In this document: in pieces, positions 1-47,266 of the stretch
How the letters are laid out: each line of letters opens with the position of its first letter
How positions within the stretch are numbered: the stretch's first letter is position 1
Assembly: GCA_015063495.1 (NCBI GenBank)
Contig: SVUB01000003.1
Location: 1-47,266 of the forward strand
Direction of reading: 5' to 3'
DNA length: 47,266 nt
From: Oscillospiraceae bacterium
GTDB taxonomy: Bacteria > Bacillota > Clostridia > Oscillospirales > CAG-272
Notes under the pieces: model-generated
What the model saw: only the letters and a program-made list of their open reading frames with translations
What the model was told of the DNA's origin: nothing
Databases searched by the model: none
Program-made: the position numbers and the translations under genes

Positions 1-292
1 AGTATAAGTACCCGCAGGGAGAGTAAGAGAGTGACACAGATTGGCATACCCACCCGCAGCCGTGCCTGTACCCACAGTTATAACTCCACCATCAATCGTA
101 AGGGGAAGTCCACCCATCATACTGCCACTCGCAACATCATACGGAAACGGTATAAGATTATTAGATTTATGCGTCATACCGCCGACGCTGTGAAGCTCCG
201 CATAGGGGCATGCATTCGCAGGTACGGCTTTCTCGTATGCTACCGTCTCGTCCGTCTCGAAATATTCGGGGGAAACCTGGTGCTCAAGGTTC
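1..292. repeat. Direct repeat copy 1 (pairs with 41417..41708)
   Basis: Manual alignment at offset 41416: 9 mismatches in 292 nt (positions 47, 56, 117, 167, 187, 190, 271, 273, 289). Confidence 0.95.
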
Positions 293-594
293 GTGAGGCG
301 TTTTTCTGTACTTTCGTTCATTTTGCCTATCGTGCCATCAAGAACTTTATCAACTGCTTCTTTGGCAGCTTTCTCCGCTGCTATTTTCGCAGCTTCCTCG
401 GCTTTTTCTGATGCTTCCTCAGCTTTTTTTACAGCTTCTTCAGCTTTCTCGCTTTTAAGTTCTTTAAGAGCGTTGGCAGGATATCTTACAACTATATCTT
501 TTCCTTCCTCGCTCTTTTGCACTCCGACAAGCAGCTCATCGTCGCCAATCTGATCTTTAATCGGCTGTTCGGTTAATTTATCATAATAGTTCAT
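1..594 (-). CDS. Tail/receptor-binding protein, partial (runs off the left edge; not in the ORF track)
   Basis: ATG at 594 with GAGGTGA RBS; open frame MNYYDKLTEQPIKDQIGDDELLVGVQ...KAEEAVKKAEEASEKAEEAAK...NLEHQVSPEYFETDETVAYEKAVPANACPY...PAGTYT to base 1; distal part near-identical to the 40565..42217 protein. Confidence 0.8.
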   Translation of the reverse strand, partial: MNYYDKLTEQPIKDQIGDDELLVGVQKSEEGKDIVVRYPANALKELKSEKAEEAVKKAEEASEKAEEAAKIAAEKAAKEAVDKVLDGTIGKMNESTEKRLTNLEHQVSPEYFETDETVAYEKAVPANACPYAELHSVGGMTHKSNNLIPFPYDVASGSMMGGLPLTIDGGVITVGTGTAAGGYANLCHSLTLPAGTYT

Positions 595-605
595 ATAAGG
601 TCACC

Positions 606-1724
606 TCAAAGTTTAATTATTCCGTCTTCGGTTGCGAGTGCTACTCCGCTTTCGTCTGCAAGAATAGCAGTGTCAAGGATGTCGATATAAGCACTTCTGA
701 AAGCAAAGTCATTCAGATCTCTCAAGTTATTGAGACCCAGCGTTCTTATGCCTGCTTTATTGCCATCAGTAGCACCACCTCCACGTACTGCAGGGCGTTC
801 TCCTATGTTTTTCATAAAAATGTAACCGTCGGACACGGTGTCCCACGGTGCGATTGCAAGCAACTTAAGTATATGAGGAATATCGAAACCGGCCCTCGAT
901 TCGAGACTTTTGAAAGCTCTTTCACCGTGTAGGCTTGCATCTGTCTGCTGATTTATAAGGTTCTTTGCAAGAATCATAGAGAGCGTCTCTCCTGCCACGG
1001 GCTCTTTGGTATAATCCAACTTAATAGTTTCAGCTGTACCAAAGGGTACAAGTGAACTGTCTTGGATGATAGACTTCCAATGCTCACTACTGGGGCATTG
1101 AGATACGGTGAAATCAGCGGCATCGTTATCTTTGATGATCTGTATTTCTCCATCCATCAAACGCAGACCACCGACCCATTCGTTCTTATTGCCGTTGAGA
1201 TCCCAAATGCCCGAGCTTTCTCCGTTGTGCGCATATGCTGCAGGGCCTGAACCCGTGAGTATATATTCGGTAAGGCTTCTGTCTGCCTTTTCCGTTCTTA
1301 TTCCCCCACGCTCCGCTCCTCTGTAATCACTACCGCTGTTATTGTTTCCTCTCGGTAAATACCCGACCAGAGCGAGATACGCCCATTCAGCGTTAGTCAT
1401 AAGGTGCCAACCGAGCCCCTTCTTTGCGCAAGCAGAAATAGATGCGTCAAAGTTCATCTTCAGTTCAGGTACCTGTAACGGCAATGAATAGGCTCTTTCG
1501 TTGAGAACTACGTTTTGATATTTGGAAACATAAAACTTCGACTTTCTGACGCCGTTTACAACAAATGCCGGATGAGGTAATGTTGACGTGCCATATACGA
1601 TGTCGTCCAATATTTTAATTGTTTCTTTTACCTCCACTACTATCGAAGGCATACCAATATCATCATATATTACTTTATTGGTTTCACCGCCGAGAGCGTG
1701 AACGGCAGCATCTATATCAGTCAT
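606..1724 (-). CDS. Mtd-like / FGE-sulfatase (C-type lectin fold) receptor-binding protein of the DGR-target type
   Basis: Motifs HPAFVVNG, SKYQN, GWHLMTNAEW, DLNGNxxEW, C-terminal RGG...AG...L.LNN.R....FRSAY; lies after the baseplate genes. Confidence 0.75.
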   Translation of the reverse strand: MTDIDAAVHALGGETNKVIYDDIGMPSIVVEVKETIKILDDIVYGTSTLPHPAFVVNGVRKSKFYVSKYQNVVLNERAYSLPLQVPELKMNFDASISACAKKGLGWHLMTNAEWAYLALVGYLPRGNNNSGSDYRGAERGGIRTEKADRSLTEYILTGSGPAAYAHNGESSGIWDLNGNKNEWVGGLRLMDGEIQIIKDNDAADFTVSQCPSSEHWKSIIQDSSLVPFGTAETIKLDYTKEPVAGETLSMILAKNLINQQTDASLHGERAFKSLESRAGFDIPHILKLLAIAPWDTVSDGYIFMKNIGERPAVRGGGATDGNKAGIRTLGLNNLRDLNDFAFRSAYIDILDTAILADESGVALATEDGIIKL

Positions 1725-1881
1725 GTCTGTAATCTCCTCTCTTTATTTCTTCAGTCCTGCGAGCAAGGATCTCGGCTGCCTCTCGCATTTCGCTTGAAGC
1801 GGCAGAACTGTGTCCGAAATCTTTCAGTATGGCGTCTACGTTCCGCCTTTGTTCGTCAGATTTAATGATTACGTTCATCAT
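1717..1881 (-). CDS. Small hypothetical tail-associated protein
   Basis: Probable start MMNVIIKS at 1881 (ATGA overlap with upstream stop); tightly coupled to neighbours. Confidence 0.6.
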   Translation of the reverse strand: MMNVIIKSDEQRRNVDAILKDFGHSSAASSEMREAAEILARRTEEIKRGDYRHD

Positions 1882-2450
1882 ACACCTCCGATAACAATGC
1901 ATTTGTAATAATAGGTCTTAACTACCGAATTAATATCAAATCTGCTAAAGTCTAAATCGAATCCGTTTGTCCTTTTTTCAGATACTGTCAACACGGGTTG
2001 CATTATGTAGTTGTTGCATCCCTCTTTGTTTGTTTTTAGGTCGAAATCTGTAATAACAGGGATAACAATGTAGTTTATATTGTTTCTGATTTTATCATCT
2101 GAAAAAGTAAATGTTTTAGTGGCAACATAAGCAGCATCACTGGGGGTGAAAGAATCCACCCCGACACTGTGCTCTTCGGTCTCAAAAAAGACGACTTTCT
2201 CCAGTTCTTTTTTGCTTGCTTCTATATCATCCTTCAGAAGCTGCAAGTTTTGAAAAAGCGAACCAAGGGTTACTATTGATTCAAACAGGGCAAGCTCTAC
2301 TTTGTTGTGATTTTCGGCAGAAAGCAACGTGCCTTTTTGCAACACTTCCCCGGCTTGCTTTATTGAATATATATTATCCTTGACCTGTTCGACGGTGAAT
2401 TCGTTAGGTGTGGCGAGAGCGTGATCTCGCCAAAAAGTTCTATTATACAT
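1878..2450 (-). CDS. Tail fibre-associated/structural protein
   Basis: N-terminal YNRTFWRDH...GEVLQKGTLLSAENHNKVE motif typical of phage tail proteins; gene position. Confidence 0.55.
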   Translation of the reverse strand: MYNRTFWRDHALATPNEFTVEQVKDNIYSIKQAGEVLQKGTLLSAENHNKVELALFESIVTLGSLFQNLQLLKDDIEASKKELEKVVFFETEEHSVGVDSFTPSDAAYVATKTFTFSDDKIRNNINYIVIPVITDFDLKTNKEGCNNYIMQPVLTVSEKRTNGFDLDFSRFDINSVVKTYYYKCIVIGGV

Positions 2451-2754
2451 TTAGTGATCCCTCTCTTATATTGATATCGAAACGGAAAATAACACCTGAC
2501 GCATTGTCGCCAAGTGTTATATCTATGTTTTGTGATGCCCATATATGGCCGTTTTTTCCGTATAAAAGCATTTGAGTGATTTTAACGTTGCTTTTTTCTA
2601 TGATGACTTCCACACGTATCGTCCCGTCTATTGACGCCGTTACAGATTTTATCTCCGCAATTCCGCCACCGTCACTGCTGACATATCTCACAGCGGAAAT
2701 GTTGTCTTTAATAAAATTCTGTACATCATCAAAAATTTCAGTTGTTAACGCCAT
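2443..2754 (-). CDS. Hypothetical tail protein
   Basis: Coupled ORF between the gpI-like and fibre genes. Confidence 0.6.
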   Translation of the reverse strand: MALTTEIFDDVQNFIKDNISAVRYVSSDGGGIAEIKSVTASIDGTIRVEVIIEKSNVKITQMLLYGKNGHIWASQNIDITLGDNASGVIFRFDINIREGSLNV

Positions 2755-3400
2755 ATTTTCCTCCTTCCGGATCGCGTGTAATAAGTAATGTATCGTCGGG
2801 ATATACGCCTGCTCTTACCTCAGCAAATTCAGCGCTTCTCGGCGATGTGCAAATTGCATATTCAACTCCCATACCTATCTCTATAGCCGCACGGGTTTTA
2901 TAAATAACGCTGTTGCCCTCAAGTACACTGCGAAGAGACTTAAATATTTCAATATATCTCTCCACGTCGCTTTGAACTATCGGCAGGCGTTGCTCCGTGA
3001 CGTCTATCACAATGCGAAAATGATATGCTTCTCCACCATATTCAAACCACTCCTCAATGCCCGATCCCGGGCAAAGATCTGAGAGCGCTGTTTCAAGCGA
3101 CCTCTTCGTTCCGAGGTGTCTGTGCACGTAAAAACAAGACTTGATCTGTGCTCTCTTTATTTCGATGCTACCGTTATAGTAATACCACGATACGGCAAAG
3201 TCAGAAGCAAGAATATCAAGTAGCTTTTCATCAAGTTCATCTATGCGGCTGTATATGCGGATCAGATCACAGTCGCAAAAGAGTTGTGACAGCTCTTCCG
3301 CCACAACCCTTGCAAGTGCGTATTTGTTCGTATCGACCGACAGCGAGGCAGGGAAAGAGGATAAAAGGATGTCCGCTTTGATATTATCATTCATCCTCAT
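2738..3400 (-). CDS. Phage tail protein I (P2 gpI-like)
   Basis: IYSRIDELDEKLLDILA...HRHLGTKRSLE...IEEWFEYGGEAYHFRI signature. Confidence 0.85.
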   Translation of the reverse strand: MRMNDNIKADILLSSFPASLSVDTNKYALARVVAEELSQLFCDCDLIRIYSRIDELDEKLLDILASDFAVSWYYYNGSIEIKRAQIKSCFYVHRHLGTKRSLETALSDLCPGSGIEEWFEYGGEAYHFRIVIDVTEQRLPIVQSDVERYIEIFKSLRSVLEGNSVIYKTRAAIEIGMGVEYAICTSPRSAEFAEVRAGVYPDDTLLITRDPEGGKYGVNN

Positions 3401-4523
3401 ATCCTCCGTTGATAATATTAACCGTACCTATCTTAGCTACCTGAGGCACAGTTTGATTTTCACCATTCTCAAGCTTAACAAAAGCCGGAGATTCGACCTC
3501 AAGACGCTTTATTCCCACGCTTTTAACGAGATAAATGAGCTCTGAAGGGTTTATATCGCGCCCCATTTTGCCGCTTTGCCACAATACATATTCGTCTACT
3601 GCATCTTTGACTGATTTTTCAACGTCGACAGCTGACGCTTCGGCGTTTCTCGGAATGTAATATGTAAAGTTAATATCGTATTCCACGGTTTCAGGATCTT
3701 TCACTTCTACGTGATCTGTAAGAGGTCTTACATCATCTGCACCGCACGCTTCGAGAATAGCTGTTTTCGTCTCTTCTCCGGCGATCTCTCCGTTATTCAT
3801 AAGAGCATATATAGCAACGCATCCGGGACCGTCGTTTAATGCTTTTACATCGGATATGTCGGAAGATACAGACTTTGCAAAATAAACATATGCGCCGGCA
3901 GGCCCTGCAACTGAATACGCATCGAGACTGCTGCGCATAAGCGAGAAATATTCTTCATCGGTAGCTTCATCGCTTCCACCGTATGATGTATCTATGTTCT
4001 CACAAGATACGTAATAGAGAACGTAATCAACGTCTATAAGAGTATTTATCTGTCCGGGCAAAAAATCGTTGCCGCCTGCTCCAGCGGTTTCACATACCGC
4101 TTCCACTTCTGCGGTGGTCTCGCCTATATCAACGTATTTATCTTCCTCTGTGCGGAAGATAATCGTTCCACCGCTGGAAACTCTCGTTCCTTTTGGAATA
4201 AGTATAGATGTTTCCTGCGGTTCGGATATCGTAAAGCGCATCGTACATTTTGCCGCCGAAGCACCCGGGCGCGGTAAAGAATATATCCATTCTCCTATCG
4301 CATCAAGATCTGCTCCGCTTGAACGGCTCGGGATGTTCTGATTTCCGATATAATTCTGGCGTACTCGCTCCTCGTTAATTATGGCGGCTACCCACGAGAT
4401 AAAGATCCTATCGGGGTCTGCCGGGAGAAGTGTTCTTCCGGTTATTTTTTCATATGCACTGACAAGTGCAGAAAAAAGAGCGGAGCTGTCAGTCTCCGTA
4501 AAAGTATAATTACTCTGAGGCAT
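3387..4523 (-). CDS. Baseplate J/gp47 family protein
   Basis: YEKITGRTLLPADP, GGSDEATDEE, YSVAGPAGAY, VRPLTDHVEV motifs. Confidence 0.9.
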   Translation of the reverse strand: MPQSNYTFTETDSSALFSALVSAYEKITGRTLLPADPDRIFISWVAAIINEERVRQNYIGNQNIPSRSSGADLDAIGEWIYSLPRPGASAAKCTMRFTISEPQETSILIPKGTRVSSGGTIIFRTEEDKYVDIGETTAEVEAVCETAGAGGNDFLPGQINTLIDVDYVLYYVSCENIDTSYGGSDEATDEEYFSLMRSSLDAYSVAGPAGAYVYFAKSVSSDISDVKALNDGPGCVAIYALMNNGEIAGEETKTAILEACGADDVRPLTDHVEVKDPETVEYDINFTYYIPRNAEASAVDVEKSVKDAVDEYVLWQSGKMGRDINPSELIYLVKSVGIKRLEVESPAFVKLENGENQTVPQVAKIGTVNIINGGYEDE

Positions 4524-4830
4524 CTTTCAGTCTCACCTCCAATTTGGGATAACTTTTTTCGCCTTGCATGAGAAAAGATACACTTACAAGCTCTGCGCGA
4601 GGCTCGAAAAGATCTATAGCTTCCGTCATTTCTGAAAGCAGGAGCGTTCGTGCTACTGGTGCAGGCTTGTCAATAAAGGACATAGGGATACCAAACTCTC
4701 GGTAAAATGGAACTGTTCCCTTCTTTGTTTGCCCAATAAGAGATATATTCTGCGCAACTGAACGCAGTATATCGTTTTCTATAAAATTAAAGTCTTGCGG
4801 CTGTCCCGCCAGTATTGTGATCGTTTGCAC
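4510..4830 (-). CDS. Baseplate wedge gpW/gp25 family protein
   Basis: QNISLI..TKKGTVPFYREFG...FEPRA signature. Confidence 0.85.
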   Translation of the reverse strand: MQTITILAGQPQDFNFIENDILRSVAQNISLIGQTKKGTVPFYREFGIPMSFIDKPAPVARTLLLSEMTEAIDLFEPRAELVSVSFLMQGEKSYPKLEVRLKDASE

Positions 4831-4840
4831 CGACTACCTC

Positions 4841-5242
4841 CTATTTGCTCGGATATTCCGTTAGAGTTATTGATAAATCGGCGTCAGTAAGATTACCTTC
4901 TTTATCGAAATAATTCATTTTTATGGTGTGAGACGTGAGCGTCCAGCGATATCGTCCGTATTTCTTTTCCCCTAAGGTCAAGAGAAGGATAGTTCCCTCT
5001 CTCTCATATGTAAGGAGCGTTGCTATTTCGTCCATTACTGATCTGACACCGAGATAAGCAGATATACGGATATTGAATTTGAAGGTATCAAGTTCCGGCC
5101 CTACAAATTCGGGAAGTGGCATCTTCATATGCCGTTTATGTTGCTGCCATCCGCCTTTGCCGCTCCACTGTGCGTCTCTTATCGTTTTTATCTCCTCATC
5201 AGAAACAGTAAAAACAACGTCGTTTAAGCTTCCTATCTCCAT
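4841..5242 (-). CDS. Phage tail protein (P2 gpU-like)
   Basis: IGSLNDVVFTVS...PEFVGPELD...LTEY signature. Confidence 0.8.
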   Translation of the reverse strand: MEIGSLNDVVFTVSDEEIKTIRDAQWSGKGGWQQHKRHMKMPLPEFVGPELDTFKFNIRISAYLGVRSVMDEIATLLTYEREGTILLLTLGEKKYGRYRWTLTSHTIKMNYFDKEGNLTDADLSITLTEYPSK

Positions 5243-5538
5243 CAGATCGCCCCCAATACAAATCCGTCGCCGTTTTCACAAGGAATATACAAGCAAAGCA
5301 CCTTATCGTTTACTGAAGGAAGCCACGGCTTTATAACAATATCATGCGTATGAGCTTCTGCCTCCTCAGTGCACTGAGGTACATCTATATCGGGAATGAA
5401 CGGAGGATTTTTCAAAACATAGAGAAAATCCGAAACAATATTCATATCCGGAAAATGTACTCTTACGCGCCTTTTCGGTTTATCTACTGATGTGACGATG
5501 CCAACTCTGACCATGTTTTTTATTAGATTTTCCTGCAT
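5242..5538 (-). CDS. Baseplate assembly/spike protein V (short)
   Basis: VRVGIVTSVD...RVRVHFPD...WLPSVNDKVLCLY...DGFVLGAI OB-fold signature. Confidence 0.8.
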   Translation of the reverse strand: MQENLIKNMVRVGIVTSVDKPKRRVRVHFPDMNIVSDFLYVLKNPPFIPDIDVPQCTEEAEAHTHDIVIKPWLPSVNDKVLCLYIPCENGDGFVLGAI

Positions 5539-5547
5539 AGTTCCTCC

Positions 5548-6861
5548 TCACTTCTTTCTTAAACTTATTTGAGTGGTATATCCGCTTCGAGATACGGAGT
5601 GTCTTGCTTGGTAAATAACGTATTCACCATTGAACGCTCCCCATTTATCAAGCGTTACAACACACCCTGCAAGCAGATAAGGATCTCCCGGCAGAGTAAA
5701 TGATGCCGTATTTTCAAAACGATTGGCAAGCTCAAGTTTCTTTTCGGCAAGGGCTTTGGCTTCTGCCGGACTTCCGACTTTAGCTTTGATCTCAAGGATC
5801 TGCTCGTTTTCTCCATCCTTTGCCTTTTCACCTGTCGAAGCTGTACCTTCGATTACTCGCCCCGTAACAGGATCCGTGTATGACACATGACATTTATGAT
5901 ACTTTGTGTCAGCTTCGCCGGAGTTCAGCTTCCACTTAAGATACGAGCCGTCACCTTTTGTTATCGTACGGATGCTGTTCCCACTGCCGTCTGCGTTATA
6001 GATAATAAGTATATTGGCACTGACCTTTATCGACGCACCGGCATTATGAGCAAGCTGTGTCAAAAAAGCAATATCGCTTGTGTCTATCTGTTCCGTTCGA
6101 GCATAGAAGGGATCATTTTCGGCAAGAAACATATATGCCATACCGCTATTCCCTGCCATCTCGGCAAGAATGCCCGATAGATAATAGCTCTCCCAAGATC
6201 GGCTCTTTTTGGTCTGTCTTACGCTTTTTCGGAATGAAAGCGACGTACATTTGATATTCACCGAAGCGGGTGGACCGTCAAAGTCTATATTATCAAGCTC
6301 AAAGTGTCCACAGTCTATGGCTTTGTCCTTGCCGTCGCTTTTTTCGTTCTGAAGGACAATAGATGCACTGATGTCCAGACCTTTGGATACGGGCTCTCCC
6401 GTATCGGAAGATGTCTCGGAAGATACTTCCGTAAGACAAGAAGCGAGAACGTAACAGCTTATGCCGTTACCGTATTCGATATTTGCCCAGCCTCCCGATA
6501 TGCTTTTGACTTTTACAATAGTCCCATAAGCAAGACTTGCGGTTACAGCATAAGAGCTGTCCGGGCGCAAATGGGCAGTGACACCTCCGGCGGCGGTAAC
6601 TTTATAGGATGTAGTTTTATCATCGTCATCCTTGCCGTCGTTTACCCTCGGAACGCTTGCGGCAGCATCTACAACGGTATTAAACCATTTTTCAAGCCAT
6701 AGGCTATCACGATCTGCAAGTTTTAACTGCAGATCGTCTGCCTCATCTTCGTTATCGGTATAACTCAAAGATATCAAATGCCTTTTAATGGACGATGTAA
6801 TATCAACGTTTGCTATAAAAACCGACATATCGGTTCTTCTTGCAAGATCCTTACGGCTCAT
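5548..6861 (-). CDS. Late control gene D / baseplate hub protein with internal SH3-like insertion
   Basis: SLSYTDNEDEADDLQL, SDIAFL..LA, GDPYLLAG...WGAFNGEYVI; start MSRKDLARR at 6861. Confidence 0.85.
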   Translation of the reverse strand: MSRKDLARRTDMSVFIANVDITSSIKRHLISLSYTDNEDEADDLQLKLADRDSLWLEKWFNTVVDAAASVPRVNDGKDDDDKTTSYKVTAAGGVTAHLRPDSSYAVTASLAYGTIVKVKSISGGWANIEYGNGISCYVLASCLTEVSSETSSDTGEPVSKGLDISASIVLQNEKSDGKDKAIDCGHFELDNIDFDGPPASVNIKCTSLSFRKSVRQTKKSRSWESYYLSGILAEMAGNSGMAYMFLAENDPFYARTEQIDTSDIAFLTQLAHNAGASIKVSANILIIYNADGSGNSIRTITKGDGSYLKWKLNSGEADTKYHKCHVSYTDPVTGRVIEGTASTGEKAKDGENEQILEIKAKVGSPAEAKALAEKKLELANRFENTASFTLPGDPYLLAGCVVTLDKWGAFNGEYVIYQARHSVSRSGYTTQISLRKK

Positions 6862-7064
6862 CCGCCCACCTTCTTCCACGGTGGCAGACTATCTGCCGTA
6901 GGTGTTGACACTTCGGGGATGTTTAGGACTATTCCCGAGGGGAATATATGAGTTCCGATATGTTTTTGATTTGCAAGCATCAGCTTATTTGTGTGGGCTA
7001 CGTCGCCGAGAGTTCTATCGGCTATCTTGTCCCACATATCGCCTTGAACTGTAGTATATATCAT
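6858..7064 (-). CDS. Tail protein X (P2 gpX, LysM-like)
   Basis: YTTVQGDMWDKIA...LMLAN...IFPSGIVLNIP...LPPWK. Confidence 0.9.
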   Translation of the reverse strand: MIYTTVQGDMWDKIADRTLGDVAHTNKLMLANQKHIGTHIFPSGIVLNIPEVSTPTADSLPPWKKVGG

Positions 7065-10000
7065 ACAAAAGCCCCTCTCTTTGCGTCAATTCCTATCTCC
7101 GATAGCTTTTCGAGCACTTTATCAGCGATAATATCTCCGTATTCTTCAAGTTTATCTGCGGCGTTTTCGTCGCCCGAAATATTGAAGATAGGTGAAATTG
7201 AGATCTCGACGCGTCCGGCAGAATTGCCAATGCTCAATGATGAAGGAAGCACATCCGAAGAAAAAGAATTATATGTGTTTATAAGCGTTCGGAGCATCCG
7301 CTCTGTCTCAATGGCATTATATACGGCTTCTCCGCCTCCGAAGTCTATGATTTCGGGACCATTCTCTCCTACAATGTGGACACCCGGAGAGGCGTAATCT
7401 GTACCGCTTGCGTAACCGCTCGGCAACATAGACCACGTTCTCCATTCGTTCTCAAAATGCGAATTTTGCTTTTCCCATTGAATTTCCTTCTTGCCGAATA
7501 CAGATGCAAGGTCGTTAAGAATATCTGCGGCTTCCTCGGAGCCTTCAAGCAAAGCATTTATATAGGCATCCATAGATGCCTTTGCCGCCACTTCCATTTC
7601 CTCGGACAAATTGAGCTCTTCTACCGTCTCGCGCATCTGTTTTTCGATGGCTTGAAGCTCTTCTGACGTAGCTTGCGCAAGTGACTTTGCCGCTTCGTCC
7701 TGTTGTTCCTTCATTTTGCTGTAGTTTCCTACCATCAATCGGAGTTCCTCGTCAGAAGCTGCGGCCATACCGGCGATCGCATTCACACTGTCCGGACTTC
7801 CATCGGCAAAAGATGCTATGACTTCCGCAAGACCATCTATATCCTCACCTCTATCAAGAAGCTCGGACATATCTTTGTTATAATCGCTCCAATATGCAGC
7901 CTGAGTAGCAAGTGCGTTGTTGATATCCTCAATACTCTTCGGAACAACATCTGCGGCGTTGTCCCAAAGTGCAAACTGACCTGTGATACTCTCATATGCG
8001 GCATCGTAGATTTCCTGATATATCTCGATATAGGATTTCCCAAGTTCTTCGACTTTTGAAATCATATCACCGCTTGCTTCAACTGCGCTACGGGACATAC
8101 CCTCATATTTTTCCTCGAACTCTTCTACTACCCTGAGCGCTTTTTCATATTTAAAGATTATACCGTCTTCTTCAGATTTGTGAATATCACGGTAATCTTC
8201 CCAAGCTTTTTTAGCTTTATCACGTACTTCCGCAAGCCGATATGATTCTTCATTGAATTTTCGGAGATCATCATCAGTCATATTGAAGTTAGTCTCGTTT
8301 GCTTTGATATGATCGTTAAGGGCTTTTTCGGATTCGTCATATTCGTCTTTAAGACTTTGTAATTCTTTTATCGCATCCTCATAATCCTTCGAATATGCTC
8401 CGATATATCCCACGTTATCAACATAGTTATCCCAGTCCGCTTTATTGGTATCTTTAGCTGCCTCTGCTGCGGCGAGCTCACGAAGTTTTTCTGTGGGAAT
8501 ATTAAGCTTTCCTGTGATACTGTCAATCGTAAGCCCTAAATTTTCATATCGACTGTTAAGCTCGTCCACTATCGGTTTTATAAGTGCTTGCTTTCCAGCG
8601 ACTGTTTCAGATTCCATTCCAAGCTCTTCGAGCTTGTTAATAAGGGCTATGCTACTTTCATATTCATTATCAATGCTTTCGATGTTTTTTTCGTATTCTT
8701 CTGAAGTTGCATTGAGAATTTTTGCAATACTTATCAGTTCTTCCTTGTGAGCTTCTGCTGTCTGACGAGAAGCTTCATATTCTTCGGTTAGACTTTTTAT
8801 TTGCTCTTCGAGTAACCACGCTTCGTAAGTGTTTTCACCTTCAACTTCGGTAAGGGCTTGGTATTCGGCTTTCAGTGCGTCAAGTTCAATAGCCTGTTTG
8901 CGTGATGTTGCTGTTAAATCTTTATAGATTGCTGTTGCATCTTCGGCTTCTGATACTGTTGCTTCAACTATACCTGCAAGTCCGGCAATCACAGCGGTGA
9001 TAGCCAGTATAGGACCAATTCCGGGAATGGCACTTGACATAGCTACACCAAGACCTTTTAGAAGTGGGATAACCTTTGTTACTATACCTGTGAAAGCCAC
9101 AAAACCTGCCGTAGCGGTCCCCATAACAGTTGCACCTGCCGTAACTCCCCTTACGAGTTCCGGATGCTCATCTACGAAACCGGTAAGGGCCACAAGCGCC
9201 TCGTTCTCGACTTCCTTCAGCTTAGTATACATAGGCGCAAGCTGACCACCTACTGTATTCTTCAGCGCGGTCATATTACTGTTCTGTTTTTGCAGTTCGT
9301 CATCAAGAGCCATACAAGCGGCAAGTGTTTCGTCGTTCATGACGTATCCGGCTCTTTTAGCCTCTGCAGCATATTCTTTTATAACACCGGATCCTGCCGC
9401 AACGAGAGTATTCACCTGCTGAGCACTTCGGCCGAGCAGTTCTATCGCAACAGCGTCCCTCTCGGTCTCATTTTCCATAGCACCAAGAGCATCAATAACC
9501 TCCCAATATACCGTTTCGGAATCACGAAGCTGTCCGTCCGCATCGGTCACCTTTATACCAAGCTTTTCGTATGCCTCAACATAGCTCTCTGTACCGTCTC
9601 TTGCGGAGTTCATTGCGCGGATATTACGGCTCATAGTAGAGGTTAAGGTCTCTGCACTTACGTCTACAAGTTCGGCGGCATAATAAAATGCTTGCAGGTC
9701 CTCTGCAGCGATACTGTATTGAACAGATACCGTTCCGATTTCATCTGCATAAGATGCCGAGCCTTTGGTTAAGTCCACCATAAGGTCATAACCTTCTTTA
9801 AGCATTTTAAGAATACCCGCCGCTGCAAGGGCTTCTCCAACCTCCTTAAAAGCGTTAGCACCCTTATCGCCTAATTCTTCGCTTGATTCGGCGGTTTCAT
9901 CTTGCTTCTTTTTGAGGTCGCCTATTTTGCCTTGTATCTTGTCGATCTCGTCACCGAGAGCTTTTGTATTGATGCCTGCATCTTTAAGCTCTTTTCCCAT

Positions 10001-10366
10001 ATTTTTCAGAGCTTCACGGTTCTTTTCCTCTTGCTCGGCAGCACTTGACAGCTTTCTCTCAAGATCGAGTATCTTATTCGCGAGCTCCGAAGTGCCGGCG
10101 GCGTGCTGTCCGTTTTCCTTGGTCAGCGCTTGAAGCTCTCTCTTGAGATTGGATATCTGAGCTCTATAAGTGTCCTGCTGTTTAAGGCATTTAGCCATTG
10201 CCGCTTCTTGCTTCTGATAAGCGGATATATTGCTTTGCTGTTTACTGAGATTTTGAATTTCTTTTTGCGTTTCAATGAGGTTTTTTTGTGCTGTGCTAAA
10301 GGTGTTTCCAAAGCTCGAAGAAAGCTGTGCGCCTACCTTTAGCATCATTTCATATACGGTTGCCAA
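7061..10366 (-). CDS. Tape measure protein
   Basis: About 1100 aa, helical and Ala/Glu-rich with a hydrophobic segment and C-terminal GYASGT...VGENGPE; likely TTG start at 10366 after GAGGTGA RBS (ORF track start 10399). Confidence 0.9.
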   Translation of the reverse strand: MATVYEMMLKVGAQLSSSFGNTFSTAQKNLIETQKEIQNLSKQQSNISAYQKQEAAMAKCLKQQDTYRAQISNLKRELQALTKENGQHAAGTSELANKILDLERKLSSAAEQEEKNREALKNMGKELKDAGINTKALGDEIDKIQGKIGDLKKKQDETAESSEELGDKGANAFKEVGEALAAAGILKMLKEGYDLMVDLTKGSASYADEIGTVSVQYSIAAEDLQAFYYAAELVDVSAETLTSTMSRNIRAMNSARDGTESYVEAYEKLGIKVTDADGQLRDSETVYWEVIDALGAMENETERDAVAIELLGRSAQQVNTLVAAGSGVIKEYAAEAKRAGYVMNDETLAACMALDDELQKQNSNMTALKNTVGGQLAPMYTKLKEVENEALVALTGFVDEHPELVRGVTAGATVMGTATAGFVAFTGIVTKVIPLLKGLGVAMSSAIPGIGPILAITAVIAGLAGIVEATVSEAEDATAIYKDLTATSRKQAIELDALKAEYQALTEVEGENTYEAWLLEEQIKSLTEEYEASRQTAEAHKEELISIAKILNATSEEYEKNIESIDNEYESSIALINKLEELGMESETVAGKQALIKPIVDELNSRYENLGLTIDSITGKLNIPTEKLRELAAAEAAKDTNKADWDNYVDNVGYIGAYSKDYEDAIKELQSLKDEYDESEKALNDHIKANETNFNMTDDDLRKFNEESYRLAEVRDKAKKAWEDYRDIHKSEEDGIIFKYEKALRVVEEFEEKYEGMSRSAVEASGDMISKVEELGKSYIEIYQEIYDAAYESITGQFALWDNAADVVPKSIEDINNALATQAAYWSDYNKDMSELLDRGEDIDGLAEVIASFADGSPDSVNAIAGMAAASDEELRLMVGNYSKMKEQQDEAAKSLAQATSEELQAIEKQMRETVEELNLSEEMEVAAKASMDAYINALLEGSEEAADILNDLASVFGKKEIQWEKQNSHFENEWRTWSMLPSGYASGTDYASPGVHIVGENGPEIIDFGGGEAVYNAIETERMLRTLINTYNSFSSDVLPSSLSIGNSAGRVEISISPIFNISGDENAADKLEEYGDIIADKVLEKLSEIGIDAKRGAFV

Positions 10367-10370
10367 ATCT

Positions 10371-10553
10371 TCACCTCTTGTTCTTTGTTTCTTCCGCAAG
10401 GTCTATGTATGATCTTGCCCATTCTTTAAGTTCTCGCAAAGGCAGAGAAAGCCAATACGGAACCGGTGTATGTGTTTCTCTCGACAATATCAAGCATAGC
10501 CTCATAAGTTCGTCGCAGCTGTCGTTTTTTACAACTCCGACTTCAGCAAAAAA
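10371..10553 (-). CDS. -1 frameshift extension of the tail assembly chaperone (P2 E'/lambda GT-like)
   Basis: Slippery TTTTTTG at 10553-10547; -1 frame open FFAEVGVVKNDSCDELMRLCLILSRETHTPVPYWLSLPLRELKEWARSYIDLAEETKNKR* to 10371, filling the gap before the tape measure gene. Confidence 0.75.
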   Translation of the reverse strand, partial: FFAEVGVVKNDSCDELMRLCLILSRETHTPVPYWLSLPLRELKEWARSYIDLAEETKNKR

Positions 10554-10933
10554 GCCTTTGCCCTGCCTGTGAGCTTATTGAAATCATACATCGACACGTT
10601 ATCAAAGAAATCTGCGCCGATTTTTTCCTCGCAAGCCCTCACAACTACTCTTACAAGATATTCCTCGGAGAGCGTCGGAACGAGCACGGTTATACCGAGG
10701 GTCTGAAGCTCTCTGCTTATAGCCCTTGAATCTTTTCCTGTGAGCTTATCAAAGTCTATATTGAGGGCCTTTATCTCGGTTTCGCCGTATTTAACAGGCT
10801 TTTTCAGTGTATACGTAAGCCTTGTTCCTACGTTTTCTATATCATCGGTCTCTTCGTTAAAATTATCGAGAATCTTATTATCTTCATCATCGGTCTCTTC
10901 GTTAAAATTATCGAGAATCTTATTTTCTTCCAT
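10529..10933 (-). CDS. Tail assembly chaperone (Mu gp41/P2 gpE-like)
   Basis: LKKPVKYGETEIKALNIDFDKLTGKD; lies between tube and tape measure genes. Confidence 0.85.
   Translation of the reverse strand: MEENKILDNFNEETDDEDNKILDNFNEETDDIENVGTRLTYTLKKPVKYGETEIKALNIDFDKLTGKDSRAISRELQTLGITVLVPTLSEEYLVRVVVRACEEKIGADFFDNVSMYDFNKLTGRAKAFLLKSEL
10841..10930. repeat. 45-bp tandem duplication (2 copies, 1 mismatch)
   Basis: atcatcggtctcttcgttaaaattatcgagaatcttatt(a/t)tcttc at 10841 and 10886; encodes NKILDNFNEETDD twice. Confidence 0.95.
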
Positions 10934-10960
10934 GGTTATAACTCCTTTATAAATAAATTT

Positions 10961-10986
10961 CGGAGAAGGGCTTTTGCCCTCCTCCG
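10961..10986 (-). terminator. Hairpin after the tail tube gene (weak terminator or mRNA stabiliser)
   Basis: CGGAGGAGGGC-AAAA-GCCCTTCTCCG followed by an AT-rich tract. Confidence 0.5.
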
Positions 10987-10996
10987 TTTCAAAAAA

Positions 10997-11509
10997 TTAC
11001 TTACCGAGCGCACTGCGCACTTCGGCGAGACTGTCGGTGCCGTCTGCACCAACGTCTTTAAAGTTTACGGGATCTATATCGCGGACGAGAATGCCGTCGA
11101 TATAGTCCTTGCGAGCGAGTACGCTGTATTCGCCCGAAATGCTCTGAGGAGTAGCGGGAGCAACGTCACCGCCACCGAGCTTCTTGGGAATGATATCAAG
11201 GATATGCTTATACGCTTTAACCTTGAGAGCCCCGGACGTACTATCATATTCTTCGTGTGCCGCACGGAGATCTATCGTATGCTTGCGGTTTTCTGCGAGC
11301 TTATATGCCGCTTCGGTCGCATCAGTAAATGTTATTGTGGCGGTCATTGCGTTTCTGTGTCCGGGTACGGGAAGATCTATATCACCTGCAATGCCTGCGC
11401 CGTTTACGGTAAAAGTCTTATTTTCGGTATCGGGAAGCGTTACCTTCGCAACTCCGAGATATTCACTGCCGTTTTCATATACGGCAAAATTTATTACACC
11501 GGCTTTCAT
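10997..11509 (-). CDS. Major tail tube protein (P2 FII-like)
   Basis: NFAVYENGSEYLGVAKVTLP...GAGIAGDID...G.D.LAEVRSALG. Confidence 0.9.
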   Translation of the reverse strand: MKAGVINFAVYENGSEYLGVAKVTLPDTENKTFTVNGAGIAGDIDLPVPGHRNAMTATITFTDATEAAYKLAENRKHTIDLRAAHEEYDSTSGALKVKAYKHILDIIPKKLGGGDVAPATPQSISGEYSVLARKDYIDGILVRDIDPVNFKDVGADGTDSLAEVRSALGK

Positions 11510-11521
11510 TTGTTACCTCCT

Positions 11522-12943
11522 TTAACCGTTAAGCGAAGATACGAGAGTATCTACGTCAAATTCGGAATACATATTGATCTGCTGCATAGGTACGGGCGAT
11601 GCGAACGTGGTATCAAGACGGATCTTTCCTCCAACGAGAGAAGCCGCAGGGTTATTGTCCGCGATATACTCGATCTGTCCACCATAGAGCTTGCCCTCGT
11701 GAATAAGTCCAGCCAGCCAAGAATTAAAGCTGTTGACAATAGAGTCGATCCTGACTCTCGTCATAGGCTTATCTATCTCGCTCCAGAAAGTATTTGTGAA
11801 GGTGTTATTTATCCAGTCATGCATACGGTTTGTGCAAATAAAGTATTCTGCAACGTCCGCACTTGCGGGATAGCACGCTGTATGATTGCCCCAAAGCACC
11901 CAACCGTCGAAATTGAATGCTGTTACTACACCTGCGGTAGTAGATACGATATCTGCCTGTGCAAGTGTCAGGTTGATATCCTCACCTGCTTCGTTGCAAA
12001 GTCCGGATATGGAAAGAGATTTGTTTGAGGGGGATTCATAAGGACATCCGCCGTTTTCGGTGTCAACGCTTGCAATTTGGCCGCATACGATAACCGACAT
12101 ATCGAAGAGATAGTCGCCAACCTTAGCGATACCCCAAGCGTCTATCATATTTTCATCCGTATATCCGTTATCGTTCTTCCACTTAAGTACCTTATCGTAT
12201 GTAGGTGCGCCTGTAGCAGAGCTGTCGATATCGCATACAGCCTTGCCATAGAATAGACCACCGATAGAAGGTGCCTTTGCTGCCATAACCGCTGCAACGC
12301 TGGGAAGCTTGGAATAACCGGGAGCGCAGATAAGATCGGGAATGATACCGAGAACTGTCTTGCAGAGATCAGCCTTCTCGATAGCCGCTTCAATATCAGT
12401 TGCTTTGATTGCAGAAGGATCTGCGGTCTTGCCCGATACGGTAAGAGATGTCGCTTCATAACCTGCGCCTTCCTTCAAAAGCTCTATAAAACATCCGTCA
12501 TCATAGATGATCTCATAGTCTGTACCCTCTGAAAGGGCCGTTTCCCCCGCCTTAACGATAAGATCGGTGGCTATAACGTCTGCAGAAAGCTTTGCAATAT
12601 GATTTTCGACCTCAACAGAAGTCTCAGCCATCGCCTCTGTGTGCTTTGAAGGATCAAAGACATTGATAAAGATCGCTGGGGACATTCCAAAAAGCTTGAA
12701 ATGCGAATACATAGCCTGACAGAGGTTCCATTTAGGAGAAAAATCGGAATTTCTCCATTCGTTGCTATATCCGCCCTTTTCCTTTGCCTCCGCAAAGCTC
12801 GTTGCAAGGACGGGAGTATCGACATAGCCTGCCGCCATATGACAAGGCCACGCTCCGATGAAAAGCGGAATACCTACAGCTGCAGTCTTTACAGCTGAAA
12901 AGGATGTGTCGCTTTTGTAAGTGTTGATTCCATGGTTAAGCAT
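11522..12943 (-). CDS. Tail sheath protein
   Basis: HGINTY, PDLICAPG, PYESPSNK, GWVLWGNHTACYP, RMHDWI. Confidence 0.92.
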   Translation of the reverse strand: MLNHGINTYKSDTSFSAVKTAAVGIPLFIGAWPCHMAAGYVDTPVLATSFAEAKEKGGYSNEWRNSDFSPKWNLCQAMYSHFKLFGMSPAIFINVFDPSKHTEAMAETSVEVENHIAKLSADVIATDLIVKAGETALSEGTDYEIIYDDGCFIELLKEGAGYEATSLTVSGKTADPSAIKATDIEAAIEKADLCKTVLGIIPDLICAPGYSKLPSVAAVMAAKAPSIGGLFYGKAVCDIDSSATGAPTYDKVLKWKNDNGYTDENMIDAWGIAKVGDYLFDMSVIVCGQIASVDTENGGCPYESPSNKSLSISGLCNEAGEDINLTLAQADIVSTTAGVVTAFNFDGWVLWGNHTACYPASADVAEYFICTNRMHDWINNTFTNTFWSEIDKPMTRVRIDSIVNSFNSWLAGLIHEGKLYGGQIEYIADNNPAASLVGGKIRLDTTFASPVPMQQINMYSEFDVDTLVSSLNG

Positions 12944-12949
12944 AGATTA

Positions 12950-13237
12950 TCATTCCTTTCTTGTAAGTTTTTCGACAACCGCACGGTAAGCAAGGCTTAC
13001 AGTGTTGCCGCCTTCTTTGATTTTCTTTTTTGCGGACATTATATCGCTATCCGCTACGATAAGCCTTTCTATCTTGGAGCAAAATTCAATTGCGGCAGAA
13101 TTCTTTTTTAGCGCCTCCTCTCGGGTACCTGCAAAAATGCTGCCGTTTTGAATAACGCCTCTGATAGAAGGCCCAATATAAACATAAATACCGCTTTTTT
13201 CTTCGGAAGCGGTATTTTTCTTTAAGGTTTTAGCCAT
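12950..13237 (-). CDS. Hypothetical tail-region protein
   Basis: YIGPSIRGVIQNGSIF motif; directly upstream of the sheath gene. Confidence 0.65.
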   Translation of the reverse strand: MAKTLKKNTASEEKSGIYVYIGPSIRGVIQNGSIFAGTREEALKKNSAAIEFCSKIERLIVADSDIMSAKKKIKEGGNTVSLAYRAVVEKLTRKE

Positions 13238-13719
13238 GTTTCGGCCTCTCTTTCTATGGGTGGAATTAAAAATGTACCTATCATCTCTCCGGCATAGTAA
13301 GGAGCTGTATCCTCGTTATAGATAAGCCATTCAAGTTTTTCCTCGGTGTCGAGTTTGAAGCACCCACCTATTACGATGTGACGCAAGAGATCCATACGAA
13401 CCTTTTCTATGACATTGAGCAAGGCCACTGCGCCCTCCTGTTCATCTTCATGGTAAACGCAAAATATCAAGCGTATATTGACCGACGCCTGAGCGTTTTC
13501 ACCTTTTACTTGCTTGTGTGCACCGTTTTCAAGCTGTATGATGATATAGGGGGCTTTCTTTTTCGCTTCTCCGCTGCTGTCAAGGCGAAGTTTATAGACA
13601 TTCGGAGCTCGGAAGATCTCTTCCGTATCTCCCTCCTGTACCCTCTCGGGCAGAGAAAAATCCTTCACCGAATTTTCAATGAAAGATTTTAGTTTATCAA
13701 TGAGTATAGCTGCTGTCAT
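13222..13719 (-). CDS. Putative tail terminator/completion protein
   Basis: APYIIIQL...IRLIFCVY..D..EG...LLNVIEKVR; position in the neck region. Confidence 0.6.
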   Translation of the reverse strand: MTAAILIDKLKSFIENSVKDFSLPERVQEGDTEEIFRAPNVYKLRLDSSGEAKKKAPYIIIQLENGAHKQVKGENAQASVNIRLIFCVYHEDEQEGAVALLNVIEKVRMDLLRHIVIGGCFKLDTEEKLEWLIYNEDTAPYYAGEMIGTFLIPPIEREAETWLKP

Positions 13720-14327
13720 TGTTTACCCTCCCAACCGTTCATTACTCGCAGCATTTCATGCTCGATTCTTTTGTCAAATGTTTCTCGCATATGATTTGCG
13801 ATCGACTCCGAAACATCATCGTTTGCATCCATCATCTGGGGTGTAGCGGGGCCGTATAACTGACGCAAAGGGAAACGTGCATCTCCCTTTCGTTCATAGA
13901 TGCCTACTACACCGCCAAACATAGCAGTAAATGCATTGTTCAGAGTTTCACGAGCGGATGAACGTTTTACTCTGGATACTACCTTGCCGTCTTTATCATA
14001 ATGGGTGTCAAAACGCACAAGCGGAATATGGGTGCCGTGATATTTGATGCTTACCTCAGTACCTGCCGACGTAGCACTTATCTGCTTACTCGACTTTGTG
14101 TATTCCTTAAAATCCGATGCGCCGATATGATACTCACTTCTGACTGCTCGTGCGGCAAAGGCTTCACCCGAAGATGAAGCCCTTTTAAGTGCTGAGCCTA
14201 TTGCTTTCTTTGCGCCTCCGGGAATACCTGCAAGGATCTTTGTTACACGGTCGAGGGATGTTGCACCGATATCATCTATCCATATCTCGCGGTCTTTATT
14301 TCCTGATGAACTATACACATTACTCAT
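13716..14327 (-). CDS. Minor tail protein (lambda gpZ-like)
   Basis: AIGSALKRA...GIYERKGDARFPLRQLYGPATPQM; start MSNVYSS at 14327. Confidence 0.75.
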   Translation of the reverse strand: MSNVYSSSGNKDREIWIDDIGATSLDRVTKILAGIPGGAKKAIGSALKRASSSGEAFAARAVRSEYHIGASDFKEYTKSSKQISATSAGTEVSIKYHGTHIPLVRFDTHYDKDGKVVSRVKRSSARETLNNAFTAMFGGVVGIYERKGDARFPLRQLYGPATPQMMDANDDVSESIANHMRETFDKRIEHEMLRVMNGWEGKQ

Positions 14328-14679
14328 CGTAAGCCTCCAATTCAAGGGTCACCATGCCAACCTCGCATTTTGAGGTAGCTATCTTGAAAACCGAAAAGAG
14401 CGGTTTACCGAGCGCTTTTCCCGTATCTAAAGATATTCTCTGACCTTTTTCGGGCGTTCTTCCTCCGAGATCGCTCTTTGCAACATAAAGGACTGCGGTT
14501 ATTCCGAAAGTCCCCTCCATATTCCGCACTTTTTTGTCGAGTTCTTTGACTTTTATAAAGAGGACGGAAATATCAGCGTATTCCTTGCCGTCATACCTTA
14601 CCGTGTGTTTTTCGGCAAATTCTGAATCGTTTAAGAATATGGCTTTATTATCTGCCTCTACCATGTCTTTGAAACTCAT
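14320..14679 (-). CDS. Head-tail joining protein (FII-like)
   Basis: MSFKDMVEADNKAIFLNDSEFAEKH signature; gene position. Confidence 0.65.
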   Translation of the reverse strand: MSFKDMVEADNKAIFLNDSEFAEKHTVRYDGKEYADISVLFIKVKELDKKVRNMEGTFGITAVLYVAKSDLGGRTPEKGQRISLDTGKALGKPLFSVFKIATSKCEVGMVTLELEAYDE

Positions 14680-15071
14680 AAAACGGGGCTCTCCACGTCA
14701 AGAGTGGGGATTTCATTCGCTTCATTAAGAAGATTTGCCATATCCTCTTTTGAACTGCCGAACGGAATTGTAACTCCGAGTTCCTTGGCGGCTTTTCTTA
14801 AATCACCAACTGACATATCGGGACTATAAGTGATTTTTGAAGCATTCTCCGGCGTAGAAGCTGAATTTTCGATATCCTCGTTATCGGGAACGGCGTTACT
14901 TTTCTTATGAAATTCGGGTGTTCCGTCAACATACATCGCCACCCCCAGAGATACAAGGCGCTCCGCTTCTGCATCGCTGACCTCGAAAGGCGGGTCTTTC
15001 TCACTTTTCGGAATGTTCAAAATGCCCTCTCTGTGACCATAGCAACCGCTGATTATTTTGATCTTACTCAT
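14676..15071 (-). CDS. Hypothetical head-associated protein (HeH/Rho-N-like C-terminus)
   Basis: Follows the capsid gene; FEVSDAEAERLVSLGVA; MSVGDLRKAAKELGV...SKEDM. Confidence 0.55.
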   Translation of the reverse strand: MSKIKIISGCYGHREGILNIPKSEKDPPFEVSDAEAERLVSLGVAMYVDGTPEFHKKSNAVPDNEDIENSASTPENASKITYSPDMSVGDLRKAAKELGVTIPFGSSKEDMANLLNEANEIPTLDVESPVL

Positions 15072-15097
15072 TGTCTTGCTCCTTTCAATCGTTAGCT

Positions 15098-16177
15098 TTA
15101 AGCTATTACATTTTCTGCGTAGATATAGGGGCAGTAGTTCTTAGGGGCAGCCAGAGGTCTGCACGCAAGGCGGAGCTTGCGGATATCTCTGTCACTGTCA
15201 ACATGGAACTTCGGTACACGGGATGCCGCATATGTAGAGTAGTCCGTAGAACCGTGGTCGATCTGTGTTACCTGACCGTACATCATATGACCACAAGCAG
15301 GAGCTGTGACCATTGCGGATGTAGCCGGGAAATACTTCTGTTCAACGTCGTTTTCGTCAACGTAGCTCTCGTCAACGCTGATGAGATTGAGCTTGAAGCC
15401 ACCGAAGTTAAGCGTTCCCATATAAACAACGCCATCATAAGGTGCGAGTTCCTGCTCTATCTGACCTATAATAACACCGCTATTCTTATCGAGGAGCTTC
15501 TGAACCTTCTCAATGTTGAGAATAGCATCTGCAACGTTCGTGCCGAGCACAAGATCAGCCGCACGGAGACCACGCTTTGAAAGCATGCGACACATATTCT
15601 TTACGTCACCGAAGAAATCTCCGTTAGCAGAGTTCCAAGTGTTCGTAACGGTGTACTTATGCTCACCGGCTTTACCTTCATGGAACTGGATATAGTGCTT
15701 CTCGCCCTTTGTTTTCTCGTCGATGTATTCCTGTATTTCGCAGGCATTGTTTATCATCGTCTGAACTGCCATCCACTCTTCACGACGCGCAATGCGACTG
15801 TCGAGGTCTGTAAGGTCTTTGAGCTGAAGCTGTGCTGCACGCTGTGCGGGAGTCTGGCCGGGATAAAGAGCTTCGCCGAAACCTCTCTTGTTGAGATCAT
15901 CAAGAGTGAGCATACGGGAAGGTGCAATATATGCAGGCTCGTACTCGTTGATAGTGAAACCGAGTCTTTCGACAGGAATGTCGCCGACTCTGGGCGAAAC
16001 ATAGCAAGCCATCTTGCGGTCGCCCTTCTTATATTCGGTCAGGACCTTATCGCAAGCGAATATGTCGCTTGCTCCGGTGGGGAAATAACGATCACGGAAG
16101 AATGATGCCTGAGGCACTATTTCTTCGGCAAGTGCGATCAGCGTATAAGTATCAAAAAAGTTAATTGTTCCGGGCAT
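15098..16177 (-). CDS. Major capsid protein (lambda gpE family)
   Basis: FFRDRYFP, IARREEWMAVQ, RPLAAP motifs; follows the decoration gene. Confidence 0.9.
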   Translation of the reverse strand: MPGTINFFDTYTLIALAEEIVPQASFFRDRYFPTGASDIFACDKVLTEYKKGDRKMACYVSPRVGDIPVERLGFTINEYEPAYIAPSRMLTLDDLNKRGFGEALYPGQTPAQRAAQLQLKDLTDLDSRIARREEWMAVQTMINNACEIQEYIDEKTKGEKHYIQFHEGKAGEHKYTVTNTWNSANGDFFGDVKNMCRMLSKRGLRAADLVLGTNVADAILNIEKVQKLLDKNSGVIIGQIEQELAPYDGVVYMGTLNFGGFKLNLISVDESYVDENDVEQKYFPATSAMVTAPACGHMMYGQVTQIDHGSTDYSTYAASRVPKFHVDSDRDIRKLRLACRPLAAPKNYCPYIYAENVIA

Positions 16178-16191
16178 TGTTTTGCACCTCC

Positions 16192-16563
16192 TTAAATGTC
16201 AGAAGCGTTCTTGAACACGATTCCGTATTTACGGAGTGCGTCAATATCTTCTGCTGTTATCGTGTAATCATCTGCGACGGTTGTCTTATCGAGATCAAAG
16301 CAACCGGCTGTATAAACAGCGGTTTCAACATCTGAAGCACCAACCGTAACGTCGTCACAAAGAATAGAGTTGACCGTACCCTCGCCTGAACCAAGGACGA
16401 TGAGCTTGCCGTCTGCATTCTTTGAGAGAATAGTACCGCGTTTGAGAACGGTTTCCTTTTCAAGTGCGGCAATAGTACCGCCTCTTACTTCTGTACGAGG
16501 GGTAAGATCGGAAATGAGACCGTCATAGTTCATTTCACCGACATTTCTGTAAAGATCACTCAT
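16192..16563 (-). CDS. Head decoration protein (lambda gpD-like)
   Basis: LKRGTIL...ILCDDV...VYTAGCF...LRKYGIVFK. Confidence 0.8.
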   Translation of the reverse strand: MSDLYRNVGEMNYDGLISDLTPRTEVRGGTIAALEKETVLKRGTILSKNADGKLIVLGSGEGTVNSILCDDVTVGASDVETAVYTAGCFDLDKTTVADDYTITAEDIDALRKYGIVFKNASDI

Positions 16564-16578
16564 ATTGGTATCCTCCTT

Positions 16579-17793
16579 TTAATTTTTGCCGAGCAGGGTC
16601 TTGACGTTGGTTCTTGCATCTGCCAGCTTCTGCTCGGGAGTTGCGGGGGCATCGCCCGAGGGAGTAGTGGGAGAAGCAGTAACGGCCGCTGCGCCGGATT
16701 CTGCAAAATCAGATGCCGCATTTGCCATAAACGCAGTACCGTTCTTTGCTGCCTTTTGTGCTGCACGGAATGCCATATCAGCCGCACTGCATCTGTTTTC
16801 GCCGTACTTTGCCTCACGGACGGTCTCAGCATCGTAAAGATGTGCTATCTCGTCTATATCGGCAAGTCTCTGGCGTTCGGTATTCGCCGCATTCGCTTCG
16901 TTTGCGGCATTTTCGGAAGTCGCAGCGGCTCTTACTTCCGCTTCGACTGCACTTGCAAGCTCCGGGTTCTCTGCCCTAAGCTCTTCAAGATTTTTTGCCA
17001 TAGTTATACCTCCTTCATTTTTTGTGGTTATTTTATTTACATCGCCTTGGCCGGGCGTTGCAATCGGAATGTTTTCGGGAGCAGTCATACCGCGCGCTAA
17101 ATGCAGCTTTTGCCCTTTGACAAAAATAGCCGTGCGGTCTGCGCTCGCAGCAATATTCAAAGGCTCGGCATCTTCAATGATCTCATCTGCAAAACCTTTT
17201 TCAAAAGCCTCTCTGCCGGTCATTGTAGCCGTTTCGGACATCATATGCATGATCACAGCGTCGCTCATACCGCATTTTCTTTTATAAATTTCTACCTGAG
17301 CCTTATCCCAAGCATCACTTTCCTTTGCTTTGGAACGCATTTCGTCGGCATTATAACCACCAAACAGGAACGACCAAGCCTTATGTATCATGATAAGGCT
17401 TGACGGGTTTACTCTTACATTGTCGCAGGCGCACATAATCAGTGACCCTCCGGACATCGCTACTCCGTCCACAATACATACAGTTTGAATACCACTTGCG
17501 GAAATCTCACGCAAACGGTTGTGAATTAGAATAGAAACACCTGCATCGCCACCGTATGAATGCATACGCAAGGTGAGCTTTTTGCATCCCGAGGAAATAA
17601 TGGTATTCAGATCTGCCAAAAATTCATCTTGAATGATAAAATCCCCTTCTACAGGCTCTCCTGTCCAGTAATTGATAGGCTGACTCTCTACGATGTCACC
17701 ATACATAGAGATCTCTGCTTCGGTTCCGTTTGCGTTTGTCATTGCATAACAAGCGCGGCGAATATCGATCGGAATAAAGGTTTTATTCGGCAT
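16579..17793 (-). CDS. ClpP-like head maturation protease with scaffold C-terminus
   Basis: HSYGGD, DGVAMSGGSLI, SLIMIHKAW, EAFEKGFADEI; C-terminal ERQRLADID scaffold motif. Confidence 0.9.
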   Translation of the reverse strand: MPNKTFIPIDIRRACYAMTNANGTEAEISMYGDIVESQPINYWTGEPVEGDFIIQDEFLADLNTIISSGCKKLTLRMHSYGGDAGVSILIHNRLREISASGIQTVCIVDGVAMSGGSLIMCACDNVRVNPSSLIMIHKAWSFLFGGYNADEMRSKAKESDAWDKAQVEIYKRKCGMSDAVIMHMMSETATMTGREAFEKGFADEIIEDAEPLNIAASADRTAIFVKGQKLHLARGMTAPENIPIATPGQGDVNKITTKNEGGITMAKNLEELRAENPELASAVEAEVRAAATSENAANEANAANTERQRLADIDEIAHLYDAETVREAKYGENRCSAADMAFRAAQKAAKNGTAFMANAASDFAESGAAAVTASPTTPSGDAPATPEQKLADARTNVKTLLGKN

Positions 17794-19354
17794 TTTTACT
17801 GCCCTCCTCTTGAAGTAATATAGTTTGTGAAGCAGGCGGCGGTAGGATCATATCCTCTTGCTTACGTCGTTCGGCATTATCCGTCCAGTCGCCTCCATAA
17901 TGTTCTCTTGTAACCTGTTCATTGGTTTTCCAACCTCTGTCAACAGCTATTGCATTTGCGTTCGCTTCTTTGAGCGGATCAAGATGCGTCTGTGCAGGAC
18001 CGTCCCAACGTGCGCCACACCATGCGTCTCTGACAAGCGGATCATTGAAGAATCCGGGAGCTTTTATCCGTCCGAGAGCCACCGCTTCGGCAAGCCAACG
18101 CTCGTATACAGGCTGGCAAAAATCATCTACAAGCCACGAACGACGCATTTTTATAGCTTCCCATACCTCTTCAAGTGCTCCCTTTGCGGCACTGTACGAA
18201 GAATTAAACTCCTTCATCAGCACGTCATAAGGGATTTCCATGCCTGCGCCTATCATTTTTTCATTGGTCTTTGTAAACGTCTCGAATCCTGCTGTCGGCA
18301 TCGTAGGGTTTCCGAAATTCACCTTTTCACCCGGCTGAAGATGAAGGGTCGTTCCCGGACCCATTTCATATTCGCTTTCATCTTCGCTTAAGTCGTCCGA
18401 TTCTCCGTTAGGTGCACCGATAGTGCTTCCGGCGCCGACCTCGGCAAATGGTATATCAGACGTCGGTGCTTCGGTTTCTACCCAAGCCGTAAAATACGTT
18501 TGAATCAATGCGGCCATCAGCTCAGATTCTGTGTATCGACGGAGCTGAAGGATCGGCTCAATGGCCTGCGCAAGATATGTAACTCCTCTATATTGATCGG
18601 GGCGTTCAGCGTTCATTATGTGAAGAATGTTCGGCATCCCCGTCTTTTCTCCGATGGTAGCCACTCTCTGCCATTCTGTCTGCTCGGCAGCAGCTTGATA
18701 GGGATAGGTATTGCGAATGTAATAAGCAACCGCTTTATTGCGAGAATTGATCTCCACGCCATCGAATATCTTATTTCCGTTATCGGCGCGACCTTCTATG
18801 GCTGTAAATCCCGTAGTTGATACCTTTCCTGTAGGTGTGCTTATCCTATCGGCTTCAATCAGGTGTATGCGCAACTGATGCGGATTTGTCAGCGTTGAAG
18901 CCTCTCTTGTAAAGAGCGCAAACACATCCCCCGACATGAGCCAAGATAATATAGCAAGCTGTTGGAGCCCATAGAAGTTATTTAGCCCCAATGCGTCGCA
19001 ATTCTGTTTGTTCTTTGCCCACATATTGAATTCAGCCTCGGTCATTTTCTCCCATTTCTTCGCCTCTTCCTCGGACAGGCCAAGAATAGTGCGGTTGATG
19101 GCAGATTTCATATGTAGCCCCATTCCTACAGCCTTCGTTCTGGTGGTATTGATAGCAGAAGAAGCTATTGGAGAGCTCATATACAGCATTCGGCCTCGTT
19201 GGCGCAACGTGTAATTGTTATAGTTTATATCCTCGTTCGGGGATCCGCTTCTTGCGGTAAATCCTTTCAAGGATCTCTTAGTCACGCTCGCACCGGCATC
19301 ACCATAACCTTTTACCTGTGGAGCTTTGTGCATGATCGTTTTAGGTGCGTCCAT
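17783..19354 (-). CDS. Portal protein, lambda family
   Basis: LIEADRI, ERPDQYRGV, SSYSAAKGAL, FCQPVYERWL, LDPLKEA. Confidence 0.92.
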   Translation of the reverse strand: MDAPKTIMHKAPQVKGYGDAGASVTKRSLKGFTARSGSPNEDINYNNYTLRQRGRMLYMSSPIASSAINTTRTKAVGMGLHMKSAINRTILGLSEEEAKKWEKMTEAEFNMWAKNKQNCDALGLNNFYGLQQLAILSWLMSGDVFALFTREASTLTNPHQLRIHLIEADRISTPTGKVSTTGFTAIEGRADNGNKIFDGVEINSRNKAVAYYIRNTYPYQAAAEQTEWQRVATIGEKTGMPNILHIMNAERPDQYRGVTYLAQAIEPILQLRRYTESELMAALIQTYFTAWVETEAPTSDIPFAEVGAGSTIGAPNGESDDLSEDESEYEMGPGTTLHLQPGEKVNFGNPTMPTAGFETFTKTNEKMIGAGMEIPYDVLMKEFNSSYSAAKGALEEVWEAIKMRRSWLVDDFCQPVYERWLAEAVALGRIKAPGFFNDPLVRDAWCGARWDGPAQTHLDPLKEANANAIAVDRGWKTNEQVTREHYGGDWTDNAERRKQEDMILPPPASQTILLQEEGSKNAE

Positions 19355-19368
19355 TTTATCCTCCCATC

Positions 19369-19418
19369 AAAAAAGCGGAAGCCCGACAGCAAAGGAGCAA
19401 AATCTGTCGGTATTCCGC
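19369..19418 (-). terminator. Terminator-like hairpin inside the late operon, with an anti-SD-like loop
   Basis: GCGGAA-TA-CCGACAG [ATTTTGCTCCTTTG] CTGTCGG-GC-TTCCGC then T6, just before the portal RBS. Confidence 0.6.
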
Positions 19419-19447
19419 AGCACAGCCCTCTCGGACTAATGCTCATA

Positions 19448-19702
19448 TTAAAAATCTCTCGGCACAATAGCGAACGCTTTTCGCGACTTTCCGCCGTTCA
19501 TGATCGCTCTGTATATATCACGTTTTTTTACCGCATCCTCGATCTCACTGCCGAGAGAGTCAATATCGAATCGAGTAAGCGATCGGTTGTCGATAGTGTA
19601 ACTCTTAACTCCGCCGCTAACAAGAGCAAGTTTTGCTTCTGTCAGCTTTGTTATAAGCGTGTCATAATAGTTGAATAAGACCTTTGCCTCGTCTTTTGTC
19701 AT
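19448..19702 (-). CDS. Head-tail joining protein gpW-like
   Basis: LVSGGVKSYTIDNRSLTRFDI; start MTKDEAK at 19702. Confidence 0.8.
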   Translation of the reverse strand: MTKDEAKVLFNYYDTLITKLTEAKLALVSGGVKSYTIDNRSLTRFDIDSLGSEIEDAVKKRDIYRAIMNGGKSRKAFAIVPRDF

Positions 19703-19712
19703 ATATTTTACC

Positions 19713-21629
19713 TCACCAATCATCAAAATGATTTTGCTTTCGTTTCGGTGTTTTTTTGTGTGTAGACTTCGGGACACTCGACGATGTAGGAACAGCGCTT
19801 GCTCCGGTTAATTTTTGCTGTAAAGCGTCATAATCGGGAGATAACGTCTTTTCTGCCGCATTTGCGTAGTTTCTACAGTCGAGAGCTTCGTTTCGCTCGT
19901 GTCCGGGGATCTTTTTCCACACGTACTTCTTGGTTTTTGGGTCGTATACGTTGGCCTCTGAAAGAAGGCTTTTAAAATAAGCAGATCCATAGTCATCTCG
20001 CTTCGGAAAATGGCAATATTTACTTCCGGGCTCTTGCACTCTGAGATTTGCCATAATAATATGCTTTCCGGAATCGACGCCAAGTTTATACCACCAACAG
20101 GTGCCAATAGCTTTTCCGCCGATAACGATCTTCTGTTTTTTTGGCGGAGCTGTATAGGGAACGTCGCCTCCGGCACCTTTGATAGCAAAAACCTTTTTTC
20201 CCAGACGTTCTCGGCATTTTTGACGCACCTCGTTTGTGAAGTGTCCGCCTTCATCTACAAACGTCGTAGATATTCTGAGACCGACGCCGTTTCTGTATCG
20301 ATATACGTGATCGAGAACATTGTCCAGCTCTTCCCATACCTCGTCTGTATCGGGGCGCCCCATTATGATGCCTTTTTTAATACCCCAGTTTTCGCCGAAA
20401 TGACGATATCCGACCACCTCATATTCAAGACGGTCATCCTGTGTATCAACGCCGCAGGTAAGACATAGAACACCGTCGGGAAGTTCAATTGGATTTCCGT
20501 TATCATCTGTGCCGTAATCTTCCCTACGAGACATAACACTATTTTCATCTTCGATCTCACCTCGATTTTCCCAAAGCAAGCCAAAACGAGTATTATATAC
20601 GACCTGCATTCTTTCGGGGTCTCCGAGTGCCTTGAGATATTCGATGATGCTTGATTTCCATGATGCCCAAGGAGACACCCATGAAGTAAGTTTGAACGAA
20701 CGTGTTTGATTCCGCACATATGCTTCGGGATTATCTGCTATCCACTTTGCGTCCTGCGTCTTTATTTCATGCTCGGTACAGGTTCCACCGCATTCGGGGC
20801 AGATATAGAATATGTCCGTAACATCAAACGATTTGGCGTTTCCGACCTTGTTCTCGGTGTATTCAAAGCGTATCTGTTCAAATGTTATCTCACTGTATTC
20901 GCCACAATGAGGGCATTTATTACACCAACGTTCCATCGTGCCTTCGTTGTAGGACTTCTCAATATTGCTGGATCCTTTTATCGTAGGAGTCGATACTTCG
21001 ACAGCCTTTGAGTTATAAAACGTTAGCTGACGTATACGAGCAAGCTCCCAAGGGTCGCCCTCGTTTCCGGCTGATGCCTCCCAGCGGTCGCGTTCGTCGC
21101 CGAAGATGTATCGAATAGGCTTTGAACAAAGGTCGTGGGCCTCGCCTGAACCACATAAAGTAAGTATTCCACCGGGATAAGATTTTTGGAGTATAGTATT
21201 GCCGGAATCACGGCTTTTAGCTTCTGCAACTTTGCTTTTCAGCACCTTGCAGTCACGTATCATAGGTGCAATGCGAAGCTTTGAATAGTCTCTTGCATCC
21301 CCCTTCGTCGGGTGAATATACAATATACTGGAGGGATCCTCCGATATTGCATAACCGACCATGTTGTTAAGCATTTCGCTCTTACCAACCTGTGAAGATG
21401 CCCAAACAACGATTCGTCTTACTTTCGGGTCTGTGAAAGCATCCATCGGTTCACGTAGATACGGCGTTCTGCTCGTTCTCCATTGACCGACTTCAGCCGA
21501 TGCTTCAGCCGAAAGTCTACGGTGTTTATCTGCCCATTCCGAAACGGTAAGATTTTCAGGAGGCTTCATGCCGGCTATAGCTTTAGCTATCGCGGCATTC
21601 AGCTTCTTTACATCATTCGTCGTCATCAT
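19713..21629 (-). CDS. Terminase large subunit (lambda GpA family)
   Basis: SQVGKSE Walker A, DERDRW, STPTIKG, GVDTQDDR, ERNEALDC; start probably about 21629. Confidence 0.95.
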   Translation of the reverse strand: MMTTNDVKKLNAAIAKAIAGMKPPENLTVSEWADKHRRLSAEASAEVGQWRTSRTPYLREPMDAFTDPKVRRIVVWASSQVGKSEMLNNMVGYAISEDPSSILYIHPTKGDARDYSKLRIAPMIRDCKVLKSKVAEAKSRDSGNTILQKSYPGGILTLCGSGEAHDLCSKPIRYIFGDERDRWEASAGNEGDPWELARIRQLTFYNSKAVEVSTPTIKGSSNIEKSYNEGTMERWCNKCPHCGEYSEITFEQIRFEYTENKVGNAKSFDVTDIFYICPECGGTCTEHEIKTQDAKWIADNPEAYVRNQTRSFKLTSWVSPWASWKSSIIEYLKALGDPERMQVVYNTRFGLLWENRGEIEDENSVMSRREDYGTDDNGNPIELPDGVLCLTCGVDTQDDRLEYEVVGYRHFGENWGIKKGIIMGRPDTDEVWEELDNVLDHVYRYRNGVGLRISTTFVDEGGHFTNEVRQKCRERLGKKVFAIKGAGGDVPYTAPPKKQKIVIGGKAIGTCWWYKLGVDSGKHIIMANLRVQEPGSKYCHFPKRDDYGSAYFKSLLSEANVYDPKTKKYVWKKIPGHERNEALDCRNYANAAEKTLSPDYDALQQKLTGASAVPTSSSVPKSTHKKTPKRKQNHFDDW

Positions 21630-22239
21630 CTGCCCCGAGAGTAACGTCACGCCCATAACGTTCTTTTACCCTCTCTCTGTATTTTTCGGGATCGTATTCA
21701 TAAGACGAAAGTTCGTCCATGAGAAGATACACCTCTTTTTGAATCCGCGCTGATATTTCAGCGGGATCGGAAATGCCTGCAAGATCAACGGAAAGCCGTC
21801 CCGGAAGAGCGAGCATCGCTCCTCTTATGGCGTATATCAGATCGGCAGTCATCGACGCAACGTCCTCAGAACGGTGCATTTTACCCTTGAGCTCTTTCAT
21901 TTCGTAATCAAGCATCGTTGTCTTTATCTTTTTTGCTTTGACGTCGGCTTGTCGCTTTTCTATTTCAAGCTTCTGAATGTCCGGGTTATCGCTTCGCTCT
22001 TCTACCCTCTCTTCGAGCATTTCGCAGTATGCTTTAATGTTCGGCAAAAGCTCATATAATGATCCGTGTTTTGTCTTGGTTTTGTTCAGTGTTCCCTGCG
22101 AGGTGAGCTGTCCGATCCACTGATTTGATTTTCCTGTTATTGCACATATATCGGCAGTTTTAAGAAAAACGGGAGTTCCAGCTTGCAAAATATAAACCGA
22201 ATTTTTATCCAAAACAGCATTTTTTTCACCTTTTGCCAC
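21613..22239 (-). CDS. Terminase small subunit
   Basis: N-terminal HTH-like segment (ICAITGKSNQWIGQLTSQG), coiled coil, LKGKMHRSEDV...LALPGRL; upstream of the large subunit. Confidence 0.85.
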   Translation of the reverse strand: MAKGEKNAVLDKNSVYILQAGTPVFLKTADICAITGKSNQWIGQLTSQGTLNKTKTKHGSLYELLPNIKAYCEMLEERVEERSDNPDIQKLEIEKRQADVKAKKIKTTMLDYEMKELKGKMHRSEDVASMTADLIYAIRGAMLALPGRLSVDLAGISDPAEISARIQKEVYLLMDELSSYEYDPEKYRERVKERYGRDVTLGADDDDE

Positions 22240-22278
22240 AGGAAATCACCCCCCTTTTTTCATATTTTTTGCAGCAAA

Positions 22279-22303
22279 AAAGCAGATATTAAATATCTGC
22301 TTT
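22279..22303. repeat. Perfect 12-bp inverted repeat upstream of terS
   Basis: aaagcagatatt-a-aatatctgcttt. Confidence 0.85.
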
Positions 22304-22358
22304 AATGATTTTCAATTAAAGTCGCTTGAATTTTTCGCCCACTAACTGTGCGCTTTTT

Positions 22359-22402
22359 GGGGTCAGCGAGCCCGCAAGGTGCTTTCACATCTTTACAGTA
22401 CC
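22359..22402 (-). other. Candidate cos/packaging initiation region
   Basis: AGGTACTG...GCGGGCTCGCTGACCCC upstream of terS; partial resemblance to lambda cosN GGGCGGCGACCT; GpA-type terminase. Confidence 0.4.
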
Positions 22403-22449
22403 TTGATACCCCCCTCTCACTCCCCTTTCATCTGCTTTTCGCAGTATAC

Positions 22450-22483
22450 AGTATATCACAGAGGAGGCGGACAAAACGGACAA
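22450..22483 (-). promoter_or_regulatory. Putative activator-dependent late promoter
   Basis: Direct repeat TTGTCCG x2 (9-bp period, 22468-22483) in place of a -35 box, plus extended -10 TGaTATACT (22450-22458), downstream of the RinA/ArpU-like gene. Confidence 0.6.
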
Positions 22484-22495
22484 CTTTTATCTACT

Positions 22496-22576
22496 ATGCC
22501 ATTTTGAGTGAAACGAAGAATCTCATAAAGAGTAAACTAACCACTGTAAGATCCCTTACTGAATTCAGGATGACAT
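22496..22576 (-). repeat. Degenerate REP-like palindromic element
   Basis: ATGTCATCCTGAATTCAGTAAGGGATCT...AGATTCTTCGTTTCACTCAAAATGGCAT; arms are imperfectly complementary and resemble the TGTCATCCTGAG...GGATCT/AGATTCTTCG...CTCAGAATGACA repeat type as I recall it. Confidence 0.55.
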
Positions 22577-22987
22577 AGAGGAGTGCTTTCTGTTGTATCT
22601 CTCAAGATAATGCTCACAAGCCTTGCGCACGCTGTCCTCACTGTTTCCGCCGCCTATCCTCTGTGCAGTCTGCCGCCACGTATACATATCGATGAAATGA
22701 TAAGCCACAATGAGCTTCACGTGAAAGTCGTCGATGTTATGTATGAACTGCTCTATCTCCGTCTCTTTCGCCACGTATTCAAGCTTTTGTGCTTCAAGCT
22801 CGTTTTTAAGGTCTATCAGCTGTGCCATCTCCGTAGCAGTGACGTTGCGTGAGGTAGGACTTCTCGGCATACCCGAGAAATTCGTACTCGCAGGATCAAG
22901 AAGAGCCTCCACCTCTGCTATGCGAGCCTCTGTCCTCTTTATCAGCTTTTTGAGATCGTTCAAGCGGTATAATTCCTTTAAGGTCAT
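22565..22987 (-). CDS. Late transcriptional activator (RinA/ArpU-like)
   Basis: MTLKELYRL...SGMPRS...YTWRQTAQRIGGGNSEDSVRK; directly upstream of the packaging genes. Confidence 0.75.
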   Translation of the reverse strand: MTLKELYRLNDLKKLIKRTEARIAEVEALLDPASTNFSGMPRSPTSRNVTATEMAQLIDLKNELEAQKLEYVAKETEIEQFIHNIDDFHVKLIVAYHFIDMYTWRQTAQRIGGGNSEDSVRKACEHYLERYNRKHSSMSS

Positions 22988-22995
22988 AGCTCACC

Positions 22996-23457
22996 TCAGA
23001 ACGGCAGGCCTTCGTTGCCCGCATCGAAGCAGACGGGCTCAAAGCTCGGTGCACCGGTGCCGCCCGCAAACCTCGGAGCATCATCCGAGGGCGCAGAGAC
23101 AGAACCGAGCGCTTCGGTCTCGGCCTTTGAATCGACAAACTTAAATGAATCGGCAACAAAGACGGTAGCAGTCCGCTTCTGAGAGTCTCTTGTCTCAAAA
23201 GTATTAGTCCGTATAGCCCCTGCAAGGAATATCGAGGATCCTTTTCGGAAATACTTTCCGATAGTCTCGGCCATAGTTCCGTATACCGTCACCGTAAAGA
23301 AGTCGGTAGGCGGCTCCTTCCCCTGCTCTCCACGATCACGCCTCACCGCTACTCTGACCTCAAGCACCGAAGAACCGATCCCTGCTATCATCTTGACCTC
23401 GAGATCTCGGCATATCCTGCCCGCTATCTCAAATCTCGTTAAATTAAAATTCGCCAT
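22996..23457 (-). CDS. ssb: Single-stranded DNA-binding protein
   Basis: GRICRDLE...TDFFTVTVYGTMAE...YFRKGS; acidic tail ending LPF. Confidence 0.92.
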   Translation of the reverse strand: MANFNLTRFEIAGRICRDLEVKMIAGIGSSVLEVRVAVRRDRGEQGKEPPTDFFTVTVYGTMAETIGKYFRKGSSIFLAGAIRTNTFETRDSQKRTATVFVADSFKFVDSKAETEALGSVSAPSDDAPRFAGGTGAPSFEPVCFDAGNEGLPF

Positions 23458-23503
23458 CTGTTCCTTCCTCCTCTGTTTTTGTTTGTATTCTCTTACTTAC
23501 TTT

Positions 23504-23618
23504 ATGCGTAAATTTTTAATCCGCACTCCCGCCGAGCACGCCATAGGACGATTCATTGGGACGCTATGTAAAGTAAGCAAAATATAAGGGCGGTATTTCG
23601 TCTTAAAAATTTACGCAT
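23504..23618. repeat. Perfect 16-bp inverted repeat between rep and ssb (candidate origin)
   Basis: atgcgtaaatttttaa (23504-23519) and ttaaaaatttacgcat (23603-23618). Confidence 0.85.
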
Positions 23619-23666
23619 TTACAAGGCTATAAAAACGCCGACCTTTTCGGCAATTTTTATTTCCCC

Positions 23667-24419
23667 TTACGGGGAGTCTTTCGGGGGCCTTCCCCGTTTT
23701 CTTTTTTCTGAAAGTCTTATGTATTTATAATATAGGAAACCAAAATCCGTCACCGAAGCGGAGACGAGCACGTATCCACGGGGAGCCTTTGGAGGCTTGT
23801 CCTTTGTGTAAGCTCTCTTTACCTCGGTCGCCTTTTCTTCCTCGGGCGAGCGCAGATTTCTCGTTGACATATAGTGGTGACCGCCCTGCTCGACAGACCA
23901 GTGGTCGAAAAGATAGTTAGCAAGGCCGGTATAATCCTGTCCGTAGTTGACGCCGTCGTAGAAATTATGATGGCGCAGAGGCTCGACACGCTTAACCGTG
24001 CCGAGCTGCCAGCTTTTCTCTATAAAGTCCTTCGGAACGCCGTCCGAGAGCATATGAAAGTGAATACGGTGAGTGCTTTTACCTCTTCCCATATAGATGA
24101 TTATCTTTGCGCCGGGAAATGCATATTGAAGACGTCTGCGGTAAAGAGCTCGAAGTCTGCGTGCCTCGTCGAATGTGTGAACCTCGTGGGCGTCGTCAAA
24201 GGTAAGCGTGCTGTAAAAGGACGACGGAGAAAAATTCTCATTGACAAGCCTTGCATGCTTGCGCCTTGCGATACCTATGCGGTGTGCCGCCCTCTCCGCT
24301 TCGTTCTTGAAACGAACACGAGGCGAGCTTGCGCCGATATTCTTAACCCTGTCCGAAACGCTGTACACGATCTGCTCACATACCACGCCCGAGAATATAC
24401 GCTTCTTAACTCGCCTCAT
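23667..24419 (-). CDS. HUH-family rolling-circle replication initiator-like protein
   Basis: Motif 1 STLTF, motif 2 HRIHFHML, motif 3 LANYL; adjacent to ssb. Confidence 0.75.
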   Translation of the reverse strand: MRRVKKRIFSGVVCEQIVYSVSDRVKNIGASSPRVRFKNEAERAAHRIGIARRKHARLVNENFSPSSFYSTLTFDDAHEVHTFDEARRLRALYRRRLQYAFPGAKIIIYMGRGKSTHRIHFHMLSDGVPKDFIEKSWQLGTVKRVEPLRHHNFYDGVNYGQDYTGLANYLFDHWSVEQGGHHYMSTRNLRSPEEEKATEVKRAYTKDKPPKAPRGYVLVSASVTDFGFLYYKYIRLSEKRKRGRPPKDSP

Positions 24420-24434
24420 GTCTTTTTCCTTTCT

Positions 24435-24833
24435 TTATTTCTGCCTGTTTTTCTTCACCTCGAGAGCCTTGTCTCTATCAAAAAACGCCGTCTTTCCTAT
24501 GCTGTCAAAAGAGATCCGCCCGATCGTACTGCCGTAAAGTGATCTGACCGACAAATATTTTCCGGGATGTGCTCCGTCGCCTCTTATCTCAAATCCCGTT
24601 ACCTTGAACGACACGACCGCTCCGTCCGCAGCCACCTTGTAAACGGTGTCCCCTATATTGCAAGGAAGCTCCAGCATATTCGCACGTGTTGCAACGTTCG
24701 GCACACTAACGTCTATCTCAAGTATTCTTTTAATAAGCTCAGCGTTTGCTCTTGAATTAAGAATGAGCTTAAGCTCTCCGTCTTCATATAGACCGTAGTC
24801 GCAAACTACGTCCTTAATTTCATAAGTTATCAC
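24435..24833 (-). CDS. Hypothetical phage protein
   Basis: LPCNIGDTVY...IGKTAFFDRDKA motif of the kind seen in phage early accessory genes. Confidence 0.6.
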   Translation of the reverse strand: MITYEIKDVVCDYGLYEDGELKLILNSRANAELIKRILEIDVSVPNVATRANMLELPCNIGDTVYKVAADGAVVSFKVTGFEIRGDGAHPGKYLSVRSLYGSTIGRISFDSIGKTAFFDRDKALEVKKNRQK

Positions 24834-25294
24834 TCCGCACCGCCTTTCAAAAGCTCGGGGTTATCGTGTATGTTTCCAATGACAGTAAAATAGTCTGTGT
24901 TCCACATTTCATCTTCTTCGCTTTTCCAAAAACTTGTCCATTTTTGGTCATCTGGATGTACATCGTCATAATCCAAAGGCTCAAACCCCACACATCCATA
25001 TTGAATAGTTATTTTTACAAACACATGGTCACCACCAAGAATGCTAAAGTCACAAATATCCCCCTCAAAAATCTTCTTGCCGTTCTTGTCGGTCAAGCCT
25101 GTGTATTGTTCTATGGAAGATTGTTCTACAAAAATATCTTTTCCTCCTGTGCAAATACAGTAGCAATTTTCTTTTCGCAGATTAAAGGCTTCGGGGCTTT
25201 CGTGATTAAAATTCGGGTGGAATGTTTTCATTATTCCACCGTGCACCCAAGAGCCGTCACTTATTCTCTTCCCCCTAAACAAAATCTCTCGCAT
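24830..25294 (-). CDS. YopX family protein
   Basis: MREILFRGK...QYTGLTDKNGKKIFEGDI...VIGNIHDNPELL; start at 25294. Confidence 0.9.
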   Translation of the reverse strand: MREILFRGKRISDGSWVHGGIMKTFHPNFNHESPEAFNLRKENCYCICTGGKDIFVEQSSIEQYTGLTDKNGKKIFEGDICDFSILGGDHVFVKITIQYGCVGFEPLDYDDVHPDDQKWTSFWKSEEDEMWNTDYFTVIGNIHDNPELLKGGAE

Positions 25295-25295
25295 A

Positions 25296-25646
25296 TCATT
25301 CACCGCCTTTCTCGGTTGGGTGGTCGAGTGGCAAACAAGCCATTTTGCAATAACTGATATATTCTTCTTTATCAATCAAAACAGTATCATAATTTTTGTA
25401 TTTCTTGCAAAGGTCTATTGTCATATGCACAGGCTCATCCTTTTTGATAATATCGCCATAACCACTATCTAACCAATCTTGCAAAGAATACACTTCCGCT
25501 TTGTTTGGATATTGTGTGTAATCAGCAAAGCATCTTTTTTCATCATCTTTTGTTTGATGCCAACCCCACAAAACGCAAGGCTTTCCGAACTTCCATTTCC
25601 ATTCTGTGTGCTTAATGCTAATTGCTAAATACTTTCGTTCTTTCAT
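25296..25646 (-). CDS. Hypothetical phage protein
   Basis: Coupled ORF, lower GC. Confidence 0.6.
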   Translation of the reverse strand: MKERKYLAISIKHTEWKWKFGKPCVLWGWHQTKDDEKRCFADYTQYPNKAEVYSLQDWLDSGYGDIIKKDEPVHMTIDLCKKYKNYDTVLIDKEEYISYCKMACLPLDHPTEKGGE

Positions 25647-25957
25647 TTCCCCTCATCTTCCTTTCTCATATGCGCTCCGCAGTTAGGGCAATAGTTGTAT
25701 TCCACTTTTGCGTAACTATCCGCATCAATATAAGAATAACGGCACTCGGAGCATTTGAACTCGGCTTCAACCGAGCTTCTATTTATTAGCCACTCCCCCT
25801 CGCTCTGCTTGCGGTAGTCTGCGTTGTATGCTCTCTCTGCGTAATACATAGCGAGACAACGCTTGTTGCCACATTGTTCACACGACTTAATACTTGGGTG
25901 CTTTGGAATATCGCATAAATCCCAAGCCATTTCCTCAATCTGCTTCTCTTTGCTCAT
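25643..25957 (-). CDS. Zinc-ribbon phage protein
   Basis: GEW...CSEC...YCPNCGAHM; start MSKEKQIEE at 25957. Confidence 0.7.
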   Translation of the reverse strand: MSKEKQIEEMAWDLCDIPKHPSIKSCEQCGNKRCLAMYYAERAYNADYRKQSEGEWLINRSSVEAEFKCSECRYSYIDADSYAKVEYNYCPNCGAHMRKEDEGK

Positions 25958-26204
25958 TGTCTGCTCTCCTGTTCCACATCGACGCTGCAACGGCTGCGGC
26001 CTGTTCTTTTGTATATCTGGTAGATTCGTCAAGCTCCCCACCGCTCTTTTCGGTATACGCAGGATGGTCTATAAGCACCGCATGCGTAACCACATGGCAA
26101 GAGCGACACCTTACACGTATTGCATCATCGAGGTAAACGTGGCAATTTACTATCTCTCCCTCTCCACCGCAAAACGGACAGGGCTTAAGTTCTGTTTCTT
26201 TCAT
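25935..26204 (-). CDS. Lar-family restriction alleviation-like protein
   Basis: ELKPCPFCGG...C..C...AASMWNRR; start at 26204. Confidence 0.75.
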   Translation of the reverse strand: MKETELKPCPFCGGEGEIVNCHVYLDDAIRVRCRSCHVVTHAVLIDHPAYTEKSGGELDESTRYTKEQAAAVAASMWNRRADNEQREAD

Positions 26205-26709
26205 TGATGCACCTCTCCGCAAAGCTTTTTGCCTTTTCGGGGTCAAGGAAAACGATCTTACCGAAATCCTCTCGTCTGAGCCGTCTCGCAATGTCGGACG
26301 ACGCCCCTCTCGCCCTGTATTCGTATCTCCCGTCACGACTTGTCACCGTCACGTCGCTGACCTCCATGCGCTCTATCGTCGGGTGCTCGATATCGGGATT
26401 CATAAACTGCCAGCAGTCATATATCACGTCCCCGGGACGAACGGGAAGCTCCACGAGCTTCTTTTTCATCTCGGCTATCTCTGCCCTAAGTCCGTTTATA
26501 GTCTCAACCGCACCGTCATAGAGCTGCTTTACCGTTTCCACGTCATCGGGAGAGAGCCCCGACGCCTCATAGTCCTTTAATTTACATATACAGCTGTAAA
26601 GCTCGGGCGAAAGGGCGGACATATCCACCCCGTCGACCGAAAAATTCCCTCTCCCGTCTCTCTTTACGAGACAGCTTCGCTTTGGATATCCGATATTTCC
26701 ATTGCACAT
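26185..26709 (-). CDS. Hypothetical phage protein
   Basis: KLKDYEASGLSPDDV...LPVRPGDVIY...FGKIVFLDPEKA; start uncertain. Confidence 0.6.
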   Translation of the reverse strand: MCNGNIGYPKRSCLVKRDGRGNFSVDGVDMSALSPELYSCICKLKDYEASGLSPDDVETVKQLYDGAVETINGLRAEIAEMKKKLVELPVRPGDVIYDCWQFMNPDIEHPTIERMEVSDVTVTSRDGRYEYRARGASSDIARRLRREDFGKIVFLDPEKAKSFAERCINERNRT

Positions 26710-26945
26710 CTCTCCGCATCCCCTTCCCTTGCAAAAATAACGTCAGTAGATCTCGCACGCAAAAGGCTCGGCGCAGGTCCCGCCCTCGTTATGCACACCG
26801 CCGAGACTCGCACGCCTCCGTGCCCATCACGGCCGTAAACTATCTCGTGTAACTCCTTGCACCAGAAGTCGGTACCTGCCACCTTGTTTATGATCCTCAC
26901 CGGCACACCGTGAAGAAACGCCCACTTAAGCTCCTCGCCCGTCAT
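26664..26945 (-). CDS. Hypothetical phage protein
   Basis: MTGEELKWAFLHGVPV start at 26945 with GGAGG RBS. Confidence 0.55.
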   Translation of the reverse strand: MTGEELKWAFLHGVPVRIINKVAGTDFWCKELHEIVYGRDGHGGVRVSAVCITRAGPAPSLLRARSTDVIFAREGDAERCAMEISDIQSEAVS

Positions 26946-26946
26946 A

Positions 26947-27957
26947 TCAGCCTCCGAGACTCGCACCGAAGGCTTTAAGTGCAGCGGTGAGCTTCTCTGC
27001 AGTTTCGGGATCATCCTTTCCTATCTCGGATATCTTCGCTTTAGCCTTCTCTGCGGTGTCCTGCAGAGTATCAAATATAGTCTTAAAAGCTGTGACTGCG
27101 GGATTTGCAGTCTTTAGCTTCTTTTTCGTCTCTTCAAGCTGTTCTGAGGCCTGCTTTGCAGCAAGCTCTGCGGCAATGCGGGAGGCTTCCGCTTCCTGTG
27201 CTTTCTTTTTCACCGCTTCAAGCTCGGCACCAAGCTTCTTCTCGGTCTCTTCCTTTGCCGCCTTCTCGGCTTCGGCTCTTATCTCTGCCAGCTTTTCGGG
27301 CGGTATCTTCGGGTCGCTCTGTGCCTTCTTCAGCTTTTCCTTTGTCTGTGCGACCTTTTCCTTCGAAAGACGAAGGCTCGCTTCAAGTGAAGCCACCTTT
27401 TCCTTTAGAGCGTCGGCTTCAAGCGCCCTCTCCTCTGCTTCCTTTCTCGCAAGCTCTGCCGCTTCTGCACGGTCCTCTATCTCTGCCTGCTTGGCTTTTG
27501 CCTCCTCAGCTTCTTTTATAGCGTCGTTGCGTTCCTTTATCGCCGCCTGCAGCTCTTTAACCGAGATATTCTCCGCATCTACCTCCTCAGCAAAGGCTTC
27601 CCTCTCGTCAGCCGGCACGGCAAGGAGCTGAAGAGCCTTTGTGTAAGGCAAATTCTCAATCGTTTGCGAATTTGAAACTGCGCCGAAAATAGATATCTGC
27701 GCAGAGCCGTATTCCTCAAAAAGCTTCATAAAATTGTTAGCGGTCGACTGCGAGAAATTGACCTCGTCGGAAAGCCAGCGTCCCCACTCTCCGTGAGGAA
27801 GAACGCTCTTTGCTTCTACAAGTCTGCGACCTATTTCGATAGCGTACATAAGAGCCGTTCTGTTCGCCTGAAGGCACAGCTCCTTTATCTCCGCCGTTAC
27901 TATTCCTATCTCTCTCGCCGGCATATTCGGTGCCGCACCGATAATTGCGTTATTCAT
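26947..27957 (-). CDS. DUF3102 domain protein
   Basis: IEIGRRLVEAKSVLPHGEWGRWL...FSQSTANNFMKLFEEYG plus coiled coil. Confidence 0.85.
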   Translation of the reverse strand: MNNAIIGAAPNMPAREIGIVTAEIKELCLQANRTALMYAIEIGRRLVEAKSVLPHGEWGRWLSDEVNFSQSTANNFMKLFEEYGSAQISIFGAVSNSQTIENLPYTKALQLLAVPADEREAFAEEVDAENISVKELQAAIKERNDAIKEAEEAKAKQAEIEDRAEAAELARKEAEERALEADALKEKVASLEASLRLSKEKVAQTKEKLKKAQSDPKIPPEKLAEIRAEAEKAAKEETEKKLGAELEAVKKKAQEAEASRIAAELAAKQASEQLEETKKKLKTANPAVTAFKTIFDTLQDTAEKAKAKISEIGKDDPETAEKLTAALKAFGASLGG

Positions 27958-29651
27958 ATGTTAAGCTCCTTTAATTTTGAAATATAATTCAGCCATTCGG
28001 CCTCAAATGCTATTACCTCGTCGGTTCTCGAGCAGTTATGGTCTCCTCTGTTCTGATTGACCTTCCCCTCACGGTATTCGAGAGTAAAGAAAGGTCTTTC
28101 GGGCTCGTCTATGTGTCTTATAAAGAGAATTGTAGTCTTACCGTCTGCGTGAGACTTTGCATAAGTGCCTACGCAGTGATGAAGCATCTTTCCCTCTTTG
28201 ATTATCTCGCTGTGAGAGTGTGCCGGGCGTATCATAAGCCCGAGAGCCTCGCTTGAATAAGTGAGCACCTCCAGCTTTGCCGCTCTCGCTCTTATCTTTC
28301 GTGAGAGAGCCTTGTTTTCCTTTTCCTTGACACGAAGCATGATATCATCGTGCGCTATCTTCAGATCTCTTGGGAAGGCAAGCTCTGCCGGCACTGTCCG
28401 ATAGACCGAGCAAAGCATATCCCAATAGTCTCCGAGGTATGCGGGCCCTGCAAGACTTCCGCAGACACTTCTCTGCTTTTCGAGATAATTTATGGTACGC
28501 ACCACAGGCGCCCTAAAACGTCCCCACTGCCCCGAGAGCAGTTCCTTAAGTCTGCCTATATTGAAGCCCTTAGCTTTATCAAGTGAGGCAGTCGTAAGCC
28601 TAGGTCCTTTTTCCGCTTTGACCCACTTATAGAAATCAAATACCGTCAGAGCATAGCTTCTCGCTATTCGAAGCTCGTCCTTTTCACACCCAAGCATATC
28701 CTGCGGCTTTGCGGCCTTTACGTTTATGATCTCCGCAAATTCATCCTTATCGAGTGCCTTGTGAGCATAGCTCTGCGCATATCCCTCGCACTCGCTGATG
28801 ACGTCGGCAAGCAAAAGTGAGAAACCTCCTCGGACGAGATTCTCAATATTCGGATACTTATTCCAAAGCAGAAGATAGGACTCGGGAGAGATCTTACTGC
28901 CGCACTCCGCTATATACTCCCCGAGAGCACTGTGAGCACAGTCTGTCTGCTCGATAAGCGACACATCGGGGTTTATTATCTCATCTATCACCCAGTCGCC
29001 CAGCTCCATAGTAAAGCGCTTTCTCCATTCCCACCGTGGAAGCCATATATGACCGTACCCCATATTGTTCTTGTGGCCGCTCACCCTTACGGGCTTCCCG
29101 CCGACAATTACAAAGCCTTCATATCGGCGCATCTCGTAGAATATCTTTCCTTCTTTATCGCATTCCTTTGCGATAGACCACGCAAGGAGAGCAAGATGCC
29201 CTCTCACGTTGTGAAGAGAAAGACAGCAGACCGACTCTATCTCAAGTATCTGATGAAATCTGCCGACGTGCACGGCTCTCACACCTGCTCCACAGCTCGG
29301 GCAAAGGCAGTCAAGCCCGTGGTATATAGTCTCTCTTGACGTTATCTCCTCAAAACCGTAAGGCGCCGGCGGACGGCTCATATGGCATCCGTCACTATCA
29401 AGCGGAACGTGAGGAAGATAGCAGTCCTCTCCACAGAAGGTGCAATGCACCTTTACCATCTTTTTCTTGCGATCTTCAAGCGGATCATGTATGTAAGCCG
29501 CACTGTAAATAAGCACGTTCGAGCCCATTACGCCCCTCTCGGTCAGCTTGTCTACCGTATCCTTCGGAGGCAGAAGCGGAAGCTCCGCTACCGTAGCCTC
29601 CACCTCTCGCTCCCATTCCTCTTTTGTCATTTTTCCTTTTACAGTCGCCAT
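27954..29651 (-). CDS. PcfJ-like domain protein
   Basis: DYWDM...FPRDLKIAHD...EGKMLHHCVGTY...ILFIRH...PFFTLE...QNRGDHN. Confidence 0.85.
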   Translation of the reverse strand: MATVKGKMTKEEWEREVEATVAELPLLPPKDTVDKLTERGVMGSNVLIYSAAYIHDPLEDRKKKMVKVHCTFCGEDCYLPHVPLDSDGCHMSRPPAPYGFEEITSRETIYHGLDCLCPSCGAGVRAVHVGRFHQILEIESVCCLSLHNVRGHLALLAWSIAKECDKEGKIFYEMRRYEGFVIVGGKPVRVSGHKNNMGYGHIWLPRWEWRKRFTMELGDWVIDEIINPDVSLIEQTDCAHSALGEYIAECGSKISPESYLLLWNKYPNIENLVRGGFSLLLADVISECEGYAQSYAHKALDKDEFAEIINVKAAKPQDMLGCEKDELRIARSYALTVFDFYKWVKAEKGPRLTTASLDKAKGFNIGRLKELLSGQWGRFRAPVVRTINYLEKQRSVCGSLAGPAYLGDYWDMLCSVYRTVPAELAFPRDLKIAHDDIMLRVKEKENKALSRKIRARAAKLEVLTYSSEALGLMIRPAHSHSEIIKEGKMLHHCVGTYAKSHADGKTTILFIRHIDEPERPFFTLEYREGKVNQNRGDHNCSRTDEVIAFEAEWLNYISKLKELNI

Positions 29652-29659
29652 AGCACACC

Positions 29660-30013
29660 TCAGAGGAAAGAAGCAAGGTCTATGCGTTCGCTCTCGGGCT
29701 CTGTCCTTGTCTCTTTTTCCTTTGCCTCGGGCACGGGCAGTCCGTAGAACTCTCGAAAGATCCCCTCTGCCACTTTAGGCGTTATGCAGAAACAGTTTGC
29801 CTTGCCGTGATGCTCATCTGAATATTTCTGAAGGGCTGCGGCCGCACCTGCAAGCCCCATACCCTCGACAGCAAGATCCTTTTCGAGAAGCTCTGCACTC
29901 ACAGGCTCCCTCTCCGCTATCTCCTTCAGCTGTTCTCCTACCATGAATAAGGGCTCATTCTCGTGCCCATTCTGCTGCTCCTCGATGAGAGCAAGTAACG
30001 TCGGACTTAACAT
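29660..30013 (-). CDS. PcfK-like small protein
   Basis: Upstream partner of PcfJ; ITPKVAEGIFREFYGL...IDLASFL. Confidence 0.5.
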   Translation of the reverse strand: MLSPTLLALIEEQQNGHENEPLFMVGEQLKEIAEREPVSAELLEKDLAVEGMGLAGAAAALQKYSDEHHGKANCFCITPKVAEGIFREFYGLPVPEAKEKETRTEPESERIDLASFL

Positions 30014-30047
30014 TTTTATTCTCCTTTATGTATTTATTAAACTTTAT

Positions 30048-30500
30048 TTAAGCCTTCTGCTTATCGATATTTATAACTCTGTTAAGCGACGCTATAAGCG
30101 CAAGCGCCTTTGCGAGAGCATCGGAGAGTGCCTCGCACTTCTCTCCCTGCTCGTGTGTACGGTGCGTCTGCCAAGCAAGAAGCTCCTTGAGATCCTTAAG
30201 CTCAGCTTCCGCCTTATCTGCTCTCGTCTGCGTATCAAATAGAGCAACTTCAAGCCGTTTTGCATATTCCGCCGTGTCAGCTTCGATCTCCTCGCTTATA
30301 GTGGGGCTCTTTTTCGACGCCTCGGGAGCAGGCTTTATCTCCGCCTCTTCCCTTTCGGCCCTCAGCTCTCTTATAAGAGAGTTAAGCTCCTTCATATTAC
30401 AGTCGAGAAGGTCACAGAGTATCTCCTTCTGCTCCTTCACGTTTTTCGTCTGCTCAAGCATAGGCAGGACTTCGTCTCTTTCAATTGTCTTAAAGTGCAT
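30048..30500 (-). CDS. Hypothetical coiled-coil protein
   Basis: Coupled ORF; QKEILCDLLDC motif. Confidence 0.6.
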   Translation of the reverse strand: MHFKTIERDEVLPMLEQTKNVKEQKEILCDLLDCNMKELNSLIRELRAEREEAEIKPAPEASKKSPTISEEIEADTAEYAKRLEVALFDTQTRADKAEAELKDLKELLAWQTHRTHEQGEKCEALSDALAKALALIASLNRVINIDKQKA

Positions 30501-30512
30501 AGTAATTCTCCT

Positions 30513-32999
30513 TTACATAATATCAAAAAGTGTAGGGGCATCGAGCTCGTCCTCTGCCGCCTCAAGGTACCCGACACCGTCTCTGAAGTAATCGGGATTG
30601 AGTTCGCATCCGTAGCCGAGTCTTCCCATCTTCACCGCCGTCATAGGTACCGTCATAAGACCTCCGAAGGGGTCATATACAAGGTCGCCTTCATTTGAAT
30701 ACCTATTGATTATCCTCTCAACGATATCAAGCTGAAGGGGACAGACGTGCATCTGCATCTTTCGCCTTGCCTGTGTGCTGTTCAGCGTTCTCATGCGGTT
30801 TATATCGTCCCACACCATATCCGTCCAAGACGCAGGAGCGACCACCATAAACGTCGCAGGGAGCTTTCCCTCTCCGTCGAGCTTCTTTGCAAGAGAAACG
30901 TGCTCCTCATAGCTGTATACGGTATCTCTGCTGTATTTCGTATAGAGCTTCTGAAGCTTCGATACGTCAGCTGATGTCAGCTCTTCCTTCGTTATAAGAC
31001 GGTCGCCAGAAGAACGCCAATATCCGTGAGCATCTATCTGCCACTGTGCTCTGGTGTAATCCTCTTTCGATTTTGTAACGGGATCATCCGCATACGCTTT
31101 CGAGGTATCGGTAGGAAGCTTACGGAAAAGCAGAATATACTCGGGACAGCCTACGCCCATCTTCGAGCCGTCTTTGCACTGTTCGCTCCATCCGAGGCGG
31201 TAGGTCTGATTATTTTCTCTTACTACGTCGGTAACGACTGTTATTCTTCCTACGTATCTGAATCCGTGCCGCAGAAAATGAAAGACAGTCATATCCGAGA
31301 AAGGATCGAGCGTCGGCATACCGTCCCCCGTAGCGTTTCCGAATAGGATCCTGTCCTTAACGTGAACAGCGGCAAGGCGTCCGGGCTTAAGCACCCGAAG
31401 GAGCTCCGGCGTAAGATAGTCCATCTGCTCAAAGAACTTATCATTATCCTCGTTATGTCCGAAATCGTTGTAAGACGGCGTATATTCGTAATGATTACTG
31501 AAAGGTATCGACGTGTGGATAAGTCCAACGCTGTCACTTTCCATTTTCTTTGTTTCGAGAATACAGTCGTTATTCACGGCCGTATAATATCTGCCCTTGA
31601 CTTCCACTCGCTCAACTCCTATGCTTCTCTGCATCCTCTCCACCAGCTTCTCGGTGTAGATGCCGTATTTTTTTACGATCTCTCGCATCTTCTCGGTCTG
31701 CTCGTCGTGTCTCTTCCACTTATCGAGAAGCTCACGGAGCACGCTTGTCTCGTTTTCGGTGTAGATGATGTCGATAATGACCTTTTCGGTCTGAAGAAAA
31801 CGGTAGATGCGGTGTATCGCCTGTATGAAATCATTGAATTTATAATCTATTCCTATAAAGACCGCTCTGTGGCAGTGTCGCTGAAAGTTACAGCCCTGCC
31901 CGCTTATCTCTTTCTTTGTGGCAAGGTATTTTATCCTTCCGTGAGCGAAATCTATGACGTTCTTCTCTTTAAGGTCTATATCCTGTGCGCCGTAGATCTC
32001 TGTGCACTCGGGAATACGCTTCTTTATGGCGTGCCTCTCATCCTCAAGGTCGTGCCAAAGTATGAAATGTGCGTCGGGGTCGCTCTTTACTATTTCGAGC
32101 ATCTTATCCGCACGAGCCTCTATACTGTCTCGCTTCTCTCTTGCAGCCTCGGTCAGTCCGGCAGAAACGTCTTTGAACAGCTGAAGCTGTCCGTCCCTGT
32201 CCTCCTTCGGTGCGCTCATGTCTTTAACACAGTGATATCTGATGTCAAGTGCAGGAAGGTCGTATCCCTCCGCCTCAAAACCGAGATCTGCCGGAGTTGA
32301 GAGAAAAAATGCCCACGTGGATATCCAAAGCCAGAACTCCTCTTCTTTGTGGGGATAGATAGTAAGGTTATTTGCTTTCGTGCTGTCACGCTGAAAAAAT
32401 CGAGTAAGTGCCTGTCCTGTGTCCATTATCTCAAGGAAGCCTGCATAATGTATCAGTTCCTTATATTTGTTCGGGTCGGGCGTCGCTGTCGCAACGAGCT
32501 TGTAAGGTACTCCTCTGAACTTATCCACGAACGTCTGATAAGTCTTCGAGCCGAAGGAGCGGAGAACGCTCGCTTCATCAAGACAGCAGGCGGTGAACTT
32601 AGTCGGGTCTATATTACCGTCTCTTACCCTCTCATAGTTTGTGATAAGGATCCTTGCATCGGTCGCATCGGCTTCCTCTTGCGTCTTTATGTACGGAGGC
32701 TTCGGCAGTCCGAGAAGATTTTCCGCATCCTCGGTGAACTCTTGCTTCACTCCGAGCGGAAGGACTATAAGAGCACGTCCGCCCGTGTGCTCGGTAACGA
32801 GACGGCAATATTCGAGCTGTTGCGCCGTCTTTCCCAGACCAAAGGCTTCAAAAAGTGCACGTCTGCCGCCTCTCACCGCCCACTGCACCGCTATCTTTTG
32901 GTGAGGCTTCAGCGCAGAGCTTATCTCGTCAAGCGAGACCTCAAAACCCGACACAGGAGCACTTATCGCTTTAGCTTTTAGAAAATTATCGTAATTCAT
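30513..32999 (-). CDS. SNF2-like helicase/ATPase fused to an N4/N6 DNA methyltransferase
   Basis: FGLGKT, DEAS, TATP, QAIHRIYRFLQ helicase motifs; HTSIPF and VYDPFGG, GCELNPDYF MTase motifs. Confidence 0.88.
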   Translation of the reverse strand: MNYDNFLKAKAISAPVSGFEVSLDEISSALKPHQKIAVQWAVRGGRRALFEAFGLGKTAQQLEYCRLVTEHTGGRALIVLPLGVKQEFTEDAENLLGLPKPPYIKTQEEADATDARILITNYERVRDGNIDPTKFTACCLDEASVLRSFGSKTYQTFVDKFRGVPYKLVATATPDPNKYKELIHYAGFLEIMDTGQALTRFFQRDSTKANNLTIYPHKEEEFWLWISTWAFFLSTPADLGFEAEGYDLPALDIRYHCVKDMSAPKEDRDGQLQLFKDVSAGLTEAAREKRDSIEARADKMLEIVKSDPDAHFILWHDLEDERHAIKKRIPECTEIYGAQDIDLKEKNVIDFAHGRIKYLATKKEISGQGCNFQRHCHRAVFIGIDYKFNDFIQAIHRIYRFLQTEKVIIDIIYTENETSVLRELLDKWKRHDEQTEKMREIVKKYGIYTEKLVERMQRSIGVERVEVKGRYYTAVNNDCILETKKMESDSVGLIHTSIPFSNHYEYTPSYNDFGHNEDNDKFFEQMDYLTPELLRVLKPGRLAAVHVKDRILFGNATGDGMPTLDPFSDMTVFHFLRHGFRYVGRITVVTDVVRENNQTYRLGWSEQCKDGSKMGVGCPEYILLFRKLPTDTSKAYADDPVTKSKEDYTRAQWQIDAHGYWRSSGDRLITKEELTSADVSKLQKLYTKYSRDTVYSYEEHVSLAKKLDGEGKLPATFMVVAPASWTDMVWDDINRMRTLNSTQARRKMQMHVCPLQLDIVERIINRYSNEGDLVYDPFGGLMTVPMTAVKMGRLGYGCELNPDYFRDGVGYLEAAEDELDAPTLFDIM

Positions 33000-33003
33000 G
33001 CCC

Positions 33004-33207
33004 CTACCCTCTCACGGCATCCGTCATCACGGTAAAGAAATTCCATTCGAGGTACTCCCCGTACCCACGGTAGCTCTCGATATTGTGCGTAATGATATCA
33101 AAAAAGGATATCAGCATCCAGAGCCCGAGCAGTGTGCATATTATAGTCACCGCCCATACTACAAGATCTATCACTCTTTCTTTATCTGTCTTTCTTCCTT
33201 GTCTCAT
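33004..33207 (-). CDS. Small membrane protein
   Basis: One hydrophobic segment; GGAGG RBS. Confidence 0.6.
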   Translation of the reverse strand: MRQGRKTDKERVIDLVVWAVTIICTLLGLWMLISFFDIITHNIESYRGYGEYLEWNFFTVMTDAVRG

Positions 33208-33334
33208 ATCCGCCTCTCCTGTTCTCTTTAATAGTCCTTACCTGCCGCAGCTCAAAAAAGCGGCCGTATATCTTTCTTATTATCCTTTCCGCTTCCGCAT
33301 ATGGGAGCGGAGAAGGTTTCTTTGTTGGTGTCAT
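33182..33334 (-). CDS. Small hypothetical protein
   Basis: MTPTKKPSPLPY start at 33334, right after the upstream stop. Confidence 0.45.
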   Translation of the reverse strand: MTPTKKPSPLPYAEAERIIRKIYGRFFELRQVRTIKENRRGGYETRKKDR

Positions 33335-33335
33335 A

Positions 33336-33458
33336 TTAACCTTCCTTTGACGTCGATGTGTCACTATATGTATCTGCGTGATTTCTTTCCACTGTGCAGT
33401 CGCACTTCTCTCCAAAGTCGAGATTAGCGCCGCAGAGAGGGCATGAAATATATTGCAT
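33336..33458 (-). CDS. Small zinc-finger protein (40 aa; not in the ORF track)
   Basis: MQYISCPLCGANLDFGEKCDCTVERNHADTYSDTSTSKEG*, GGAGGTG RBS. Confidence 0.7.
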   Translation of the reverse strand: MQYISCPLCGANLDFGEKCDCTVERNHADTYSDTSTSKEG

Positions 33459-33459
33459 A

Positions 33460-33696
33460 TTACACCTCCGACGATATCAGCGTTCCGGAGTTTACTGTTA
33501 TCGGGCTCTGCTTCATAAGTGGATGATTTTCCGCTTTCATTTTTGCGATCTTCTCGTCAAGGAACTCTTTTCCACCGGGCTCTTCAAGAATTTTTCTGAT
33601 AGACTTATACCCCGATCGACCAATGCAAAACCGTTTACTCTCAGAAAAGCTATCTATCTCTTCTTTCGGTATTTTGAATTTTGGTGTGTTGCTCAT
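33460..33696 (-). CDS. Hypothetical early protein
   Basis: Start MSNTPKFK at 33696 after AAGGAG. Confidence 0.55.
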   Translation of the reverse strand: MSNTPKFKIPKEEIDSFSESKRFCIGRSGYKSIRKILEEPGGKEFLDEKIAKMKAENHPLMKQSPITVNSGTLISSEV

Positions 33697-33722
33697 AAAT
33701 CTCTCCTTTTTGAACTTCAATA

Positions 33723-33941
33723 TCATTGAACTTTTGAGACAAAAAAATAATCGCTCAGTTGACACTCCGGAATATCGAGAACTTCTATAGCAGCTTGCAT
33801 TTCTGATTGTTTGAACGGACGGATATTATTAAGTTTTAATGATAACGAACGTTCTGATAGCTTTATTTTTTTTGCAAAATTAGCTTGTGTCCCGCACTTT
33901 TCCTTGATTTTTCCTGATAGTTTACTGTAATCGTATAACAT
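33723..33941 (-). CDS. Cro-like HTH regulator (DUF739 family)
   Basis: YDYSKLSGKIKEKCGTQANFAKKIKLSERSLSLKLNN...YFF; divergent from the repressor. Confidence 0.88.
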   Translation of the reverse strand: MLYDYSKLSGKIKEKCGTQANFAKKIKLSERSLSLKLNNIRPFKQSEMQAAIEVLDIPECQLSDYFFVSKVQ

Positions 33942-33986
33942 ATTTTCCTCCTAATACAAAAATTCAATTTCGTTGAACTTAACTGC

Positions 33987-34015
33987 ATTATAACATCATA
34001 TTTTTAATTTGTCAA
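33987..34015 (-). promoter_or_regulatory. Lytic (leftward) sigma-A promoter
   Basis: TTGACA (34015-34010), 17 bp spacer, TATAAT (33992-33987) with extended TG. Confidence 0.85.
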
Positions 34016-34055
34016 TAGCAAAAATCAAAAAAATTGAACTTTTTTTCAAAAAGTA

Positions 34056-34084
34056 TTGAATTTAAGTTCAAAACGGTGTATAAT
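34056..34084 (+). promoter_or_regulatory. Lysogenic (rightward) promoter for the repressor operon
   Basis: TTGAAT (34056), 17 bp spacer, TATAAT (34079). Confidence 0.7.
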
Positions 34085-34117
34085 TATGTCACATTGATAT
34101 TGAAAGAGGCTGTTTTT

Positions 34118-34807
34118 ATGAAAGAACACACAACAGGAGAACGACTTCGACAAATAATGTCTGAGCGAGGATTGAAACAAGTCGATATACTTAATATGTG
34201 CAAACCTTATTGTGAAAAACACAAAGTGTACATTAGAAAAAATGATTTAAGTCAATATGTGGCAGATAAAGTATCTCCCGGACAAGATAAATTAACCATT
34301 TTAAGTCTTGCGCTTGGCGTTAGCGAGGTTTGGCTTATGGGTTATAATGTCGAAATGTCGAGAGAAAACAATAATAAAAAACTTATATATGATAAAACTC
34401 CTTCTAATATTTACCCTATTGATCTTAAGCGATTCCCTCTCCTTGGCGAAATAGCTTGTGGCGAACCTATCTTTGCAGAAGAAGATCACGAAAGCTATAT
34501 TATGGCATCTGCTGATATTAAGGCTGATTTTTGTCTTATAGCAAAAGGTGACAGTATGGTTGGTGCAAGAATAAACGATGGGGACGTTGTTTTTATAAGA
34601 CAACAGCCTATGGTAGATAATGGAGAGATCGCCGCCGTTATAATAGATGGAGAAGCAACTCTCAAACGTTGGTATTATTATCCCGAAAAACAGAAATTGC
34701 TCCTCGCCCCGGCAAATGAAAAATACGAGCCTTTTATTTACATTGGCGAAGAACTGAACGAGATCCGCTGCCTCGGTAAGGCAGTATGTTTTATGAGTAA
34801 TCTTTAA
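34118..34807 (+). CDS. CI-like repressor (HTH + S24 peptidase)
   Basis: N-terminal HTH (ALGVSEVWLMG), PLLGEIACGEP cleavage-site region, KGDSM, ATLKR; start MKEHTT at 34118. Confidence 0.92.
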   Translation: MKEHTTGERLRQIMSERGLKQVDILNMCKPYCEKHKVYIRKNDLSQYVADKVSPGQDKLTILSLALGVSEVWLMGYNVEMSRENNNKKLIYDKTPSNIYPIDLKRFPLLGEIACGEPIFAEEDHESYIMASADIKADFCLIAKGDSMVGARINDGDVVFIRQQPMVDNGEIAAVIIDGEATLKRWYYYPEKQKLLLAPANEKYEPFIYIGEELNEIRCLGKAVCFMSNL

Positions 34808-34817
34808 GGAGTTCTTT

Positions 34818-35240
34818 ATGAAAAAAATATCAGTTTTATTAGTGCTTTTTCTTTTACTTTCAATATTCGTCGGATGCCGGGAAAATAAAGTTACAATAAG
34901 TGAAGAGTTTTATAAGTACGCAACAGACACCATCAATATAATCAACAATTACCTAAACTACGTAAAAGGTTATTCATATCAGTACATGGACAATCGATTG
35001 ATGGACTTGGATTCGCCTGAATTACCACCATTTGATGGAATTGATGAGGAAATACGAAGCAAAGAGGTTGAGATATGGTCTAAAGTTCTAAAGATTCACG
35101 TTTATGTGTCGTTTCATGAGGAGAATCCTAATACACGAGACCATCTTAAAGAAGCGATAGATGAATTGCAGAAAATTCTCGATGGTGTCGTTGTAGGCGA
35201 GGTCATTATTGACACTGCTCTACAAGACACTTTGCAGTAA
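34818..35240 (+). CDS. Lipoprotein (possible superinfection exclusion)
   Basis: Signal peptide II MKKISVLLVLFLLLSIFVG-C; within the repressor operon. Confidence 0.65.
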   Translation: MKKISVLLVLFLLLSIFVGCRENKVTISEEFYKYATDTINIINNYLNYVKGYSYQYMDNRLMDLDSPELPPFDGIDEEIRSKEVEIWSKVLKIHVYVSFHEENPNTRDHLKEAIDELQKILDGVVVGEVIIDTALQDTLQ

Positions 35241-35288
35241 TATAATGTTAAAAATTAAGCGTTGGTATAGTTAAGAAAGAGGAGCAAT

Positions 35289-36368
35289 ATGAGTTTTGCG
35301 AAATGGGCCGATTATCACGATTTACCGGCACAGCAAAAAAGAATTGAAAATGCTAAAAGTGCCAAAAATACACCTTTAGATATTTCCACAGAAGGTAAAT
35401 CCGGAAAATTCAGTGGCAGTCATGGTACATATTATGCTGCGCTTGAATATTGTGACTGCTTTGATTTTAAGAGTAGGAAACTGCCTTGTAAACATATGTA
35501 CAGGTTGGCTATGGAACTTGGGGAATTCGAGGGCAATGTTGAAAGCGATTTAAAACAGGTCAACCAACCATCCAAGAATTTAACAGCATCACCTTCGGCA
35601 AAAAACAAAGCTCTTTTGGATTTTGCGGAGATAATTGAGCCGAGACCTGATATGATTCCTTGGATTTGTAAATTGTTATATAGGGGAAGTGCAAATAATA
35701 CTTGCGTGTGCCTTGATATACAAGATGTTTCGTTTTTGATCGATAATGGACTTGTATCCGTAAGTAAGGATTACGTTCAAGTACTTGAAATATTTAGCCA
35801 AAGAAATCTCTTACTCCAAGTGCAAGAAGCTCGTATATACATACCTTCAGAATTAAAACTGAAACGAGATCAATATCAATGGTGCATGGATAATGCAGAA
35901 ACGGTCTGCAATATTCTCTATCCTAATGCGGGGATCCTTACACCAAACGGACTACTAACAGTCTCTCCGCATAAAATACAAGCTTTTGCATCACGCAGAG
36001 ATGCTCAGTTGAATTCTGAATTTCTCTATTGTGATAGTGAAGATGAAACTGTTAACAAGTTATTAAAAGAATATGCTCCACACAATAACAAAACAACTAA
36101 TGATGGTATATTTGAAAACAAGAATCTTGACGGCTTGAGCATTGCAATTACCGGTATTCTCCCCTCTTTGTCAAGGGAAGAAGCTGCTGAAATGATCAAA
36201 GAAGCCGGTGGAAGGTTGTCAGGCTCCGTTTCGAGCAAAACAGCATATTTGGTAGCAGGAGAAGAAGCCGGATCAAAGCTTCAAAAAGCACAGGAGCTGC
36301 GAATCCCGATTATAGGCGAAGCCGAATTACTTGACATTATCAAAAATAATAAAAAGAGCAAATCATAA
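35289..36368 (+). CDS. SWIM zinc finger + C-terminal BRCT domain protein
   Basis: CDC.DF..RKLPCKHMY SWIM motif; ITGILPSLSREEAAEMIKEAGG...SVSSKTAYLVAGEEAGSKLQKA LigA-type BRCT. Confidence 0.85.
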   Translation: MSFAKWADYHDLPAQQKRIENAKSAKNTPLDISTEGKSGKFSGSHGTYYAALEYCDCFDFKSRKLPCKHMYRLAMELGEFEGNVESDLKQVNQPSKNLTASPSAKNKALLDFAEIIEPRPDMIPWICKLLYRGSANNTCVCLDIQDVSFLIDNGLVSVSKDYVQVLEIFSQRNLLLQVQEARIYIPSELKLKRDQYQWCMDNAETVCNILYPNAGILTPNGLLTVSPHKIQAFASRRDAQLNSEFLYCDSEDETVNKLLKEYAPHNNKTTNDGIFENKNLDGLSIAITGILPSLSREEAAEMIKEAGGRLSGSVSSKTAYLVAGEEAGSKLQKAQELRIPIIGEAELLDIIKNNKKSKS

Positions 36369-36410
36369 AAACATATTCCCAAACGATTACGAATTTGAAA
36401 AGGAGAACGA

Positions 36411-38018
36411 ATGAGATCACAACAGAATATCATACAAGCTGCGATTCCTGCTGTGATCTACGCTCGTTTTTCGTCACACAAACAGCATGAAGAGTCGATA
36501 GAACAGCAGGTTGCAGAGTGCGAAGCATACGCTGCCACTAATGGCTTCAAAATAGTAGGTATATATTCAGATAGCGCAAAGACGGGACGAACTGACCGAC
36601 GTGCAGACTTTCAGAGACTTCAGCGTGATTCGAAAAAGGGAAAATTTCAAGCAATAATTGCATATAAATCAAATCGAATAGCTCGAAATATGCTTAACGC
36701 TATGGTATTTGAGAACGATATGGAGCGCATCGGCATCAGCGTGCTTTACGCAAAAGAGGAGTTTGGCAATAACGCAGCTGGGCGCTTTGCTCTCCGCACC
36801 ATGATGAACGTCAATCAGTTCTTCTCGGAAAATATGGGAGAAGATATAAAGCGAAGTCAAGCAGATAATGCTCAAAACTGCCTTGCAAACGGTCCGGCGT
36901 CTTATGGCTTCAAAACCGATGACGAAGGGCACTTCATAATAAATGAAGATGAAGCATCCATTATCCGTGAAATTGCAAAAAGGCTTGACAACGGAGAAGT
37001 GTTGTCGGAGATTGAGCGTGACTTTGATAAGAGAGGAATAAAAACACGCCGTGGCAATAGATGGACAGTAAGCTCACTTTACCGAGTTATACAAAACAAG
37101 CGGATCGCAGGATATTACATCTTCAATGATATCGAAATTAAAGGTGGTGTACCTGCCATTATAGACGAGGAGGTCTGGATCAGATTGCAACAAGGATTTA
37201 AGAAAAAGTTCCCCCGGGGAAAGAAGACAAAGGACGATGAATATCTACTCACCGGTAAACTTTTTTGCGGTGAGTGCGGAGATCATATGATAGGTATGTC
37301 GGGAACAGGTAAGAGCGGAACTGTCCACTATTATTATGTTTGCAGTAATAAACGAGGTGGGGGATCTTGCAAAAAGAAAAACGTTCGCCGTGAATATATC
37401 GAAAGCGAGATCGCACGCGGAATAAAGGAGTACGTTCTGCAACCCGATGTAATAAGTTGGATGGCTGATTCGGTAATCGAATATCAAAACTCCTGCAAAG
37501 ATAATCCCGATTATAAGAGGTTGAAGGACGAACTAACCGACGTTAAAAAATCTCTTAAAAATCTTGTCAGCGCTATAGAGCAAGGAATATTCAGCCCGGC
37601 GACCAAAACACGTCTCGATGAGCTCGAAACGAGGCAATGCGAAATAAAAGCTCAATTAAAAAATTACGAAAACGAAGCTTTCAGCGTTACACGAGAGCAG
37701 ATAATCGCATATTTTGAAAGTTTCAAAGACGGTGATATAGATGATAAGGATTTTCAAAAAACACTTTTTGATTCATTCGTAACAAAGATATACCTCTTCG
37801 ATGATCGCGTAAAGATAATTTTCGATTTTACCGACTCAAAGTACCGCGAGGTAGACTTTTCCCTCTCTGATGCCTCAATTTCCGAGGATGTCGGGGTTCG
37901 TCTATCCTCTCATTTGGGTCACCAAAAAACAAAAGAGACTGCAAAAGCAGTCTCTTTTTGTTTTTTGACGCCCTGTTTAGGGTCGACACAGCGCAGGGTT
38001 GAAAACAATATCGTTTAG
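36411..38018 (+). CDS. Large serine recombinase (prophage integrase)
   Basis: YARFSS catalytic Ser, recombinase domain, LTGKLFCGECG...YYVC...C zinc ribbon, coiled coil. Confidence 0.95.
   Translation: MRSQQNIIQAAIPAVIYARFSSHKQHEESIEQQVAECEAYAATNGFKIVGIYSDSAKTGRTDRRADFQRLQRDSKKGKFQAIIAYKSNRIARNMLNAMVFENDMERIGISVLYAKEEFGNNAAGRFALRTMMNVNQFFSENMGEDIKRSQADNAQNCLANGPASYGFKTDDEGHFIINEDEASIIREIAKRLDNGEVLSEIERDFDKRGIKTRRGNRWTVSSLYRVIQNKRIAGYYIFNDIEIKGGVPAIIDEEVWIRLQQGFKKKFPRGKKTKDDEYLLTGKLFCGECGDHMIGMSGTGKSGTVHYYYVCSNKRGGGSCKKKNVRREYIESEIARGIKEYVLQPDVISWMADSVIEYQNSCKDNPDYKRLKDELTDVKKSLKNLVSAIEQGIFSPATKTRLDELETRQCEIKAQLKNYENEAFSVTREQIIAYFESFKDGDIDDKDFQKTLFDSFVTKIYLFDDRVKIIFDFTDSKYREVDFSLSDASISEDVGVRLSSHLGHQKTKETAKAVSFCFLTPCLGSTQRRVENNIV
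37896..37924 (+). other. Putative attR: P-type half-site plus tRNA-Glu 3'-end core GGGTCACCA
   Basis: GTTCG-N15-GGGTCACCA followed directly by an intrinsic terminator; the core matches the 3' end of Bacillota tRNA-Glu (...CCCGTACGGGTCACCA). Confidence 0.65.
37922..37967 (+). terminator. Bidirectional intrinsic terminator
   Basis: AAAAGAGACTGC-AAAA-GCAGTCTCTTTT with A and T tails. Confidence 0.85.
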
Positions 38019-38082
38019 TTATAAACATTCCCTGCGCATGGGGACGTAACATTGGTAGTGCGCCGTGAAACGCGCACACCAA

Positions 38083-38100
38083 ATTCCCGTACGGGTCACC
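38083..38100 (+). other. tRNA-Glu 3' fragment (second att-like scar)
   Basis: ATTCCCGTACGGGTCACC, i.e. T-loop/T-stem/acceptor 3' part; upstream sequence does not form a tRNA. Confidence 0.75.
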
Positions 38101-38153
38101 TCTACCGCTCGGGGAACTTTATCGTTGTCTTCGGTTGCTATCATTGGTGTTTT

Positions 38154-38336
38154 TTAATCACAAACCCATTTGTTTCCGTTCTCATCAGTATAAGAATGTT
38201 CTGCATAAAATTCGTCATACGATTTTTGCGCTTCAAGCGGCGCCTCGGGGGTTAACTTATATCCTTTTTCACCATCGCTTGGATCATAGTAATACCATTT
38301 GGGATTTGTCATAAAATAAGGCTTGTTTTGATACAT
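38154..38336 (-). CDS. Small hypothetical protein (moron; immunity-like)
   Basis: KPYFMTNPKWYYYD...YKLTPEAP...SYDEFY; low GC; AAGGAAG RBS. Confidence 0.65.
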   Translation of the reverse strand: MYQNKPYFMTNPKWYYYDPSDGEKGYKLTPEAPLEAQKSYDEFYAEHSYTDENGNKWVCD

Positions 38337-38351
38337 TAAAATCTCTTCCTT

Positions 38352-38612
38352 TTAAATCGTATTAAAATCAACACAGCTCTCACCTTTTTCATTGCATATT
38401 TTTGCTTTCCTTAAACACCCCTGAAAAGAAGTCCGCCTTTTGGCATACATAACGTGTGTTTTACACCATTCGTAATCGCATGGAAGTTCATATCCTGCAA
38501 GCTCCTTGCTTTTTATATCCAAAACAAGCTTTATAGGCGTACCGCAATCTTCGACAAAATCATTACAAACAATTTTATTGTCATTTCTTGATATGTACCG
38601 AAGTTTTATCAT
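38352..38612 (-). CDS. Small hypothetical protein, paralog of 38686..38931 with divergent C-terminus
   Basis: Shared MI.L..I..NDN.I....F...D....E...Y.....YE..K.....A pattern. Confidence 0.55.
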   Translation of the reverse strand: MIKLRYISRNDNKIVCNDFVEDCGTPIKLVLDIKSKELAGYELPCDYEWCKTHVMYAKRRTSFQGCLRKAKICNEKGESCVDFNTI

Positions 38613-38685
38613 CGCACTTTTCTCATTTGTTAAATGCTCGATTCAGGAAGCCTTGCAAAATCGATTTCACCTTTTCTCTTCAATA

Positions 38686-38931
38686 TCAGTACCAAATCAC
38701 TTTTCTTTCAGCAGGAAGAGGATCAAGATGTGCAATTCTTAATAGATCGTTTTGAGCATGGTATAGAATGAATTTGTAATTTTCGTAACCATGTGCAACA
38801 GTATAACTTATTACTTCAGATGTTGCTACATCAACCTTTATATGTCCATTGATCTCTTCATTTTCAATGTCGGGAAAATAATCTGCTTCAATGATATTAT
38901 CGTTTTTAGTTATGTTTTTTAATATTATCAT
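38686..38931 (-). CDS. Small hypothetical protein (moron; immunity-like)
   Basis: 81 aa ending LPAERKVIWY; own promoter upstream. Confidence 0.7.
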   Translation of the reverse strand: MIILKNITKNDNIIEADYFPDIENEEINGHIKVDVATSEVISYTVAHGYENYKFILYHAQNDLLRIAHLDPLPAERKVIWY

Positions 38932-38979
38932 AATATCCCATTACTCCCTTGTTATAATGAATTTTTTCTATTGTTTTTG

Positions 38980-39008
38980 ATTATAGCACTTTCTCCATTA
39001 TTTTGCAA
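38980..39008 (-). promoter_or_regulatory. Sigma-A promoter for the three small genes
   Basis: TTGCAA (39008-39003), 17 bp spacer, TATAAT (38985-38980) with TG extension. Confidence 0.7.
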
Positions 39009-39037
39009 ACCTTTTTAATATAAAGTTGTCAAAACAT

Positions 39038-39619
39038 TCATTTCGATAAATCTTGTTTAACGAACTCCGCCATGTTGTGAACGAGATCGGCAAAATAGGG
39101 GTCTATATCCTCACGCTTAAGCCAGTATGAGGGAGTGTTGATGATTCCCTTCTTTGCAAGGACTTCGATGTCCTCTGCATACTGATTTTTTGCGGTATAA
39201 GTGCCCGTCTTGTTCGGTATCCCGAGAATGTCCTCGGGGTTTATCTTTTTAGAGCCGTTACGCACCTCAAAATGAAGATGCGCTCCAAAAGAATACCCCG
39301 TATTACCCATAACACCGAGCTTGTCCCCGGCTCTTACGGTCTGACCTTCGGTAACAGCACGGCTCGCAAGGTGACAGTAATAGTAATAGAGCCCGTCACT
39401 GCCGTGAACGCAGACGTAATTGCCCCACTGCCAAGTGGTATCGCTCTTGTCGGTGACTATGCGACTTCTGATGACCTTGCCGGGAACGGCAGCTACTACG
39501 TCATAAGAGCCGACGCCGACGAGGTCGTAGCCTCCGTGAAACTGCTTTGCGCCGTTCAGAACTCTGCTACCGTAAGCAGAAGTCACACGAACCTTATCAC
39601 AATTAAACGGTATTATCAC
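39038..39619 (-). CDS. M23 family peptidase endolysin
   Basis: HGGYD, YCHL, GNTGYSFGAHLHFEVR; short C-terminal LAKKGIINTPSYW domain; no signal peptide. Confidence 0.9.
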   Translation of the reverse strand: MIIPFNCDKVRVTSAYGSRVLNGAKQFHGGYDLVGVGSYDVVAAVPGKVIRSRIVTDKSDTTWQWGNYVCVHGSDGLYYYYCHLASRAVTEGQTVRAGDKLGVMGNTGYSFGAHLHFEVRNGSKKINPEDILGIPNKTGTYTAKNQYAEDIEVLAKKGIINTPSYWLKREDIDPYFADLVHNMAEFVKQDLSK

Positions 39620-39978
39620 TTGACCTCACCGCCCTCTATGTACCCGCTGACGTTTGCATTCTCCGCCCACTTCTTTTTGGCAAGTGCAAGACCGTCATCA
39701 ACCCACTTACCAAGACGCTCTGCAGATATAAACGTTTTGAGCACTCCCGGCAGTGCATTATATACCTTCTTAATAACGTAAGCCTGCTTCAGCTCACCCG
39801 TTCCCGAGCCGAACTGCTTTTCCGCCTCTGTCACAAGGCTGTAAAGTATCTTATAGACGATATTCTTCTGCCCTCTCACGTATAGAACGGCAAGTCCTAT
39901 GATAAAGCACAGAATGAGCAGAATGCTGTCCCAATGGGACGCAAGAAAATTAAGTATTGACATTTTATATACCTCCAT
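39616..39978 (-). CDS. Holin (LL-H-like)
   Basis: N-terminal TM helix; LVTEAEKQFGSGTGELK..YV. Confidence 0.8.
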   Translation of the reverse strand: MEVYKMSILNFLASHWDSILLILCFIIGLAVLYVRGQKNIVYKILYSLVTEAEKQFGSGTGELKQAYVIKKVYNALPGVLKTFISAERLGKWVDDGLALAKKKWAENANVSGYIEGGEVK

Positions 39979-39991
39979 TTTATTATTTTAG

Positions 39992-40333
39992 TCAAGTCTG
40001 GCCGTGTGCCTGTTTATTTAGGTGCTTTTCGAGCATACCATGAGCCTTAGTCACCTCTCCGTTGCACCCCTGCTGCTTTAAGCCATCAAGAGCGGCAAGC
40101 ATTGCGTAGCTGAGGACACAAAGCTCGTCCTTGACTACCTGCATATCCGCATTCTCCTTGTCCTTAAGCTCCTTCGTATCGGATATATGAAGTATTCGGA
40201 GAGTTTCGATGTCGGTCGTCTGCTTTTCCTGCTTCTGAAACCACTTTATGATGCGATATGCGACCGCCCATATAGCTCCAAGTGCACCGAGCAGAGCGGC
40301 AAACTTTATTATTACGTCAATATCGATCTGCAT
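39992..40333 (-). CDS. Lysis-module membrane protein (holin-associated)
   Basis: N-terminal TM helix; LAALDGLKQQGCNGEVTKA...HLNKQAH. Confidence 0.65.
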   Translation of the reverse strand: MQIDIDVIIKFAALLGALGAIWAVAYRIIKWFQKQEKQTTDIETLRILHISDTKELKDKENADMQVVKDELCVLSYAMLAALDGLKQQGCNGEVTKAHGMLEKHLNKQAHGQT

Positions 40334-40337
40334 TTTT

Positions 40338-40568
40338 TCATATTCCCTCCGCTTCTATCTCTGCCTTCACCGCTTCCTTACAAGCCTCGGCATATGCGTT
40401 GTACGCTTCAAACTCCTCGGGCTTACTGTCTCTTTGGCGGAGTATAGCAAGCTCGTCAGAGACCGAATAACGCTCTCTTATCTTCTTTTCTATCTCTCTG
40501 CCGTAGAAGGCGTTAAAAGCCTTCGGGCGAAGCTCTTTATTTTTCTTTGCAAGCTTTATAAATTTCAT
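40338..40568 (-). CDS. Small phage protein following the tail fibre (possible chaperone)
   Basis: IRERYSVSDELAILRQRDSKPEEFEAYNAYAEACK. Confidence 0.65.
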   Translation of the reverse strand: MKFIKLAKKNKELRPKAFNAFYGREIEKKIRERYSVSDELAILRQRDSKPEEFEAYNAYAEACKEAVKAEIEAEGI

Positions 40569-42217
40569 ACTGTTCCCTCCTCAAGCATATAGGTGACGCT
40601 GCTGTGGACTGCTCTGCCGTCCTCATTTTCAAAGACTATCTTTCCGCTCGGTGCGACCTCGATGAGATTATCTATATCCCCGAGCTTATCCGAGATGTCT
40701 TCCTCCACGGGATCTGCGAGGGCGTAAACGAGCATAACAGGATTTTCCGCAAGCCATGCTTCCCATTCCGTAACGGTGGGCTTGTCGGAAATGAAATAAA
40801 CCCTGTTAAGAGAATCATGGTCGCTGTAATAGCCGAGCTTTGCTTTAGTTCTTGCAAACACACCATCTTCATTTATAAAATGACTGCAAAAACTTGTCTG
40901 ATAACCTATAAGCTTCTCGGGCATTTTATGCTGATAACAATATATGCCTTCGGGATAACTTGAAACAGGGTACTTTTCCCAACTCTCACTACCTGTAAAT
41001 TCTACTATACCGACATTCTTCAAATATTTAAGGGCTTCAAAGTCCACAGTATTAGCATATTTATTGATTCCCATACCGTAACCATCAAGTTTTCTTACAG
41101 CTTCGGGCATCTCTATCGACGAGAGGATATTCCCCTCCGCATCCTTGCTTACGATAGCGGTGACGGGAGTATCTGCAAGCCCCTCAAAGTAAGGCTCGAA
41201 CGGAAGCGCTGTGCTACCTACGTTAAGCATAGGCTTTATCGTTATCGGAGTTTCTATAGCGACCCCGGTTAGTGCCGCTATCTTCAATTGTGTAAATGTG
41301 ACCGTCCCGGGTAGAGTGAACGTACATCCATCTCCGTTATCACTAAAGCTGTGGTCTCCTGTATTATCAGACAAATAAAGGGGCATAAGTCCGCTTCCCT
41401 TCGGCATTCCCGACAGAGTATAAGTACCCGCAGGGAGAGTAAGAGAGTGACACAGATTGGCAAACCCACCCACAGCCGTGCCTGTACCCACAGTTATAAC
41501 TCCACCATCAATCGTAAGGGGAAGTCCACCCACCATACTGCCACTCGCAACATCATACGGAAACGGTATAAGATTATTAGATCTATGCGTCATACCGCCG
41601 ACACTCTGAAGCTCCGCATAGGGGCATGCATTCGCAGGTACGGCTTTCTCGTATGCTACCGTCTCGTCCGTCTCGAAATATTCGGGCGCAACCTGGTGCT
41701 CAAGATTCTTTATGCGCTTATGGGCATTCTCAACACCGTACTTAAGCTCATCCGATACCGATTCATAGTCTGAAAGGATTGCTTCTGCGGTATCAGCACT
41801 CTTCTTTGCCTCCTCTGCCGCTTCCCCTGCCTTTTTGGCGACTCCGTATATCTGCGCTATGACAGATGGCGAGGGCTCCTTGCCCTTATCAAAGGGCTCT
41901 GCTCCCTCATTTATAACTCCGAGCATATTCCACTCTGTCGGCAGCTTTATTCCGTCCTCATCCGAGCCGAAAGCTCCTGCCCAAAGAACTTTTCCAGCGT
42001 TTTCGGGGGCAAGGACCTCAAAAGGGATTATGCAGTGGCCTTCGTTTGCAAGAACGCTCACCGACACGTCCCCCGCCTTGAAGACTGCCGTTTTTACAAG
42101 GCCCTCCCACTCCTCACTGAACAAAAAGTGAACCTTATAGACTTTACTTGCGCCCGTAACTATCGGTTCTCTTTCATTGACCTTTATAATAGATTTTTTA
42201 ACGTCAAGTTTAAACAT
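40565..42217 (-). CDS. BppU-like baseplate/receptor-binding protein
   Basis: N-terminal FLFSEEWEGLVKTAVF...CIIPFEVL BppU-like domain, helical linker, carbohydrate-binding-like LPAGTYTLS...PMLNVGSTALPFEPY, WLAENPVMLVYALA. Confidence 0.7.
   Translation of the reverse strand: MFKLDVKKSIIKVNEREPIVTGASKVYKVHFLFSEEWEGLVKTAVFKAGDVSVSVLANEGHCIIPFEVLAPENAGKVLWAGAFGSDEDGIKLPTEWNMLGVINEGAEPFDKGKEPSPSVIAQIYGVAKKAGEAAEEAKKSADTAEAILSDYESVSDELKYGVENAHKRIKNLEHQVAPEYFETDETVAYEKAVPANACPYAELQSVGGMTHRSNNLIPFPYDVASGSMVGGLPLTIDGGVITVGTGTAVGGFANLCHSLTLPAGTYTLSGMPKGSGLMPLYLSDNTGDHSFSDNGDGCTFTLPGTVTFTQLKIAALTGVAIETPITIKPMLNVGSTALPFEPYFEGLADTPVTAIVSKDAEGNILSSIEMPEAVRKLDGYGMGINKYANTVDFEALKYLKNVGIVEFTGSESWEKYPVSSYPEGIYCYQHKMPEKLIGYQTSFCSHFINEDGVFARTKAKLGYYSDHDSLNRVYFISDKPTVTEWEAWLAENPVMLVYALADPVEEDISDKLGDIDNLIEVAPSGKIVFENEDGRAVHSSVTYMLEEGTV
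41417..41708. repeat. Direct repeat copy 2 (pairs with 1..292)
   Basis: 283/292 identical by manual alignment; identity may extend further but copy 1 is cut by the window edge. Confidence 0.95.
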
Positions 42218-42358
42218 TATTGCTCCTTATTATTTGAGTTTTAGGCAAAGACATCGGGCACGGCATCACCCGTTTTCCTTTCCCCCGATAAGGAAATGAC
42301 CCGCTTTAATGCCTCTGTCTGCTCGCCCGAAAGCCGCCCCGTTCGGCTTTCCGAAACA
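42218..42358 (-). ncRNA. Candidate structured 5' leader
   Basis: GAAAGCCG/CGGCTTTC hairpin; nested TCGGGC/GCCCGA, GGCATTA/TGATGCC, TTTCCTT/AAGGAAA stems. Confidence 0.4.
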
Positions 42359-42387
42359 ATGATAACATATTGAAAAAAGCTTGTCAA
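42359..42387 (-). promoter_or_regulatory. Sigma-A promoter driving the orphan cassette
   Basis: TTGACA (42387-42382), 17 bp spacer, TATCAT (42364-42359) with TG extension. Confidence 0.75.
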
Positions 42388-42420
42388 ATCACCCCCCCTC
42401 CATTTTTGAAAATAGGACAC

Positions 42421-42454
42421 AAAAAAAGCCTTCGCACAATGTGCGAAGGCTTTT
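42421..42454 (-). terminator. Intrinsic terminator of the host ABC operon
   Basis: AAAAGCCTTCGCACA-n-TGTGCGAAGGCTTTT with a T-run on the - strand, right after the 42459 stop. Confidence 0.9.
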
Positions 42455-42458
42455 ACTC

Positions 42459-43988
42459 TTAATATTTACCTGTGCTTGTTATCGGCTCGCCTGACTGAAC
42501 TCTCTTTGCGTCTGCAATTATCTTTTCAGCCATCGACTGGAGTGTATAAAACTCTCCCTCGCCGTTAAGCTCGATATACGAACGGCGCTCGGAATATCTG
42601 AAGAATCTGTATTTTAGCTCTCTGCCACTCTCGGTGTGGATCGTGAGAACAAGCTGTGCCCGACTATCGTCCATACTGCGGTAGGTCTCCATCTCTTCTC
42701 TCATAAGTCCGCATTCGCCTTCGTAGCAAGCATAAAGCAGAGTTTTATAGAATTGACGGAAATTCGTGACATCGGGTTTGTTTCCCGTGCCTCTCTCGGT
42801 AACGACAAGCTCCTGTCCCTCTCCCTCAAGGTCAAAGGTGACGCTGAAGTCGCCCGATTCTACGCTTATATCGGTAACGAATCCTATCTTCATCTGGAAG
42901 AAGGGCGCCTCTACCCAATCGAAAAGTGACCAGGTCACAAAATCAAAGGTCTCCGAGCTACCCTTTACAATCTGCTGAAAAAGTGAAGATGCTATATAGT
43001 ACGTTCCGTCGGGGTTTCTGGGGCTTATAAGCAGAAAATTCTCATTTTCACCATGCTTATAATAGAGTGAATAGCAGTTATTCGTAAGATTGTACTTTGC
43101 AAGCGACTCGTTATTTACTCCAAGGTGCACCACCTCAAGCTTATCATCCTCCGTGCTTGCCTCAAAGAGCTTATACATCGCACTTGACACCGCAGTTGCG
43201 GACGGAGTAAGGTCCTTCGGATAGAGCATTCTGAATGTGGTGGTTATAAACTCGGTATTCTCTCTTTCCTCAGCCTCGATATAGTCGACGTGAACTATTG
43301 TGTCCTCACCCTTTGCGAGAACGTAATCGTGAACAAGAAAATAGTCGTTCTGAGTCATCGGGGTGATTATCATAGGCTTTATGAGGGTCTCAACGGGCGA
43401 GAGGACGGTCTCCTCTATCGTCTTATCCACAACGTATACAACGTCGGGTCTTCCCTCATAGAGGAAATAGTATCCGCTTCCCGTAACTATCTTATCACCT
43501 ACTACTATACTGTATCTTCTGCCGTCCTTTGTAACCATTTCGGCGGTAGCAGGTCTCTTTACCGTGCCGTCCGCAAGGGTTACGGGCACAAGACCGTATT
43601 CGGAGAGCTCATTCGGGTCATCGAGCTTATACATAGCAGACGCATAGCCTATGCTCGTCATAAGAGCAGACATCGACTCCTCGTCAAAGGCTATTCCCTC
43701 GAAGCCCTCTATCTGATCAATACCCTTAGAATCCTTATATACGTGGTATCTGCCGTGGGCGTTATTTACGGTTACGGACTGTATATTTTTACTTTCGATA
43801 TATTCATAGACAAGTATCTTGTCTATACCCATAGCAACGTGCTCGCCCTCGTCTGTCTCAACAGGCTCTGTCACAGCGGTCGTTTCCTCGGCCTCGGTAA
43901 TAGGCTTTACAACGGCAAAATAACCGACAGTCAGAATGACGATAAGCACAGCTAATACTGCTATGATAACAGTTTGCTTTTTTAACAT
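42459..43988 (-). CDS. DUF4340 domain membrane-anchored protein
   Basis: N-terminal TM helix; LSEYGL...GDKIVTGSGYY...VYVV; follows the GldG-like gene. Confidence 0.75.
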   Translation of the reverse strand: MLKKQTVIIAVLAVLIVILTVGYFAVVKPITEAEETTAVTEPVETDEGEHVAMGIDKILVYEYIESKNIQSVTVNNAHGRYHVYKDSKGIDQIEGFEGIAFDEESMSALMTSIGYASAMYKLDDPNELSEYGLVPVTLADGTVKRPATAEMVTKDGRRYSIVVGDKIVTGSGYYFLYEGRPDVVYVVDKTIEETVLSPVETLIKPMIITPMTQNDYFLVHDYVLAKGEDTIVHVDYIEAEERENTEFITTTFRMLYPKDLTPSATAVSSAMYKLFEASTEDDKLEVVHLGVNNESLAKYNLTNNCYSLYYKHGENENFLLISPRNPDGTYYIASSLFQQIVKGSSETFDFVTWSLFDWVEAPFFQMKIGFVTDISVESGDFSVTFDLEGEGQELVVTERGTGNKPDVTNFRQFYKTLLYACYEGECGLMREEMETYRSMDDSRAQLVLTIHTESGRELKYRFFRYSERRSYIELNGEGEFYTLQSMAEKIIADAKRVQSGEPITSTGKY

Positions 43989-44023
43989 TTAGATATGCTT
44001 CCTTTTCGATTATAATCTTTTAC

Positions 44024-45565
44024 TTATCTTTCAGATTTTCTCTTAAGCATAACTACCATTCCCGTAATGAACACGATAGCCGCGGGGATAATGGTGAGCA
44101 TAAGAGTATAGGAGGTAGCATCGGCTGTGGTGAGGCTTTCTATATCAACGTTTGCAAAGGGCTTCTTTGCAAGATTAATATAGACTATCTCCTTCTGCAT
44201 GATCCTCATCATAGAGTAGAGAGAATCACGGTTTCCGTACACGTTTGACTGAAGCATAGCCTCGGAAGCAAAATCAATAGAGCCGCACGCCATAACGTAG
44301 GAATACTCAACGGTTGTGCTGTTCTCAAGCTGTCTGCCCTCGGTAGTGATTGTAAGAAGCGGATAGCGATCGACCTCGCCCGCCTCGCCTACGACCTTAC
44401 CGTTCGCTTCGATAACGGCATCCTCGCTTGTAATGAAAATATCGTTTCTCTGGCGGTTGTAGCCGTTTGAATTGTAATATCCCGTGGAATCGTAATTATC
44501 CGTGGGCATGATAGGCATAGCGTCTCGGAAAATGACCTTCGGAGCAGTTCCTGCGTTTGTAAGGTCGTTATTTACCTTCTTGCCGAGCGTGTTCTCGTCG
44601 GTAACGTACTCGGAAACGACTGTATATCCGTCAAAGGTAAGCGACTGTGAGGAATCCTTAACAACGCAGTTATACGTATTATCTACCTCGTCCGTATGTC
44701 TTCCGAACTGAATTCCCCACTCGTAAAGGTATTCCTCAAGGTTGGGAAGCACGGGAGTCTTCGGAGAAACGAATATCATAAAGGAATTGACGCCGTCAAG
44801 GAATTTATCAAGCTTTTCTATCTCGCTGACCTCGGAAACACCGTCAAAGGTCGACATAAAGTCACTTGTGGGGTTATAGCTTATCATAAGACGGCAGTCC
44901 TCGGGTATCTCGTCCTTTGAAAGGTCTATCGGAACGCACTCGTAGCCTGCATCGGTAACAAGGCTGATAAGCTCAGCGTCACGGTACGCCTCACCGTGGT
45001 TTGAAACGAGAGCGCAGACGGGTGCCTCGGCTCTCGTCACGGCAACTATCGTCGCAACGAAGCGGGATTCTGCGTTATATGCCCAAGGGTCGGTCACGTT
45101 CTGATTTGCAAAGGTATAGAAGGACTTAAGGTCTATCTTTCTGAACTCTGTTCCGCTCTCGATTATTACGTCGGTCGTCTTTATCTCGGTCGTTGCGGTG
45201 ATGAGATATTTATTGACAGCAGAGCGGTTCTGAATGATGTTCACGGTATCGACCGTAATGTTATCAAAGCGTTCTTCTATCTGAAGTGCGGTATTATAGA
45301 CAAGTCGTGTGGTGCTGTTTGCCTCAAGATTATCGGGATCATCGCAGAAAAGGATCCTGACGGGGGCATCGATATCCTCGAGAAGCTCTGCGCACTCGTC
45401 AGAGAGGGTATAGAGCGTTTCGGGAGTCATATCGATGTACCAGAGGAACTTTGATGCGAGTGCCGAAAAAACAACGTTGATAACTATAACTGCGGCAATG
45501 AAAAGAGCGGTAAAGGCAACGGACACCGTGCCGTAGCGAAGCTTTTTATTAGTATGGAAATTCAT
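44024..45565 (-). CDS. GldG-family ABC transporter auxiliary component
   Basis: IDMTPETLYTLSDE, NHGE, IPEDC, N- and C-terminal TM helices. Confidence 0.85.
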   Translation of the reverse strand: MNFHTNKKLRYGTVSVAFTALFIAAVIVINVVFSALASKFLWYIDMTPETLYTLSDECAELLEDIDAPVRILFCDDPDNLEANSTTRLVYNTALQIEERFDNITVDTVNIIQNRSAVNKYLITATTEIKTTDVIIESGTEFRKIDLKSFYTFANQNVTDPWAYNAESRFVATIVAVTRAEAPVCALVSNHGEAYRDAELISLVTDAGYECVPIDLSKDEIPEDCRLMISYNPTSDFMSTFDGVSEVSEIEKLDKFLDGVNSFMIFVSPKTPVLPNLEEYLYEWGIQFGRHTDEVDNTYNCVVKDSSQSLTFDGYTVVSEYVTDENTLGKKVNNDLTNAGTAPKVIFRDAMPIMPTDNYDSTGYYNSNGYNRQRNDIFITSEDAVIEANGKVVGEAGEVDRYPLLTITTEGRQLENSTTVEYSYVMACGSIDFASEAMLQSNVYGNRDSLYSMMRIMQKEIVYINLAKKPFANVDIESLTTADATSYTLMLTIIPAAIVFITGMVVMLKRKSER

Positions 45566-45583
45566 TTTTGCACCTCCCTCTCA

Positions 45584-46330
45584 TCAGCCCCAACGGCGCT
45601 TTTCATAAACGCGAACGGTGAGGAAGATAAACACTGCTGTGAGTGAAAGATAATAAAGCAGTGCAGAAAAATCGAACATTCCGTAGCCAAAGGGAGAATA
45701 ACGGCTAAGAACGCTTACCCATGATATTATCGCACGGATAGCGTAGTTGCTGATAAAGTTATTTACAAAGCCGAGAACTATCATAACAAGCAGCGCTGCG
45801 ACAGAAAGAACGGCTGCTGCAAGCTGATTCTCGGTAAGAGTGGAGATAAGCATACCGACAGCGATAAATGCCGCGCCGATAAGAATAACGCCGATAAGCG
45901 AACCGATTATCTGCGCTCCCGATGGGCCTATATGTATCACCTTTGAAGCCGCCTCTGCTCTCTCTCTCATTGCAACCGCATAAAGCGGTATAAAATTGAT
46001 GCAGGAGAGAAGAACGGACGAAACGAAGAGTGTCAGCGCCGCAATATATTTGCCGAGCACCATTCCCGTTATCGAAACGGGAGCGGTAAGGAGCATCTGC
46101 TCAGTGCGGAGCTTCTTTTCCTCTGCGAAAAGCTTCATCGTAAGAAGCGGAACGAGCACTACGAATGCAAATATCATCATAGAGAAATAGCTAGTTGTGT
46201 TATATGACTTACTTATAAGCGTCGAATAGCAGAACAGAAGCGCAGAAAGCGCAAGGAATATACCTATGTAAACGTATCCGACGGGTGTTATGAAATAGGA
46301 TCTGAGTTCCTTTCGATATATGGCAAGCAT
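45584..46330 (-). CDS. ABC-2 permease (GldF-like)
   Basis: AIYRKELRSYFITPVGY, PLLTMKLFAEEKK, LLTAPV, ISTLTENQ. Confidence 0.9.
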   Translation of the reverse strand: MLAIYRKELRSYFITPVGYVYIGIFLALSALLFCYSTLISKSYNTTSYFSMMIFAFVVLVPLLTMKLFAEEKKLRTEQMLLTAPVSITGMVLGKYIAALTLFVSSVLLSCINFIPLYAVAMRERAEAASKVIHIGPSGAQIIGSLIGVILIGAAFIAVGMLISTLTENQLAAAVLSVAALLVMIVLGFVNNFISNYAIRAIISWVSVLSRYSPFGYGMFDFSALLYYLSLTAVFIFLTVRVYEKRRWG

Positions 46331-46362
46331 ATTTTCAGGTTTTCCTTTCTTTTTATCCCAAA

Positions 46363-47266
46363 TTATTTGCGGTCAACGATATCCGCATCGCTCTTGTGAT
46401 TCTCACGTGTGGTTTTCATGATATCACTTGCTATCTGCTTCTCGAGTCCCGCCTTACCGGGTCTGTAGCCCTTTTCCTTCTCAGGACGGAGCGAGCGCAC
46501 AGAGTTACTCTTATCAACGATATTGATAAAGATGTCCTCAAGGCTCATGCCAAGAGCTTCCATTCCGATAAGAGGCCAGTTCTTTTCTGCAAGGGTATAG
46601 AAAAGGCTCTTGCGTATATCAATGCCAACGGCACTCTCTATCATATACGTATAGGCATCGCCGTCTCTCTCTGCGAGAGCTTCTGCGTATACGATCCCGC
46701 TCTTTTCCTTAAGCATCGCAAGTACCTCACGCTGAGGACCGCATACCTTTATGCTGAAACGGCGGTTATTCTCCATCGCACGGCTGATGTTCTCGGTCTT
46801 TTCATCGGCAACTATCTTGCCCTTATTTATAATAACGATTCTGTCGCATACCGCCTGCACCTCTTGGAGAATATGAGTGCTGAGAATAACGGTATGGTCA
46901 CGGCCGAGATTTCTGATAAGGTTTCTTATCTCTATTATCTGCTTTGGGTCAAGACCGATGGTCGGCTCGTCGAAGATAATAACGGGAGGATTTCCTACAA
47001 GCGCCTGAGCGATGCCTACTCTCTGCTTATAGCCCTTTGAAAGATTCTTTATAAGTCTCTTTCTCATATCGCTTATCTTGGTGACCTCGCAGATCTCTGC
47101 AAGATGCTTTTCTCTGTCGTACTTGCAGTCCTTAAGCTCATAAGCAAAATTAAGATACTCCTCGACCGTCATATCCATATAAAGCGGAGGCTGCTCGGGA
47201 AGATATCCAATCTTTTTCTTTGCTTCAAGCGGATTTTCGAGAATATCCACGCCTGCTATGCGGATG
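46363..47266 (-). CDS. ABC transporter ATP-binding protein (GldA-like), 5' end outside the window
   Basis: GYLPEQPPLY, LSKGYKQRVGIAQA, IIFDEPT, STHIL; Walker A not in the window. Confidence 0.92.
   Translation of the reverse strand, partial: IRIAGVDILENPLEAKKKIGYLPEQPPLYMDMTVEEYLNFAYELKDCKYDREKHLAEICEVTKISDMRKRLIKNLSKGYKQRVGIAQALVGNPPVIIFDEPTIGLDPKQIIEIRNLIRNLGRDHTVILSTHILQEVQAVCDRIVIINKGKIVADEKTENISRAMENNRRFSIKVCGPQREVLAMLKEKSGIVYAEALAERDGDAYTYMIESAVGIDIRKSLFYTLAEKNWPLIGMEALGMSLEDIFINIVDKSNSVRSLRPEKEKGYRPGKAGLEKQIASDIMKTTRENHKSDADIVDRK

Follow-up and report, generated by a model that had tools for sequence, protein, structure and literature searches.

Tailocins and PBSX-type defective phages combine domesticated late genes and a lysis cassette with an S24-type repressor switch, and variable fibres set their target range. 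PblA and PblB of the Streptococcus mitis phage SM1 are tail/fibre proteins that are freed via the phage holin and lysin and then become surface-bound. The cryptic-prophage remnants of Escherichia coli include fibre genes. In strain K-12, cryptic prophages are reported to exchange DNA with temperate phages that enter the cell (De Paepe et al. 2014, PMC3945230), and the DLP12 lysis module of E. coli K-12 is a further case (PMC7918800). Type 10 secretion, as described for Serratia ChiWXYZ, the Salmonella chitinase, the Yersinia Tc toxin and C. difficile TcdE, releases its cargo through a holin and a peptidoglycan hydrolase.

Here we analysed a window of 47,266 nucleotides, the whole of one contig from an Oscillospiraceae bacterium. 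Positions 38101–42420 are probably a chromosomal phage-derived cassette, a repressor-less member of a wider family that exchanges receptor modules, and the prophage next to it arrived later. The cassette would be a resident partner for receptor-binding module exchange, retained in a genus of uncultured gut Clostridia. Like the E. coli remnants, it would be a chromosomal fibre and lysis leftover that trades DNA with functional phages by homologous recombination. The cassette family differs from those remnants in having a dedicated self-cleaving repressor with operators and in co-diverging with host genes across species; furthermore, its siphovirus BppU-like anchor and its P2-like myovirus partner phage are of different tail types. 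In contrast to tailocins and PBSX, the stand-alone cassettes hold fibre and lysis genes only, and no sheath, tube, baseplate or tape-measure genes were found in or near them. As in type 10 secretion, a phage-derived holin and wall hydrolase adjoin a large cargo gene with no visible export route, but the cassette cargo is a phage fibre under phage-type repressor control, some members have no lysis genes, and release is only putative. PblA and PblB belong to a complete prophage, whereas the fibre gene of the cassette is a free-standing chromosomal gene.

Table 1. Positions of the prophage, junction, cassette and host features in the window.
Feature	Position	Strand	Remarks
Shared module copy 1	1..303	-	95.7% identical to 41417-41719
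Prophage tail-fibre gene, 5' part (MNYYDKLTEQP...)	1..594	-	Open frame cut by contig end
Prophage CI-like repressor (HTH + Peptidase_S24)	34034..34807	+	Pfam S24 E 1.2e-22
Large serine recombinase (integrase)	36411..38018	+	Resolvase, Recombinase, Zn_ribbon_recom domains
attR core GGGTCACCA(A), displaced tRNA-Glu(CTC) 3' end	37916..37925	+	Homology to C89 tRNA-Glu flank starts here
Host flank downstream of tRNA-Glu	37926..38082	+	Terminator 37931-37958 and ~125-nt spacer; 84% identical to C89 flank
Older 18-nt duplicate of tRNA-Glu 3' end	38083..38100	+	Exact 17-nt copy on C23, C37, C89
Three small ORFs (60, 86, 81 aa)	38154..38931	-	G+C low (0.36)
M23 peptidase endolysin, 193 aa	39038..39619	-	Pfam Peptidase_M23 and phrog endolysin/metallo-endopeptidase matches
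Holin-like membrane protein, 120 aa	39616..39978	-	Single N-terminal hydrophobic stretch
113-aa protein	39992..40333	-	One transmembrane stretch and coiled coil; phrog_1009 E 1.6e-5
76-aa protein after fibre gene	40338..40568	-	Open frame
Fibre-like protein, 550 aa	40565..42217	-	BppU-like N-domain (1-~130), then coiled coil, then two beta-sandwich domains
Shared module copy 2	41417..41719	-	Inside 550-aa fibre gene
Palindrome TTCGG-N4-CCGAA	42342..42355	.	Directly past -10 box; variant of family operator TTCAG-N4-CTGAA
Cassette promoter TTGACA-17-TATCAT with TG	42359..42387	-	11/12 consensus matches; aligns with cassette promoters of 7 relatives
Terminator of host DUF4340/ABC operon	42424..42454	-	14-bp stem then T run
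Host ABC-type operon: DUF4340, ABC_transp_aux, ABC-2 permease, ATPase	42459..47250	-	Pfam

The original prediction, made from the letters of this contig, described an insulated operon of five intact genes, and this description holds. All five frames are open on the minus strand between 39038 and 42217, and both the near-consensus promoter of the operon and the terminator that separates it from the host ABC operon were recovered. Head, tube, sheath and replication genes are absent from 38083–42454 by the ORF list, Pfam and PHROG, as had also been claimed. The proposed pairing of a holin with an M23 peptidase is firm for the peptidase, which scores 78.4 bits against a Peptidase_M23 cut-off of 28.7, reads both motifs in its translation (HxxxD as HGGYD, HxH as HLH) and is 70–81% identical to the cassette copies in genomes G002 and G011. 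The holin half is probable: the 120-aa protein resembles a holin family weakly (phrog_6918, E 3.8e-4) and matches phrog_15303, a family of function not known, at E 5.6e-25, and its homologues precede M23 in G002, G011, G003, G007 and G013. The 113-aa protein, which presumably resembles XhlA, is a likely lysis accessory and is 85% identical to a protein of the G011 cassette. The 76-aa protein has no family match in Pfam, PHROG or NCBIfam, and its position makes a fibre chaperone possible. The three small ORFs beyond M23 have no match in Pfam, PHROG, PADLOC or NCBIfam.

The AF2 model of fibre residues 1–165 has a pLDDT of 85. Its best Foldseek matches in the PDB are the ~294-residue chains of the TP901-1 baseplate 4v96 (E 1.2e-4), together with 3uh8 (TP901-1 ORF48 N-terminal domain) and the 80alpha baseplate 6v8i; we take ORF48 and the matched ~294-residue chains to be BppU. 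The earlier label of a BppU-like protein is borne out at the level of fold and not at that of sequence, where no Pfam family matches at E ≤ 0.01. The C-terminal part is modelled at pLDDT 90, and one of its domains resembles carbohydrate-binding modules (Z about 7). Unlike the BppU of siphovirus baseplates, the cassette fibre has no Dit/Tal partner in its cassette. Sipho_tail (Dit, PF05709) was found in none of the 17 genomes of the genus, and Baseplate_J is present in just six of them. The lack of a visible docking partner for a conserved N-terminal anchor counts against our reading of the locus.

Among the 16 other genomes of the genus, 14 contain matches to the N-domain at E ≤ 0.001, with 43–53% identity in nine and weaker matches in the rest; over the relatives compared, the domain is 43–54% identical. 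In nine of the 16, a fibre gene with the BppU-like N-terminus is paired with a divergent self-cleaving XRE-S24 repressor and operators. This repressor (at least 68% identity) occurs once in each of nine genomes, always divergent from and adjoining the fibre gene, and its Cys-Gly site, GDSM and TLKR are unvarying in all nine. The entire element is flanked by ordinary host genes in G002, G011 and G012. The lysis half is outside the invariant core of the family, G012 having the repressor and fibre without lysis genes and G007 probably likewise, which counts against our reading. All of these genomes are fragmented MAGs, and several linkages (in G007, G003 and G013) depend on contig-end overlaps.

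Promoter, operators (up to four) and leader are kept across the cassettes of seven relatives, and in five genomes the operator pattern is found at the cassette plus a single site elsewhere. The palindrome at our locus is the sole intergenic copy in its genome, and the other repressor-less cassette, in G003, carries the identical variant in the same position. No repressor lies beside the cassette here, and none with a cassette-type HTH was found in this 73%-complete MAG; a near-consensus promoter ahead of lysis genes without a repressor counts against the reading that we favour. The prophage CI-like repressor and the cassette repressors of the relatives are near-identical in the S24 half and different in the HTH half.

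Selection was estimated in four species that share a Na/Pi-cotransporter locus. The dN/dS values are 0.03–0.06 for the repressor and 0.09–0.14 for the fibre N-domain, compared with 0.05–0.07 for the neighbouring host gene; dS is about 1 or more, and hence saturating, for both cassette and host gene, and is about equal in the closest pairs. Repressor identities (81–91%) likewise parallel those of the host gene (83–92%). The repressor/fibre pair co-diverges with its host neighbour under strong purifying selection. The lysis genes also have a low dN/dS (0.09–0.12), which could stem from recent import from working phages because these genes are multi-copy in the genus.

Public sequencing runs support the assembly. 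Exact contig pieces from runs that may include the source sample bridge 37933–38246, 41378–41753 and 42333–42666, the second of these being one piece from run X3 that crosses both edges of module copy 2. In run X4, from another study and a diverged strain, a single contig covers 41574–43815 at 98.4% identity, with the N-domain, promoter and DUF4340; its fibre body is 93% identical, and indels within genes occur as compensating pairs. An X4 contig begins at 37916 and continues into the cassette side, and an X4 contig omits 38447–39063, a 617-nt deletion next to M23. The 38083–38100 duplicate, the repeat edges and the cassette/ABC junction are all bridged, and the contig junctions are not chimeric.

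The foremost alternative is that the cassette is a plain decaying remnant, the fibre and lysis end of an old prophage at tRNA-Glu, unused by the cell and intact in appearance merely through youth or through repeated overwriting by recombination with working phages. Several features fit it: this copy has lost its repressor and has degenerate operators, an X4 contig has a deletion adjoining M23, identity in X4 falls from 98.4% in the flank to 90–93% in the lysis and fibre-body parts, which replacement from phages would produce, multi-copy lysis genes adjoin tRNA genes genus-wide, and G002 has a MITE-like repeat between the holin-like gene and M23. Against this, the repressor and N-domain have no second copy from which to be refreshed and still show dN/dS of 0.03–0.14 at saturating, host-like dS, the cassette and repressor recur in nine of 16 genomes, the control region is conserved in seven relatives, the five genes are intact and X4 keeps its frames by paired indels. 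Simple decay, which had been listed among the original models, is disfavoured, and we regard it as unlikely.

Of the models first put forward, the one with most support is a resident partner that swaps receptor modules with phages. The two module copies have 13 mismatches over 303 positions, and their longest stretch without a mismatch is 80 nt; nine of the mismatches fall in the first 292 bases, reproducing the reported match of 283/292. The 303 nt are the visible repeat and do not give its full extent, because the contig, and with it the window, starts inside the repeat. The N-termini of the two fibre proteins are unrelated, as described before: upstream of NLEHQV only an Ala/Glu/Lys-rich stretch aligns in protein comparison. 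Tracts shared by cassette and P2-like prophage were found in G016 (231 nt, 97%), G013 (178 nt, 96%), G007 (505 nt, 96%) and G003 (147 nt, 99%). With this genome included, all five tested genomes that have both elements contain such a tract at 96–99% identity, and the prophage contig ends at the tract in each. None of three prophage-free genomes has a second module copy (G011, G001 and G002, the last with an unrelated repeat only). The fibre C-termini are mosaic even where the N-domains of the species are 84–86% identical, and the prophage fibre gene comes after those for baseplate J and Tail_P2_I, an order common to the prophages of G003, G013 and G007. The direction of exchange between cassette and phages we infer. 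The dN/dS between the two module copies, 0.64 with just 13 differences, is counted against our reading.

The prophage is a P2-like myovirus that was inserted into the 3' end of tRNA-Glu(CTC) by the large serine recombinase, in which phrog_95 spans residues 12–481 and the final ~34 codons lie in host flank sequence; the probable crossover point is placed by sequence comparison and not by an empty site. ARAGORN finds no tRNA gene in the window. An intact tRNA-Glu(CTC) ending with the core GGGTCACCA lies on contig C37, 40 nt from the C-terminal end of another M23 copy (88–89% identical) at the contig start, so that both the tRNA and the second lysis module proposed to follow module copy 1 were found. 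The attR, which had been placed at 38083, has to be moved: the actual right junction is at 37916–37925, and 38083–38100 is an older conserved duplicate whose equivalent is present in prophage-free G011. G011 and C89 also show this arrangement of tRNA-Glu, ~165 nt and core copy. The proposal that the cassette lies outside the prophage is upheld by the C37 end, by the homology from 37916 to the natural flank of another tRNA-Glu gene, on C89, and by G011, a prophage-free relative of the kind suggested for comparison, where a core copy, a spacer and tRNA-Glu(CTC) come after the cassette. The recombinase gene of G007, 64% identical, reads across GGGTCACCA into a tRNA-type terminator, after which comes the fibre operon end.

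The same junction bears on another of the original models, in which a phage circle with fibre C-terminus, lysis genes, attP and integrase recombined with a resident cassette in the module, making 38101–41416 phage DNA. The order N-domain, module, lysis genes, integrase and onward to tail, phage fibre N-terminus, module, a gap, the second M23 and tRNA fits such an event, as do the modules being direct repeats and the X4 lysis half diverging more than the flank. Yet the 170 nt from integrase to 38083 are natural tRNA-Glu flank, an X4 contig starts at 37916, and in prophage-free G011 the cassette lies beside a core copy, spacer and tRNA-Glu(CTC). Furthermore, a complete integrase stands at the junction, with an ORF that in two species runs through the core, the phage would be without lysis genes if the model were applied to G007, which shares the integrase/GGGTCACCA/tRNA-flank junction, and the repeats are just 95.7% identical with exact runs no longer than 80 nt. 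We consider this origin very improbable. Least credible of all is an assembly artefact, either a chimeric contig or the genome of a circularly permuted phage that overlaps in the repeat and was misjoined to a host contig, for although the contig start falls exactly in the repeat and the order 1..41416 would give a canonical circular temperate phage map, public-run pieces (possibly from the source sample) and an other-study strain (41574–43815) bridge the junctions, a separate second lysis end lies with a tRNA on C37, and the repeat copies differ at 13 positions.

If the locus is a cassette that exchanges modules, the family core would be a fibre gene driven by a sigma-70-type promoter, its product having a siphovirus-type (BppU-like) anchor at the N-terminus and a glycan-binding-like C-terminus that can be swapped. 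In most relatives, the divergent XRE-S24 repressor would shut this promoter from its TTCAG-N4-CTGAA operators, and RecA-stimulated self-cleavage would free it. In many copies, including this one, transcription would continue into the small fibre-associated, membrane-protein, holin-like and M23 endolysin genes; the fibre-like and lysis proteins would then be made, and lysis would let the fibre out. We infer such induction, lysis and release, and any benefit from them; what the sequences show is the anatomy of the locus, its conservation, the selection on it, its co-divergence with host genes and the sharing of modules. The P2-like myovirus would have come later, inserting between tRNA-Glu(CTC), now on C37, and the cassette, and the 303-bp module would be a homologous recombination (gene conversion) tract between the cassette and prophage fibre genes.

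Release of a fibre-like cargo by the cassette, another of the models first proposed, is a possibility. The copy here is without a gating repressor, and G012 and probably G007 are without lysis genes. A member of the family is also encoded by the cultured Butyrivibrio virus Ceridwen, where it lies 3' of the tape-measure, tail-protein and endopeptidase tail-protein genes, the latter two of which we interpret as Dit and Tal, and 5' of the lysis genes.

The window makes up the entire contig C23 of a MAG of 95 contigs (1.35 Mb, 73% complete). The five genes of the cassette are intact, encoding a fibre-like protein of 550 aa, proteins of 76 aa and 113 aa, a holin-like protein of 120 aa and an M23 peptidase of 193 aa. 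Promoter and terminator lie where the original prediction had put them, and the predicted intact five-gene set outside the prophage is borne out once its junction is corrected. Pfam and PHROG found no sheath/tube, baseplate or tape-measure gene in 38083–42454. The adjoining prophage is a complete-looking temperate myovirus, with genes for capsid E, lambda-type portal, GpA terminase and SSB, for sheath, tube, tape measure, gpV/W/J/I-type baseplate and fibres, and with a plus-strand lysogeny block.

Features of the cassette, its flanks and the neighbouring prophage in the window
Feature	Coordinates	Strand	Remarks
Prophage	1 to ~37915		
Prophage HTH-S24 repressor	34034–34807	plus	lysogeny block
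140-aa protein		plus	lysogeny block
SWIM/BRCT protein	35289–36368	plus	lysogeny block
Large serine recombinase	36411–38018	plus	lysogeny block
Core copy at prophage junction	37916–37925		predicted
Second tRNA 3'-end copy	38083–38100		
Five-gene cassette	from 38101 on	minus	all five genes intact
Three small ORFs beyond M23	38154–38931		function unassigned
86-aa and 81-aa ORFs	38352–38931		G+C 0.36
59-aa ORF	42241–42420		not counted as a gene
Cassette promoter	42387–42359		11/12 matches, with TG
Terminator	42454–42424		
Host ABC-type operon	from 42459 onward		Pfam

The M23 protein scores 78.4 bits against a curated cut-off of 28.7, and its HxxxD (HGGYD) and HxH (HLH) motifs are readable in the translation; by domain and metal ligands it is a predicted endolysin. 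The 120-aa protein is small, has one hydrophobic stretch and adjoins the M23 gene, and its holin match (phrog_6918) is weak (E 3.8e-4). PADLOC assigned none of the cassette proteins to a defence system, the small cassette-region proteins had no match in NCBIfam, and Rfam at its gathering threshold returned nothing within the window. The 86-aa and 81-aa ORFs have like starts (MIxLxxIxxNDNxI), look like paralogues and lie in a stretch of low G+C; a contig of public run X4, which derives from a diverged strain and a different study, skips 38447–39063. The 59-aa ORF was discounted because single-base deletions hit it in X4.

The cassette fibre region and the prophage fibre region share a near-identical tract. 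In this genome, bases 1–303 are 95.7% identical to 41417–41719, with a longest visible exact run of 80 nt, and the earlier count of 283 matches in 292 is reproduced within the first 292 bases. These 303 nt are the visible part of the repeat only, as the contig begins inside the match, and the assembly break suggests that a probably longer identical stretch continues leftward. Baseplate_J prophages occur in 6 of the 17 genomes of the genus, and a tract of this kind was found in all five testable ones: besides this genome, G016 (231 nt, 97%), G013 (178 nt, 96%), G007 (505 nt, 96%) and G003 (147 nt, 99%). The sixth, G014, stands outside the five, its contig holding only the N-terminal part of the cassette fibre. 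Every one of the five prophage contigs stops at the shared tract, and this sharing of modules would account for the breaks in fibre and lysis genes that the assemblies of these genomes show. Among genomes lacking a Baseplate_J prophage, the comparison covered G011, G001 and G002; no second copy of the tract was found in the first two, and G002 has an unrelated interspersed repeat only. Even closely related species show mosaicism in their fibre C-termini. In G003 the prophage and the cassette are not neighbours but stand ~22 kb apart, and the recombinase of this prophage is another one (29% identical). One of the four readings first put forward, that a retained cassette and resident phages exchange receptor modules, can be seen directly in these tracts.

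The cassette belongs to a family that is widespread in the genus. Of the 16 other genomes, 14 give matches to the fibre N-domain at E <= 0.001, with 43–53% identity in nine and weaker matches in the rest, and in 9 of the 16 its gene is divergent from a single-copy HTH-S24 repressor gene. We saw the whole element between ordinary host genes at three loci. The G002 locus runs from an HAD hydrolase gene through repressor, 629-aa fibre, three small genes, holin-like gene and M23 to tRNA-Met, ClpP-like and Fur genes. At the G011 locus, aconitase and isocitrate dehydrogenase genes are followed by repressor, fibre parts of 172 aa and 257 aa, proteins of 111 aa and 89 aa, holin-like gene and M23, then two genes, a core copy and tRNA-Glu(CTC). 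The G012 element, between an ABC transporter and tRNA-Glu(CTC), consists of a repressor and a 626-aa fibre without lysis genes. No sheath/tube, baseplate or tape-measure genes stand beside the cassettes of G002 and G011. Two interspersed palindromic repeats were seen at such loci, one of ~400 nt between holin-like gene and M23 in G002 (C18, ~15057–15467; at least 10 copies in the genome) and one of ~250 nt inside or just after the cassette in G013 (C6, ~4835–5090; at least 40 copies).

Four further species have in common the order Na/Pi cotransporter, repressor, fibre, and selection was estimated among the four species sharing this locus. The dN/dS ratio is 0.03–0.06 for the repressor (amino-acid identity 81–91%), 0.09–0.14 for the fibre N-domain (67–86%) and 0.05–0.07 for the neighbouring host gene (83–92%). 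In repressor and host neighbour alike, dS is about 1 or more and hence saturating, and the closest pairs give about the same value for both genes. Low dN/dS together with host-like dS points to vertical descent under constraint rather than decay, and a plain decaying remnant, another of the initial readings, is at odds with this conservation in the relatives.

The boundary between prophage and cassette lies further left than had been proposed. From 37916, beginning with GGGTCACCA, the window is homologous to the sequence that naturally follows another tRNA-Glu gene, on contig C89; the homologous flank comprises a terminator and ~125 nt, up to the second tRNA 3'-end copy. The same layout of tRNA-Glu, ~165 nt and core copy is present in G011, beside the cassette and without a prophage, and in G007 a 64%-identical recombinase gene also reads through GGGTCACCA into a tRNA-type terminator. 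The copy at 38083, formerly taken as attR, is on this evidence older and the host's own. The recombinase at the prophage end has Resolvase, Recombinase and zinc-ribbon domains (phrog_95, E 8e-107). The core is present at 37916 as well as at the end of the tRNA on contig C37, with support from the flank homology, and no empty site was recovered. From these comparisons we conclude that the recombinase probably used this short core, at the 3' end of tRNA-Glu(CTC), to integrate the phage, and that the cassette would lie outside the prophage. At its start C37 carries the final 93 codons of another M23 gene (88–89% identical); 40 nt beyond that gene comes an intact tRNA-Glu(CTC), convergent with it, and then host genes. 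The second lysis module and intact tRNA-Glu anticipated beyond the left repeat copy are both there. The ~2 kb expected between C23:1 and C37:1 are missing from the MAG, whose shortest contig is 2685 bp. ARAGORN found no tRNA in the window, and Pfam recognised no Rad52-like recombinase in the prophage.

Integration of a phage circle by single crossover in the shared module would also leave flanking direct repeats, but is at odds with the tRNA flank, G011 and G007. The junctions themselves are real, and mis-assembly across the repeat becomes an unlikely explanation: contig pieces without a single difference, from public runs that may include the source sample, bridge 37933–38246, 41378–41753 and 42333–42666, and X4 bridges 41574–43815 at 98.4%. 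Weak public-run joints with 21-nt sides (e.g., 34867 to 40620) were disregarded. In X4 the fibre body is 93% and M23 ~90% identical to the window, indels within genes come as compensating pairs, and the integrase, BRCT and repressor genes have little or no cover, which we do not take as absence of the prophage. A circularly permuted phage contig, suspected at first, was dropped given the second lysis end and tRNA on C37 and the bridging pieces.

Downstream of several tRNA-Glu genes, at a distance of ~165 nt, the 3' end of the gene is repeated in perfect or decayed form (C89 3708–3957, corresponding to locus L001 708–958; locus L021 14700–15030), and these copies look like scars of earlier integrations. 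The serine-recombinase ORF crosses the att core and takes its last ~34 codons from the host flank (window 37854–38018; likewise locus L041, G007:C165 3373–3443), so the enzyme should exchange its C-terminal tail whenever the phage integrates or excises. The SWIM/BRCT protein has a match (E 1.4e-9) in PDC-S48, a candidate defence family, and a homologue occupies the same place in the G003 prophage.

The fibre protein is built of two parts. The AF2 model of residues 1–165 (pLDDT 85) shows a beta-sandwich N-domain followed by a long helix, and Foldseek matched it to ~294-residue chains of the TP901-1 baseplate entry 4v96 (E 1.2e-4, prob 1.0, TM 0.42), to the ORF48 N-domain (3uh8, E 5e-3) and to the 80alpha baseplate (6v8i, E 1e-3), chains that we take to be BppU. 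Pfam gave no family at E <= 0.01 for this BppU-like domain, which matches only phrog_19695 of unknown function (E 8.4e-7). There is no Dit/Tal context: the host ABC operon lies upstream of the fibre gene, and PF05709 is found in none of the 17 genomes. The N-domain profile matched 8625 clusters among 1.8 billion representatives, and in 149 of the best 150 of these the match begins within the first nine residues. The member encoded by the cultured Butyrivibrio virus Ceridwen follows the tape-measure, tail-protein and endopeptidase tail-protein genes, the latter two of which we read as Dit and Tal, and precedes the lysis genes. Together with the fold, this context points to a siphovirus-type anchor, unlike the adjoining P2-like tail. 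Residues 176–550 (pLDDT 90) form two beta-sandwich domains, one of which resembles carbohydrate-binding modules with only a middling VIA-align Z of ~7; Foldseek found no convincing match for this C-terminal model. Viral-contig scans with the 550-aa protein and the prophage fibre fragment gave no relatives, a word-indexed protein search with residues 1–165 returned the query itself only, and a genome-collection scan with a five-row alignment found the genus loci already known and two weak loci.

The intergenic regions of the cassettes align and contain the promoter TTGACAA-17-TATCAT/TATGAT, up to four TTCAG-N4-CTGAA palindromes and a shared leader with Shine-Dalgarno, start-stop mini-ORF and hairpin. 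Five genomes show the operator pattern at the cassette and at just one other place, and this near-confinement argues for a dedicated rather than a global regulator. Nine aligned repressors (eight from cassettes and the prophage's own) all keep the Cys-Gly site, GDSM and TLKR. The adjacent divergent repressor gene, intact in nine of the 16 other genomes, is absent here, where the end of the ABC operon stands in its place. The window retains the promoter and one palindrome variant, TTCGG-N4-CCGAA, after the -10 box; G003, the other repressor-less cassette, has the same symmetric variant in the same place. The remaining TTCGG-N4-CCGAA sites of this genome lie inside genes, and the cassette operator is not enriched (9 GTTC-N8-GAAC sites vs ~20 expected). 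The prophage repressor was judged unlikely to control the cassette, as its HTH half differs and its likely operators are TTCAA-N5-TTGAA.

A tailocin or PBSX-like particle would need sheath/tube, baseplate and tape measure in the cluster, which the cassette lacks. Type 10 secretion, by contrast, pairs a holin and a peptidoglycan hydrolase with a neighbouring cargo gene, and the order fibre, 76 aa, 113 aa, holin-like, M23 fits it. Self-lysis may reasonably be supposed to release the fibre, a protein originally suggested as the cargo. Tentatively, and with more doubt than confidence, we propose that the genus keeps a DNA-damage-gated fibre gene as a host gene set, its receptor half near-identical to that of the resident P2-like prophage and its anchor half fitting no genome-encoded tail. 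Fibres of phage specificity might be released on induction as a blocker or decoy limiting phage adsorption to kin, or the cassette might be a reservoir of host-tuned receptor modules for incoming phages. Either reading, if true, would be a new kind of phage-derived host function, consisting of a fibre alone and no particle. What remains of prophages is commonly regarded as junk en route to deletion; in this case purifying selection has kept a minimal remnant (repressor and fibre, in some cases also lysis genes) through speciation, and its receptor-binding module is shared time and again with resident phages whose tails are of another type. These gut Clostridia offer a system for asking how temperate phages gain host-matched receptor modules, and whether free phage fibres, be it with self-lysis or without it, serve bacteria for social or anti-phage purposes.

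Two further regulatory features were observed. In the relatives' leaders, Shine-Dalgarno, mini-ORF (ATG TAG or ATG TAA) and hairpin with T run are followed by the last operator before the fibre RBS (locus L022, 4690–4710), a layout that suggests a second control layer. A second HTH-S24 regulator in this genome (contig C85, 844–1700; 35% identical), conserved in at least six genomes of the genus, may be the damage regulator of the host itself; a separate palindrome (TTCTG-N4-CAGA) overlaps its promoter, and a divergent operon accompanies it.
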